From Lepidodermella squamata (lineage: Eukaryota > Animalia > Gastrotricha): DNA of 64,000 nucleotides. The stretch covers positions 5,208,001 to 5,272,000 of the forward strand of contig JBLDXI010000024.1 in the NCBI GenBank assembly GCA_047495785.1, read 5' to 3'. Position numbers and translations under genes: made by a program. The stretch's first letter is position 1, and every line of letters begins with the position of its first letter. Below, piece by piece: positions 1 to 64,000 of this stretch. The notes under the pieces were generated by a model. That model saw only the letters and a list, made by a program, of their open reading frames with translations. It had not been told where the DNA came from and did no database searches.

Positions 1-326
1 AAAGACTGATGCTATTTTCTTATTGCGCAGTTGACGTTTCCCCGGATAATCTGAGGTTAGGAATCTTGCTAGATATCCAAAAATTGCGGTGTAATCAAGC
101 TAGCGCCTCGTGACAGTCTAAATCGATCGACACTTCGGGTTTCCCGTTTTTTTAGGAGGATGGGAGCCTCATAGAGGTGTTAATTTTGAAAATTTAAAAT
201 CCTCAAAAGCCATAACTCAACCCGTACATTTCCGTAGGTACCTATACCTTGGAGCTTGGATTTTATTATGTTCGGTTTTAATATCTGAATTACTGGTTAA
301 TTTTGGTTGTTTCCTTCATTTCTTAG

Positions 327-470
327 AAACCATCGAACGTCGAATGTTGCAATGCCGCAAATTCCAGCTCGTTCACTGCCCGCCCACCTTATGATTCCAC
401 TCGGGCCGTCCAGTAACGGCAAATCCAGTAGCAAAGCGTCATCGGCCAAGTCGTCGCGGCCTTCGCTATA
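327..470 (+). CDS. Possible terminal exon of an upstream gene (Ser/Pro-rich tail)
   Basis: Pyrimidine-rich acceptor (ttcatttcttag, AG 325-326), then an open GC-richer frame NHRTSNVAMPQIP...SSRPSL ending TAG. No family recognised. Confidence 0.3.
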
Positions 471-689
471 GCTTGCTAATTGTTCTTCTTTTTGTGACTT
501 CCAATCTCAAACATGCATCATAATTTTAATACTTGCATTACTTCGCAGCAATTTTTTTTATGAAAAAAACGGGAATTTCTTGATTGATTTATCCGTGATT
601 TTATTTTTTTAGAATAATTTAAAATTAAGAAAAGAAAAGATGCGGAATCGCGCCACCAGTGCGGAGTTTTTCTTCATTTCGAGATTAGT

Positions 690-2942
690 CTACTTGATGA
701 CTACTCTCAGGTAGCGAGTTGGCCTCGAATTCACGTTAGTAGAAAACGTTCTGCTGTACGAAATCGACGACGAGGCGTTCGGCGAAACCACGCACGACTG
801 AGGGCGTCTGCTCTGGCTAGGAAACATTCTCGCCGACTGGTAGAACCCCTCGCTGGCGAAGGCGGCCGATGTGGGCCGATTCGGCGATGTAGTAATGATA
901 ACAGGGTCTAGATTGGCGGGTTTTAGCGGGATGTTTCGCGGGATGACGGTCGCTTTGGCAACCGGGTCGATCGGGTAAGACGCGAAGTCGGCCGAGTTTT
1001 CTTTCGCCAGCCGCCTCGCCCGCCGTCTTTCGCGCAAATCACCGGGGTCCAGCGTGCGAGTGCGCCTTTTCGGCACGTCTTCCTCCGCGTCTTTCGTCTC
1101 GTTATTAACGTGGCTCGGGATTTCTGGCTGTTTTTCAGCGTAGTCGGCCGCCGATTCGATGAGAAGCTCGAGTAGGTGAATGTGATTGACGACGTCGTAG
1201 GGCGACGTTGATTGGCAGAGCGTTGGGCCGAAAATTGTCGCTAGCGATTCGACGCTCATTCCGCCGGGTTGTCTGCTGATCCAGCGCAAATGTCGCGTCA
1301 AAAACGTGAGAGTGGCAAAATGGCTCGGCGGCATCAACGGCTCAATTTCACGCGGACTTGTTATCTAGTGTGGAAACAATGGCAAAATGAGAAATGAGAA
1401 ATTTACGAAGTCATGCTGGTCTGGTAATTTTCGAAATTTTTCAAATGGGAAGAAATTTATCTCAATTTGAAAACAATATTTAATTTTGAATTTTTGAAAT
1501 TTAGTAACGATTTTCCAATTTTTCGAATGAAGTTGGAACATTTTCGGATTTACCAGTTTTTTTGCAATTTTGTCTTACATTCCTCTCCTATGTTAAATTT
1601 TCATTCAAGGAAAGATGACTTTCCGAATAGTCCTGATTTGTAATTTAATTTTGCTAATAGTAAAAAAATTAAACGAAAATATGTATGCGAGCTGAGGCTT
1701 CTTTTTCTCGAAGATTGAGTTACGGAGGCATGCTGCCTGTTTGAAGTGTGAATAACTTGGAAAATACAAAGTGGTACAAACTGGTTAAAATCGAGCTTGG
1801 CACATTAAATTTTGCTAGTTGCCGTGAGCGAACTTGTTTGCTTTAATTTTGGCTGAAAGTAGTGAAATTGCCCACCAATTTGGACCGAAACAGAGGGCAT
1901 AGCGATATAGGCCAACCGAGAGGTTAATTTTTCCACTAATCGCTTATGAACAAAGTAAGGCAAAATATTGATAATTTGGCAATTGTTTAACATTTTAAAT
2001 CTCATTTTGACTAAAGGGTGTCTCATAAAAAAGCCGCCGAAGGAAGTACAGTGAAAAGTGATGAATGTGAGAATTCTCAAAATCTAAAACTTCTGGCGAT
2101 TTTTGATCATCAGGTCTGAGGATATTTTGAATGCCATGAAACTGCCAAACAAACTTCATAAACCAGTCGAAAAATGCGAAAAATTCGAAGTTGGTAACTA
2201 ACCATCTAAAACTAAATATCGCTATCAATGTTTTCTTAGTAGAGAGCGGATTCAAAGCGCTTCTAGTAAACATAAATTTTATAAAATTACAAAAATTCTC
2301 TGGAAAAAGTTAAAAAAAACAGTGGGGCAACCTGAAATTGTTCTCTCCGGCTTGAAGCGAGCCCCTAAGTATGTTGGTCGAATAGCTGAAATTCTTACCT
2401 GATGTGCTTTTATTGGAATCAAAGGGGTCGGCAGCGAGCTTAGGTAGAGCTTTAACAGCGAAGCAACCGCATTCACTCGCTGGCTGGTAGCGCCATCGTC
2501 CGAAATGGGCGGTGGCTCTTCGGAATGCGCCTCGAACCACGCCCGCAGCGAATCCACCTCCGCTTTAGCGCCCGGGATGCGGTAGATATTCCGCACACAG
2601 CCGCCTAAATTCGCGTCTCTCTCGACCATAGACAGCCGCTGATGTTGTCGCTGCTGTTGTGCGATGTGATTTTCTACGAAATTGACGCACCATTCGACGA
2701 CGAGGGGGATTTTTCGATTTTCAGGAATGTTAGCTTCCAACGAACAGCCGAACACTTTGCCACGCGGTGTTGCTGCTCCGTAAGCGCGGATTGCTGATTT
2801 TTCTGATTTTTGCTGCTGTTCCAATTGTTGCTTTTGCCGCTTGGTCCTGTTTAGACCCAAGAAGCTGAAGAAAAAATCGAAAAACTTTGAATTTTAAAAT
2901 CTTTAATTAATGAAGATTTTCTCACTCTAAGCAAGAAGTCAT
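690..2942 (-). CDS. RhoGAP-domain protein (3 exons, ~385 aa)
   Basis: Exons 2942-2926, 2864-2399, 1364-690 join in frame with GT-AG introns. RhoGAP motifs: VFGCSLE, IPLVVEWCV, IYRIPG (arginine finger), VASLLKLYLSSLPTPLIP, MSVESLATIFGPTL. Confidence 0.88.
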
Positions 2943-5653
2943 TGATTATTCGCTCTCAGGTCGTTAGCATTTTTCTAAAATAAAATGATCTAGAGAAAAA
3001 TATACAAAATATGAAATTTTGAAAAATGCTATCTATAGATTTTGCTGAGCTCATTCGAGCGTGACGTAGCTTTTATTGCCTAAAAATGTCTACAATTTTC
3101 TAAAAATATTCCAACTAATATCATCCTCCGCGTAGTTGTCCACAATCGAGAGCCTCGATCGTCTGAAACATTCCTCGAGGAAATTGGCAATAAATCGCGG
3201 GCGGCTATGTACAAAACGGAGTCAAGCTCGCTCTACCGTGCGTTAATCGAGTGTTTACATGGCACTAAAATGCAATCACCCGTGAAAAAATCGTAGATTA
3301 ACCTCTATTTTTTACGTCACTAGTATGCGATAAAATCAGATTCTTTCTTCGAAAATTGGTAGCTCGAAGTTTTCTAGAACTAAAAAAATCGAGATTGACA
3401 TTATTTAACGATTGAAGAAAATGAGCTTGAGTGACAGAAGTTTTGGTGAGAAAATTCAATAAAAACGCATGAATTAAAGAGTCATTTACCAGCTGTTTTA
3501 ATATAAAAACAAACTTGACGATGGGAAGATGTGACTGTGAGTCACTTGTGCTTACATCACGAACACGATGAAAAACTTAATGTGATTAATGTGTTTTTAA
3601 TACTACAAGTGCGTGAAAGCAATCAAGCGTTGATAAGAATCGCTCGAGTTGGGCCTTGAGGATGGCCTTTGAAGATGATAATTGCTGGTGCTCCGTAATA
3701 ACCACTCTATAAAATTTCACCCCCTACGATAATGGCCGACGGGTGTATCTTCAGTGGTCATCTCCGGGGCATTTCACACTTAGGGGCTAGTATAGTAGTG
3801 GGGAGGGAGGTCGATGTAGCAAATACAAGGCGTGTGTGTGTGTCTAAGGTATGCACCGGCTGTTATTTGCCCGCGTGTTATGATTGCAACTAATGCCGAC
3901 GACGACGAGGTAGGATTTTTGTGTTTGTTGAAGAAGGGCGGCCTGGGATGGTAGGGCGCATCCGCGGTAATGTATAGCTTTGTTTTTACAGGCTCAAGTG
4001 ACGTCTCGCTCGACAGTATAAAATAACGTCGTCATCATCTGCATGCAAAAGTATCGCAACGAGCGATTATTACTATTATATAGTACCACCACCACTACCA
4101 CTACTACGACGTACGACCACGTCGTACGATACCTACGATATGAGAAGGAGGCGAAAAAAGCAGCGTACATTGAAAATAAAAGCTCGAGTTATACGAAACA
4201 CATCTTAGCTGGAATAATAATAATAATAATAATAATATTAGTAGTATTTAACTACTAAATGCAACGTGTGTATACGTGTATATTAATCGCGGCTGAAAAT
4301 CTGTTTATTACGAACACGAAGACGGGCTGTTTTGTTACACTTGCGTGCTGTGTTTTGCAGTTTGCAGCCGCAGCCACCCCGCGCCGCTAGGCCGCAAATA
4401 ATAATGAAAATAATTAATGGACCCTGTGCGAGCAAGCGAGCGAGTGAGCGCGGAACCAAACATTTTTTCTGCTACACCACTTGCTTCTTTGTTATTGTCA
4501 GTTTTTGAAATTCGTCTCTGTCTCTTCCTTAGTGGATAGCGGAGTGAGTCTCGCTCGGTGAGACGCGGCAAACACCTGAGAGCGAAAAATGGCGGATTTT
4601 CTTGAGATTGTGTTGAAGTGCAACAATGCTTTGCCGGCACTAATTGTTTGGCGTAATAATCTGTCTGAGAAGTGAAGGGCAATAAAATAACCCGAGTTTT
4701 TCAATTGGCTCGCTGAATAATTTATGTGGTAATTTCGCTGAGATGACACTTGACGATTTGCGGAAGCTAATGTTCCGCTTACGGCTTTGTGAAGATTGAG
4801 TAATAATGAAATGAGTAAGAAAGACTTGGAAACTTCAAGATGATCGAAATGCTAGAGTAGTAGAATTCAATGCATAAATTGATCACTGTGAAAACTGGAA
4901 GTTCCTGTTTCCGCTTTTCAAATACAACTCGTGGAAGTTTCCGCCGATTCTAAATTTTTGAACTAATTTGTAGAAAAAATAGCTAAGGAAAGAGCGAATA
5001 ATATTCAAACTTGGCTGTAAAATTTATTTTTCACTTAATTGCTGTTTCTTAGTTCTTTTTGAATATTTTTTTGCTAAAACTAATCTAAATTGGTGATCTT
5101 TATGAACCGACAATTTTTTGCGAATTTTCCTGGAATGTTCACCTTCTGATAATAACGCGAAAGGCCTCGAAAGGTCGACTGGAAGATGGAAATGAAAGTT
5201 ATGTATCTAGCTGAAACCTTCAATCTTTGTTTGCATGGTTTCATATAAACGTTCAATAATTGTTTTTATTTTTTCGCGGGAAAAATATTTGACAATTTTC
5301 TTTCTGAAATCGGGGTCCTTTCTAAACTATAAAACAATAATTTCTCACCTTTCTTGTTAGTCTTTCTCTTCTCTTCAACTGGACTTCAATACTGTACAAT
5401 CTTTGTTGCTTCTCGAAAATCTCTACGATTTTCTCTTAACAAATTTTGACAATTCGATTTTTTCTGATTGTCTAGGATTGATTTTATTTAGTGAAGTGTT
5501 TAGACCACATTCTACTCGTGCCTTGTGTTGCCTCGCAATCCGACGAGCAGCTTCGCCCTGCTTGACAGATCACGAAACCGACCGTTCCGTTTTTCCGAGT
5601 CTTTCATCTCCGCCGCTCATCACCGCGAACCGACTGAAAAATAACTAGCAACC

Positions 5654-8600
5654 ATGGACAGTGGCAATCGCAACAGCAACAACAGCAATGGCCGCGTTCT
5701 CTCGACCTCAACACCGCTCAACGCCGCGAATCAGCAGCCGCAAATATCCGCGAAGCCCGGCGCCGCTGTTCTCAACACGCCGTCGCTCTTCGTACAACCG
5801 CCGAATCTGCAACAGCAGCAACAGCCGTCGCCTGTTGTGATGCCGCCGCCTGATGTCGAGCCCATCGACGCCGTGGCGGCGCTTCGATCGCCACTGAGAC
5901 CGATCAACTCGTCGCCGGCTGCTTCGCCCGGCCAGTCGGCATCAGGTTAGCTTAAATTATTTTTTAAATTGTTGAATTTTTTAAAAAAAAAATCGCCGTA
6001 TTTAACAATCATTTTGGTGAAAAAATTTGAAAATTACTGGATAATGGAAGTTTTTAAATTTAGACTTATTAGGAAATTGAATTTCAGTAGCTTGAATTTT
6101 TTGCGGTAATTTACTCAACAAAGGCAGCTAAATTTAAGGTTACTAGGACGGTATTTAATGCTTTCTTGTTCTTATTTTATTTAGCGTTGAATATGAGGTG
6201 TAAAGGTTCCTTTGAAGTTACTACTATGGTACTAGTGCGTTGATACAGATGCTTTCGCTTTCTCTTTTGTCATGTTTTTATGAGCGTTGACCTGCTTTAA
6301 ATCGTTCAGCAGATACATTCCAGCTTTGACTTGAATGGCCTAATTTTTCTGGATTTCCCAAATTATTCGACGGTGAATGCTCTAAGATAAAGCACCCTCT
6401 TCCTGTTCAAATATTTAATTTATATTTTAACGGCGTGGTACCGATCGAAATACAGAAATTTTCGCACTTGAGCATAAGAAGACGTTCGCCAAGGTCTATG
6501 CCCATTTTACTAACTCGAAAAAGTATGCAATTGATATACCGTAGCGCGGGATAATTTTTGACAAAACCAAGTTTCTAATTTCAACGATTATCTTAAAAAA
6601 GGAATCAATACTTCATATTGAAATTTTCCAAATTTTAAAACATCGAATTAAAGATTTTTATTGTTGCCAATATATAATTGGAATTTTTCTAGGAGCTATA
6701 AAGGTTGATGTTGATGACTTTCCAGGCGCAGTTCGGCCGAACCGGGTGGTGACAGCGCTGCGGCTTCCGACCGTCAGCGACTACTCGCAGCAGGAGCCGT
6801 CGACGGTGAACCAGAGCCAGACGCTGCCAGGCGGCGGCCAGTCGGCCAGCAACAACGCCACGTCGTCGTCGCTGCTGTCGGTCGCCTCGCCGTCGCCGTC
6901 GCCGGCCGACCGCGGCGTGGGCGGAGCCGGGCGGCGGCCGCGGCCTCGCCACGACTCGGAGTCGGAGAACCGCATCCTAACGCCGACGGCCCACCGCCGC
7001 ACCGTCTACACGGCCGGCCGGCCGCCCTGGTACGACTGGCAGGGCAACAACGGCATGAACGGCGAGACGGCCCTCGCGCCCGACAAGAAGCCGTTCGTCA
7101 TCGGCATTTGCGGTGGTTCAGCTTCAGGTAAACTCGAAAAACGAACACTAAAAATGCAGATCAAACTGAATTTTATTCGAATTCTTCAAGTGACAACATT
7201 TCAACTTGCTTATGGAATATTCGCTATTTTGGACACCTGATACCATTAGATATAAATGACAATTTTCACTGCCGATATCTGAAAATCACTGATTTGTGAA
7301 ATCAATAACAAATCGATATTTGGTCTGCAGGCCGAAAAATTTGGGATTTAAAGGAAGGAACTTGAAAACCCATGTTGGGGAGATATTTTTGTGCTGGGAT
7401 CAAAATTGGAGGTTTACTTATTTAATTTATTTATTGTAAAATTCTTTTCGCAAAATGTCAATGTTTTTCACGTCTTGTTTACTAAAAATATAGCTATGTA
7501 TCCCATTATTTGGACAACACATTTTCATACCTTTTTATACCCTTTTTACCGTTGAAATATTTACTTTTTCGGCTTCAGGTAAGACGACTGTGGCGAAGAA
7601 AATCGTTGAAGTGCTGGACGTGCAATGGGTGTCGCTCGTGTCGATGGACTCGTTCTACAAAGTGCTGGACGACGACCAGCACGAGCGAGCCCTGCGCTCC
7701 GAGTACAACTTCGACGCCCCGTCGGCCTTCGACGTCGAGCTGCTCGTCGACACGCTGACGCGGCTCAAGGCGTGGAAGTCGGTCGACGTGCCCGTCTACA
7801 ACTTCACGACGCACTCGCGCGAGAAGCACACGCGAACTATCTACGGTGCCAATGTCGTCATTCTGGAGGTAAAAACTGAATTTTTGCTGTAATTTCTTGT
7901 GAAAAATTTGCTGTTGGAATTTGATAGCATTTTCGATATTAAATCGGAAAAATGTGAAAATTATGCCACATGTCATTAAATATCGTTTCGGGGCAATGGC
8001 CTTTTTCTGGGCTAAATTCTCATATTTTTCGGAGTTATTCGATTTTGACCTCCATAATGTATTTTTCAATTTAACCTAATTTTGTATTTTCGCTTATATT
8101 TTCAGGGTATAATGGCGTTCTGTGATCAATCCCTACTCGATGTGATGGACCTGAGAATATTCGTCGACACGGACGCCGACATTCGGTTGGCGCGGCGGTT
8201 GACGCGTGACATTCTGGAGCGTGGTCGCGATCTCGAGGGCGTCCTCAAGCAGTACAACAAATTCGTAAAGCCAGCGTATGAAAACCACATCGAGCCGACG
8301 CGGTGCAAGGCCGACATTGTCGTGCCTCGGGGCGGCGACAACCAGGCTGCGATCAAGCTCATCGCTCAGCATGTGCACAACCAACTGGTGGCCCGCGGCA
8401 ACACGGGCATGCGCTCCAAGCTGGGCGCCCTCGGCGGCGCCAATGGCTGCACACACCCGTGCGGCAACCCGAAAACGTTGTATGTCCTCGAAAGCACGCT
8501 ACAGGTGAGCTGAATCTAAATTCTCAGATCAACTATGGGAATCTACTTATACCAATAATTCACTGATTTAATTGAGTAATTAGACAGTCTTTTAGCGGAA

Positions 8601-11600
8601 CCCAGTTTTAATATTTCAAAATTTGGTTGCGCAAAAGAAAGACTTTATAAAACCTATTTCGAGCTAATTAAGTGTGTCCAAGTGAGAGCAACACCGCATC
8701 TTTTCTCTATGAGTCAGTGACAATTTAAAATTTTACCGTTGTACCTCTTCCCATTCCCGATTTAAATTGTCGATTTTTTCATATTCGTTGGCGAATTTTT
8801 CATCGGTTATCTGCAATGTGTGTTTCCAAAGAATTTGCCATAGGTTTTTAAAGTACCCCAATTCCGTTTTTTGTGTGTTATTTTTTGAGACTCATGACGG
8901 TATAGATTTCGGGATTTGACGATGCATGGTTGTTGAATTTTCAGGTGAAAGGCATGCATTCGATCATCCGAAATAAGGACACGTCTCGCGACGATTTCGT
9001 CTTCTACTCGAAGCGGTTGATGCGTCTGCTCGTCGAATACGCCGCCTCGTTGCTGCCCTACCGGCACGCGACGGTGTACACCCCGCAGGCGACGGCCTAC
9101 CCCGGGCAACGCGTCGATGCTGTCGACACTTGCGCCGTTTCTATTCTACGGGCTGGGGAAACTCTCGAACCAGCCGTTCGCTCAGTCATCAAAGACATTC
9201 AAATTGGTAATTTTTATTCCTTAAAAAACCTTGAAAATCTGTATAAATTATGCCGAAAAATATTGTCTTTGGAATTGTATACCGTTTTCAGTAGAAAACG
9301 AGTGGGTTATTGGTGATCGTCAGGTTTCTAACTTGGAGAGTCTTGGATGCTAACACGAGGCGTATTTGTAGGAGGCATAATGTGGGAAAAACGGAGAGAT
9401 TACTATATATCAACTTTTGAATCTTTCCCAGCTTAGATTTATCGTTTAATCCGTCCAAAGCCTATTAGATTCTGGTTAGTTCCCAAGCTTGAAAAATAGC
9501 GAAGAGTCAACGCAATCGTCTCCTTATGAATCATGGGAATTGGTGCTGGAAAAAGTTGAAAATAGCTCACTTCTCTTTATTTTGATTACCTCAATCACTG
9601 AATCCGCAAATTTAGGAGAGTTTATTTGGTGAACTATCAAAACAATCGGTTTCGCATTACTTTATTTATTTGCGTAGAAATTACTAATCGATAATCTTGA
9701 AATATAGGATCAGGGGGAATTTTAGATTAAAGAGTTAACCAAAAAATCAAATAATATTAGCGAGTCATTTTCTCATCAGGTTTTTCTCAGTAGAAAACTT
9801 CGGGGTAGCGGTCGATCACCAGTTTTCTGGTGGAATCATCCATTCTGTCCAATAGGTAAGCTGCAGTTTCGCTGTCTCGTTCAATGGCCGAGTCGGCAGC
9901 TGTGGAACCGTCGTTGCTAAGAACGTTGACATCCGCCCCACGCTCTACCAAGAGTTTAGTCAAGTCGTACGAGAACAAGGCTGCACTGAACAGCGGCGTT
10001 TTGCCTGCATAGTTATTCTTTGCGTTGACAGACACTCCTTTCTCGATCATATATTCGGCGATTTTAAAAGAATCGTTGTTATTATTCGAAGCTAACGGAA
10101 ATAACAGATTTTCACCCGCAAAGTCCACGTCGAAAATCGGAGCCCCGTGGTCGATGAAAAACCTGAACGTGTCATAATCGCAGATTGCCATCAATCTCAC
10201 GAGAGCCGTTCTGTCGAACCTGTTTTTGATTCGTAACGACGCTCCGTTTTCCACCAGAACTCGAGCCATTGAATTGCTCTGCGACAAAGATAGCAATGTC
10301 TCGTCGAATTGAGGCAGAGGCTCGTTCAGCCGATAAAGACTCGCGTCGGTTTTTTCAAACAATATTTTCAATGCCTGATCGCCAGTTTTTTCGTTGTACG
10401 TGGCGGCGAACGCTGTGTCGTACTCTGAACCGGAGATGGAGACCTTGTTACTCAGCAACAAATCGATGAGTTGAGGCGCATATTCAGTATTTCCTATCGC
10501 CATCGGGAACAACTCAGGGCCTACTTCCGCCTGCCCGTTTTGCAAGAGCGAGGCGAGCCACGCAACTGGACTTTCGCTCTTCATGACATGTTGCATCCAA
10601 CTGAGCTTCAAACTCCTGGTCCAGCCTCGAGTAGCTAGCAGGGTTTCGTGATTTTCAACGACTAGTTTTACGAGTGATAAATTTCTCTCATCAAAAAAAA
10701 GGCTAGTATAGTTTGAAGTGATCGTCAAATTCATAAGCATAGCACCGGGTGAGTTTGGCTCAAGGTAGGGCTGCAAGAACGTCTCGAGAGTAGCCTTCCG
10801 GTTCCTTGCTAACCACTGTAATATTTCTTTGTTGTTCGATTCCAGAAGCAGTTTTTTGTAGAATAAGCCATCTGCTGGAGTCACACCTTGTGCAATGAGA
10901 AAACGAATGATTTCCATGTCTACAGTTCGCAGCATGAAGTATTGGCGGACCGCTATGTCCAGCAATGATTCGCCATCTGTCGTCTTGTCGTTCACAGATG
11001 CGCCGTTTTTCATCAGAAATTTGATCATTTCCAGCTTATTCTTCAGGTTGTAGCCTACAACAGCACCCATGATAGGCGTCATATCGAATAAACCTTTCGC
11101 ATGAATCTGAGCTCCGCTTCTCAGGAGAAATTCAGTGATTTCAATAACCGCAGATTGCGCTGCGTAATGAATAGCCGAAAAATTGTACGCATCTCCTTTG
11201 TGAACTGAGGCGCCTTTTTGAACGAGCATTTTGACGATCGCCAGGCAATTATTGGCGTTCCTGCGGTTGCATCTCGCAGCTTTGTGCATGCACGTTACGC
11301 TCTCGTTTCCCACTTTCCATCTCGGATCAACCAAGTTAGTGTTGAGTTTACCCTTGATTTCCAGCAGGCGCGTCAATGATTTGAACTCTGAGAAATTGCC
11401 GCTCTCGCACGCGTCCATCCAGCGGCCGTTGATGCGAAACAGTGAACTAGCATTCAGAGGCTGCGTTAAATTTGAAAAGTTATCTTTTTTGGTACTAGGG
11501 TTGGCTTAGTTTACCAGTGATGATGAGCTGATGGCTAAGCTAGGCTGGATCGCGATCGTCAACAGAAAAATAATGGACAGCAGCATTTTAGTCAGAACTT

Positions 11601-14600
11601 CAGAAATATTATAAATGAAGACAATGAAAAGTGATGTGCAAATCTACACAGATATACGGAGGGGGCGGTTATCGTGTGAAAATTGGCGTCTTGTTAATCC
11701 GATTGTAGAGCTTTCCCAGGTAATGCTCGGCTATTGTGCAAAATATGTTTCAGCCCTGCACTGAAATGTGGGAAATTATTTGCCATAATGTGCTTTCGTA
11801 TTTTAATTGCACGGTTCATGCTAGTCAACTTGACGATTTTTAACCAAAATATATTCTAGGTCAGAAACGGTTAGTCTCCAGTTAAATTATATAAATCTCG
11901 AAGGAATGAAAGGCTGAATGATGAAGCATCACTTTCAAGCTTGAGACTTCCCTAGAATTAGAGGGATCAAGTCAACTTCTGGCGTGTTTCGGACATGTCG
12001 CCATAGTTTCTTCATCTGCTATAATTTTTTCATACCATAAGACGCATTTTATTCAAGGATAAGGGATTCACTTATTTTTCAGAATTTGAAGCATATTGGG
12101 AAGATTAATTAGGTATTGTATCAATGCATGGAATTATAGCTGCTTGCAAGAAAGTAAAAAGAATATCAGTTTTCGCGGGAGCTCTTAATTAGTAACACCG
12201 GCATTACTGTTAGGAAAGTCAATTATCATCGATCATTAGTTCAGAACTCCCGGCCGATTCTTCATGGTTTGCGCGATCGCCGACTCGGACATCCTGTCCA
12301 GTAGATAAAAAGCGGAATCGGTATTTAATCCTATTGCTGCATCGAGGGCAGTCCTGTTTGCATTGTTGACCACGTTGACATCAGCACCTTTGTCCACAAG
12401 CAGTTTCAAAATGTCACTTCCAGGATTAGTAGCAGCTCCAAATAGTGGCGTATCGCCAGTTCGGTTGTTCCTGCCATTGACGGAGATGCCCTTGTCGATC
12501 AAATATTGAGTCAGGTCCTTGCAACTTGTTGCATAAAATAGCAGGCTTTGGTTGTCCGAATCAACGTCGTAAATCGAGGCACCACGATCGATCAGGTACA
12601 AAAACGTGTTGTATAAACATAGAGGAGCTACCGCCATTAATGGGGTTTTGTTACTATTCATTCTCAGCTTCAACGACGCACCAGCCTCTACTAGCCTGGC
12701 TATTTTCCCATTATCTGTAAATCGCCAATGCTCCATCCGAGCCATCGTGGCCAAACGGCGTTCAGATATTGGCGTAAATTCGCTTTCTCGAATAGAAGAT
12801 TCAGTGCTCGACTTCCGTTAGGATTACTAACCGCCGCTTCCAATGTATCAATTTCAGCTCCTGCTATCGAAACATTGTATCTTAGCAATAGGTCCAGTAA
12901 TTCGGGTGCAAATTGGCTGTGCTCAGCTGCCTTCGGGTAAAGGTTAGCGCCAATTTCGGTCCCATTATCCAGCATTTCTTTCAACAACTGCGTAACATTT
13001 TCGCTGCTAAAAATTCGAGTAATTTTTGAAACGTGGTTCCATGGGAAGTCGAAAGTTGCATAGATGGCATTTCCAATATGGGGTCTCATATTATTATTTA
13101 GAACAACCTCCGTGATATTTGTAGTATTCGCCATTGCGAAGACTGGTTTCAAGTTTTCCGTGTATGGCTGAAAGTACGCTTCGAGTTCTTCCGGTCGATT
13201 GATTGCAATCCATTTAAGGGGGCCAAGATTCCTGCAAAACACAGCCCGTCTGATGACATCGTTGTCTACAACAGCGCCATTGTTTACCAGTAGCTCGACA
13301 ACCGCAGTTGGAGCGGCAAAGTTGATGGCATACTCCGCAACGCTCATATTATAGAACGGGCCTATCCGTTCGTTGACAGACAACCCGTGCTTGATAAGTA
13401 GTCGAATCGTGTCTAGTTGATTCGGTCCTTGGATGAAGAGAACTGCGTTGAAAATCGCGCTTTCACCGAACCTGGCCCCGGCTTTGACGTTCGCTCCCTT
13501 CCTGATGAGCAACTCGGCGATTTGAACGCATGCGGATCTCGCAGCTATGTGAAGTGCCGAGCTATTATCAAGGCGAGAACGTGTGTCTATCTTTGCTCCA
13601 ATTGCTAGTAAGTGTTCGATCAATTTCAAACGCGCGGTTGTTGTTGAATTGCCCGCCTTGCATTTAACTGCTTCAAGTAAGCAGTACCCGTCGCTATAAA
13701 AGAGCGGATTGGGCCAGTTAACGTCAAATTTCCCTTTCGATTCCAACTGCGCGGCTATGGTTTTGAATTTTCCCAAGTCGCCATTGTAACACGAATCAAG
13801 CATTCGTAGTCGCATCCGATATCCTTCAGCAGCTTTCGAAGGCTTGAAGTAATAGTACATGCAGTGTACATGCATACATCTGTTTAATATCGCAAGATTG
13901 CTTACCTTCAAAATTGGCGGGAAGCCGTTGCCAAATGCTGTTGAAGCTACACTCGAAAATAGCAATATTAGAATATTTCCGTTCATGTTCATGACTGTCA
14001 CTTGTTATAATAAATTTCTCCTGGCTTATATAGCCCAAATTATCTTTCAACACATAGGTGTAAAGTTGCATCCTGATCGTGGGAAAGTTTTAAGCGCTAA
14101 GCCGATTACCCCTCGCGGGAAAAATAGCTGGGAAGCGTTTTTTCAGATTTTTCTTGTTAATGACGTTGAATCTCAAAACCAAACCAGCAGGCATTTTTAC
14201 GTTTGAGATGCCGTCCCTAATATATTATTAACCCCGGGTTCGATGCAATAGATGATTGATGTGACGAAATACGTGAGAGGGTGGTTATCGTGTGAAAAAT
14301 GGCTATGATCCGGTTGATCCGATTAGAGATCTTTCTTGGCTCCTCGTTATGGAAACGAAGCCCCACTAATGGTTTGTGGGGAACATTATACCTAATGCCT
14401 CGAATGATAGTCGCAAGTTCACCGTGGGAAAGTGCTTTTTATTTCATATCGCATTAATGATATATCGATACATTACGCTCTCGGTATATAACGCATTTTA
14501 TTGAATAATAGGCTTGTTATTTTCAAATGTTGAAAATTATAGGCTATTGAAGGAAAAAGTTGTGAGTTATGTTAAGCGTAAAGTTTTTGCATATTGGAGA

Positions 14601-17194
14601 TTAAGAAAATTAATTCAAGCGGTCTGAAATCTAAATTTCATCAACGTTGGTATTGATAAGGTTGATCAGTTGAAAACTGAAGGATGGTTTTTCACCGTTC
14701 GCTCGATAGCCGATGGTGACATATTGTCCAACAAATACATACTGAACTCGCTGTTGCATGTTATCGCTGCATCCAGCGCAGTTTGGTTGGCATAGTTGGC
14801 CGCATTGACATCGGCACCGTGGTCCACCATCATTGCCACAACTTCGCGTCGATAATTTGCAGCTGCCGAAAATAGGGGCGTATCGCCAGTTCGGTTATTC
14901 CTGCCGTTGACCGAAATTCCTTTATCAATCAAATACTGCGTCATTTCCTTGTTCTGTAACGTGTAAAAAATCAGGCTTTGGTTGTCCGAATCGACGTCGT
15001 AAATCGAAGCACCCCGGTCGATCAGATACAGAAACGTTTCGAAGGAGCACAGGGAAGATACTGCCATGAGTGGGGTCCTGTTATTCCTTAATCTCAGCTT
15101 CAATGAAGCACCTGCATCGGCTAATCCTCTTATGTTTATATCATTTACGAGTTCCAAGTCTAGCGTGCGATCGAGCCATCGCGGCCACACAGCGTCGAGG
15201 TATTGGCGAAGATTCGCTTTGTCGAATAGTAAATTCAAGGCTTGCTTCCCATTGGGATTGATCACTGCTGCCTCCAAAGTTTGAATTTCAGCCCCGGCCA
15301 TCGATACGTTGTAGCGCAACAATAGATCCAATAGTTCGGGTGCGAACAGCCTGTGGGCAGCTGATCTGGGGTAAAGGTACGCTCCAATATCGGTCCCATT
15401 CTTCAGCATTTCTTCCAGCAATTGCGAAACATTTTCGCTGCGGAAAATCCGAGAAACCTTGGAATATGGGCTCCATTGATATTGGGACGTTCGACTAACG
15501 GCACCGGATAAAAAGGGTCTCATATTATTATTCAGAATGACTTCCGTGATGTTTGTAGTATTGGCCATTGCGAAAACTGGTTTCAAGTTCTCCGAGTAGG
15601 GCTTGAAGTACGCTTCGATTTCTTCCGGTCGATTGATTGCAAACCATTTCAGAGGGCCAAGATTCATGTAGAACACCGCTCGGCCTATCACATCGTTGTC
15701 TACAATAGCACCGCTGTTAACTAGTAACTCGACTACGGCAGTTGGAGCGCCGAAGTTCATGGCGTATTCCACGACGCTCAAGTTGTAGAACGGGCCTATC
15801 CTTTCGTTGACAGACAAGCCATGTCTAATGAGTAATCGGATCATGTCGAGTTGATTCGGTCCTTGGTTGAAGAGGACTGCATTGAACATGGCGCTCTCGC
15901 CAAAGAGCCCCGGCCTTGACATTCGCGCCGAGTTTGATGAGTAACTCTGCGACTTGAACGCATGCGGATGTCGCCGCTATGTGAAGCGGTGACTCGTTGA
16001 CGTCTGAGCGTGCGTCAATTTTTGCTCCATTTGTTAGCAAGTATTCGATCAGTCTCAGACGTGATGTTGGGGAATCGCCGGCTTTGCATTTTGCTGCTTG
16101 CAGGAGGCAGTAGCTGTCGTTGCGCTGGTTCGGGTTAGCCCAGTTAGCATCAAATTTTCCGTTCGATTGCAGCTGCGCGGCTATAGTCTTGAATTTCTCC
16201 ACATTGCCGCTGTAACAGGCGTCAAACATTCGAAGCCGTAATCGAAATATGTCAGCAGCATTTAAAGGCTTTAAACGAAAATCAGCATAGAAACATATAT
16301 TGTAAAATCCGATTTCATACCTTGGTAGCTGGCAGGTATCCGTTGCCAAAGACGGTTGACACTACAATCGAAGCTAGAAATATCGATATATTCCAGTTCA
16401 TCTTTATGACTGTCGATTTATTATGTTTTCTCCTGTCTTATATAGACCTTAATTTCTTGGAAAAAGTGGATCCTGATTGTGGGAAAATTTGTCCTGCTAA
16501 TCCGATAATCCCTCGCTGGGAAAATATATCTGAAAAGCTCTTTTTATATTTCGCGGTTTAATGGCGTAATTTGGAAAATTATAGGCTGCTTTCCTGGAAA
16601 GCCACGCCTCATTAAGGACGCAGAAACCTTCCCTAATTATGGTTTTCATATTTATAAGCCTCTCTCTATCGATTCCATTATTGATTTTCGAAAATAATCG
16701 ATTATCGATCGTTCCTTATGGGAGTTGCCTAGGATCTGCCCTAGGTCAGATTAATTGTTGAATTATCGATTATCGGCTATCGATTATCGATTATTTGTTT
16801 TTAAAAATCAATCATCAATAATTTTTCTAATTTTCGTCGTTTTTGTGCAGGCAAGATCTTAATTCAAACAAATGCGGCGACTGGCGAGCCCGAGCTGCAC
16901 TACCACCGACTGCCGCACGACATCGCGTCCGCGCACGTGCTGCTGCTGGACGCGACCGTGTCGACGGGCTCGGCCGCCATCATGGCGATCCGCGTGCTGC
17001 TCGACCACGACGTGCGCGAGGAGAACATCGTGCTCGTGTCGCTGCTGATGGCGCAGGTGGGCGCGCAGAACGTGGCCTACTGCTACCCGCGCGTCAAAAT
17101 GGTGACGACGGCGGTGGACGCGACCCTCGACGAACAGTTCCACATTGTGCCAGGCCTCGGCAACTTCGGCGACCGGTTTTTCGGCACCGATTAG
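5654..17194 (+). CDS. UCKL1: Uridine-cytidine kinase-like 1 (uridine kinase + UPRTase domains, 6 exons, ~673 aa)
   Basis: Exons 5654-5945, 6693-7127, 7579-7868, 8106-8504, 8945-9206, 16851-17194 total 2022 nt in frame. Motifs: [22 protein letters not shown]-loop, [55 protein letters not shown]. Confidence 0.95.
7270..7337 (+). repeat. Interspersed ATCGAT-rich repeat fragment (copy 1)
   Basis: gaaaatcactgatttgtgaaatcaataacaaatcgatat...tgcaggccgaa matches the reverse complement of 40228-40298. Confidence 0.55.
8586..8644. repeat. Miniature remnant of the GCGGAACCAAAT foldback/MULE-like family
   Basis: tcttttagcggaaccc...atttggttgcgcaaaaga forms a hairpin resembling both termini of the element at 49650-49998. 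Confidence 0.45.
9787..11586 (-). CDS. Signal-peptide-bearing ankyrin-repeat protein 1 (2 exons, ~581 aa), nested in UCKL1 intron 5
   Basis: Exon 11586-11515 encodes [25 protein letters not shown] 54-nt GT-AG intron follows, then exon 11460-9787 with many ankyrin repeats ([34 protein letters not shown]). Frame intact. Confidence 0.88.
12236..13992 (-). pseudogene. Signal-peptide-bearing ankyrin-repeat protein 2, frameshifted
   Basis: Exon 13992-13906 ([23 protein letters not shown]...), 63-nt intron, then ankyrin exon from 13842. Versus paralog 3, the segment after WPRWL is 44 nt instead of 48 (~12695-12740), splitting it into ORFs 12700-14001 and 12236-12754. Confidence 0.78.
14666..16401 (-). 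pseudogene. Signal-peptide-bearing ankyrin-repeat protein 3, frameshifted
   Basis: Exon 16401-16321 ([27 protein letters not shown]), 52-nt intron, then ankyrin exon from 16268. About 2 nt are missing at ~15905-15910 relative to paralog 2 (KAGARFGES), splitting it into ORFs 15825-16349 and 14666-15922. Confidence 0.78.
16668..16820. repeat. ATCGAT/TATCGAT-rich quasi-palindromic repeat (MITE-like)
   Basis: Multiple ttatcgat/atcgataa units arranged around a central cctagg-containing spacer. Confidence 0.4.
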
Positions 17195-18410
17195 CCGCAT
17201 ATAAACCCAAAATGATACTACTACGAGTGTTATGTCGATAATCAATAATAATAATACTACAATTCCAGTGAAAACAAATGTGTATACCACTTCTAGGCGG
17301 CGGTGTAGTTTGAAGTTGAATTCACGCGAAAGTTTGCTCCTTGAATAAAGTGGAATAAAAAAGCAATCAACATTAATTCTATAAAATTGTTTTAAATTTT
17401 CATAATGGGGGAAAACTGTATTTGAAAAAATGTTCAAATTTCGTTAAGACACTTTTTGGGTTATTGCTCACCTCTCAACTTCTGACTAATAGTGTCAAGT
17501 GAGACGTTGCTTCTTTTCCTCTTGTTGACTTTAGTTCGGTCGAAAAATCAGGTGTTTTTTTAACAAGTTTACCTTATGAACGTATTGATTGATTAAAACA
17601 TTCGGTGACTTACCATATAATTACCGTTCACTGATTGTATTAAACCAAGTGCCATTGAATTATTTCAGTTTTACTGTGTGCTCTATGGAAGAAACTACTA
17701 CCCAGGCGTTTCTCTTATATAATGAAGGTGCAAAAACTGCAAAAATGAGAAAAATATGCCGGTTTGTTAAACGAAAGTCATTCTTATTCAACTGTTATGT
17801 TTGTCTTTTTGCTTTTCCAATATATTACTGTCACTACACGGAACTTTCTTTATATGGCCAATTATAGCGACTAATTATATAAATGTCTCGATTTCAATTA
17901 AAAAACTTTGTTGACAGGCGATTCGTTGTTAAAAATTAGGCTGCTGATGATGAAATTTCGATTGATTTTTTCTCTCTGATAACAAAAATTTCCAGTTATG
18001 TTTTTGATGGCTCAATTTAACTCTGTTTTAAGGCACAACACACAATGTCTCTTTAATAGTGAGTTTCTGTGCGCGAAAATTATATGCCGAATACTACTAT
18101 CTCGCATTTGTTATTGTCGATGGACGAAATTAATCATCTCTTTTTACCTTGTTGGTTGGTGGGCGCGAAGAATCGTGTTGTTTGGCGGGGATGAATCACG
18201 TGATGGTGGTGAGGTGGGTGAATTTTTGGTTATAGATCGTGGTTGATGTAGAACACACTCCGAATAATATTTCTTGTTTTTCGTGGAATTATTATTATTG
18301 GTATATCAGCAATATACGAAAGAAATCGTTTAGAAAATGAATAAAACACAATTTGATGATGTTTTCTCGCTCATTATTAGGTATTTTATTTTGAATTTTC
18401 GAGTGAAAAA

Positions 18411-21400
18411 ATGGGGGATTACAAGGAGATGATTGCCCAAGTTGCTGTGCAGCGGTCGATCACTTTGCTGGGCCTGGTCGAGCAAATGGGGCCGCAGTTG
18501 ACTGATACCAATTTGTAATGAAAACTGGGCCTGAAATTGTTGAATTTTGACGGGTATTTTTTGCGGGTATTTTTTAGAGAGGCGAGGCGAGATGCGTTGG
18601 ACAAGCTGAGCGCTGTCGTAGCTCATTTGCCGGTTGATTTCTTGAATACCGAAGAATGCTCGAGTTTGATAGATTTCTATTCCGCTCGTTTCCTGGTGAG
18701 TTGCTTCCAATAGTATATCCAGTTTGTAACTGCTAAAATTGCACCAGTTTATTCTCTTGTCAGTAAAAGTTGTCTCTCTCGAAACCAGTTAATAGCGGTT
18801 TTTGTAACTGAAATCCCACTTGTTAGATGCGTAAAGCCGCCTTATTTTCTCGGCTTTTGTTTAGGATGCTGCTATTTGCACTAAATTTGGGCGATAGATT
18901 CGGCAAATGCGAATTAGCCATTAATTTTAACAAGTTGAGTTGAACGTGTTCTTCTTAAACTTAGATTTAACATTCTCTTGTAAAACTTGTAAATTCAGTC
19001 TATTTCTCGCCACAATGTTAATTTTACAATGAAATTCTAGGATCATCATTCACTAATTCCGTGCTGTTTATCGGCGCTCAAGTCGGTTTCGACGCAGAAA
19101 ACCTTATCGCCCAACGATGCGTTGCTCATCGCTGACTGTCTGGTCAACAATCAACATTTCCAGGTGAGAATTCCAGCTCGATTAAGTTTAAGAAGCTGAT
19201 AAGTGTTGGGGAAATTTCTCAATTTAACTAAACGCAACGCTTTAATTTTAGGTTCAGTCGCTGCGCCAACCCGAACGGCTGTGTGTCTTCCAAACCCTGA
19301 CTAATCTATTCGCATTTTTCGACATGGCTAAAATCAGCCGCGAAAGTGTCACCTCATCAGCCGACAGCCAGAACAAAGCACTGTCGAACAACCAACTCCT
19401 ATTCGGTTTCATCCAATCAGTCGACGGCGAGAAAGACCCAAGAAATCTGCTGCTAGTCTTCGAACTAGCCGCCCAGTTCGCCGCAACTTTCGACCTGGCC
19501 CAGCTGTGCGACGAGCTCTTCGACGTGATCGCGTGCTATTTCCCAATCGACTTCACGCCGCCGCCGAAAACTGACATAACGGCCGATGATTTGCGGGACA
19601 AGCTGCGGAAATTTTTCGCATCGAATGCCGCCTTCCACAACCAGGCGTTAACAATGATTGTCGAGAAACTGGCGTCTAGCCTGCCAGCTGCGAGGCTTGA
19701 AGCATGTGATGCTCTGAAAGAGTGTGCGAAAACGTACCCAGCCGCGTGTTTACGGCCGCATTTGCTCATGCTGTGGGACGCGCTGCAGTCGGAGATTTTC
19801 AACCCGTTGCAGCACTCGAATTCAGCCGGGTCGTGTGCGTTCGCGGCGTGTTTAGCGGTCCTGGTAGCGAGAATGGCGACGGACGACGTGGCGTACGGCG
19901 AGTTTGCGAAGATCGCCACTGCGCAGCTCGATCGGTTCATTAGCGAGCCGAATTTGCGGTTTGCTAAACAATCGGCTCGAACTATTGCCGCTGTTCTCAA
20001 AGGTTAGATATTTCGTTTTCTGATTGATGTAGTGCCGCTGGGCAGAACAAGCCCGGCTTCGGGTGACCAACCGCCAGTTTGAAAGGGGTGAAAATGTCGC
20101 CGGATGTGTAAAAATTAGACATTTCGAGTTTTGCTCAATGTTTATTCTCTTTTATGTAGGGCTCGTTTCTGAAAATGCAGCTGAACGAGTGGCCTTTTGG
20201 CTAAATCGCTACGTGACAAAATTAGTGCAGCTGTACAACGGCCCAGCCGCGTCGGACAAGCAGCGGCGACTGGTGGTGTTGCAGGCGATGGAGTTGCTGC
20301 TCGCAGCCGACAAGCAGCCGTCAGCTTCAGTTGTCGGCGCAATCGAGCCAGCTCTGGCGGACGAGCTTGCCGCTTTACTTCTCGCCAGTGCATCAAATGC
20401 CGTGTTGATCGAGGGCGGCGGCGGGGACGAAACGCTGGGAACTGCTCTGCGCGCCCTAGGCCACTTGTCCCACTGGGCAGATTTCCAAAAAGGTTTGTTC
20501 CAATTTTAATACTGCTTTCATACAAGATTCGGAGAGGATGTTGATCGCAGTCGTGTAGAAAATGATCAAATTCAGTTTTTACTTTTTTAGGCAAATTCCG
20601 TGCCTTGGACAAGTTGCTTGATCTTGGTTTATGCCATCAAGTCACTGCAAACGCGAACAACCGTCGCCATGCCGCAAACTGTTTGTTCGAACTCGCGAAA
20701 GCGACTCCCATCCACGATAACAGCCTCATCAACTCTTTACTGTCGAAAATCGACTCCACTTCGCCGCAGGGCGCTTTCGACCTTGTCGTAGCTCTATGCT
20801 GTTCAACAGATTCAACCATTCCAATTGAAGCTTTCGCGAAGTGGCAAGTCGATAACTATCTAGTCGACTCGTCATTCCCAGCCCTAGTCGCTATTTTAGA
20901 CCGGCGTGAAACCGCTCGGCCTCTAGTGTCTAAAATTCTGGGCGAAAAATTTGCCCATCGGCTTGAAACTCGCAACTTGGAATCTGAACACGGTCGCAGG
21001 CTGGCGGCTATGTTGTTGGAACCCTACAAAGTCATTTCGATTCCATCGATTCATCCTGGAGATGTTGTCAATGTCTTGGCTTTATCTCGCGAGGAAACTA
21101 ACGACCACGTTGAAAAATACGAAGAAGTCGCTAAACGGGTCTTCGAAGATCTTAACAACGCGGAAACATCGCATGATTTCATATCGAATTTCACTGCTTT
21201 TCTAGTCAAATTTGTTACGCCAAAAGAGCGCCTTGAAGCTGTGTTAGCTCCTAAAATTCAGGAGAAAATAGCAAACTGCAACCAGGCGCGTTGTTTAGTT
21301 ATCTCAGCTTGTTCATTGATTTGCGCTGGTTCTAATTCGTGGCAATCTGCGATTGATCGGCTCGTTGCTTTGATGTCTGAATCTTACCCCGAGGATTCGT

Positions 21401-22074
21401 TGATCCCTGCGACAATCACCTCAGTTTTCGGCCAGCTGTTCCATTTGCCTGAGAAGAGCCACGATGAAGATTTGCCAAACGAGCACCCTAAACTGTTGTT
21501 CTCCAAGAAGGTTTCGCCGTTGAGAAGACAGGCATTGGTTTCTAGAATGGCAGGTCGTTTAGCTGAAAATGTAAAATCAGGCCGAAATGTTGTGGCGAAT
21601 TTGAGTTTGTTGACCGAATTGGCCAAGTTGGTTCCAGGTCCGGCAAAATCGTTGCTGGAACCAGTTTTGGCTTCGGTTGTTGAACAGCTGAACCAGTTTC
21701 CAGCTGATCGACTGGGCCAGGTTCTAGCTCTGGTCGCCGAGCATTTGAGTGCGATTTTAGCGCTTGAAAATGCATATTCTTTAGTTGAAAAATTGATGGC
21801 TTGCATTTTGCCTATGTTGGCGTATGATGACGAATTCGACGTTATGGAAGATGATTCTGGCGCAGTTCGGACTACCAAGTGTCCGCTTCCGACCAGAATG
21901 GCGTGTGTCGGTGTGTTGGCGAAACTCGCGGCAATGCAATCAGGCGAACATTCCGGGTTGATATCGCCGCTTCAGAAACGCGTTGTCCGAGCGTTGAAGC
22001 CGTGTCTCAACGACCACAAGCGACTGGTGCGAACGGCTGCTGCGAATGCGATAAATCGATGGCTGTGTACCTGA
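18411..22074 (+). CDS. MMS19: MMS19 cytosolic Fe-S assembly component (6 exons, ~970 aa)
   Basis: Exons 18411-18514, 18578-18695, 19041-19163, 19252-20002, 20160-20492, 20591-22074 total 2913 nt in frame. Motifs: FYSARFLDHH, VQSL, FGFIQSVDGEKDPRNLL, ELFDVIACYFPIDFTPP, C-terminal LNDHKRLVRTAA. Confidence 0.93.
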
Positions 22075-22316
22075 CCCAACTGCCAGACATTGTGATTTTT
22101 AATAATAAATGTGAAATATTGAGCTTCCCTAGAATTATTGGAGATAATGTCGATAAATTCAAAATAAACTAAAAAGATTATTTTTTATTTGGTGTTTTTA
22201 CGTTAATTTAGTTGCAACTTTGGACTGGCTGGTGTACAAGGATTGAATGATTAATTTACCACAGAACAAATCGATTAAAATTCGAACTTCAAACAGCGTC
22301 AATGGGTCAAAAAGCA

Positions 22317-22479
22317 TACCGCATTTGTTCCTATAACAGCCCGGGGTACTAAAATTCAACCTCGAAAAATTCGAATATCAATTTTTGACATTTAGGACCG
22401 ACTTGACCCCTCAACCCTGGGCTACTACTAAGGATGGACGATTATTAGTGAATAGGCTATTATTAGAACAAATACGGTA
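22317..22479. mobile_element. MITE with TA flanks and ~25-bp TIRs (Tc1/mariner-pogo-like)
   Basis: Left taccgcatttgttcctataacagcc; right end reverse-complements to taccgtatttgttctaataatagcc. Confidence 0.7.
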
Positions 22480-22574
22480 GTAAGATTCTTATCAATTATC
22501 AATTTATATGTTTAGTTCCAGGCCAAAGCGTTACATTTTGATAGAGCTTGCTATCTTGAACTCGAGCAAGCTAT

Positions 22575-24299
22575 TCATAAATCCGTCGGAGCCTCACAAT
22601 CTCGGCGCTGTGATCCATCTGGACAATCGCAAAGCATAGCAGAACAACGTTTCGCATTCTTGCAGTCGCAGATGGCTATTTGATTAATGAGACCTAAAAA
22701 GTAGCTATATCATGTAAGTATGATAAGAAATTACGGCGATCGCAGTCCGCGCCGGTTTTCCACTTGTCAAAACATGTGCATGTGTTCGGAGCTGTGCAGT
22801 AGGCTAGTCTCGAACAGACGGTTGAGCCACATACCTCTGGATCACGAAAACGTTGAAGTTATTGGCGTTAAAAATATGCAAACTCACGCTGATCGCAGAA
22901 CTGTCCAGTCCAGCCGACTTTGCACTGGCACGTGTTCGTACCAACGCAGTAACCATTTGCGCAACCCAAGGGTTTACAAGATGGTTTGACTGCAATTTTA
23001 CTGTTTATCACCGAGATACCCGAGTGTTTCGAATATACTTACAGAGCTTATACACCCGCACATCGATAAGGCGAATGGGAAAGTAGGTGCCAGCATTTAT
23101 TCCATTGATGTAAAGCACAGGCGGCTGCATTCTCGTGTCGTTGATTGGCAAAGCTCTAGGCAGAGTTAGCCCGCTGAAAATCGCCGTGCAAGACACATTA
23201 TTGCACATGTCGATCCAGACTCTACTCCCGCCCCTCACGACTATCCCTATGTGATGACGGCCCTTGATTGCCATCGGGTTAAGCGGTACGCGCGGCTGCG
23301 CGTTGAAGTCACCCGTATTCACGGGAATACTGGATGGCGATGAGATAATTTGATAACCTTGTCGGTAGCTCAAGACTCTCAGCAAGAATCCGGCAAAGTT
23401 GGTACTATTAAAAGTGGTTGGCATTGAAGTTGCTACATCGTACGAGACTGAGGAGTTGGACAGAACGCCAATATAGTACTGATCGGTGTCGCTACCCACC
23501 GGCGCATCAATTTGCATCGTTACATTTATCGAAAAGTCATTCAGCAGGAATAGCTGCATAAATTTTTAACCCAGAAAAATATGCTTAATAAATGGTTGCA
23601 GTTTTTGACGAAATTTGGATACATTTTTGTTAATGAAGGTCGTGTAAGTTGTCGCTGAATTGTATGTTAAGAATATTTCGTTCTCAGGTCCAAGCACACT
23701 AATCGGCATGTTGCTTTTCCATATCCAGTTGGAATCTATTATAAATTCAAATACTCTATGCGAGGTTAAAAGTCGCATAATACTGTAATTGCCGTCGCCG
23801 ATGTATGAGAATTCGGGCAAGTACTCGGATGGAGCAACCATTGGTCCATTCACTTGATAATTTTTCCCCATATAAGCAGGCCATTGTGCGCGATATGTTT
23901 AACATTATTTACCTTGCGAGCAATCTGAGCCTGAGAAACGAGCGATACATTTGCAAACGTTTGTTGCATCGCAGACGCCGCCTCTTGGTTGACAACGTGG
24001 CGAACATGCTATTTGATAAAAAGGAAACGCAACAATTTTATCAGACAAAAAAACAGTGTACTTTTTAATGACTTTCGGTAAACGCTTATAGTTGATTTGA
24101 TTAATTCTTAAACAGTGCAGTGTCCGAACATTATTTTTGTGCTTTTGATGAAATTTTATGTCAGAATTCAGTAATGAAAATCCCTTTGCACGATGCGGGT
24201 TGGTCTATAATCTTGGGCAATAGTTGTCGGATATGTATTACCTTGAGAGGAGATCTGTATTAGCAGTAACACGATAAAGCCTGAAAGCCTGAGTTTCAT
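22575..24299 (-). CDS. Secreted EGF / LamG(ConA)-like / 3x Cys-rich EGF-like protein, paralog 1 (8 exons, ~383 aa)
   Basis: Exons 24299-24242, 24008-23913, 23852-23784, 23735-23623, 23553-23043, 22989-22888, 22836-22735, 22675-22575 join in frame. Signal peptide MKLRLSGFIVLLLIQISSQ; EGF modules (CKCIARFSGSDC, CQCKVGWTGQFC); beta-rich core with GRHHIGIVVR and LIDVRVY. Confidence 0.82.
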
Positions 24300-25200
24300 T
24301 CTTATTCTAGCAACAGTAGAATTTTCGACTAGAATAAAAGTACACGAATGCAGTACTTCCACCAAAATCGATCACAAGCTCTAATATTCGCAAGATAGAA
24401 TTAAGAATAAAGCAAGAATGGAAAAGAAAGCGCCAAAATATTACATCGTCGCTTAGCAAATTTAGTAGTCCCGACGAATCTCCAGCATTACGGCGTCAAT
24501 CAGACCCGTTTCTGCAAGTGGCGTCAGAAATGAACAGCTATCGGTTCGGAAAATCAATCAGCAAAGGCGGTTTACTATTATGTTCGCTTATAAGTTGACA
24601 CCTTCGCCGTTTTGTTTTACCGTATGACCGCGCTTCATCTGTCATGTCACCACATATGTCATTAAAAACTCAAATTTTCGAGAAATTTGTCGCGTGGTGA
24701 GAATCAATTCTGATTTATACTGCAAGTCTTGCAGAAGTTGCGTAAAGACCAGTCATTATCAAATAATTTGCTTCCATGCTATTTGCTGTTTGCTGTCATC
24801 ATTATTTAAGAACCTAATTTAGATCTGGAATCGCCGGATTCGGATCGTTGATCGATAGAAATTTTTGAAACTAAGTCACCTTATAATGGATGAAAAGTGG
24901 GGGCTATTTATTCGGGCAATTACACCCCTATTATTTATTTTTTTATTTCACCCCTTTTGGCGATGAGATGATTTGCTCACGACTTTCAACAAGAAGCCAG
25001 CAAAGTTGTTGCTTTAGAAAAGGAAGTTGCAGCCATGTATAAGACTGAAGAGTTAGACATAACGCCAATGAATCAAAAACTGCTCGTCCAATCCATTGTT
25101 TTGTACTACAGTTTTATTGAGTGCAAATGCCAACTGCCAACTGACTGACAGATTTTTAGCCAATTATACTTATATACATTTCTCACCTTTCTCTCACATT

Positions 25201-25788
25201 TTATTCTGAATCGTAATAAAAGACGAAATTTCGCTTTAACCGTTGCGATGCAGTTCCACTGCTATTGGCACGAATCCTGGTGCAATCTGCCGCCAAATTC
25301 GGCGAAACAGGCGTTGGTGGTGGCGTTATAGTGGGCATCATTAAAAGGAAAGAATTGCTTCTAATTCATAAACGCGGTCTTTGGAAGCTTAGATAAACCT
25401 CAAAAAACTACCTGGATCCTTTCGCCAACAGTCGCAATTCCTCGTCGAGAACTGATCGTGCAGAACCCAGGTAGCGCCCGTATAGCCAGCCTTGCGCTAT
25501 AATTAAGCAAACAAAAAGAATCGCGCCTCCGTAAAGAATAGCCCAAGAACAGTATATTTCTGTCAAGCTGTCTATATCGCTGGTTTCGGTGGGCTCGGTT
25601 GGTTTAGTGCGAATTACATAGGTGAAATCTGCACTATCATTCAAAGCTTTCAAGTTGCTGAGCCGGCTGACGCACTGGTAGGAAACTAGGCTGAACGCCG
25701 AAGCCACGAATCCTATCGCCGGAGCCCATACTTTTACCGTGGCGCTTGAATTCAATGAAAACAGTTGAGTGATGACAGCTTGCGCCAT
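25201..25788 (-). CDS. Hypothetical two-TM membrane protein (2 exons, ~178 aa)
   Basis: Exons 25788-25412 and 25360-25201 joined by a modal-size 51-nt GT-AG intron. Two hydrophobic segments. No family recognised. Confidence 0.45.
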
Positions 25789-26010
25789 GATGAAAAAGTT
25801 ATAGCAATGGGCAGATCATTAGCAGAGGTTGCCATTTGCAACTTCATTAACTATCAATGATCAATGTCGTTTATCACTAATACTTACACGACCAATAAAC
25901 GCATTTGCAGGCGCGCAGCGTGAATTGAAGTTCGATTTTCTTATGACTTTTCCACTGGGAATACGCAATTGGCAACTCAGTCATTTGCAAAGTGCAAAAA
26001 TGTTGATTGC

Positions 26011-26083
26011 CGCCCGATGTGGGGCTCGAACCCACGACCCTGGGATTAAGAGTCCCATGCTCTACCGACTGAGCTAACCGGGC
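26011..26083 (-). tRNA. tRNA-Lys(CTT)
   Basis: GCCCGGTTAGCTCAGTCGGTAGAGC...CT CTT AA...GGTTCGAGCCCC...CGGGCG; full cloverleaf with downstream T-run. Confidence 0.97.
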
Positions 26084-26173
26084 TTAGCCGACATAGCTGA
26101 TGACTAGGGCAGGTTCAAAGACCCAAATCAGGCATGCGACATGAGTCAGAGACAGAGAGTGTGCAAAAACATT

Positions 26174-26246
26174 CGAGGCTGCCAGGAGTCGAACCTGGAA
26201 TCTTCTGATCCGTAGTCAGACGCGTTGTCCATTGCGCCACAACCCC
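26174..26246 (-). tRNA. tRNA-Arg(ACG)
   Basis: GGGGTTGTGGCGCAATGG...TCTGA CT ACG GA TCAGA...GGTTCGACTCC. Confidence 0.96.
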
Positions 26247-26324
26247 ATGATGTTGATCATCACATAGCATCAAATCGTTGATGATACGTACAGCGTCGCA
26301 GCATGGGAAAAAGCATAAAATGCA

Positions 26325-26408
26325 TGTCAGAAGTGGGATTCGAACCCACGCCAGTAGAAACTGACTGCGACCTGAACGCAGCGCCTTGGACCGCTCGGCC
26401 ATCCTGAC
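26325..26408 (-). tRNA. tRNA-Leu(CAG)
   Basis: GTCAGGATGGCCGAGCGGTCCAAGGC...CTGCG TT CAG GT CGCAG, long variable arm, GGTTCGAATCC. Confidence 0.96.
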
Positions 26409-26574
26409 GGGATGGTGGAATAGATTGATATCCCGCAGACGACATTTCGCAAAGCCTAGAGCGTCGCCACAAAGTAGGTTAATTACCTGTTGCCTGTTGC
26501 CAATATCAAACTTGAACTAGCCAGCAATGTCGATCAGGGTGTATCGTTATTGAAACTGCTGAAGAAGCACTCAA

Positions 26575-26656
26575 GTCGCTATGCCCGAGTGGTTAAGGGG
26601 TCTGACTAGAAATCAGATACGGTCTCCGCGCGTAGGTTCAAATCCTACTGGCGACG
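26575..26656 (+). tRNA. tRNA-Ser(AGA)
   Basis: GTCGCTATGCCCGAGTGGTTAAGG...TCTGA CT AGA AA TCAGA, long variable arm, GGTTCAAATCC. Confidence 0.95.
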
Positions 26657-26731
26657 ACAGTTATTTTTGCATTATAACGACTGAAACTCAGTTCTGCAGT
26701 TAGCCTCCAGAACAGTCCTCGCTTTCATCAG

Positions 26732-26788
26732 GCGTCAGCATGGTTGCCTTCCAAGCAGCCGATCCGGGTTCGACTCCCGGCTGACGCA
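26732..26788 (+). pseudogene. tRNA-Gly(TCC) lacking the D-arm (57 nt)
   Basis: Perfect acceptor stem GCGTCAG/CTGACGC, anticodon arm GTTGC CT TCC AA GCAGC, T arm CCGGG TTCGACT CCCGG. Only CATG lies between the acceptor and anticodon stems. Confidence 0.85.
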
Positions 26789-26867
26789 CACGTTTTTAGC
26801 TCACGCGTTTGAAAGAAATTGCTAGTGACGAGATTAAAGCTGTCCTTCCCAAAAGCAGCGTTCGAGA

Positions 26868-26939
26868 GGTCCCATGGTGTAGCGGTTAGCACTCTGGACT
26901 CTGAATCCAGCGACTCGAGTTCGATTCTCGATGGGACCT
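26868..26939 (+). tRNA. tRNA-Gln(CTG)
   Basis: GGTCCCATGGTGTAGCGGTTAGCAC...CTGGA CT CTG AA TCCAG...TCGAG TTCGATT CTCGA TGGGACC T. Confidence 0.95.
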
Positions 26940-27043
26940 TGATACGTTTTTTCAAACAAACTTTCAGCTCACTCACTCTCAGCTGATAGAAACTTGCGAT
27001 CGCAATATTTGTTACCATTCAAACCTTTTCTTTCACTAGCCTA

Positions 27044-27115
27044 GGGGGCATAGCTCAGTGGTAGAGCGTCTCATTCGCATTGTGAAGGTCTCGGGTTCAA
27101 TCCCCGATGCCTCCA
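27044..27115 (+). tRNA. tRNA-Ala(CGC)
   Basis: GGGGGCA/TGCCTCC acceptor stem with the G3:U70 Ala determinant; anticodon loop TT CGC AT; one T-T mismatch in the anticodon stem. Confidence 0.9.
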
Positions 27116-27205
27116 GTTGGCACTTTTTCGCGTAAATGTTGAGAAGTAACAGCCATAATACTGATGATATGAATCGGAAATAAGTCTAAGCATGCGAAAA
27201 AAGAG

Positions 27206-27289
27206 TGTCAGAAGTGGGGTTCGAACCCACGCCCTCTTTCGAGGACCAGATCTTGAGTCTGGCGCCTTAGACCGCTCGGCCATCCTGAC
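27206..27289 (-). tRNA. tRNA-Leu(CAA), intronless
   Basis: GTCAGGATGGCCGAGCGGTCTAAGGC...CCAGA CT CAA GA TCTGG, long variable arm. Confidence 0.95.
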
Positions 27290-28587
27290 TTGCCGAAATG
27301 AAAGATTTTGGTATTCAGTTGACTACGTTTGACACAACAGGGTTGGAAAAAGCGATGATTTCATCTAATAATGCTGCAATTAACCGGCCCCATCGCTATC
27401 TTTGCAGACTTCCTCATCATGTTCGCGCACCAAACAAATTTATAGCTTGAAGCCCCGAAGAAGGTGGAGTCAGGTTCAAAAAAACAAGATGTCGGTATTT
27501 CTAAACTTTATTTTCATATTTTCATTCTGCGAGATTCCGAGTGAATTCTCAGTTGCCGATATTTTGAAAACAAGAGCAGCACAAAGTTTTTGATAAACAC
27601 TATTATCATCTTCATAACATAAGCATGTGTAATACAGGCAAAACAATGTTCGTGTCATCGAATGAACAGAACAAACGGCATCAAATCACCTCAACAAATA
27701 GTAATAGCAATATTCTCTTTTTCTGGTAATCAAGCTCGCAAGTTTCGCAAGTAATACTGTGGTCCGTAGACTGGTTTTGAAGCACAAATATCAAGATAGC
27801 TCCTATAATGTTATGCGACGTTTCTCCTCACAGGCAACAATTCGATTTATTGAGCCAATAATCGGCAATAAATTAGACGGCGAAGTAATAATATCAACAT
27901 GCAACACGCGTAACATCTCAACAAGATGGGTCGAATTATTTCAAAACAGCAGCTCATATTGTAAAATGATTTTGGTCGACTGGAGAAGAAGCACTATCGC
28001 AATTGCGACCCGGCATAACGCACCGAAGCGAAATTCCACAATCAATCATAAAGCAGCGCCATTTTTTAGTCTTACTACGAAGGATGCGAACTGGGAAGAG
28101 TATTTCAACATAGGTACATCAACATTGGAGCAGGTAAAATTTGATATCGTAAATAAATGGTGGTAAAACAGGAAAGCCGTTTAATTTGTGTTACATGTAG
28201 TGTTTTGTTATTGATGTTGTTATCACGAAAGAACGTCGAGACTTGAATATATCTCAGCAAATCCACAGCAAGCTATTTCGTATGTAAATAGTGTTTGTTT
28301 ATATCATCTCTCAAGCGCAGGGTGGTTTCCAGTTTAATACGCGATTCATCTAACTGGTTAACACATCTGGCTGCAGATCGGGTTTTCCGTCGATATACAC
28401 ATTTATCGCAGGGATCAGCAGCGCGGACCAATCTGTTATACGAGGGTTGATCTCAGCAGCAAAGGACAACGAGGGGGAAAAAAATAAAATATTGAGAGAT
28501 TTCTCTGTTGATTATGCCGGTTGATTATATCAGATTTTGTGTGTTGTGTTTTGAGTGGGAAGCATGGATGATCTGACGTATATGTAA

Positions 28588-31500
28588 TCAGCTGTAGAAC
28601 AGGTGAGTGGCGAGAATGTCGCCCGTCGACAGCGTCTGACACGCCATGTCGACGCGCTGCCCGTCCGAATGCACGAAAGGCAGTGCCACTCGCGCCTCCG
28701 CCTCGCTCAGGATGACTTTGGGAGCGGGCGCGGGCGCGGCTGGAACCGTGGCAGGCACCACGGTGGGCGGCGGCACTGGCGAGGCACTCTTCGGCGATCG
28801 CGTTCCCGCGTCAGGAGCGGACTTTTTCACCTGTGAAAACAAACAAGCCATAATAATTAACTTTTTGCAGCAAATCGGAGCTCCCGGTATTTCCCTTTGA
28901 GGATGTCAATATGGAGTGGAATCTATTGGATAGCCTATAAACAGGGCTATCCAGCGATTTTCAGCCTTTTTTGATGTTACGAAGTATTTGAAGGACATTT
29001 CGAAATAAAACACCATTGCCCCAAGTCAACTTTTTCGGAGGTGGCAATTTTTAACAAAATTGAGCGACAAGCGAGAAGTGTAAAATGCTCATCTGACGTC
29101 GGCTGTTAATGTTACCAAAATCGTTAACTTTTTGAACAGAAACAGGTGCTTGTTTTTATGAAAACTCAGTAGAATCTCATGATGCCATGGTGCCAAGCCA
29201 AGTCATAACCCATTATTTTCGAGTTCTCACGCTATGATAAAATTGTCCAAAAGTCGGAAATAACGATGAAAACCGCCTTCTTGTTTGCAAGTCCAGTGGT
29301 CAGTTTTACAAGATAATAAACTGTATTTACTCTTTATCGCACAAACTCGTGGGCTGCCCTACATTTTTGGCACTTGGTAACAACATTTCATATCGCAGCA
29401 TATGAAACCCCGTGAGCGGCGCTATGCAAACAACGTAAAAGCTGACCCCAAAAATTGAGCCACCCTGCTATCAGTATTTTGGACGCAATACAAAGACGAA
29501 CAAACGACTGTTGGCAATGAAATGAAAGGGTGGACGGTGGACAGTGTCTTGAAAATTCTGAATCTTGTGATGTGTGTACCTGATGGGGCTGATTTGAAGA
29601 CGGCGGCGGCGGTGGTGATGGGGCCTTCGCCTCTGGGTCTACAACGAGGTAGCCCTGGTCGGCGTAGAGCTGGCCCAACAGCGGCAGCCGCGAGCGCACG
29701 CCCTCGGGCAGGCCGAGCGGCACTCGCAAATTCGACATGTTCAACTCGTCGCTGTTCAACAGCGAATCGCCGCCGAGGCACGAGTCCAGGAAGTCGTCAT
29801 TGAACGAGTCCGACAGCACCAGGTCGTTCGAGCAGTCCCAGTCGAGCTCGTCGATCACCGACGGCTCGCGGGCCATCAGCATCGCCAGGTCTGCGTCCGC
29901 GCCGTCGCCGCCGCCCGACAACAGCCCGGCGTCTGCTGCGTTGAGGGTCGCCGTGGGCGTGGCGAAGGCGGCGTCCGGCGGCGGGCGGCCGTCCTCGCGC
30001 CACACGCACGTCGCCCGCCACTTGGCGCGGGACGACGGCGGCGCGAGCACGGCGTTGAAGGCCACGAACTGGCCGGGCGCGAACAGCGTGCGCAGGTCGT
30101 CGTACTGCGGCTCGCGCGGGAAGATCGACCGGTCGAAGAACACGTGCTCGTGTTTGCCCAAATCAATGGTGCCTGTAATAAAAAAGAAACACATTAATAA
30201 ACAATTCGCTCGATGGTGTTCAAAAAATCGAAGTTAACAAAATTAGCTACGATCGCAGAATTTCAACATAATATCAGATGGAGAACAAATACAATCCAAA
30301 TTTAATCAAACATCAAAACACTTAACATTCTTATACTGTGATAGAACGCGAAATTATTTCGGTCATATAGATTTTTATAAAACTTGATGCGGAAAAATGG
30401 ACAAAAACATGAAAACAAATTCATGATGTGGCCATTTATCATCGGAAAGTCAATGGATAAAACATTCTCGTTCATTCAATTCATTTGGTTCCCATGCTCC
30501 GTATTACTAATTCTACGGGTTGGTTGCAAATAATGGTCTAATTCATCGCGATAAATTTCGAAATATTCAAGCGTTTAAGATTTTTAAGACAAAACGATAC
30601 TAAGGCCTACGACCTTATTGATATACGAATAAGGTCGAAACCGGGACGTGGAACTATTTCGAGTCTTTGTAGCCAAAACGAAAGTATATAAGGTAGTTTA
30701 ATTGAATCTGCCATTTCACTGTCACGCAAGTTTCAATGACTGGTTCTGGTTGGAAAATTCGCAAAAGTTAGAGAAAATCTTGTTAAAAAAATTAGCGCAT
30801 TTATTCTTCCGATGTTTCGGTTATTTGCTATAAACATGTTCAGGGATTAGTTCAGAAAACTTATAATACAGTTGGAGAAAATAACTTGGCAAATCCATTT
30901 TTTCAAATGTGCAACTAGGCGGAATTCGCAATTATGTGATTCGATGAAATAAAATAAAAAAATTGGCTTCCAAATCAATGACAATCGTTAGAGATTTGAA
31001 CTACGGGGAATTAATCACAGCCTACTTGAAGAACCTATTTCGGAATCTACTTTTGGGAATTCCCCTAATTTTCTAGAGATCAAATTTTTCGAATTCAAAC
31101 CAAAATTTAAATAAAAATATTTGAAAATTGACATACCCCATAGTTTGGCAAGGTGGAAAATGCGCGCCCGTCGCTGATGCAACGCGCGAACAGCCGGGCG
31201 TGACGCCGCCGTAGCCGTCGAGCCGGGCCGCGAGCCGACAGGCGCATCGACAATCAAAAAGTTGAGCCTCGCATCGCGCCTCACGCGCACCACGTCCTCG
31301 GTGTCGATTTCGAAAATCTGCGGGTACGAGTGCACAAACTGCTCGAGTTCGTACTTGGACCGGCCGATCGTGTCTCGAATCGCATCTGGCGCCTGCGAGA
31401 AGAACCCCGTCAGGTTGTGAAAACGAACCGGCCCGCGTCTCTCCACAATTTGTTTCACGAACATGAGGGCCCGATGCTCGGCCGGCGTCAATTTCACGAC

Positions 31501-33031
31501 CACGCAACGAGATGATTGCTGGCTCAGGCCGTCGTTCGACCCCGTCAGAGATATCGACCCTATCGACCTGCGTTCGGTTGGTCCCAGGTCGGGTACCGGG
31601 CTGGTACTGCCCGTCACCGCGTCCTGCGGCGGGCCGCCGTTTTCACCGTTAGTGTTGTTATTGCTATCAGACTCTGGTCTGTCCAGCTTCAGCGAGACTT
31701 TTTGATTTTCGACTATGAAAGCTTCCGGGTGGCGGATCAGGAACTTTTTGAAGTCGGTCTGCGGGCCGACGACTTTGCGAATTTCGGGCGACGCCTGCGA
31801 CAGGTGACCGGCTAGAGAGACGATGGAAATGGACGCGCTCTCGCGTTTGAAGAACCGAGACCGGAAGTAGTCGACCGCGTCCTGCTCCACCTTGTCGAAG
31901 GGCCGCCGCAGCGCTGACAGCGACGTCGGCTTGTCGACGCCGGAAAAATCCGACGCAGCAGCTACCAAATCGCCATCTATATTTAAAATGGAAAAAATCA
32001 TTTCAAAATCTGAAAATCACAGAAATTTAGATGCATTTAATCCAAATTGAAGAACAAATGGAAAAAATTCTGATTGATTTTCAAGGAAATTTAACAACGA
32101 TTCCTAAATGTTGAATTTAAATTTAATTCTAATTTGATTTTCGGAATTTTTCCGGAAAATTGAGGCCACTTAAAATGCTCGAATTCCCAACCGGGGGATA
32201 GCGCACAAAATCTCCACTCAATTTCCAACTTAACATAAGGAAAAAGGAGAACAAAAATCCAAGAATCTCGCAAAAAATGTTCAAGTTCTTCGGAAGTATG
32301 GTTTGAGAAGTTCTTCATATTTTTTCAATGAAGGACAAAATATGGAAGAAATCGAATGTTTCAAATAACCCGAAAGACGGGCCAAATACCGGAAAACTGG
32401 AGCGATATCTAATTTATTCTGGGAAATAAAAACAACTAAAAAGACACTGATCTGATTCTCGCCAAAATGTCTCCACTGAAATAGTAATACCTTATGCGAA
32501 GGTCCATAACGAGATTGTAAATTTTTCTAAATTTGACATGAATTTTCCGACATAAATAATAATAGTTTTATTTAAACCTCTTCTAGACTGAGCGTCATTT
32601 ACCGTTTCCGGTTTTGAAGAGGGCGAAGGCAGGCAAAGAGAAATTCTTACCCACCCCCACAATTTTCCGACATAAGATTTCTTATATAACCAACAAATAT
32701 AATTTATAATCGATACAAATTCATCTAAAAATATTTAAAATTTAAAATTAAAAAATCAGGCCCATAAAATTGCATTGCCATAGCAAATTGAAATTTAAAA
32801 GTATAACTTCGATTTTCAATAAAATTTACCTATGGTGAAGAGAGACGGAAATTTGTTGAGAAAGCGCGTGAGAGCCGCTTCGGACGCTCCACCGACGGCC
32901 TGGCGCATCTCGAAGGTGAACGCCGACGAGCATAGCTCGGCGAGCAGTTCCGACAACGGGCACGCCGGGCCGCGGTTGACGACGATTTCGAGGAAGCGCA
33001 ACAGCGCCGCGTCCTGCGCTACTCCAGACAT
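28588..33031 (-). CDS. Egalitarian-related protein: 3 Egl-type winged-helix repeats, OB/cold-shock-like domain, C-terminal dynein-light-chain motif; no 3'-5' exonuclease domain (4 exons, ~625 aa)
   Basis: Exons 33031-32830, 31976-31137, 30172-29580, 28830-28588 join in frame. LLRFLE...FTFEMRQAVGG...FLNKFPSLFTIDGDLV and SLAGHLSQASPEIR resemble the Egl N-terminal repeats as I recall them. The terminus DMACQTLSTGDILATHLFYS resembles the Egl C-terminus. Confidence 0.8.
32601..32631 (+). repeat. Short interspersed repeat fragment shared with 61556-61587
   Basis: accgtttcc(gg/aa)ttttgaagagggcgaaggca at both sites, both intronic. Confidence 0.5.
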
Positions 33032-33649
33032 CGATCGCCGATAATATCACCGACCCGTCACGACCAGGCGCTCAACACCCGGTGCTACCACAGACTTGCG
33101 GCCCGTTCTGACTGAAATATCTCACTGCGATATCAAAAACACTAAAAAAATCGAATAAAAATAAAATCAAGTGAAAATTCAATTTTTTAAACGATGATTA
33201 TCTCGGATTTTTACGATCGATTTTCCGATCTGAATATCATTTACAAATAATACACACGAGTACATACGGCGCAAACACTCACTTTACACGATGACGAATA
33301 TATTAGTATTAGAAAGTCAAATAATTTCAAATTTCGCTGGTTTTTTTTTTGTTCTAAAAAGAAAAACTCATCGGTGCTTGTCATTGTTATCATCGTTGAG
33401 AACAAGAAAACAGGTAGCAAATCAACCGGATCCGACCGGTTTCACTTCGGATAGATAGAAATGGTCCTTAACATCGCAAACACAACAAACGAGCGGCGAA
33501 AAAGAAGAATTGGTTATTGCTAGAGTTGAGATCACTGAGTTCGAAAAGAGCGTTTATTTGCTGTCATAGGAAGACAAAATTCACACACACACACGTAAAG
33601 CAGGAGGTTAGTCTTTCGATTTCGATGTAACATCAAGGAAAAAAAGCAG

Positions 33650-33864
33650 TTGGCAGCGTGCCCCTAAATTGGCAAAAACCAATCATTTCTAGAACACCTA
33701 AAATTACGCATAATTTTTCATAAGGGGAAAGGTTAACAATTTTATAAAAAAAATCACCTGATGAATTTCAGAATTTTTCTCTATTTAATCGAAATCGACT
33801 ACATTTTGTTAAACCTGGCTATAATGTCTCTGAAAACTGAGCAAATTTAGGGACACGCTGCTAA
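33650..33864. mobile_element. MITE with ~24-bp TIRs
   Basis: Left ttggcagcgtgcccctaaattggc; right end reverse-complements to ttagcagcgtgtccctaaatttgc; AT-rich interior. Confidence 0.65.
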
Positions 33865-34403
33865 TAAACATCAAATGCATAGGTAAATTTCGTTGCTAAA
33901 ACGCGACATTCATAGTGCGATATTATATAGATGAGGCGGCGGCGACGGCGTGACTCTCATAAAATTACCCGCTTGACATACCTAAAATACCTGCAGAAAG
34001 CCGATTAATTACGAGGTGGGCGAAAACGTGAGTGGAATTGGAATGCGGGCCATTTTTCATTCACGCTTGAAGAACAGCGACACACACAACTTGTGTTGAG
34101 AAACGACAGACAAAAAATCAAGACTAGAAACGCAATTAACGTTTCCGATTTCACTCGTAAATACAGCCGCGATTTTTCATCTCACAAAAACAGAAATAAT
34201 AATTATAATAACGACGACAATTTAGCCATTAGTTGCAGTAGTAGTTGCGTAAATACTGACATGAATAAATACACACATGTAAGTATATACAAAATGAAAA
34301 CGGCACAAGGATCCGCAACACGTAAGACTCGAGTAGTCGTGGTGCTTTTTGAAAACAAAGCAGTCGCTATTACGGTGACTAATTACAGCGCTTCCGTTGT
34401 TGT

Positions 34404-37400
34404 TCAGGCAACGGGCGTTGTCGAGTCCACGCCACCGCCGTTGCTGTTGTTGTTATTGTTGTTGTTATTTTTCGACTCTTCTGCTTCGGCTTTGCGGCTA
34501 CTGTGACTACGGCTGCGACTTCGGCCGCACGGCCACCAGCGTGAAGCGCGCAGCTCGGCGACGACCATGCGGCCGACGCCGAGCGTCGAGACGATGCAGC
34601 AGCCGACGAGGAAGTGGAACACGTACGCCCAGCCGAGCGCCTGTTCGATGAGCGGGATCGCGATCTGGCCCAACGCCGCGCCCGCGCTCCCCGTCCCGTC
34701 GATGATGCCGCTGTTTTTGTTTGATGAAAGAGCGCAAATAATCAACGAAACAGTAGCCTCAAATTGCCTAGATCTATTAGGGCGGTTGTTTGCAATACGA
34801 TTTATCATTCACTTATCGGCCGGAAATTAGAATCATGATATATCTAACTTTTTTACGCTACAGAAGCCGTACGACATGAAAATATGGTCAAATACGACAT
34901 GATCGTTAAAAACTGGAATTTATTACAGTATTGCATTCCAATTTAGGAAAAAATTATTTTAAATGAATCGAAATTAAAATTGAGCATCCCTAAACCCTAA
35001 ACCAGAATATCTTCTAGCAAAGTTTCTAGCTGCGGCATTTTTGTTCGGGAAAAATGTAAGAAAATGCTTCAAGCTTTCATTTGAATCTACTTTAGCAAAA
35101 TTAGACTATAATTTGAGCTTTCGCAATTAAAAAGGAGACATGGCGTCCCTCACTTTTGAAATTTCAACTTTTTGAAGAATTTTTCCTAAAATTGCATAAT
35201 TTGCTCGCAATTTCACAGAAGAAATAAAAAATTTACCGAAGAGAACCCGGAAATACCCAATGAAAAATCGTTGTCTAATTTTCGATATTTTACCAGGTTA
35301 GACCAAATTTTCATGTTCACACTTAATTATCAATCTCTTGGATACAATGACCCGAAAATGTTGAAATTCCACAGTAGGGAGAAGAAGAATACATATTAAT
35401 GCACATCATCAGTAAAATGGTAAAAATCTCAAGTAGAGAAAATGTCAATTTAATACATTATATTTAATAACTAATGTGGTAATTGGGCATGGGCAAAAAA
35501 TCTGGACAAATTTTGACTTGGCAAATGAACTTGTTTTGTGGTGCAAGTGGGGATAATGGGTCATACCTGACGGTGGCGAGTGCCGACCTGCTGTTGTTCA
35601 GTTGCGGGTGCCTGCCGAGATCGGCCGCGACGGCGCTGCTCAGCAGGTTCGCGACGCCGCAGATGCAGAAGCCGACGATGAACAGCATGCCGGCATTCAG
35701 CAGCTTATCGGCCGGCAGCACTATATAACAACAACGGCATAGAGTGACGAATTAGCACGGTAACATGGGTATGAGAAAAAGCTCTCGCAGGAAAAAAAAT
35801 AACACATTAAAACAACTCATCATAGCAGCTAGATTAGCTAACACATTTTCGCAGGTGCGAAAAAACACATTGCAAATATTGCAATAATATTTAGAAAATT
35901 CGTAATATGTTGAAATTAAATTAAAGAAAAAATCCCAGTATTTTTTATTCTTGAAAAGCATCGTAGAAACTCGAAAAAATAGATTGAACCAAAAACAAAT
36001 AGAACTAAATTCCAAGAAATAAAGACTACTGGATAATTTGAGAAGTTACACAATAAGGCTACCTCTTCCGTTGCAATCCTAACAGTTCAACTCGTCAATA
36101 AATCTAGAACATTTGAATGAAAAATCGATAAAACTCACTGTTGTAGATGATAAAAGCCGGAATGCCGAGTAAAAGCATAACAAATAAAACCGGAGCTCGG
36201 CGTAATCGATCCTGAATTTGTGTAAAAAAGCATATTTTCCTGGTTTTCGACAATGTTCGAGAAACAAACCGAAATAACACCACCAATTATACTGCCTAGA
36301 ATGCCACCAATATCGTACCAAGTCGATAAATTGTCCGAATCAGCTTGCGACCAATGAAATTGACGGTTGAGGTAGTAAGGCAGCCAGAAGAAGAACGCGT
36401 AATTCACCAATTTCAAACACGCATAGGCCAACGCATACTAAAATGCCATTTCCAAGTGAAATTCAACGTAAAAATCTCAGGAAATTGCTTACCATAATCA
36501 CTCCAGGTAATAAGAGAGCTTCTAAAAACCCGACAGCTCGCAATTTTGTGGGTTTCTTTCCCGTTTCTAGTTGTTCTGGTGACGACGGAGTATCGGGCGA
36601 ATCGGAACTTTGAGCTCCCTCTATCACTTCAACCATTCCAATTTCTTTCAGCAGGCTCTCGCCCGCTTTCTCTTCTTCGTCGTCCTGCGTTGGCCTCGCG
36701 ACTTCAGTTATTGCTAGAGTATTATCAGGCTCTGCTATGCCGACTTCAGCCGGTGAGACGACAAGCCCAAAGAATAAAATGATAGTAAAAGCGACCATGA
36801 TAGCCGCAGGTACCACTACGGCGATTTCGTAGCCGTAATCGACGAAACTAGCGACTAAAACTGATCCAATGATGTTTCCGACCGACGAATTCGAACTCCA
36901 GACGCCGAGAATGAAGCCACGGTTGTTCGGGAACCAGTTGCCCATTACGGCGAGAACGCACGGCCAGATTGGCCCCTGAAACATGGCGTTTAACGCCCAG
37001 AATACGATGTAATAGTAAATTGAGTAGAAACCAATCCATTCTGGAACACTGGCGAAGAGCACAACAGTCAGAGCTGCACCGGTCATGGAAGCGCATAGTA
37101 AATAACGGAGGTCGAATCGGTCACCGATAATACCACCGATGTACAGAGAAGCTGCGTAGATAATCATAAAAACAGTATCCAAGGCGCCGAGGAAGGCTTT
37201 GCATGATTTGTCATTGCTGCTAGGGAAAAACTGGTGAGCAGACCAGGTTTCCTCGGGAGCCTTCAAACGAACTGTTGCGTTTGAAAATGCGGGAGACCAT
37301 TCTTCGGAGACGAGGACTTTGACGTTGGAGAATGACTTGCGGTTAGCATGGACAAGCGCGTATGTGATGAAGGTCAGAATGAAAACAGAAACGTGAAATT

Positions 37401-37461
37401 GAGTATAACCAGACTGCTTGGGCAAGCAAGAACACTTTTTCTTTTTCAGTTCCTCTTTCAT
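34404..37461 (-). CDS. SLC37A3: Sugar phosphate exchanger 3-like MFS transporter, copy A (5 exons, ~556 aa)
   Basis: Exons 37461-36493, 36437-36270, 36211-36139, 35720-35567, 34710-34404 total 1671 nt in frame. Motifs: HANRKSFSNVK, GDRFDLR, AVMGNWF, YACLKLVNYAFFFWLP, AADLGR, GIIDGTGSAGAA. Confidence 0.92.
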
Positions 37462-38435
37462 CTCCAAACGTCTAATCAGTAAAAACAAAAATATATCGGA
37501 TGAAAATCCAATAATTATTAAAGATAGAAAAGCAGAGAGCAGAGAGATTTCATTAAGAAGCGCTGCAAGTTCTTGCCTCTGAAAAACATCTTCGTTAATC
37601 TTGAAAAAAGATTATTTTGGATAGATAGGAATTCTCTGGTTGTTGCTTTTGTGCTTTTGGGTATGAAAAATGAATAAAGCCAGCCGATTTATCACGAGTT
37701 AAGCCAATCCATAGCTTCTTTCACGTTACACGGCGCAGACTCCTCCGAGTTCCGTTTCAAATACTTTAGAAGTTTGAGGTCCTAGAGATGAATCGTTGTC
37801 ACTGCAGTTTGCTCAACATATTGAACATCACTTGAACTACGATCAAAGGTCATAGGTCAGTGGTCAGTAACTAGGGCAACTATATACTATATTATTATCG
37901 TTATTGCTGCCAAAGTAGTTAATCAGCGTTGTAGCTTGTGGCGATATCGTTAGGGAGAGTTTGTTGGTAAATTGCCTCAGGAAATGTAACAATGCGGAGT
38001 CATTAACGAGGATAACGGGTCAGAGATACAAAATCGATCCAAAGATCCGCAATCCCGCAGACCGCAAAACCGAAAAATCGAAAAACCGAAATAACACCGG
38101 TGATCAAATTTCGATCATTCATTTGTTCTTAGCTTATATTTTCAATATTTTCAAAATAAAATCAAACATTTTAGTAATTAAGTTGAGAATTCGACGATTA
38201 TGGATATGTTTCAAAAATATTTAACATAATACTTTGTCGCAGTAAAACTTCAAGCGTTGCCATGGTTACGAGTTTAGCGTCAATTCTTCGAGACCAGGAG
38301 AAGGTGGCACCTCTTCGGACGATTCTTTATCTAGCGGTTCCATTGGCAGTGGAACTCTACTTCAGAACGGGGGCCGACCTCACCTGAACTAGACCACTAC
38401 GCCCGAAGTCCTCGCCAAAGAAGAAGAGTTGGAGA

Positions 38436-38468
38436 GAAAGATTGGTGGTTCGAGCCCACCCAGGAGCG
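38436..38468 (+). pseudogene. 3' half of a tRNA-Asn-like gene
   Basis: GAAAGATTGGTGGTTCGAGCCCACCCAGGAGCG followed by a T6 run matches the 3' half of eukaryotic tRNA-Asn(GTT). No 5' half or anticodon upstream. Confidence 0.65.
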
Positions 38469-39516
38469 CAATTTTTTATTTGCTGCCTAAGTCATAGCAG
38501 CCTGCATTGAGCTCCCTAGCTAAGCTAAGTTAAGCTTCGACTTCAGCACATGCTGACATCATCGCCATTCATGGCACAAGACCGCACTCGCTGATAGAAT
38601 TTTTTCAGAGAACTCAAAACAACCTCACCTGAGAACATGTTAAAATGCCAATGAAGATTTTTTCCCGATCGACATGCTACAGTGCCAATGCAGAATTACT
38701 CTACCCTGCAGAAATGGAAAATGAAACATGGGAAGAGGTATAAGGGCCCTTTCTTTTCTTAGAGTAAATATCAAACGATAGCTTCGCCAGCTGGTGTGCT
38801 CTCATAATACGCAATGCGAATCAGGCCGGCATGCTTGAAACCAATTTTTTCTTTCAACGCATCCATATATCCTGTCGCCCTTAGTACTTGGAAAATATCC
38901 GAGCCGAAAACCAGCGGAGAACCTCGGACCCTTTGAGAACGGCAGCCTTATGGCCACGCAGTCCGATAGTGCATCACATGACCGCATATTCCCATCCTTC
39001 GCTATCAGGCTCATCATTTTCACATTACCGTCCATCTACAAGAATTCATTGCATTTGCGAATAAAAATACGCTTTTCCTTGTAAAACGATGCCATTTATT
39101 GCACCAACCGGTGATCTGTTCATGAACATTACAGCCAACATTGATCCAAAAGTGGTAGTTTTTAACAGCAGAAGACAATCGTAAGTAATGATATGATATC
39201 AATTCAAGTACAATAAATCAATCAAACATGCAACACAAAAATCGGTTATTAAATGAATCACCGCCTTGATCATAGAAAAAACATCACAACGCCATTTGCT
39301 ATCAGCAGCAGCAACATCCGGTTCAACTGTATAAGTAACTAAATAAGTTCCTCAGTAAAAATATCGAAATTATCAGAAAAGTTTGGACTAAAAAGCAAAA
39401 TATACACCGTTTTTTCTGGTTACGGAAGTTTTCCAAAATTAATGCTGTTTTGGTTGAAGTTGGAATAGAAATAATTCGAAAATTCATCGGTACTAAAATT
39501 GATTTAGTAAAACAAG

Positions 39517-42500
39517 CTATTCGTCAGCATCTGTCGTAGCGCCGTCATCTTCGTGAACCATCAACGGCCTGCGATCAGCCCGCGACGACCCGCTGCGATC
39601 CAAGCACCGCCGGCACGCATGGCCTAGGCTTGACTCGCGAAGTTCGCGATATACAATAGGCGAGATGCAAACAGCAGTCAAAGCTGTGCAAACGATGAAC
39701 ATCCAGAAAACGGCGTCCCAGCCGAGGGAATGCTCAAGCAGTGGAATCAGCAGTTGGCCAATCGCAGCTCCAGCACTGCCAGTACCATCCAGGATTCCGG
39801 TAACGGTGGCGAGAGCGGCAGTGTTGCCTCGCAGCTTCGGCTGCCGGCCCAGATCGGCGCAAACAGCTGCCGAAATGATATTGGCGACACCGCCGATGAA
39901 GAACCCTAAATAAAAAGAAAACTTTAGAAAAAAACCAACAAAATGAAGGCCACAGAGGCGCGCATTTCGGGCTACTGATAAAACATGAAAATGACGATAT
40001 CGCATGCCATTTGGCGAACCCCTGGGAAGCCCGCTTAGCATAAGTTTGGCTAATCGGGGAAGAAATCAGATTGATTTGCCAACAGAAATTGTCCACAAGT
40101 GGGGTTTCAGCTACAATTTAGAACTTCACCACTAGATTTACCAAAAATACGGGGTTTCGAGTTTTGACGTATTCACTGCATTTGTTGTTGTCATTTGCGC
40201 AATGAGCGGTCTGTAAACGAGATATACTTCAGCCTGCACAGTCGATATCGATTATAATTATCGATTTTACAAATCAGTGATTTTTCCGAAATCAGTCGAC
40301 TTGGAGCATCAATTATTTTTCTACATAGCCTAGGGCATTATGTAGCTAAAATAAAAATTCGAAGTTCAGAAAGGGCTTAGTATCGATCAACGAACGAAAA
40401 AGGAAAAAGCTGAAATCGCAAAGATTCGAAAAAATTAGTGTCAAGACATTTCTTTTTAGCGCCTGATTTGGTGCACTTGGTGGTGCAAATACTTGGACCC
40501 AACTTTTCCGAATCCTAATAAAACCGAAAAATACCCTACTCTTTTCTCTTGCATGAATCTCCCGCATTTTTGCGTAAGAAATTCTTTGTGTTTTTTCAGT
40601 GAATTCTCACCTAGAATGACGAGGACAATGGCGTTGATGAGCATGTTGTCTGGCAGGGCCTTGTAGACGAGGAGCGTGGGCAGCGCGAGGATGAGCATGA
40701 CAGCCATGACGGGGGCGCGGCGCAGTTTGTCGGAAATGATGCCGCCGACAATGCCGCCGATGATGCCGCCGAAGTCGTACCACGTCGACAGGTAGTCGGC
40801 CGTCGACTGCGACCACGAGAACCAGTGGTACAGGTAGTAGGGCAGCCAGAAGAAGAACGAGTAGTTGACCAGCTTCAAACACGCGTACGCCACAGAGTAC
40901 TGCGAGAAACAAAGCAGGCAACAATTAAGAAGTTAAAAAATATTTTAAAAATTCACAAAATAGCCTATTTAAGGGAATCTGGAGATTTGAACTCTGGAGA
41001 TTTGAAAATTTGATTCAAGAGTTAGAATTTTTAGGAAAATTGATCAATTTGTTGACTAACGATTATGACACCCGGCAGCATGAGCGCCTCGACAAAGCCG
41101 ACCGCCTTCGCCGGCTGCTCGTCCTTGCCGTGGTGATGGCCCGATTTGTGCTGCTGAACCGGATTCGTTAGCTCCGAGTTCGGCGGCGCGATGCCCGCAA
41201 ATGACGCGCCGGTCGGCAGAATCGCCGTCGTTTCACCCGCAACAGGTTCAGGATCTTTTGGCACCGGTAAACCTGAAATACAAACAAATTTAAATGAATT
41301 TTAGAAAACCGTTTTTTTCGACAAAAAGCGTATTGTTTAATTAAGCTGCCCCTCAACCGATCGGCAGTGATTTCTTTTAAGTATCACGCGAAAGGGGAGA
41401 AAAACGTAAAAATAAACACGGTGTAGTTAAAGGTCACACTATAGAAGCCACTCAGTAAGTTATAATTATTTAACGCCTGCAATTACTTTGTTTAATCGAT
41501 TTTAGTTGCATCAAACTACCTTGGCGGCGTAATTTGCGCGGTGGCGCTGATTATCATGGTCCATTTTAATTAATTAAAACATGCGATACAAATAATGTAA
41601 GGGTCATGCAAAAAATGCGACGAACCTATTTCGGCGGGCGACACGACAAGACCCGTAAAAATGACGATGCCAGCTGCGAACAGCAAGATAGCTGGTACCA
41701 GCATAGCGATTTCATAGCCCATGTCGACGAAAGCACCGGCTATTCTGAGATTGGAATTGAATAATTGCTGAAATGATGTACAACAATCGGATGAAAAATA
41801 CTCACAGTGAACCTAGAATATTGCCGACAGAAGCGCAGGCGGACCAAACGCCGAATATGAGACCACGATGTGACTAGAAAACAATAGAAAACATGATCAT
41901 TTTCATAATTTGCAAAATTATTGCATTTCGTTTCAAGCTCAACATTGAAAAACATTCATTATATTTTCCTCCACATTTTTTACACTTTCATCAGCATTTT
42001 TGCTCTCCAAGGTAAATTTCTTGAATGCGAAATGTGGGAAAAATCGGTGTTTTAACACGTGATATTACCAAGGCGTAAAAATCGTGGGAATTACTAGCAG
42101 ATGTTACCGTCGGCCAGAGATTACCGTCGGAAAACCTCATTTTCCCGAGATTCAGTGAACAGTTTACCTAATCTCGAAAATCTTTCACGGGTTATCTCGG
42201 CTTTCGGCGCCACTAACCATCTCGAGGGAAGAATTTTTCAATAATTACATTAAATTAAATTACATTATTTCACTTTTGCTGATTTTACTAAGTTTTCATA
42301 TTTTTGGCAAGGCGTAATATTTCGCATGTAGTTAAAATTGTGTAGCAATTGTTACCTTGCCATACCAGTTGCCCATCACGGCGATAACAGCTGGCCATGC
42401 CGTTGACTGGAAGAGGCCATTTAGCACCCACAGCGGCACGTACCTAGAATAAATAAGTAAACAAACAAGTAAGCAGCTATAAATTGGACTGGCAAAAGCC

Positions 42501-43508
42501 CAACTCTTTGAATCTACACCTTACAAAATTCACTCCACGTAAAATCATGGGAAATTTTTATAAAGTAGCTTCAAAATCTGGTGAAAATTGATTTTGCTAT
42601 AAAAAAGTGAATTTCCTAGGTTTCCTCTAAAAATCATGAATCCAGATTTTCAATAATTCTCAATCCCAAATTTCATCCTTTCCATTTAATGAATTGTTCT
42701 GTAATTTATTTGATATCCAATTTTTCATATTTTCCCTTACCCTTGAAGCTAAAAGTAATTTCCAACTATTTTTTTACCAGTAAAGAGCGTAGAAACCGAG
42801 CCATTCCGGCACACAAGCGAATAGTATAATGGTAATCGAAGTCAGCCACATGCCGAAACTGAGCACGTAGCGCAGATTGAACCGATCGCCGAGTGGGCCA
42901 GATAAGAACAGGCCAACGGCATACGCGGCCATGAATATTGTGTCGAGGGTGCCTAGAAACGTTGAACACGCCTGGTCTTCCGGGCTCGAGAACAGCTTGT
43001 GCGAATTCCATATCGCATCCGGCTCTTTTCCCTCGTATGTCGAATTTATGGGCGGCGAAGGCGTCCACTCTTCACTGATTATACCTGGAAAAATATTCAA
43101 AAATTAGTTACGAAAAAGCCAATTTTTCATTATTGCAAATCAATTTAATATAAAAAAATAGCAATAAAAAATCAGAAAATAAATTTAGAAGAATTGAAAA
43201 TTGATGAAACTTCAAAACTTTCAAATTTATTTGGATTTTTATCGATTTTTCAATTATTTGAAGATGTAGTTACCTTTAACATTGGAAAATGATTTGCGAT
43301 TCGCGTGCAGCATTGCGTAACTGAAGAAAGTGACTAAGAATACGACGACGTGGAAATGCGTGTATTTCGACTGGCCGATTCGATGCCGCGCCAAAACGAC
43401 GTCGGGGTCGTCGGACGGCAACAGGCCGTCGTCGCCAGCGCTGCTCGTTCCCTCCTCGCTGTTCACGCCCGCGGTGCGGCCTCGTCGCTTCGGAGTCGCC
43501 GAGAACAT
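39517..43508 (-). CDS. SLC37A3: Sugar phosphate exchanger 3-like MFS transporter, copy B (8 exons, ~568 aa)
   Basis: Exons 43508-43274, 43084-42778, 42443-42356, 41873-41806, 41744-41626, 41272-41061, 40899-40611, 39905-39517 total 1707 nt in frame. Same SLC37 motifs as copy A. Confidence 0.92.
40228..40298 (-). repeat. Interspersed ATCGAT-rich repeat fragment (copy 2)
   Basis: Reverse complement matches 7270-7337. Confidence 0.55.
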
Positions 43509-44512
43509 GTTATCATCCACGAATTTCTACGCAATAATTAGTCTTAAACTTCTACCTAAAAACAGTAGAATAAAATTTAATAAAAATTCCAAAAATATTA
43601 AACTGAAGGTGTACAATTTTTGAAGTTTCAGATAAACTTACTGGAAATTTTAATTTGCATAATATCATTGAAGATCTCAATTGAAGCTCAAAACTTCAAT
43701 TGAGCTGAAGCTGATTGAGTGATAATAGTCGGTGATTATCATAACCTTCTGAATTTCCACAGTTTGATTACAGTCAGGTTAAAACGAGGCAATTCTGAGC
43801 TGATGTCCGAATGGTGCCTGTTTTTCTTGAATTGCGTGCGATAACCCGGCAAAGCAGCTATTATTTTCTATACGCATAGGCTGGTAGTAATTTCTAGCCA
43901 GCTGCATGAATAATTCCAATAATTTGCCGTGAACAACGTAATTTCTGTTATGAGCTCCTCATTAATGGTACGCAGGTAAATAAGCGGCATAATTTGCTCA
44001 CTTTCGATCAGTATCATTAGCGCTAGCAGCGTCAGACTAGAAGCTAGGCAAATATTTGAATTTTTTCCCAGATTTTAAGAAGCTGTCTTGTTTTATTATT
44101 TTGAGCATTCTACGTTCTGTCAGGCCGGTTGAAAAATTGACAGCCCAGTACTTTGATTTTTCCCCTGAGGCAGCTGCAAATGTAACCCAGCAAGCAGGCA
44201 TTGTTGATTCAAAACTAGATGAACTCTTTTATTCGAATAAATCCAAGACCGAGTTTTTCTTTCCGGCGTCCGCTATCAACCTGATCGAGATGACCATGAG
44301 AATCGCATCATTGCACAACTTCAATCACAACAACTCTTGAATACACGGCGTACATATAATAACATTAATAATAATAATAATAATAATAAGATCCATTCTT
44401 TTCAAGGCAGGCAAGACTTTTTTTGACTGGAAGATCATCATCATCAGACTAGGCTATAAGAGCACCCCCACCTCGTTTTCAATTGAGTCAATAATTTTTA
44501 CCGATTTGTTGT

Positions 44513-45487
44513 TTACAACTCGTCGCGAACGTCATCGTCATCATCGTCGTCGTGATGCTCCGAAGCTCCGCCCACCAGCACCTGGTAACCGGCCAGCAAT
44601 TCAGCCTGAGATAGCACTCCGTCGTGGTCGGAATCGACCAGGCCAATCAAGTGTTGCGCCTCGTCGACGCTCGACGACTGCAGGGACGGGGCGATCCATT
44701 GCCTCACTTCATCGGCATCCAAGAAACCGTCCTTGTTCTTGTCCAGCTCGTTCTTAAACCGGTCTTCCTCGAGCTTCTTCCACTCAGCATCACTGCCACT
44801 AGCGTCCTCGCGAACAAACTCAGCCAGTGAGATCTTACCATCGTTATCAGTATCATAGGATTCAACAGTTTGCTGAATCTCGGCAGGCAACATGTGCTCG
44901 AAGTCGTACGGGTGCGAAAATGAAGTGTATTCAACGAGGGACAACTTGCCATCAGAGTCTTGATCAGCTAGCTTGAACCTCAATTGGTCGTTCTTGTAGG
45001 TACGAACTGTAGCTTTGACGTGGGGATCGCCGTGGGCGGAGGTATTCGCGACCAATTCGTCCAGCTGCTCGATATTTGCGTGATATGTGTTCTTGACGTA
45101 CTCAGGCCAGTCAACGAACTGGTCCTTGTTGTCGTCAAGGTCGTGCAATTTGTCCAGGGCTTCCTCCTGGTCTAGGGCGAGGAAGTTCTTCGACAGAGCG
45201 GCGACAAGTTCTTCCTTCGAGACTGAGCCGTCTTTGTTTGAGTCGATATTTTGAGCGATTGCGAGCAGACGGTCGCGCGCTTCGTCGGCGTCCATTCCAG
45301 CGAATTCAGCGGCAAGGGCGCGTGAGCCAAGGAAGACTTCATGGTCGAACGAGTAGGTATCGGCACCATCGGGATGATCGTGGTGGCTATCGGGGTGGTC
45401 GTGGTGGCCATGGTCTTCGTGCTCGCGATCCGCCCGGCAAGTGGCGAATAGGGCGAGGCTTAGTACGAGGATAAGACTACGGTTCAT
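44513..45487 (-). CDS. CREC-family (calumenin/reticulocalbin-like) ER-luminal EF-hand protein, intronless CDS
   Basis: Signal peptide, FDHEVFLG motif, six EF-hand loops (DSNKDGSVS, DDNKDQFVD, DQDSDGKLS, DTDNDGKIS, DKNKDGFLD, DSDHDGVLS), C-terminal RDEL retention signal. Confidence 0.93.
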   Translation of the reverse strand: MNRSLILVLSLALFATCRADREHEDHGHHDHPDSHHDHPDGADTYSFDHEVFLGSRALAAEFAGMDADEARDRLLAIAQNIDSNKDGSVSKEELVAALSKNFLALDQEEALDKLHDLDDNKDQFVDWPEYVKNTYHANIEQLDELVANTSAHGDPHVKATVRTYKNDQLRFKLADQDSDGKLSLVEYTSFSHPYDFEHMLPAEIQQTVESYDTDNDGKISLAEFVREDASGSDAEWKKLEEDRFKNELDKNKDGFLDADEVRQWIAPSLQSSSVDEAQHLIGLVDSDHDGVLSQAELLAGYQVLVGGASEHHDDDDDDDVRDEL

Positions 45488-46739
45488 TATAATTCTACAG
45501 TACTAAAAACAATGTGCAATGAACTTCTTGTAAATAAAACAAAACAAGGCTGGTATTAAAAGCATTCCAGGTGACACGTCGACTTGGCTAGTGGGCATCT
45601 TGCACGCAATGCCACGGAGGTACAGATGATGCAATGTGTGATAGTACTGAAATACTAACCGCATAGCTATTGGTGATGTGGCTTTAGTTTATTAAAAATG
45701 AACATCGAACCTGGCATCATCACAATGACAAGCATTTATAAATAGAGGATACGTGTAAGCTGAAGTAAGAAATACGAAAAACAAGGGTTGACTATTGAAT
45801 CATGCACGTGATAATCATGACGAAGGTGCTGAATGGCAAGAATCAGCTGTGCAAACAAAAGGGCTTAGGGACTAGGTCAACCAAATGTACGTATATTTTC
45901 CTAGCTTGCCAATAGAAAAAAAATAGCTTCAAAGCCTTAAAAGCACAATCAGGACTTAAAAAGGTGCAGCTAAATAGGACAATTCAGCAATTTTGCCATT
46001 CTAAATCACGTTTCTGAAGTTTATTATTACTCAAACAACCTCTGCAACGTCTACGACAGATGTCTATTGCTTTGCCAAGGCCGAGGAGAGGTCCGAATTC
46101 AGTAAGCAATCGGAAAAGGTTCCAAAGCAGTAGATACAATTCAGATACAGTTTTTAATCGCCAGAAAGATAGCATAAAATAAAGATTCAAATGGAGAGCG
46201 CACTCACTCAACTTCTCAGCTTAAAGATAAGGTTCAGACGCAGAATAAACAAAACCATGAACAAGGCAAATGACAGATGACAAAACCACGAGCGCCCCAT
46301 GCGCCAGAGCCACCAAACATTGTTTTGTTTTTCATTTTTTATTTTTGGGGGATATTGTACCGAATGGCATTAATTGTATGTATAAATATTCAAATTACAT
46401 TGTTATCAGAAAATTGTAATTAAAAAATAAACGATAAAATCAAAATAATGGCAAAAAGCCGTACCACGTGAGTTGTGCTATATGCCGGCAACCCGACCAC
46501 TTTTGCAGTCTCAGCGAGCCATGAACTCCCCTTGGTTCTTGGCTCCTTGTCCTGTCTTTTTGTTCTTGTTCTTGTTCTTGTTCTTGTTATGCCGTGAGTC
46601 ACCTTCTAGCATCGCCTTCTAACATCGTCTCTGCTTTTTGTCTCCATCGTGCCATATTTATTTAACGCTCTCGAAAATCGGGACGTCACACGCCATGCAA
46701 AACTACCTACGTTTTTCACTTCATTTAGATTCTTTTAAA

Positions 46740-47486
46740 ATGCTCTCAAGCAGTGCCACAGCTCGCTTTATGTTGCGGCTGTTAAATGGTCGAGAAATAC
46801 CTGCTCGTTTGGCATCTCACTATCGTGTTAAGGAACAGAAGAGCCATGGCGTCAATATGCGAATCTCTCTGAGCAAAGAAAAGGAAAAGCCTTACTTGGA
46901 ACCTACCGTTCCACCTGTTTTCCAACCAGCTCTCGCCCCAGAAGACCCACGTCGTTTTTACCCGGTCTCGCCAGCTGATGCTAATGTAACAAGTCTCATC
47001 ACATTCGACCCCCTTCTTGATCGTTTTATCAGCACGTTAATGCGTCAAGGTGAAAAGAATTTGACGCGGAAAATCGTTGAAAAGGCGTTTGTTCGCATGA
47101 AGCACGCTCAGTTGCGCAAGCTGCGAATGAAAACACCCGAAGAGCAACAGAAAGTTGACATAGCAACGCTGGATCCGCTCGCTATTTTGCACAAAGCCAT
47201 TGAAAACTGCCGGCCTGTTCTCCGCCTCGAAGGAATCCGCCGCGGTGGCATCATGTATCAAGTCCCTGTACCGGTAACCGAGAATTTTTCTATTTTCCAA
47301 GCGATGCGTTGGCTGATCGAATCTTGCCGTGAGCGGGAGAGTAAAGCCGACACACGGTTTGATGAAGTGCTAGCTGAAGAATTGCTTGCGGCAGGGGTTG
47401 ATAACACGGGCAAATCTGTTCGCAAAAAGCAAGACCTTCACAGGCGGTGCGAACAGAATCGCGCCTATGCTCATTTTAGGTGGTAG
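46740..47486 (+). CDS. MRPS7: Mitochondrial ribosomal protein uS7m
   Basis: S7 motifs FISTLMRQGEK, AIENCRP, RRGGIMYQVPVP, AMRWLI, HRRCEQNRAYAHFRW; N-terminal transit-like peptide from ATG 46740. Confidence 0.93.
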   Translation: MLSSSATARFMLRLLNGREIPARLASHYRVKEQKSHGVNMRISLSKEKEKPYLEPTVPPVFQPALAPEDPRRFYPVSPADANVTSLITFDPLLDRFISTLMRQGEKNLTRKIVEKAFVRMKHAQLRKLRMKTPEEQQKVDIATLDPLAILHKAIENCRPVLRLEGIRRGGIMYQVPVPVTENFSIFQAMRWLIESCRERESKADTRFDEVLAEELLAAGVDNTGKSVRKKQDLHRRCEQNRAYAHFRW

Positions 47487-47569
47487 ATAAGAAAAGCCAC
47501 CGCCAATAAATTACTGTTGTGATTCAAATTGATCGAAACTTCCATTTATAGGCTTGATTATATTATAAT

Positions 47570-48002
47570 ATGGCCGAGGCTAAAACTTGTCCAATCGATG
47601 GTTGTAAAGAAACTTTCCAGACTTTGGAGGTATATTCGAGCTTTTGCAATTGATTTCAGCATTATTCTTTCACTATTTAGGAACATTTAGCCGTCACTCA
47701 TAGCTCAAAGCAGCTTCCAAACGAAGACATTGTTGACTGCGAATCGCTCGAGTGCCTGTTTTGCGGAAAAGTTGGTTACAATTTCGTGAATTTTTTAACA
47801 ATTAAGCTTTTGGTTTTCTCAGACTCTGATGTATCAACCTCATTTTATCGTAAGTCGCTTTTATTATTGGAAATCTTTGATGATAATCGTGACTTTGCAG
47901 GCTCATATGCAAGAACATGGCATGGTGCCAGATATCGTGAAAGAAAACGGCGACATTTTGACGTGGCGGCGAGTTGAACACAAGCCAACGCTCGGTGCCT
48001 GA
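47570..48002 (+). CDS. Small two-finger C2H2 zinc-finger protein (4 exons, 92 aa; absent from the ORF track)
   Basis: Exons 47570-47629, 47681-47770, 47823-47849, 47901-48002 with 51/52/51-nt GT-AG introns give CPIDGC..HLAVTH and CLFC-x12-HMQEH. Confidence 0.82.
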
Positions 48003-49649
48003 AATTACTAGACGACTTGCTCGATCCCATCTCAACCGTGTGCTTTCCATTCACATTATTAACTTGAATTTTTACCCTGTTGAATTCTGGCAAATAAATA
48101 ATACGGAGTCGTTAAAACCGATGATACTGTTTTCTTTGCAATGATCTCGATCGTGAAAATTTGAGCCAACTGGTCACAATAATATGGAAGAGTAGCTTAA
48201 TTTGTTGCGTAATTACCTATATTATTTTCAGCTTCTATTTTGGTCATTTATTCTGAATAGTCCCAGACAAACGTAAGTATTTCGAATTAAGTACACATCA
48301 TCGATCATCGACTACCAATTTCGATGCAGTCAATTCTGACCCAATTATAATAAGCTTAATAAGACTTCTAAAAAACGGTCTGTTCGAAGCATCTGCCTGA
48401 ATCCCAATAAAAAACCGTCGTTTCATCGTTCAAGATTGTTTACCAATAAGATAATGCCCAAAAATAGCAGAATCATAGAGGCTTAGCATCGACGGCAGTT
48501 ATGAATGGCATATCAAATAAGCAAAGACAATAGGCGGCAAAATAATTGAAAAACAATTCTTGGTCCGCGGATCATCGATTCGCAGTCGCGGTTTTGATCG
48601 ATGAGTGGGCGTGTCGAAGACGAATACTATGCGATGGCGGAACGTCACTCAAGCCCTGGGCTAATTCCAGGCCGGCTGCTACTGCGACTACTACCTATCT
48701 ACTACGCTATGAAAAGGAGCCGAAATCGATCATAGCCGTGGTATGTTTTGCGAGAAATATCCAGCGTAAATCGGTATATATGACACAAAAGCGAATATAA
48801 TCGACAAGCTATAATGTCTTTATAGTTTATTAAATAGCTGTGTGCGCGCACAGCCGTGGTGGTATACAGCGGATTGTTTACCAATTCGCCTTTAGTCGCT
48901 ACTCGACGATTTGCGCATCTGAAATTAGCATGGCATGCGCGCGGCGACGATGATACGCCACTAATCACTCACTCTTACACAAGCATCTATTTGTTCTGTA
49001 ATTCCGCTGTGACAACCTTTTCGCTTCCGCCTCAACAATATGCGTCTTGTTTTCGGAATTTCGTAAATACCCATGGAAGCTATGGTTTCTTGGCTTAATT
49101 TAGCTTGCCATTCAATGAACCGCATTAAGAAACAGTAGGAAAATCGTAAGTAACTAGTTGAATAGTGAGCATCGACCTTTTTGTCTCCGCTTCATAATGC
49201 GCAGTATTGGACATTTTCGGAAATTTTCCTAGATAAGAATTAGATTCCGTATTTAACGTCGAAGATTATACCTACGGCAATCATCGCGAAAGAATTTGGC
49301 CTCTTTTTACAAAGTCTCACAGCTAAATTCAAAGTCATCGAAAAACCCGTTATCGATGTTCGATGCATGAAATGACATCTGCAGTTTTATTCAAACCCAG
49401 GGCTGGAAAAAGTGTCCTACCAGGGTATCATTGGTAGCGGAAGTTTTGGGAAGTTGGCAAAAAAAATCGAAATTCCTAATTTTGTGAAAAACCATTCATT
49501 GACCAGAAGATTGGTTACTGCCATAGTTTCACCTCCAATTTCATAATTTTTTCCATATCTATTCCCTAACTTGAAGGGGTTCAGCCCGAAATAAAGCTCA
49601 GAGCTCAAGAATAAGAGAGCTCAGAGCTCAAGATAGGACAGTAAACATA

Positions 49650-49998
49650 GGGTCTTCCTGTTACCGGAACCAAATTTACAGTGAGCGGAACCAAATATGC
49701 TGCTAGCGGAACCAAATTTTAGACATTTCTAGTGGCCTGAAATCGCTTTTCGGATATTTATTGCATGTCATAAATGGCCCCAATAATTCTAAAAAATTCA
49801 CCAGTGAATTCAGCGCAACATTCTCTATAAGACGCAGTGTATAATTCAGAATTCATGCTTAGCCTAAAATTCTTAGAAATATTCAAAAAATGACTCTTGG
49901 CATATTTCGAGTTTGGTTCCGCAAAAAGCAAATTTGGTTCCGCTACAGCATATTTGGTTCCGCTCACTGTCAATTTGGTTCCGCTAAAAGATATTCCC
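49650..49998. mobile_element. Non-autonomous Mutator/foldback-like element with 9-bp TSD
   Basis: Direct repeat GTAAACATA at 49641-49649 and 49999-50007. Element starts GGG and ends CCC; arms are built of GCGGAACCAAAT subrepeats in inverted orientation. Confidence 0.85.
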
Positions 49999-50483
49999 GT
50001 AAACATAGGGGATCTCAATTCTGAGATATGAATGAAGCCCATCTGTGATTCGTGAAGCTTCTTAAAAAAGCTCTTTTTACCTTCTCATGTTCTGCATATA
50101 CAACTCGCACATCCCGAGAGCAGCGGATTACAATTTGACTGCAGTTTCACTCTCGAGTTTTTGCGTACCATCTTTTGATCCCATTGATTACAAGGTTTTT
50201 TGATGGCGTAAATCGGGCGTTCTTGGACTAAAGATAGCAGAGATAACGATGAAATGCGGGGTTGCAACGTTGAGCGTTCGATCGAAAAACTTGCTAATTT
50301 ACAGCCAATTGCGTGCGCACTTGCTAAAGAGGGCGGGCTTATCTTCAAGCAACTCGTGAATCTGCTGCGCACTCATCGCAAAAAGTTATCATATAAACAT
50401 TTCGTCGCTGCGTTTGTTGCAACAGCGAGCCCACCTGCAGGGCAAAATCGCAACGCATGAAAAAACCCGCATATGCCGATTAT

Positions 50484-50973
50484 TCACGATGTTTCATACT
50501 TATCGTCAGTGCTTGATTGATTAATCTTTGTGTAGTAGCAATATTTTTGCAGCCCGCTAAAAATCGAGGTGTCAATGCACATCCAGGCCTCCGTGTTGTC
50601 AATTTTTAGATTTGCGCACTTGTAATTTAAGAAATCACAGCATGGTGGCAAGACATGCGACTGCCCGCCAAGGCGGAGACAATTGCTATTGATTGATGAC
50701 TTGTAGACACGCGCGGCGGTGTCATGCATGACGGCGTCATTGCTAGTACAAAGCGCCGGCCGCTGCCACCTCTCGGGCGTGTTTTTTCGGCTCCTGCTTT
50801 GCTAAGTATGTATGTAAGTAAGTATTATTGTTATTGTGTTTGCCCAATGCAATATTTAGCCCGATCGTGTTACCACACCAAGTGCCGGCGCAGCAATGAG
50901 AGTGACCTTGACAGATTAAGTGTACACATTCAGTACGAAATTTTCTATATTTTTTCAAGAATCTCGCAATCAA
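50484..50973 (-). other. Cys-rich knottin-like coding remnant (possibly two tandem ICK modules)
   Basis: ECVHLICQGHSHCCAGTWC, then a GT-AG intron, then an exon with ..LCTS..NCLRLGGQSHVLPPCCDFLNYKC..C..C. Joining needs a 1-nt shift in an A6 run; no clear start or signal peptide found. Confidence 0.3.
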
Positions 50974-52083
50974 GTCCCAGAAGTCTAGTCAAAGCTGTGA
51001 AAATCGAAGAACTCGTTCTGACAACGATACAGCCCCGTATCGCGTGCAAAAAATCCGAGGGAACCACGTTGCCACATTCCACACCCTCGAAGGATGCATC
51101 AATTTACTTATTTCCATGATTTTTGGCAGATTTTAGCATTTAAAACAATAGAGCATAGCTTAGGATATCAGTGTTCAGTATTCACCTTTAACGAAGTTCC
51201 TCTCTTGTTAGGAATATCCTAGGCGAAGCATTTAGGGTTATGATTATGGTAGGACGGAAAAATTTCTGATATTTGACACCATTTTATCTGATAGGCTGGT
51301 TGTAGCATTGAAATGCTTGGAAATGTTAGGACACCAATGCAATGTGTTCCCAAAAGGTTGAGAGGGCTCTAATTAGCTATCCGATCCTTTTAGTGCTGAA
51401 AATCCCATTAGGAGATCATCATATCAGAGATATCATTCAAAAAATGAATTTATGCTTGTAAACATGCATGTATAACGCAACCACGAAGTGAAAAAACAAT
51501 ATTCTAACTTCTTAATCGGGCTTCATGGGACTTTACGTCCCCGCTTATACGCCGCATATTGAAATCGCCACGACCCAAATAAATCGAATAAGTACGCTAA
51601 ACAAATAAAGGAAAGCGATCGCCAGGAGGCCTCGCCCCTATCGATCGTCATTACTATACGCGTAATAACGATAATTAGCCGCCTCGGAGGCACGGCTGCT
51701 ATTTAGCCGTGATTTTTTTATTCTCACACTGCGCTTCCGTCGCGCTGAAAACTACGAAAAAACTGCGCCGGATTATTACTAGACCAATGGGTATGCTAAT
51801 AACTTGCTACAACAGTGCATGTTGGTTTTCCGCGTCGCAGCGCTCGCTCCTTTTTTTCTCGATTGCTGCTTTATATTGGCTGCAAATGCCGCCTACCGCA
51901 TCAATTTCACGCCGCTGTTGTTAATGAAAAATCACGCCTTTAACTGTCGCGATTCTTCCGCCATTTTTTACCTATTCTGCTTCATTTAGACCGTATTACC
52001 TCTTCTGACAGCCGAGTTTCAGTGCAATGTTGAATTCCGTGGAGCTATATAATACCCAAGCGATTCAATTCAGCCCTTGAAAC

Positions 52084-53618
52084 ATGGATCTTCGATTCAC
52101 AACGCCAAGCTGCATTCAGCAACTGGCGATAATAATTCTCCTCACCTCACTTTTTCAATTTTCGAAAGGCAAGTTGAAAAGGTCGGAATCAATCAAAATC
52201 ACAGTTCCTTTTTCAAACAGCGATAAGATGTTATGATGGTTCGGCCTTTCACCTCGGCGACGCTTTCATCCTCGATCCGCAACTTCGGCCATCGAAAGGC
52301 CTTAGGTTTACCAATTGGAATTATATTCTCGTGAAGGAAAACTGCTCGGCTTGTTCTACGGTGCTTTTCACACAAGAGCCGAAGCCTGGCGACGGCACGC
52401 CAACTGTGTAAGTAGTATACAATAATAACAACGGGGCTCGGATTTGATATCAATGATCAATGATGAATCCAAAGAGTTGAACTTTACAAATTGGTGAAAC
52501 TTGCCTATACCTGCTTTTTCAACTATTTACTACATCGGTTCCGAGCTCCGACTCTCGCTTCTACTTTTTTAACTTGTCATTTTTGAACAAATTCAGTATA
52601 AAATTTGTCAGGTTTTCGGAAAAGTTTAGGAAGAAAATTTGAATGAGAAAAATTTGAAAATTACGGTGCTCATCAGTAATGTCATCAGTAATCATATGAA
52701 TCCTTCATATTGACGGGTATTTTCGGTTTCAGCAGTCAGCAGTGTTCAGTGTTTCTTAGTTTCAAGTTGCATTACATTCGACTGCTTAAACCTTGAATTT
52801 TTTCCAAAATGTAGATTGTTCCACTTGGTTTGCGAAAAACCTCGAACGGAAACTAGTGGACATCATAAAACATGCTCAGTAAGTTTACAATCGGATCTAT
52901 TGATAAAGCTTCAAGGTCTTCTCACATACAGCTCAATGAAGCCAAGTTTAGAGCTGATATCAAAGCTATGGATAGCGTAGATTTGTCAAACCTCGAACTA
53001 TCTGATAAGGCAAGCCTGATCTTCCCTCAATCGATAAATAGTTCATATATCAAACTTTTGTAGGTACCGGACTGGGAGGATAAAAATGAGTTGAAGCAAC
53101 GTGTTTCAAGCCGCTTGCTCGCTGATCTGAACGCAACGCCGATTAGGACGATTCACGGCGCGAGGCGGACGTGTAAAACCTGCCTAGCCGATCTGTGCAA
53201 TGTTTTCGACATGAACGCCAACGTATCGTGCTCGATGCGGTTCGGCATTCAAAGTCTGTACGCTAAAACAGGCATGTGCCCAGCTTCAGCCGGCTGCCTC
53301 GTCCAGACGAATGTCACATGGAAGGAGCAACGGACAGACCGGGCAGTCTGCTTACCTCGAGGATGCAGTCGACAGGCGTTAGCGTCATGCGAACGGCTTT
53401 GTGGCGACGGCCAAGTAAACAAAAAATGCTCTTGCTGGTGCAACGGCGACTACTCTGTAAAAAGCTACAACCCGCCTAGTGCGCCAACCGAAGCGACGCC
53501 CGTAACCCTGCCAATGGCTGAGCATTCGGCTATTTCTGGAGCTGGACGGTCGGTTTCGCTAAGGATATTGGCAATTTTAACGTTTTCTGTGTTTTCATGT
53601 TTGACGATTAGCAGCTAG
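52084..53618 (+). CDS. Predicted GPI-anchored protein with two Ly6/uPAR (three-finger)-like Cys modules; one probable 1-nt frameshift
   Basis: Exons 52084-52168 (signal peptide), 52221-52407 (AIRCYDG), 52815-52878, 52932-53009, 53064-53618 (CKTCLADLCN, second Cys module, S/T/P linker, hydrophobic tail). The phase-0 join at 53064 needs +1 nt, likely in the A5 run near 53082. Confidence 0.6.
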
Positions 53619-54056
53619 CAACGGTAAAGTGAAGGTCTTGCGAAGACGTGTTGCTCATGTGCTTTGCGTGAAATGTGTCATCGAATGCAAAAATACTACG
53701 CGGGATTTATTGTTGATATTTTTTACGATGATCAGCCTTGCATGGGACGCAACTCAGTGGCGTATTAACGGTCTGAATTTCGAAGGAGAGGAAATAAATA
53801 TTGATAAGTATCGATGAGAATCTATCAAAATGAGTTATGAAGAGATGACTTATAAGTAAGGAATGGTCCGCGGTCAGATAATCCGATCGTGCATCTGCTG
53901 TAACAGACGTAATGTATCCAGAGCTCGAAATTAGCCTAAATTGTATAACTAAAAACAAGGAGGCGGTAATCCTTTTAGGCTGGTCATAATAAACCAGCAT
54001 AGAAAATATCATTATTCCAGCTTGGTAACTTCGAGTTTCAATTGTCACAGCAAGTG

Positions 54057-54410
54057 TTAGAAAACACCGGCTGGTTCATTGCAATCGCGGCGAGGCGTAC
54101 CATCGGGGCAATCACACAGCATTGCAAAGCATCGCTTGGCATTCTTGCAATCGCAAAAGCCTATATAAAAACAAGAAAAATGGTAGCACTAAGACTATCG
54201 CTATTCGACGTACTATCAGAGCAGCTCGGCCCTGTCTTCCATTTGTCAAAGCACGAGCAGATTCCAGGTGCCGAACAGTAAGCCCGATTTGAACAGATGT
54301 TGGAACCACACAATTCTAACAAGGATGATAAAAGTTAAGCGTGTTGCTTACAGCGTCAGTTCAACGTACGCTGGTCGCAATTCGGGCCGACCCAACCTCG
54401 TTTGCACGCA
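54057..54410 (-). pseudogene. Detached 3' EGF exons of EGF/LamG-like paralog 2
   Basis: ACKRGWVGPNCDQ | LCGSNICSNRAYCSAPGICSCFDKWKTGPSC | FCDCKNAKRCFAMLCDCPDGTPRRDC...stop, colinear with the last three exons of paralogs 1 and 3; begins mid-exon. Confidence 0.85.
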
Positions 54411-57400
54411 TTTCTTTACTTATCTTTCTGTCTTTCGTCGCAATGAGCGGCGTTGCCGGGAAATCTCGCTTATTAGCATGAATTGACTAATAAAAATATT
54501 ACAGAAATTTTTATTATCAAAAAGTAATAATATTTGACAAGAAAAATTAGTCGACAACCTTCAAGCGATGCGATTCAAATGTTTCCGCGCGCGCGCCCTT
54601 ATACGCGGTATGCTGAGCATTGGGGTTCGATACAGCTTCTTGCTTCTTGCTGCTTGCTATTCCCATTTACCAGAAATAAAGCTCGCTACGCTCGCATCTC
54701 CATGGCTATTCAGTAGGGAGGCGCCGCCCCCCTCACGAGAGTTTTCTCACCTAGGTTTTTGTATAGGTTACTTTCCCAGAGATCATTCAACAGCCAGTAA
54801 GGTTTTAAATATTTAGTTTTAAGCGCTATAGCTAGGGCTAGAGAGACTTGGAAAGCTCAGCTGTAAAGAAAAACAATGATTAGTTCATGTTTGGTCAAAC
54901 TGTACACAGGATTGTTATAATTAGTTATTAAACGTTTATAAAGAGGCATGATTCAAAAGGTCGTAATAAACCAGTGGGGAGAAGCCAGGGTATTGACGGT
55001 TTACGACGCCCCATGCCCGTATGCGGAAGAATCCGCTGAGGTGGAGACTCCTGAAAACTTCAGATCAGGGAAAGTGGGTCGATATATTGAAGCATTTCTA
55101 AGTTAGTCCCGGAGTTATATTTGCGCGTTAGCTAAAGCTCGCTTCGCTCGCATGGATAGAGATTTGTGTGTCTTCATTGGTGGCTTTTCAAACTATTTCA
55201 TATTTCAAAATTCAGCTACAGTCTTTCGCACACATACACGTAAAATTACGACATTTTCGCTAGCTTAGTATCGTTAGTGATCGCCCCCAGCTCACCTCCC
55301 CCTGACCGCGCCGTCCCTGTGGCTATTCTTATAATTGGTCTTTGCCAGCTCTTTTCTTTTACTGCTCTTTACAAAACAATGCTACCGCTTCAACTAACAT
55401 GGTCAGTGGATGGGTGGTTGGTGGATGGAAGGATTTATAAGCCCACTCGCATGTCGCCCGACGACATGCTTGTGCATCAGTTTGGTAATTTAGAACCGAG
55501 TCACCGCTGTGGCAAATCAGTGGTCGCCTCCTTCTTCCTCCTTCATGTGCTATTGCTCCAACTCAACTTGAACTATATTGATAGCTTACAACTGCTGTTA
55601 CCTACTCCAGGCGAGAAACGCTTTGCATTTCCATCAGATTCAGCTCGCTTCGCTCGCGCAGAAAGACTCTACATAGTGATCCGAGACCTGTCTCTGCGGA
55701 TACACAGTGCATTCAAGTTTGCGACTATAGTACCTAAAACTCTTTTCCGCATGTTCGAATGTGCTCTATTATACACATTACTTGCAAGTATCTTCCATAT
55801 TGATGTTTAATTCAAGTGACCTCTGCCGCAGGGCACCGCAACAACAGGTTGATATATTACCGATAAAACTTATGGCCATGAGGCATAGCAGTATACTTAA
55901 TCCATTTGGTTAAAGAACTCTTCCCTGTATGTATGTATGTATGTTTGTATGTTGTTAAAAGCGCCGCCGAGTTGAATATTTTGGGATATGAGTTATGAAG
56001 CTTATTGAAAAAACCTAGATGATGCTTTCAGCTCCGCCTGGCTCTCATAAACTTCCAATCTATTCGCGTCTAATAATAAAAGATATGACCTTTACACTCA
56101 CAACAAGCAGTTCGGCAATAATGCCACAATGTCTAGGACAGCTATTGACGTCCTATTCTTTGCTCATTCTATAAGTAATAGCGTAACAGCAAAAAGCTAA
56201 TCAGGCTTAATTTTATGACCATGTACATGTGTATCAAGTTCAAGATGGACACTTTAATAATCAAGTTTTTGCTAGCTGAGATTTCCACCACACTGTTCGA
56301 GCATTTTTAATGACGACAACTAAATGTTTTTACCATACTTCATAATCATACTTCATACTTCTAGATAAATGTTAAAACTGAAAGATGCTGATTCTCAGAG
56401 CGCCTTGGAATATCGCTCATCAATGGTTACGTATCGCTTAAATTAAACTTCGCAACCCGCGTACCGGCAAGTCAATGCTACCATGGGCGTTTCCTGTTGA
56501 AGTTTAATGCCAATTTCTGACCAGGTACGCCCATAAAACTATTAGGGCTTTTAAGTATCGATAATCTCCCTTTAACCCTTTCACGGTGGGATTTTTTCCA
56601 GCCAAGCAAAAAAAATCGAATTTTTCTTGAACGGAATGTCTATTCGCGAACGAAACGAAAAGCTTTTTATTGTGTCCTTTTTTTCAGCAAATTAATCAGG
56701 CCACATTCGCACATAGTTGCTGAAATTTCTGAAATCAATAACTTTCTCAATTTGCATTCGATCAGTCTAATTTTTAGCGTGCGCATAACTGAGTATAAGG
56801 TGTATCAACCCCCAAAAAACAATCAATCATGCATAGACCCGCTATGGAAGAGTCCTAAAGCCGCACAATCTGATTTCAATTTCGGGAGGCTTACTTGCAC
56901 ACTTTGGGTGATGATCCAATGAAATTCGGCCACTAAATAGCTCTCACTTTGATGCTATTTAACCTGTAAAATTTCATGACGCTACTGTCAAATTTAGAAT
57001 TTCCACACCTTGCTGAAAAATCGGGAAAAACTATGTACGAATAGCAACGGAGCACGGAAAGCTTGACCCTTTTTTAAATTTCCAGCAAAATAAGGAAGGA
57101 ATCGGAAAATCGGCAACCGCATGCTATGCTAGGGCCTAATGCGCATATTTCCCATCAGTTTCTGATACAATTTCTCATCTCAACTCGCCTCCGGCTCGTT
57201 TCGATTCGTAAATCTCGGTCGGCTCCGTTCAGATATGAACTTTTTACTCATGTTATACCATACAAATATAGATTCATCCGGATGAATTCATAGAAATCGT
57301 CAGCCAGGTTATTGTGCTGTCAGTTTTTCACAGAATGGGTAGTCAATTGGACCCTGCAGGACACGCCTGTGAAGTCAAATAAAGCAGGAAATATACCCAA

Positions 57401-57893
57401 GGCATCGTTTTACTCGATTGAAAAAAATAAGAAATACGTGAATCGGTTTGAATTTTAAAATTGATCGTATTCCGAGAGGAGAAGAGATGAATAAATTTGA
57501 GTTTCGAATTCTTGTAGGCAACATCCGAAAGCAGTGTTTTGCCAAAGGGGATAGAAAAATTCGTTAAATTGATGGAACTGTGAATCACCTAAGTCGAAAT
57601 TCCGAAATCGTCCTTCCCGCCGTGAAAGCGTTAGCATTAACAATCGAGTAGCGGCAATGCTTTCGATAATCAAGCGAAACAGTGCTGGTTTGGAGTTAGG
57701 ATCCATTCAGCCATTTATGGTCAGTTGCTATAATTGACATGCCAATTAGGTCCAGGAATCTTGATTTGAGATCATCGTTAAACAATAGTTAAACAACCAA
57801 AACAACCAGCTGGTTACGCCCCTGACAATAGGCCAGGGCGAATGAAGGAGCCATGCTAATATCATGCTAATTAATAGCTGTCTTTCTTTTTAG

Positions 57894-58963
57894 ATGTGGC
57901 AAATGACAAGTTCCGCAATGGTACAGCGGCGACACTACGCAATAATAAGCACCAAACACCACTGGACCTCGCTATTGAGCTCGATTTACCAAATGCCATT
58001 GGTGCGCTGGTTAAATTGAACCCCGGTGTTCTTCTTGAGCGAGATTCGTCTGGAAATCTGATTCTTCATAAAGCAGCTCAATGTTTCGCTCCACATGGCC
58101 TGACAAATCTTGAAATTACGCTGTCAAAATTGGATGAGGGTTACCTTAGATCAGCTCTAGATGCGAAAAACTCAAATGGTAAGACCTTGTTGTGGACGGC
58201 TGTCGAACAAAACTGCGTTCCTATGGCTGACATTCTTCTGAGCAAGTTCAAGGCAACGTGTGAAGACAATGACGATGGAGATTCGCCGAAATTGTGGGCA
58301 ACGGCCGCGGGCTTCAAACAAATGGCTGAGCTGCTGGGAAGTTATAGCAATTGTGCTTTTTCACCGCAACTGATGGAGTCCTGCGCGGTTGATGTGGCAA
58401 GTATGTTTGACCATTTTTCACCTATTTAAATCCTGAAGTTAGATGCGTATTAAATTTTTTATATTTTTATTATTTCCTGTTGGTGTAGGGTCCCAACGGC
58501 CAAAACTGATCCTGAACGGTCGTATCAAATACAGAGGTTGCTACGGAGTCATAGAATGCGACGAAACCTCGAAGCTAGACGGCTCTGACTCTGTTCATTT
58601 CACAAACAATACCTGGATAATCGCCGGAAAATGCGCTAAGAGTAATTTACTGATTTTTATTATATCATTAATAGCCACCGGTATAATCCTCAAATATTAG
58701 GTTGCTCAGAAGAGATCCCACTTCCATCTAACGCTATTTTGGCGACAGATCTCTCGGACTACAACTCCGCAGGAACATTGCTGACCTTTGATTGCTGGCC
58801 TGACTACAATCTAGATGGCCCGAATACAATAATATGTCTGGAAGATGGCAAGTGGTTGCCAAATGACAAGTTGGGCAATGGTACAGCGGCGACACTACGC
58901 AATTACTTTTCTGATGCCATTGCTAAGAATTTCGTCTCCCAATCGTGGACTCCTGATAGATAA
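57894..58963 (+). CDS. Ankyrin-repeat plus two Sushi/CCP-like domain protein (5' end not found)
   Basis: Exons 57894-58400 (TPLDLA, LILHKAA, GKTLLWTAV), 58489-58641 and 58701-58963 join in frame via phase-1 introns. Sushi motifs: ILNG..IECDE..LDG..W..C and CSEEIPLPSNA..FDCWPDYNLDGPNTIICLEDGKW. Confidence 0.7.
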
Positions 58964-59674
58964 AATGGTTTAAAATTTAGATAATTGGTTTTCATTTCGG
59001 CAACCATTGATACTTGCAATAACATCTTCGCAACCTTCTTTTGTTTTTAATGATCGTTAGCCGCTCAATACGATCAATAAATAATAAATATCGCTGTATG
59101 TGTTTCATGTAAATTTTGACTTTTGAATAAAATAACGGTTAAAATAACGATACTTATCCAGATAAATGTGATGGTAATATGTAAGCCTTAAGCTGGATTC
59201 ACTAATGTGCGACAGCGGCGACAAAATCGCGCGACGTTTCATTTGTCGCGTGACAATTTCATAAATCCGCGGAGCGACAGTCCCGTGATAGTCACAGTCG
59301 CGCGCGCACACAACAATAGCAGTGCAAGACACGTTTTCAGCAGCGCGCCTCGAGTAATATAAAGAAGCATCGTCGGTAACTTAAGGTCTTCGGATAAACT
59401 TTTACGCATCGAATTCGTGAGTTCGCTACTAACGTTTTCAAAGCGCGCAGAATATTAATAAAATTGTAATAACATTTATTGAGGTCAATAAGTATTATAA
59501 TACATCATATCACCGCAATTCTGATGAATTTTAATCCAAGAAATGAGAAATTCTCATCAGTATTCGTGAGACTTTCAGGGTCATATTCATCCTGCCGAAT
59601 TATACATACGGCCAAAATTTTTCAGACGAAATTTTTCAATCAATTTATACTCGATTCCATTACGTCGCAGATTA

Positions 59675-60024
59675 GTCTAATATCTAGATTAGGAATGTGG
59701 TCCGTACTAAGCAGACCCATTATTGTTCTAAGCCAGCGCATTAAAATTACATTTAGCCTTTGCTCTTTGCTCTTGTTGGGTGGTTAGGTTCCAGGTTTCG
59801 CAGGCATAGGTGACAGTAGGAATAACAACGCATTTAAGAACTTTCAATTTCGTAGCTAAGCTGACGTGTTTTCTATTGCACATAAGTTTATTGAGGGCAC
59901 CAAAGCAGCCGCCAGCTTTCGCCATGCACGCCTTGATTTCCTCGTCCATTTTCCCATTGGAAGTAATGATGCTTCCTAAATATTTGAAAGACGTCACTTT
60001 TTCCAATGGTTTGCCGTCTAATTT
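59675..60024 (-). mobile_element. Non-LTR retrotransposon (LINE) reverse-transcriptase C-terminal fragment
   Basis: LDGKPLEKVTSFKYLGS...EEIKACMAKA..F..L...SLATKLKVLKCVVIPTVTYACETW then MRWLRTIMG...D.IPN.DIR, typical of RTE/L2/CR1-group ORF2; frameshifted. Confidence 0.85.
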
Positions 60025-60059
60025 CTAGGGACATGTCTCTGGAAATGCTTAAATAAATC

Positions 60060-62277
60060 ATTGCACGTAGGATTGACTGAAGGAGATCAAAGCGTTATAA
60101 ATTAAGATTTGAAATAGAATTAACGGGTCACATTTTATTCAACATCAAATTCACTTTTTTCAACATCAAATTACTTTTTCTATCATCAAACTCTTTTTTC
60201 AACAGCAAATTTCGATATGTTACATAATCTTTGCGATCCACACTCATTCAAGCTCTTGATGACGACCAGTCCGGGAAAATAGCAGAAAATTTGGTCGAAG
60301 AATCTAGTTTGTTGTTGTCGAACCCGTTCATGAAATTATGGAAAATTGAGTTAGCTGTAATTTTGCAAAGTTACGGACAAATATTTGATTTTTGGCCAAA
60401 AAAAAATTGAATTTTCAAATATTTGTCCGAATAATTTTGCTATTCTCATTTTTGCGAAGACAACGATTCAAATGAGTGAAATTAGTCAGGGCCCTTCAAG
60501 GTTAAGCCGTCGGAACGTTTCACGCCGTTGGGCTTCACTAAATAGCAGCATGCGCTCCCTGTCTTCCGGGCGGGAATTGCCAATCTCGATAGAGATTTTC
60601 AACTCGCACCCTGGGCATGTGTCATACCAACGAAGAGTACCGCATCGGTACCACTTGTTCGCCTAAATAGTTCAGGCATTTAAGGCGACTTTTCCCCGCA
60701 CGCAGCACGTGTCTTCTGCACGCGCCAAAAATCAATTGCTAATATGAACCTTTGTTCGCTGGTCTGGCACGAGTCTGGACCTCGCTATTATCACCCGAGG
60801 TCATACATAACACTTAAAATCCACAAATTCATCAGGAAAGTATATTTTTCCCTATCAAATAATAATTTCTGAAGTTTGCTGTCGAAAAAAGAGTTTGATG
60901 ATAGAAAAAGTAATTTGATGTTGAAAAAAGTAAATTTGATGTTAAAAAAAATATTTTCCGAATTACGCAAAGCAGTGGATAATTACCGAGCTTGTAAACT
61001 CTCAAGTCGAGAAGTCTGACAGGATCAGTTGTCCCACCATTGTTCGCGGACACGTAGAGAACGCCTTGTTCCATTTTAGGATCAGCGATGGGTAGCGGAG
61101 TAGGCAAATCCACCGCGCTGAAAATCGCCGTACAAGATGCGTTAGTGCACACATCCAGCCAAAATGTCCTTCCTAACAACAATGCCCAGGTGGTGCCTCC
61201 CCTTTATCGTGTTCTGGTCGAGCGGGACTCGTGGTGGCGATGTGATATCATTCAAATTGGCAGCGATGCTTGTTGGCGACGACACTATTTTGTAACCTCC
61301 GAAGTAACTCATCACCCGCACTAGCAAGCCGGCGAAATTGCTAGCGTTCATGTAAGGCGCACCCGTCGTTGGAGTTGTGAAAAGGAGAGATGAATTCGAT
61401 ATTATGCCAATTGCATAATGATCTGTGCCTCTGCCGACTGGTGCATCAATGCTCATCGTTACGTTGATGGAAAAATCGGTCAAAAGGAACAGCTTAATAA
61501 AAAATGCATGCATGCATTATATTAATTAATATTTATTTTGCGTAATCAGTGTGTGACCGTTTCCAATTTTGAAGAGGGCGAAGGCAATTATTATTATATA
61601 AGAATTATTATAACCCTTCCCAAAAGCTGAAGATTATGCTTCTTCCATGTTACGCTGTTCAAGCCTTTTTCGATTTTGTGACTATTGAAGTCTTGATGAT
61701 TCATGATTCATGTGCCTTCATTGTGCCTTAAATTTTATAATAGCCGTCGACTCACGTTTTTGTTGATAAATGTTGTGAAGTGAGATCCAGAGTTCGTTAG
61801 GATTACGTCATTACTCGATCCAACTATTGCGAAATTTTTGTTGCTTCGATGTACCCAGTTAGCCCCTTAGTTAGGCACACAATTAAGCCTATCTTAATAG
61901 AGAGAAACAGCTATCCTTACCGGGATTGCCATCGTTCGGGTATGAGTACTCTGGTACAAAATTTGCTGGATTCGTGAGTGGGCTATTAACTAGTACATAA
62001 TCTCAGTTTTACCCCGTGCCAATCGACAGGGTTGATATACCTTGGGAACAGTTAGTTCCCGTGAATCGGGCCAAGCATTGACAGGTGTTTGAAGCACTGC
62101 AACCACCGCCTCTCTCCTCGCAAACAGGGACGCATTCTGCCGAAGAATAGACGATGACAATGATGAGCATTCCTCGAAGTTATTACATAGCTTACGTTGC
62201 TGTGAAAATCCTGCCTTGAGCAGGAGGAAAGCAGCAAATAGAGGGATGAAAACCCTTATGGCATAGCTACGAGACAT
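60060..62277 (-). pseudogene. EGF/LamG-like paralog 2 (5' portion), disrupted
   Basis: Signal peptide (MSRSYAIRVFIPLFAAFLLL), EGF exon (CQCLARFTGTNC), core exon ending 60987 with a ~5-nt deletion near 61175. A MULE sits in the next intron, and the EGF exon starting 60076 breaks after VNPTCN. Confidence 0.8.
60126..60959. mobile_element. Mutator-like element with ~80-bp subrepeated TIRs and a possible transposase N-terminal remnant
   Basis: Arms ~60132-60213 and ~60871-60952 are inverted copies made of ttttttcaacatcaaa units; degenerate TSD GAATTAACG/GAATTACG. Minus-strand interior reads FWRVQKTR...KWYRC...GCELKISI (WRKY/FAR1-like). Confidence 0.7.
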
Positions 62278-63052
62278 GATGGGGCTATTCTAATGCGCTA
62301 ACGTTCCCTTGCAATTCAAGGCAAGATTCCAGGCGAAATTCAAGAATAGGCAACGCCAATAACATTCGAGTTTGACAAGTTGCTCTTAATTATTAACGTA
62401 TCACCTTCTTTCTTTGTGCGAACCGTCGCCTTTCTGTGACTAACCGGTGGCGGCAATGGAAAAGGAGGCAGATTTTAAACCTACATTATTGCCACTGAGC
62501 AAACACAACGCGCGATAGGCTATACAATAGCAGCTTTTTCACTTTTCAGCGCAACTTACCCATAGATTTTATGGATAAAACCATGTAACTAAGAGGGCTT
62601 CAAGCGTTGCTCCGGCTTGCCTGACTATGGGGCTGCATTATTATTTCATTAGTTTCTTCATTGTTTGACGTTAGACCAACCTACCCTCTGGCGTCTTTCT
62701 GGCGAGCGAACACAATAATGCAAGTAGTCATTAATTCCTCAAATTTCTGAATCATACCTATATTTATTTTTTCGATGGAGAGCTTCGTCTAGTCAATTTA
62801 ACTCGATTTAACGATTTCCTTTGTTCGCTTTCGTTATGAGTTTTTAAAAGAAAAGCTATTGGAAACCATCTTCCCGGAGTAATTATCTTTTTGTTGTATC
62901 GTTCCAGCTAAACATTTGCATAAGTTACGAATCTTATTCATTCAAAACTGGAAACTAAGCAAAATGTAGTTGAGATATTGAGATAGACTTATGTATCACA
63001 CGCGTTTCACGGGCGGGTAGTCAGTTATTCTAAAGATTGGTTCTGTTTTCTG

Positions 63053-64000
63053 TTAATAGGCAGAGTTAGGAACGCTACAATCGCGGCGTTGCGTACCATC
63101 GGGACAGTCGCACAGCATTGCAGAGCAACGTTTGGCATTCTTGCAATCGCAGAAATCTAAAAGACAGAAGAATATTTAACGCCGATTTCAACTCGGAACT
63201 CTTATACCTTGGGAACAGTCAGGCCCCGTCTTCCATTTGTTGAAGCACGTACATGTACCAGGAGCAGAGCAATAAGCTCGGTTTGAACAAATATTGGATC
63301 CGCACAATTCTAGTAGAAACATGGAAGAATAGCAATAATAAAAAGAAGCTTAAAAAGATAATCATACGCCGATCGCAATTCGGCCCGATCCAGCCCCGTT
63401 TACAGGCGCACGTGTTGGCTCCAACGCAAAAGCCTTTACCACAGCCGCCACTGCAGGTTGGAGTACCTGAAAGCATAAAAAGCGAATAAAAACCTACTGA
63501 TCACTTTTAGCTTTTCTAAATTTTTGCTTTTTCCAACGACTTATTGAATTTCTCAATGACTAAAATGCTGGCGTGTTACCTAGACGGTAGACCCTCAGGT
63601 CAATAAGCCTAACAGGAGCCGTTGCTCCGCCGTTGATAGCCGAAAAGTAGAGCACGCCTGGGTCCATTTTCGTGTCGACAATCGGCAACGGACCTGGCAA
63701 AGTCTGCGCGCTGAAAATCGCTGTGCAAGAAGCGTTATTGCACATGTCCATCCACAGCGTTCTGCCCTGTCGTACAACAATACCCAGGTGATGCCTACCC
63801 TTGATCGTGTTCTGGTCTAGCGGAACTTGCGGTTGCGATGCGATATCCGCCAAACTGGTGACGCCGGATTGCGATGAAATTATCTTGTAAGTGCCAAAGT
63901 AGCTCATCACGCGTATCAGCAAACCAGCGAAATTTGTCTCGTTGATGGAGAGAGTTGTCACGGATGGGTTTGTGTAGATGAGCGACGAGTTCGATAAGAT
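63053..64000 (-). CDS. EGF/LamG-like paralog 3 (3' part; 5' end beyond window)
   Basis: Core NFAGLLIRVMSY...KGRHHLGIVVR...RLIDLRVYRL, followed by three Cys-rich exons matching paralog 1; stop at 63053. Confidence 0.82.

Follow-up and report, generated by a model that had tools for sequence, protein, structure and literature searches.

Three tandem ankyrin-repeat genes with signal-peptide-like first exons, on the opposite strand within an intron of a UCKL1-like gene of Lepidodermella squamata

The window considered here, that is, the whole 64-kb stretch of DNA that was analyzed, carries on its minus strand, between positions 9787 and 16401, three ankyrin-repeat (ANK) genes that can be read from the sequence as colinear and head-to-tail. 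All three lie antisense within a single intron of a UCKL1-like gene, and the donor and acceptor of this intron can likewise be read from the sequence, with matches to the gene's families on either side. The features are as follows.

8082-8510, plus strand: UCKL1-like exon sequence (uridine kinase), PRK family match.
9207..16850, plus strand: host intron of the UCKL1-like gene, phase 1, 7.6 kb.
16937-17191, plus strand: UCKL1-like exon sequence, UPRTase family match.
9787..11586, minus strand: ANK copy 1, with exon 1 at 11586..11515 (24 codons) and exon 2 at 11460..9787 (557 codons plus stop).
11514..11461, minus strand: intron of copy 1, 54 nt, phase 0, GT..AG.
12236..13992, minus strand: ANK copy 2, with exon 1 at 13992..13906 (29 codons) and exon 2 at 13842..12236.
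13905..13843, minus strand: intron of copy 2, 63 nt, phase 0, GT..AG.
14666..16401, minus strand: ANK copy 3, with exon 1 at 16401..16321 (27 codons) and exon 2 at 16268..14666.
16320..16269, minus strand: intron of copy 3, 52 nt, phase 0, GT..AG.

The architecture given in the preliminary description, a separate first exon encoding a signal-peptide-like leader followed by a phase-0 intron at the same site, is confirmed in all three copies by reading the sequence, and a homologous Pro codon opens exon 2 in every copy. The splice models are based on this reading and on their sharing among the paralogues, and exons 1 and 2 were handled apart in searches and folds. It should be kept in mind that the intron of copy 2 is stop-free, so that its retention would keep the frame. 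Copy 1 has a predicted product of 581 aa, with an ANK-type solenoid throughout. In alignment, copy 2 is colinear with copies 1 and 3 along its entire length; copies 2 and 3 are 68% identical and form a tandem repeat with a unit of ~2430 nt, which supports the earlier view of the genes as tandem paralogues, and the synonymous divergence of copy 1 from copies 2 and 3 is at saturation. No further copies of the family were found within the 64-kb window, and another ANK ORF in it (57896-58429) proved to be unrelated to the trio.

The second exon is open in copy 1 only. In the assembly, a single frameshift interrupts each of copies 2 and 3 and leaves two overlapping reading frames with no in-frame stops, and neither has suffered large deletions; the original count of "three ankyrin genes" therefore stands as three colinear copies, but has to be qualified for two of them. 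In the comparisons, each of the two reading frames was treated as its own piece of copy 2 or 3, whether for alignment, folding, or counting. As this assembly reads, a full protein is predicted from copy 1 only.

The frameshifts should be weighed against the way in which these genes have evolved. The comparison of copies 2 and 3 gives an omega of 0.19 at a dS of ~1.0, and the top value among 40 windows of 50 codons is 0.59, with none above 1. Copies 2 and 3 have evolved under purifying selection, and an omega this low implies that both stayed functional over almost all of their divergence, so that any loss of function must be very recent. The same values contradict, for this pair, the suggestion that the family is "diversifying" by tandem duplication. 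Where the reading frames of copies 2 and 3 overlap, there is no homopolymer run >4; the typical homopolymer sequencing error is thus not the obvious cause, and the frameshifts are either very recent or an error of assembly. One could read the same locus as a decaying cluster of a family undergoing loss, with copies 2 and 3 as true pseudogenes and the features described here as relics that no longer have a function. Such an account would draw on the frameshift in each of the two copies, on the lack of a homopolymer run at the frame overlaps, and on the failure of protein, metagenome, and bacterial searches (see below) to return an orthologue, but it has to contend with the low omega throughout, the absence of in-frame stops or large deletions, the intact copy 1, and a promoter block conserved in all three copies, and we consider it unlikely.

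This promoter block is a bipartite element that lies at a similar distance upstream of each ATG, and in copies 2 and 3 it is accompanied by a TATA-like box.

11669..11703, minus strand: bipartite upstream block of copy 1, 83-117 nt upstream of the ATG.
14074..14106, minus strand: upstream block of copy 2, 82-114 nt upstream of the ATG.
14032..14025, minus strand: TATA-like box TATATAAG of copy 2.
16474..16506, minus strand: upstream block of copy 3, 73-105 nt upstream of the ATG.
16444..16437, minus strand: TATA-like box TATATAAG of copy 3.

The block pattern occurs exactly three times in the window, once per copy, with zero occurrences expected from 100 shuffles, and AATAAA is present downstream of the stops of the ANK genes. 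Taken together, the common upstream block, the TATA-like boxes, and the AATAAA signals suggest independent transcription units that start at exon 1. A scan of the window for bacterial promoters and terminators was uninformative, as expected for a eukaryote, and an Rfam scan of the window returned tRNAs only.

The assignment to the ANK fold is straightforward. All five reading-frame pieces match the Pfam families Ank_2, Ank_4, Ank, Ank_3, and Ank_5 and no other family, with Ank_2 at 5.9e-30 for copy 1, and a profile search of the PDB returned ANK proteins only. The AF2 model of copy 1 (pLDDT 71) consists of helix hairpins throughout and is aligned by Foldseek to AnkB/AnkR solenoids, with low confidence in the center (residues 197-290 and 373-416). 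The larger in-frame part of copy 3 also folds into helix hairpins throughout (pLDDT 80.7, pTM 0.61), and this fragment model aligns with AnkR D34, ankyrin-1, and AnkB R13-24 over ~400-440 columns (TMq 0.56-0.58). On these models, the central region that Pfam does not call appears to be an ANK-type solenoid too.

ANK domains normally fold in the cytosol, and the great majority of ANK proteins stay inside the cell. In the trio, the hydrophobic core of each leader spans 10-14 uncharged residues, with Kyte-Doolittle means over 10 residues that peak at 2.8-3.0, and a plausible cleavage site within exon 1 has small residues at -3 and -1; against a signal peptide, the n-region bears no positive charge. 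A rough scan covering the window's 2045 ATGs (128 kb of strand) finds only 12 such leaders, and four of these matches, at three loci, are the ANK exon 1s. Beyond the leader, there is no TM-like segment in any of the three copies (maximum 19-residue hydropathy 1.06-1.46) and no KDEL-type end, in agreement with the preliminary description. By hydropathy and reading of the sequence, the copies thus show what is expected of a classical secretory protein with a cleavable signal peptide: a hydrophobic h-region of ~7-15 residues near the N-terminus, a small residue at both -3 and -1, and nothing TM-like further on.

The sequons and cysteines require a more careful statement. The copies contain 8, 13, and 13 N-x-S/T sequons, respectively, compared with a shuffle mean of 5.1, an excess with P = 0.13 for copy 1, 0.001 for copy 2, and 0.0006 for copy 3. 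The load of copies 2 and 3 is 2.5 times the expectation, with the caution that their counts are not independent because the pair is 68% identical. Copies 2 and 3 have 11 of 13 sequons in common, compared with a retention of ~0.55 expected from overall Asn and Ser/Thr conservation (P ~0.03). The abundant shared sequons of the preliminary description hold for copies 2 and 3, but in copy 1, the only intact copy, the excess is insignificant, and only two sequons are common to all three copies. In the AF2 model of copy 1, seven of eight sequons fall outside helices. The conserved cysteines hold up across the divergent copies, with four Cys columns conserved in all three and, in copy 1, four of five Cys conserved at 34% overall identity; one of the four lies far along the solenoid from the others, and hence not all of them can be in intramolecular disulfides.

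An in-frame Met, conserved in all three copies, lies ~14 codons into exon 2 and would permit a cytosolic product. If translation began there, the genes would encode ordinary cytosolic ANK proteins, and the upstream exon would be untranslated or an accidental hydrophobic ORF, an account that also fits the intracellular habit of ANK proteins in general and the chance-level sequon count of copy 1. Against this, all three copies retain the hydrophobic leader with its ATG as well as the GT..AG bounds and the phase 0 of the intron, despite the saturated dS between copy 1 and copies 2 and 3, and the peptide between the acceptor and the conserved Met is conserved among the three copies as well; such leaders are also rare by chance in the window, and copies 2 and 3 show both an excess and a retention of sequons. 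We therefore judge a cytosolic product to be improbable. For an ANK-only protein, the signal-peptide-like exon, the lack of a membrane or ER-retention signal, the sequon-rich copies 2 and 3, and the conserved Cys make entry into the secretory pathway the best reading, and the products of the trio probably take this route.

Searches for relatives returned the ANK repeat and little else. Against a library of 5.8 billion clusters, exon 2 of copy 1 gave generic ANK matches only, mostly to 925-aa Treponema proteins, and the high-coverage matches were ordinary bacterial or eukaryotic ANK proteins. The family-specific center was searched exhaustively against 1.84 billion representative proteins and gave 19 weak matches, all of them through generic ANK repeats. 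A scan of JGI metagenome contigs with the alignment of the center found no relative, and a scan of bacterial and archaeal genomes found one generic ANK match, to residues 1-72.

These results bear on the possibility of a foreign origin, in which a bacterial or viral ANK gene was transferred and then domesticated by capturing a signal-peptide exon; such an origin would be compatible with entry of the products into the secretory pathway. Points in favor of a transfer are that one large exon holds the whole ANK part, that a host intron encloses the genes, that bacterial ANK proteins are the best database matches, and that the searches found no metazoan orthologue. The bacterial matches are, however, generic, at <=31% identity over <=28% of the query, or 20-25% for those that span the full length, the family-specific center is without a bacterial relative, and the GC3 of the ANK genes (0.47-0.56) falls inside the range of the neighboring genes (0.44-0.93). 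In addition, ANK repeats are a recognized confounder of transfer calls (PMC13389597). A foreign origin is the least likely of the alternatives weighed here, and recent horizontal transfer is rejected on composition. Nor do the genes belong with the bacterial ANK effectors, since the center has no specific bacterial relative and the composition resembles that of the neighboring genes.

Elsewhere in the window, a calumenin-like ORF (44513-45487), unlike the ANK genes, ends with an ER-retrieval-type tail. Its relatives reach 75% identity in a Logan contig and 59% in ENA metagenome contigs, on which the order MRPS7-calumenin-MFS is conserved. The ANK gene on these syntenic metagenome contigs was considered as a candidate relative of the trio and set aside, as it lies beside a protein-kinase gene and gives a generic match only.

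Several known ANK systems invite comparison. The best structural matches are to the membrane-binding domains of AnkR and AnkB (PDB 1n11, 4rlv, 5y4f, 7tw3), which share the long continuous ANK solenoid, but these are cytosolic membrane adaptors with 24 repeats, further domains, and no signal peptide or glycans, and identity to them is only 14-17%, at a TMq of 0.53-0.58 for the copy-3 fragment. DARPins are the top sequence-profile matches for the canonical repeats and offer a "works like" model in the form of a rigid concave binding surface; they are, however, synthetic consensus proteins of 4-6 repeats, whereas the central repeats of the trio are divergent and go uncalled by Pfam. Latrotoxins possess large N-terminal non-ANK domains followed by ~20 ANK repeats, in a total of ~1200-1400 aa. 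The profile match to these arthropod proteins (PDB 7ptx, 9goa, 9go9) runs through the ANK part only. Membership among the latrotoxins is rejected, since a protein of 581 aa whose mature chain opens directly with ANK-type helices has no room for the N-terminal domains. The polydnavirus vankyrins and I-kappa-B-like ANK proteins are short, with few ANK repeats and no signal peptide, and the trio, at 581 aa for copy 1 and with ~15 repeats and a leader, plainly differs from both in architecture.

The closest parallels in kind are found in insects, and because of them the trio can no longer be called an "undescribed" form of extracellular ankyrin, as had been proposed. A signal-peptide ANK family (OrthoMCL group #2) with 20 members is reported from the salivary glands of the stink bug Halyomorpha halys (PMC8207144), and the same paper cites salivary ANK proteins of Sogatella furcifera and Inopus flavus. 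Grape phylloxera has ANK-domain effector candidates (PMC7376646), with a count of 43 given in PMC7601026, and a signal-peptide ANK family has been reported from spittlebug foam (PMC12911473). Like the trio, the H. halys group has a signal peptide followed by ANK repeats, is multi-copy, and has been proposed as a secreted binder or effector, but no sequence kinship with the trio was detected beyond the ANK repeat, and no named insect protein is among the library matches. The phylloxera candidates resemble the trio in being predicted to be secreted, in their lineage-specific expansion, and in mostly lacking homologues elsewhere; their expansion is far larger, whereas the window holds just the three copies of the trio, with the frame broken in two. 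As predicted from its sequence, the trio combines a signal peptide with an ANK domain, the pairing that marks the insect salivary and secretory ANK effector candidates.

Considering all of this, the account we favor, and hold to be somewhat probable, is that the trio is a lineage-restricted tandem family of secretory-pathway ankyrin-repeat glycoproteins. Each ANK gene would form its own transcription unit, nested antisense in the UCKL1-like intron, with transcription starting just upstream of the short first exon. Exon 1 would encode a cleavable signal peptide directing the nascent chain into the ER, where the solenoid of ~15 ANK repeats would receive N-glycans, chiefly in its loops. Lacking a TM segment, a GPI-type tail, and a KDEL-type end, the product would be released from the cell as a soluble, putative binding scaffold, most likely as the product of a secretory tissue and of the salivary or effector-like kind seen in insects.

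A bolder version, which we put forward tentatively and regard as doubtful, is that one lineage has invented its own extracellular ANK solenoid, natural and N-glycosylated, with no detectable outside relatives. It would serve as a soluble scaffold for recognition or as an effector, and conserved glycan sites and Cys would adapt its normally cytosolic fold to the secretory pathway. As it stands, the trio is a plausible annotation of a kind already reported, with two of three copies frame-broken. If its products are indeed secreted and glycosylated, it would be a compact and genomically clean example of a cytosolic repeat fold moved into the secretory pathway, in which the leader exon, the phase-0 intron, the promoter block common to the copies, and the conserved sequons can all be seen together, and the secreted ANK proteins, which are poorly understood, would gain a sequence-orphan family.

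The three ankyrin (ANK) genes are a genuine tandem family, lineage-restricted and of the signal-peptide ANK solenoid type. These colinear paralogues stand head-to-tail on the minus strand at 9787-16401 and lie within one intron of the plus-strand UCKL1-like gene, whose uridine-kinase exons end at 9206 and whose UPRTase exon begins at 16851.

9207..16850, plus strand: UCKL1-like host-gene intron, phase 1, 7,644 nt, with all three ANK genes antisense within it
Copy 1, minus strand: exon 1 11586..11515 (24 codons), intron 11514..11461 (54 nt), exon 2 11460..9787
Copy 2, minus strand: exon 1 13992..13906 (29 codons), intron 13905..13843 (63 nt), exon 2 13842..12236
Copy 3, minus strand: exon 1 16401..16321 (27 codons), intron 16320..16269 (52 nt), exon 2 16268..14666

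The preliminary description placed a separate first exon and a phase-0 intron at the same position in each gene, and this is borne out: all three introns are GT..AG and phase 0, exon 2 starts at a homologous Pro codon in every copy, and we accept the intron call because it is common to three paralogues. Retention would bring in stops in copies 1 and 3; the copy 2 intron (13843-13905) is a stop-free multiple of three, and its retention would therefore keep the frame. A copy 2 transcript with the intron retained would still encode a leader-bearing protein. The only intact copy is copy 1 (predicted product 581 aa); copies 2 and 3 carry one frameshift apiece in this assembly and no in-frame stops. 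The longest homopolymer in their frame-overlap zones is 4, so that, judged from this one assembly, a typical homopolymer error of sequencing does not look like the obvious explanation. Exon 1, exon 2, and the reading-frame pieces were handled separately in every search and fold.

Exon 1 of each copy encodes a leader (a signal-peptide-like stretch) whose hydrophobic core is 10-14 residues long and free of charged residues (maximum 10-residue hydropathy 2.8-3.0); past the core, within the same exon, comes a plausible cleavage site, its -3 and -1 residues both small. Hydropathy and direct reading thus agree with the signal peptide originally proposed for all three copies. The cores are not long enough to anchor the protein in a membrane, and a mitochondrial presequence is not suggested, the leaders having neither Arg nor Lys. 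When a crude leader rule was run on all 2045 ATGs of the window (128 kb of strand), 12 such leaders were found, four of them (three loci) being ANK first exons. The reported lack of a TM segment or KDEL-type signal also held, as the mature parts of the three copies lack any TM-like segment (their maximum 19-residue hydropathy is 1.06-1.46), hydrophobic tail, or KDEL-type end, in contrast to a calumenin-like ORF of the window, which ends in an ER-retrieval-type tail.

Sequons had been described as abundant and often shared, which is true of copies 2 and 3 (13 each, 11 in common) and less so of copy 1 (8), only two being common to all three copies. Relative to shuffled sequences (mean 5.1), the excess has P = 0.13, 0.001, and 0.0006 for copies 1, 2, and 3; densities per 100 residues are 1.4 in copy 1, 2.4-2.5 in copies 2 and 3, and 0-1.1 in six other long window ORFs. 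Overall Asn and Ser/Thr retention predicts sequon retention of ~0.55 per site, compared with the observed 11/13 (P ~0.03). In copy 1, 7/8 sequons fall outside model helices, as do 44% of residues. Cysteine conservation across the divergent copies was confirmed in four columns present in 3/3 (copy-1 exon-2 residues 18, 57, 64, and 427); three sit together in the N-terminal cap and the fourth is distant from them on the solenoid, so not all four can be paired within one chain.

Pfam finds ANK families, and no other family, in every piece of the three copies. The copy-1 model (pLDDT 71) consists of helix hairpins end to end, ~15 units, with a weak centre (the family-specific middle, which has no Pfam call). 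For copy 3, the larger of the in-frame parts gave a better model (pLDDT 80.7, pTM 0.61), which aligns with AnkR D34, ankyrin-1, and AnkB R13-24 over ~400-440 columns (TMq 0.53-0.58); the centre is thus a divergent ANK solenoid and not another domain. A PDB profile search matched DARPins, ankyrins, tankyrase, NOMPC, and the ANK part of latrotoxin, to which the latrotoxin likeness is confined; all of these matches reflect generic ANK likeness.

Pairwise divergence of the copies
Copy 2 versus copy 3: 68% aa identity, omega 0.19, dS ~1.0, 533 colinear in-frame codons
Copy 1 versus copies 2/3: 34-35% aa identity, dS saturated

The repeat spacing of copies 2 and 3 is ~2430 nt. The family had been read as diversifying by tandem duplication, and diversification is not supported: omega by thirds is 0.22, 0.14, and 0.25, and the highest value among 40 windows of 50 codons is 0.59. 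Selection on this pair is purifying, strongest in the centre, and if copies 2 and 3 have become pseudogenes at all, this must have happened very recently.

The window contains exactly three occurrences of a bipartite block of ~33 nt (0 expected by chance), one 73-117 nt upstream of each ANK ATG.

11669-11703, minus strand: upstream block, copy 1
14074-14106, minus strand: upstream block, copy 2
16474-16506, minus strand: upstream block, copy 3

We consider it to be under constraint because it is retained between copy 1 and copies 2/3 despite saturated synonymous sites. Its second half recurs once, in a form identical to that of copy 1, at 14285-14297 (minus strand), ~300 nt ahead of the ATG of copy 2, and this extra occurrence may be a duplication relic or a second regulatory site. 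In copies 2 and 3, the ATG is also preceded at 33-43 nt by TATATAAG, and AATAAA comes ~190 nt past the stops; the copies are probably independent transcription units.

The window is eukaryotic and arthropod-like, with short introns of 52-63 nt and ordinary animal genes around the trio (RhoGAP, UCKL1-like [uridine kinase + UPRTase], MMS19, Egalitarian winged-helix, and MFS transporter); GC3 of the ANK copies (0.47-0.56) lies inside that of neighbouring genes (0.44-0.93). It also holds a tRNA cluster.

26011-27289, both strands: 7-8 tRNA genes (Lys-CTT, Arg-ACG, Leu-CAG, Ser-AGA, Gln-CTG, Ala-CGC, Leu-CAA), with a single extra weak match, Rfam only, at 26732-26788

The order MRPS7, calumenin-like, MFS transporter at 36463-47486 is kept on ENA metagenome contigs, where the counterpart of the ORF adjoining the calumenin-like one bears Ribosomal_S7 and the calumenin is 59% identical; a relative of the source organism, with a more compact genome, is therefore present in environmental samples. 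A separate ANK-containing ORF at 57896-58429 (plus strand; Pfam Ank_2, 9e-09) is unrelated to the trio, and tblastn with three family members gave no match to it. A signal-peptide-like first exon also opens a gene at 23008-24299 (minus strand), where a GT donor follows the ATG at 24299; this gene has a Cys-rich, EGF-like exon at ~23920-24010 and a sequon-rich C-terminal ORF without a Pfam match, and a paralogous ORF is present at 63560-63961 (minus strand). The two may represent a second secreted orphan family.

Across the libraries searched, no relative of the trio was found beyond the ANK repeat itself. Full-length copy 1 returned generic ANK matches only, and the centre gave 19 weak matches, all ANK and none a specific relative, among 1.84 billion representatives, no relative in JGI metagenome contigs, and one generic ANK match in bacterial genomes. 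The window's own proteins are absent from these libraries, so the genome is probably unannotated. Since a recent screen for transferred genes excludes ANK repeats as confounders (PMC13389597), bacterial best matches say little on origin.

The products are most likely secretory-pathway glycoproteins that serve as soluble binders, a reading we hold with moderate confidence. The suggestion that animals have next to no known secreted ANK proteins was too strong: in the Halyomorpha halys salivary secretome, the second largest family (20 members) is a group of signal-peptide ANK proteins, and the same paper cites ANK proteins from the saliva of planthoppers and soldier flies as well (PMC8207144); in phylloxera effector candidates, ANK repeats rank within the top three domains by frequency (PMC7376646), with 43 ANK candidates in one count (PMC7601026); and ANK-repeat regions are reported in spittlebug foam proteins (PMC12911473). 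To the signal-peptide ANK proteins already known in insects, the trio adds a family in which one copy is intact and two are frame-broken.
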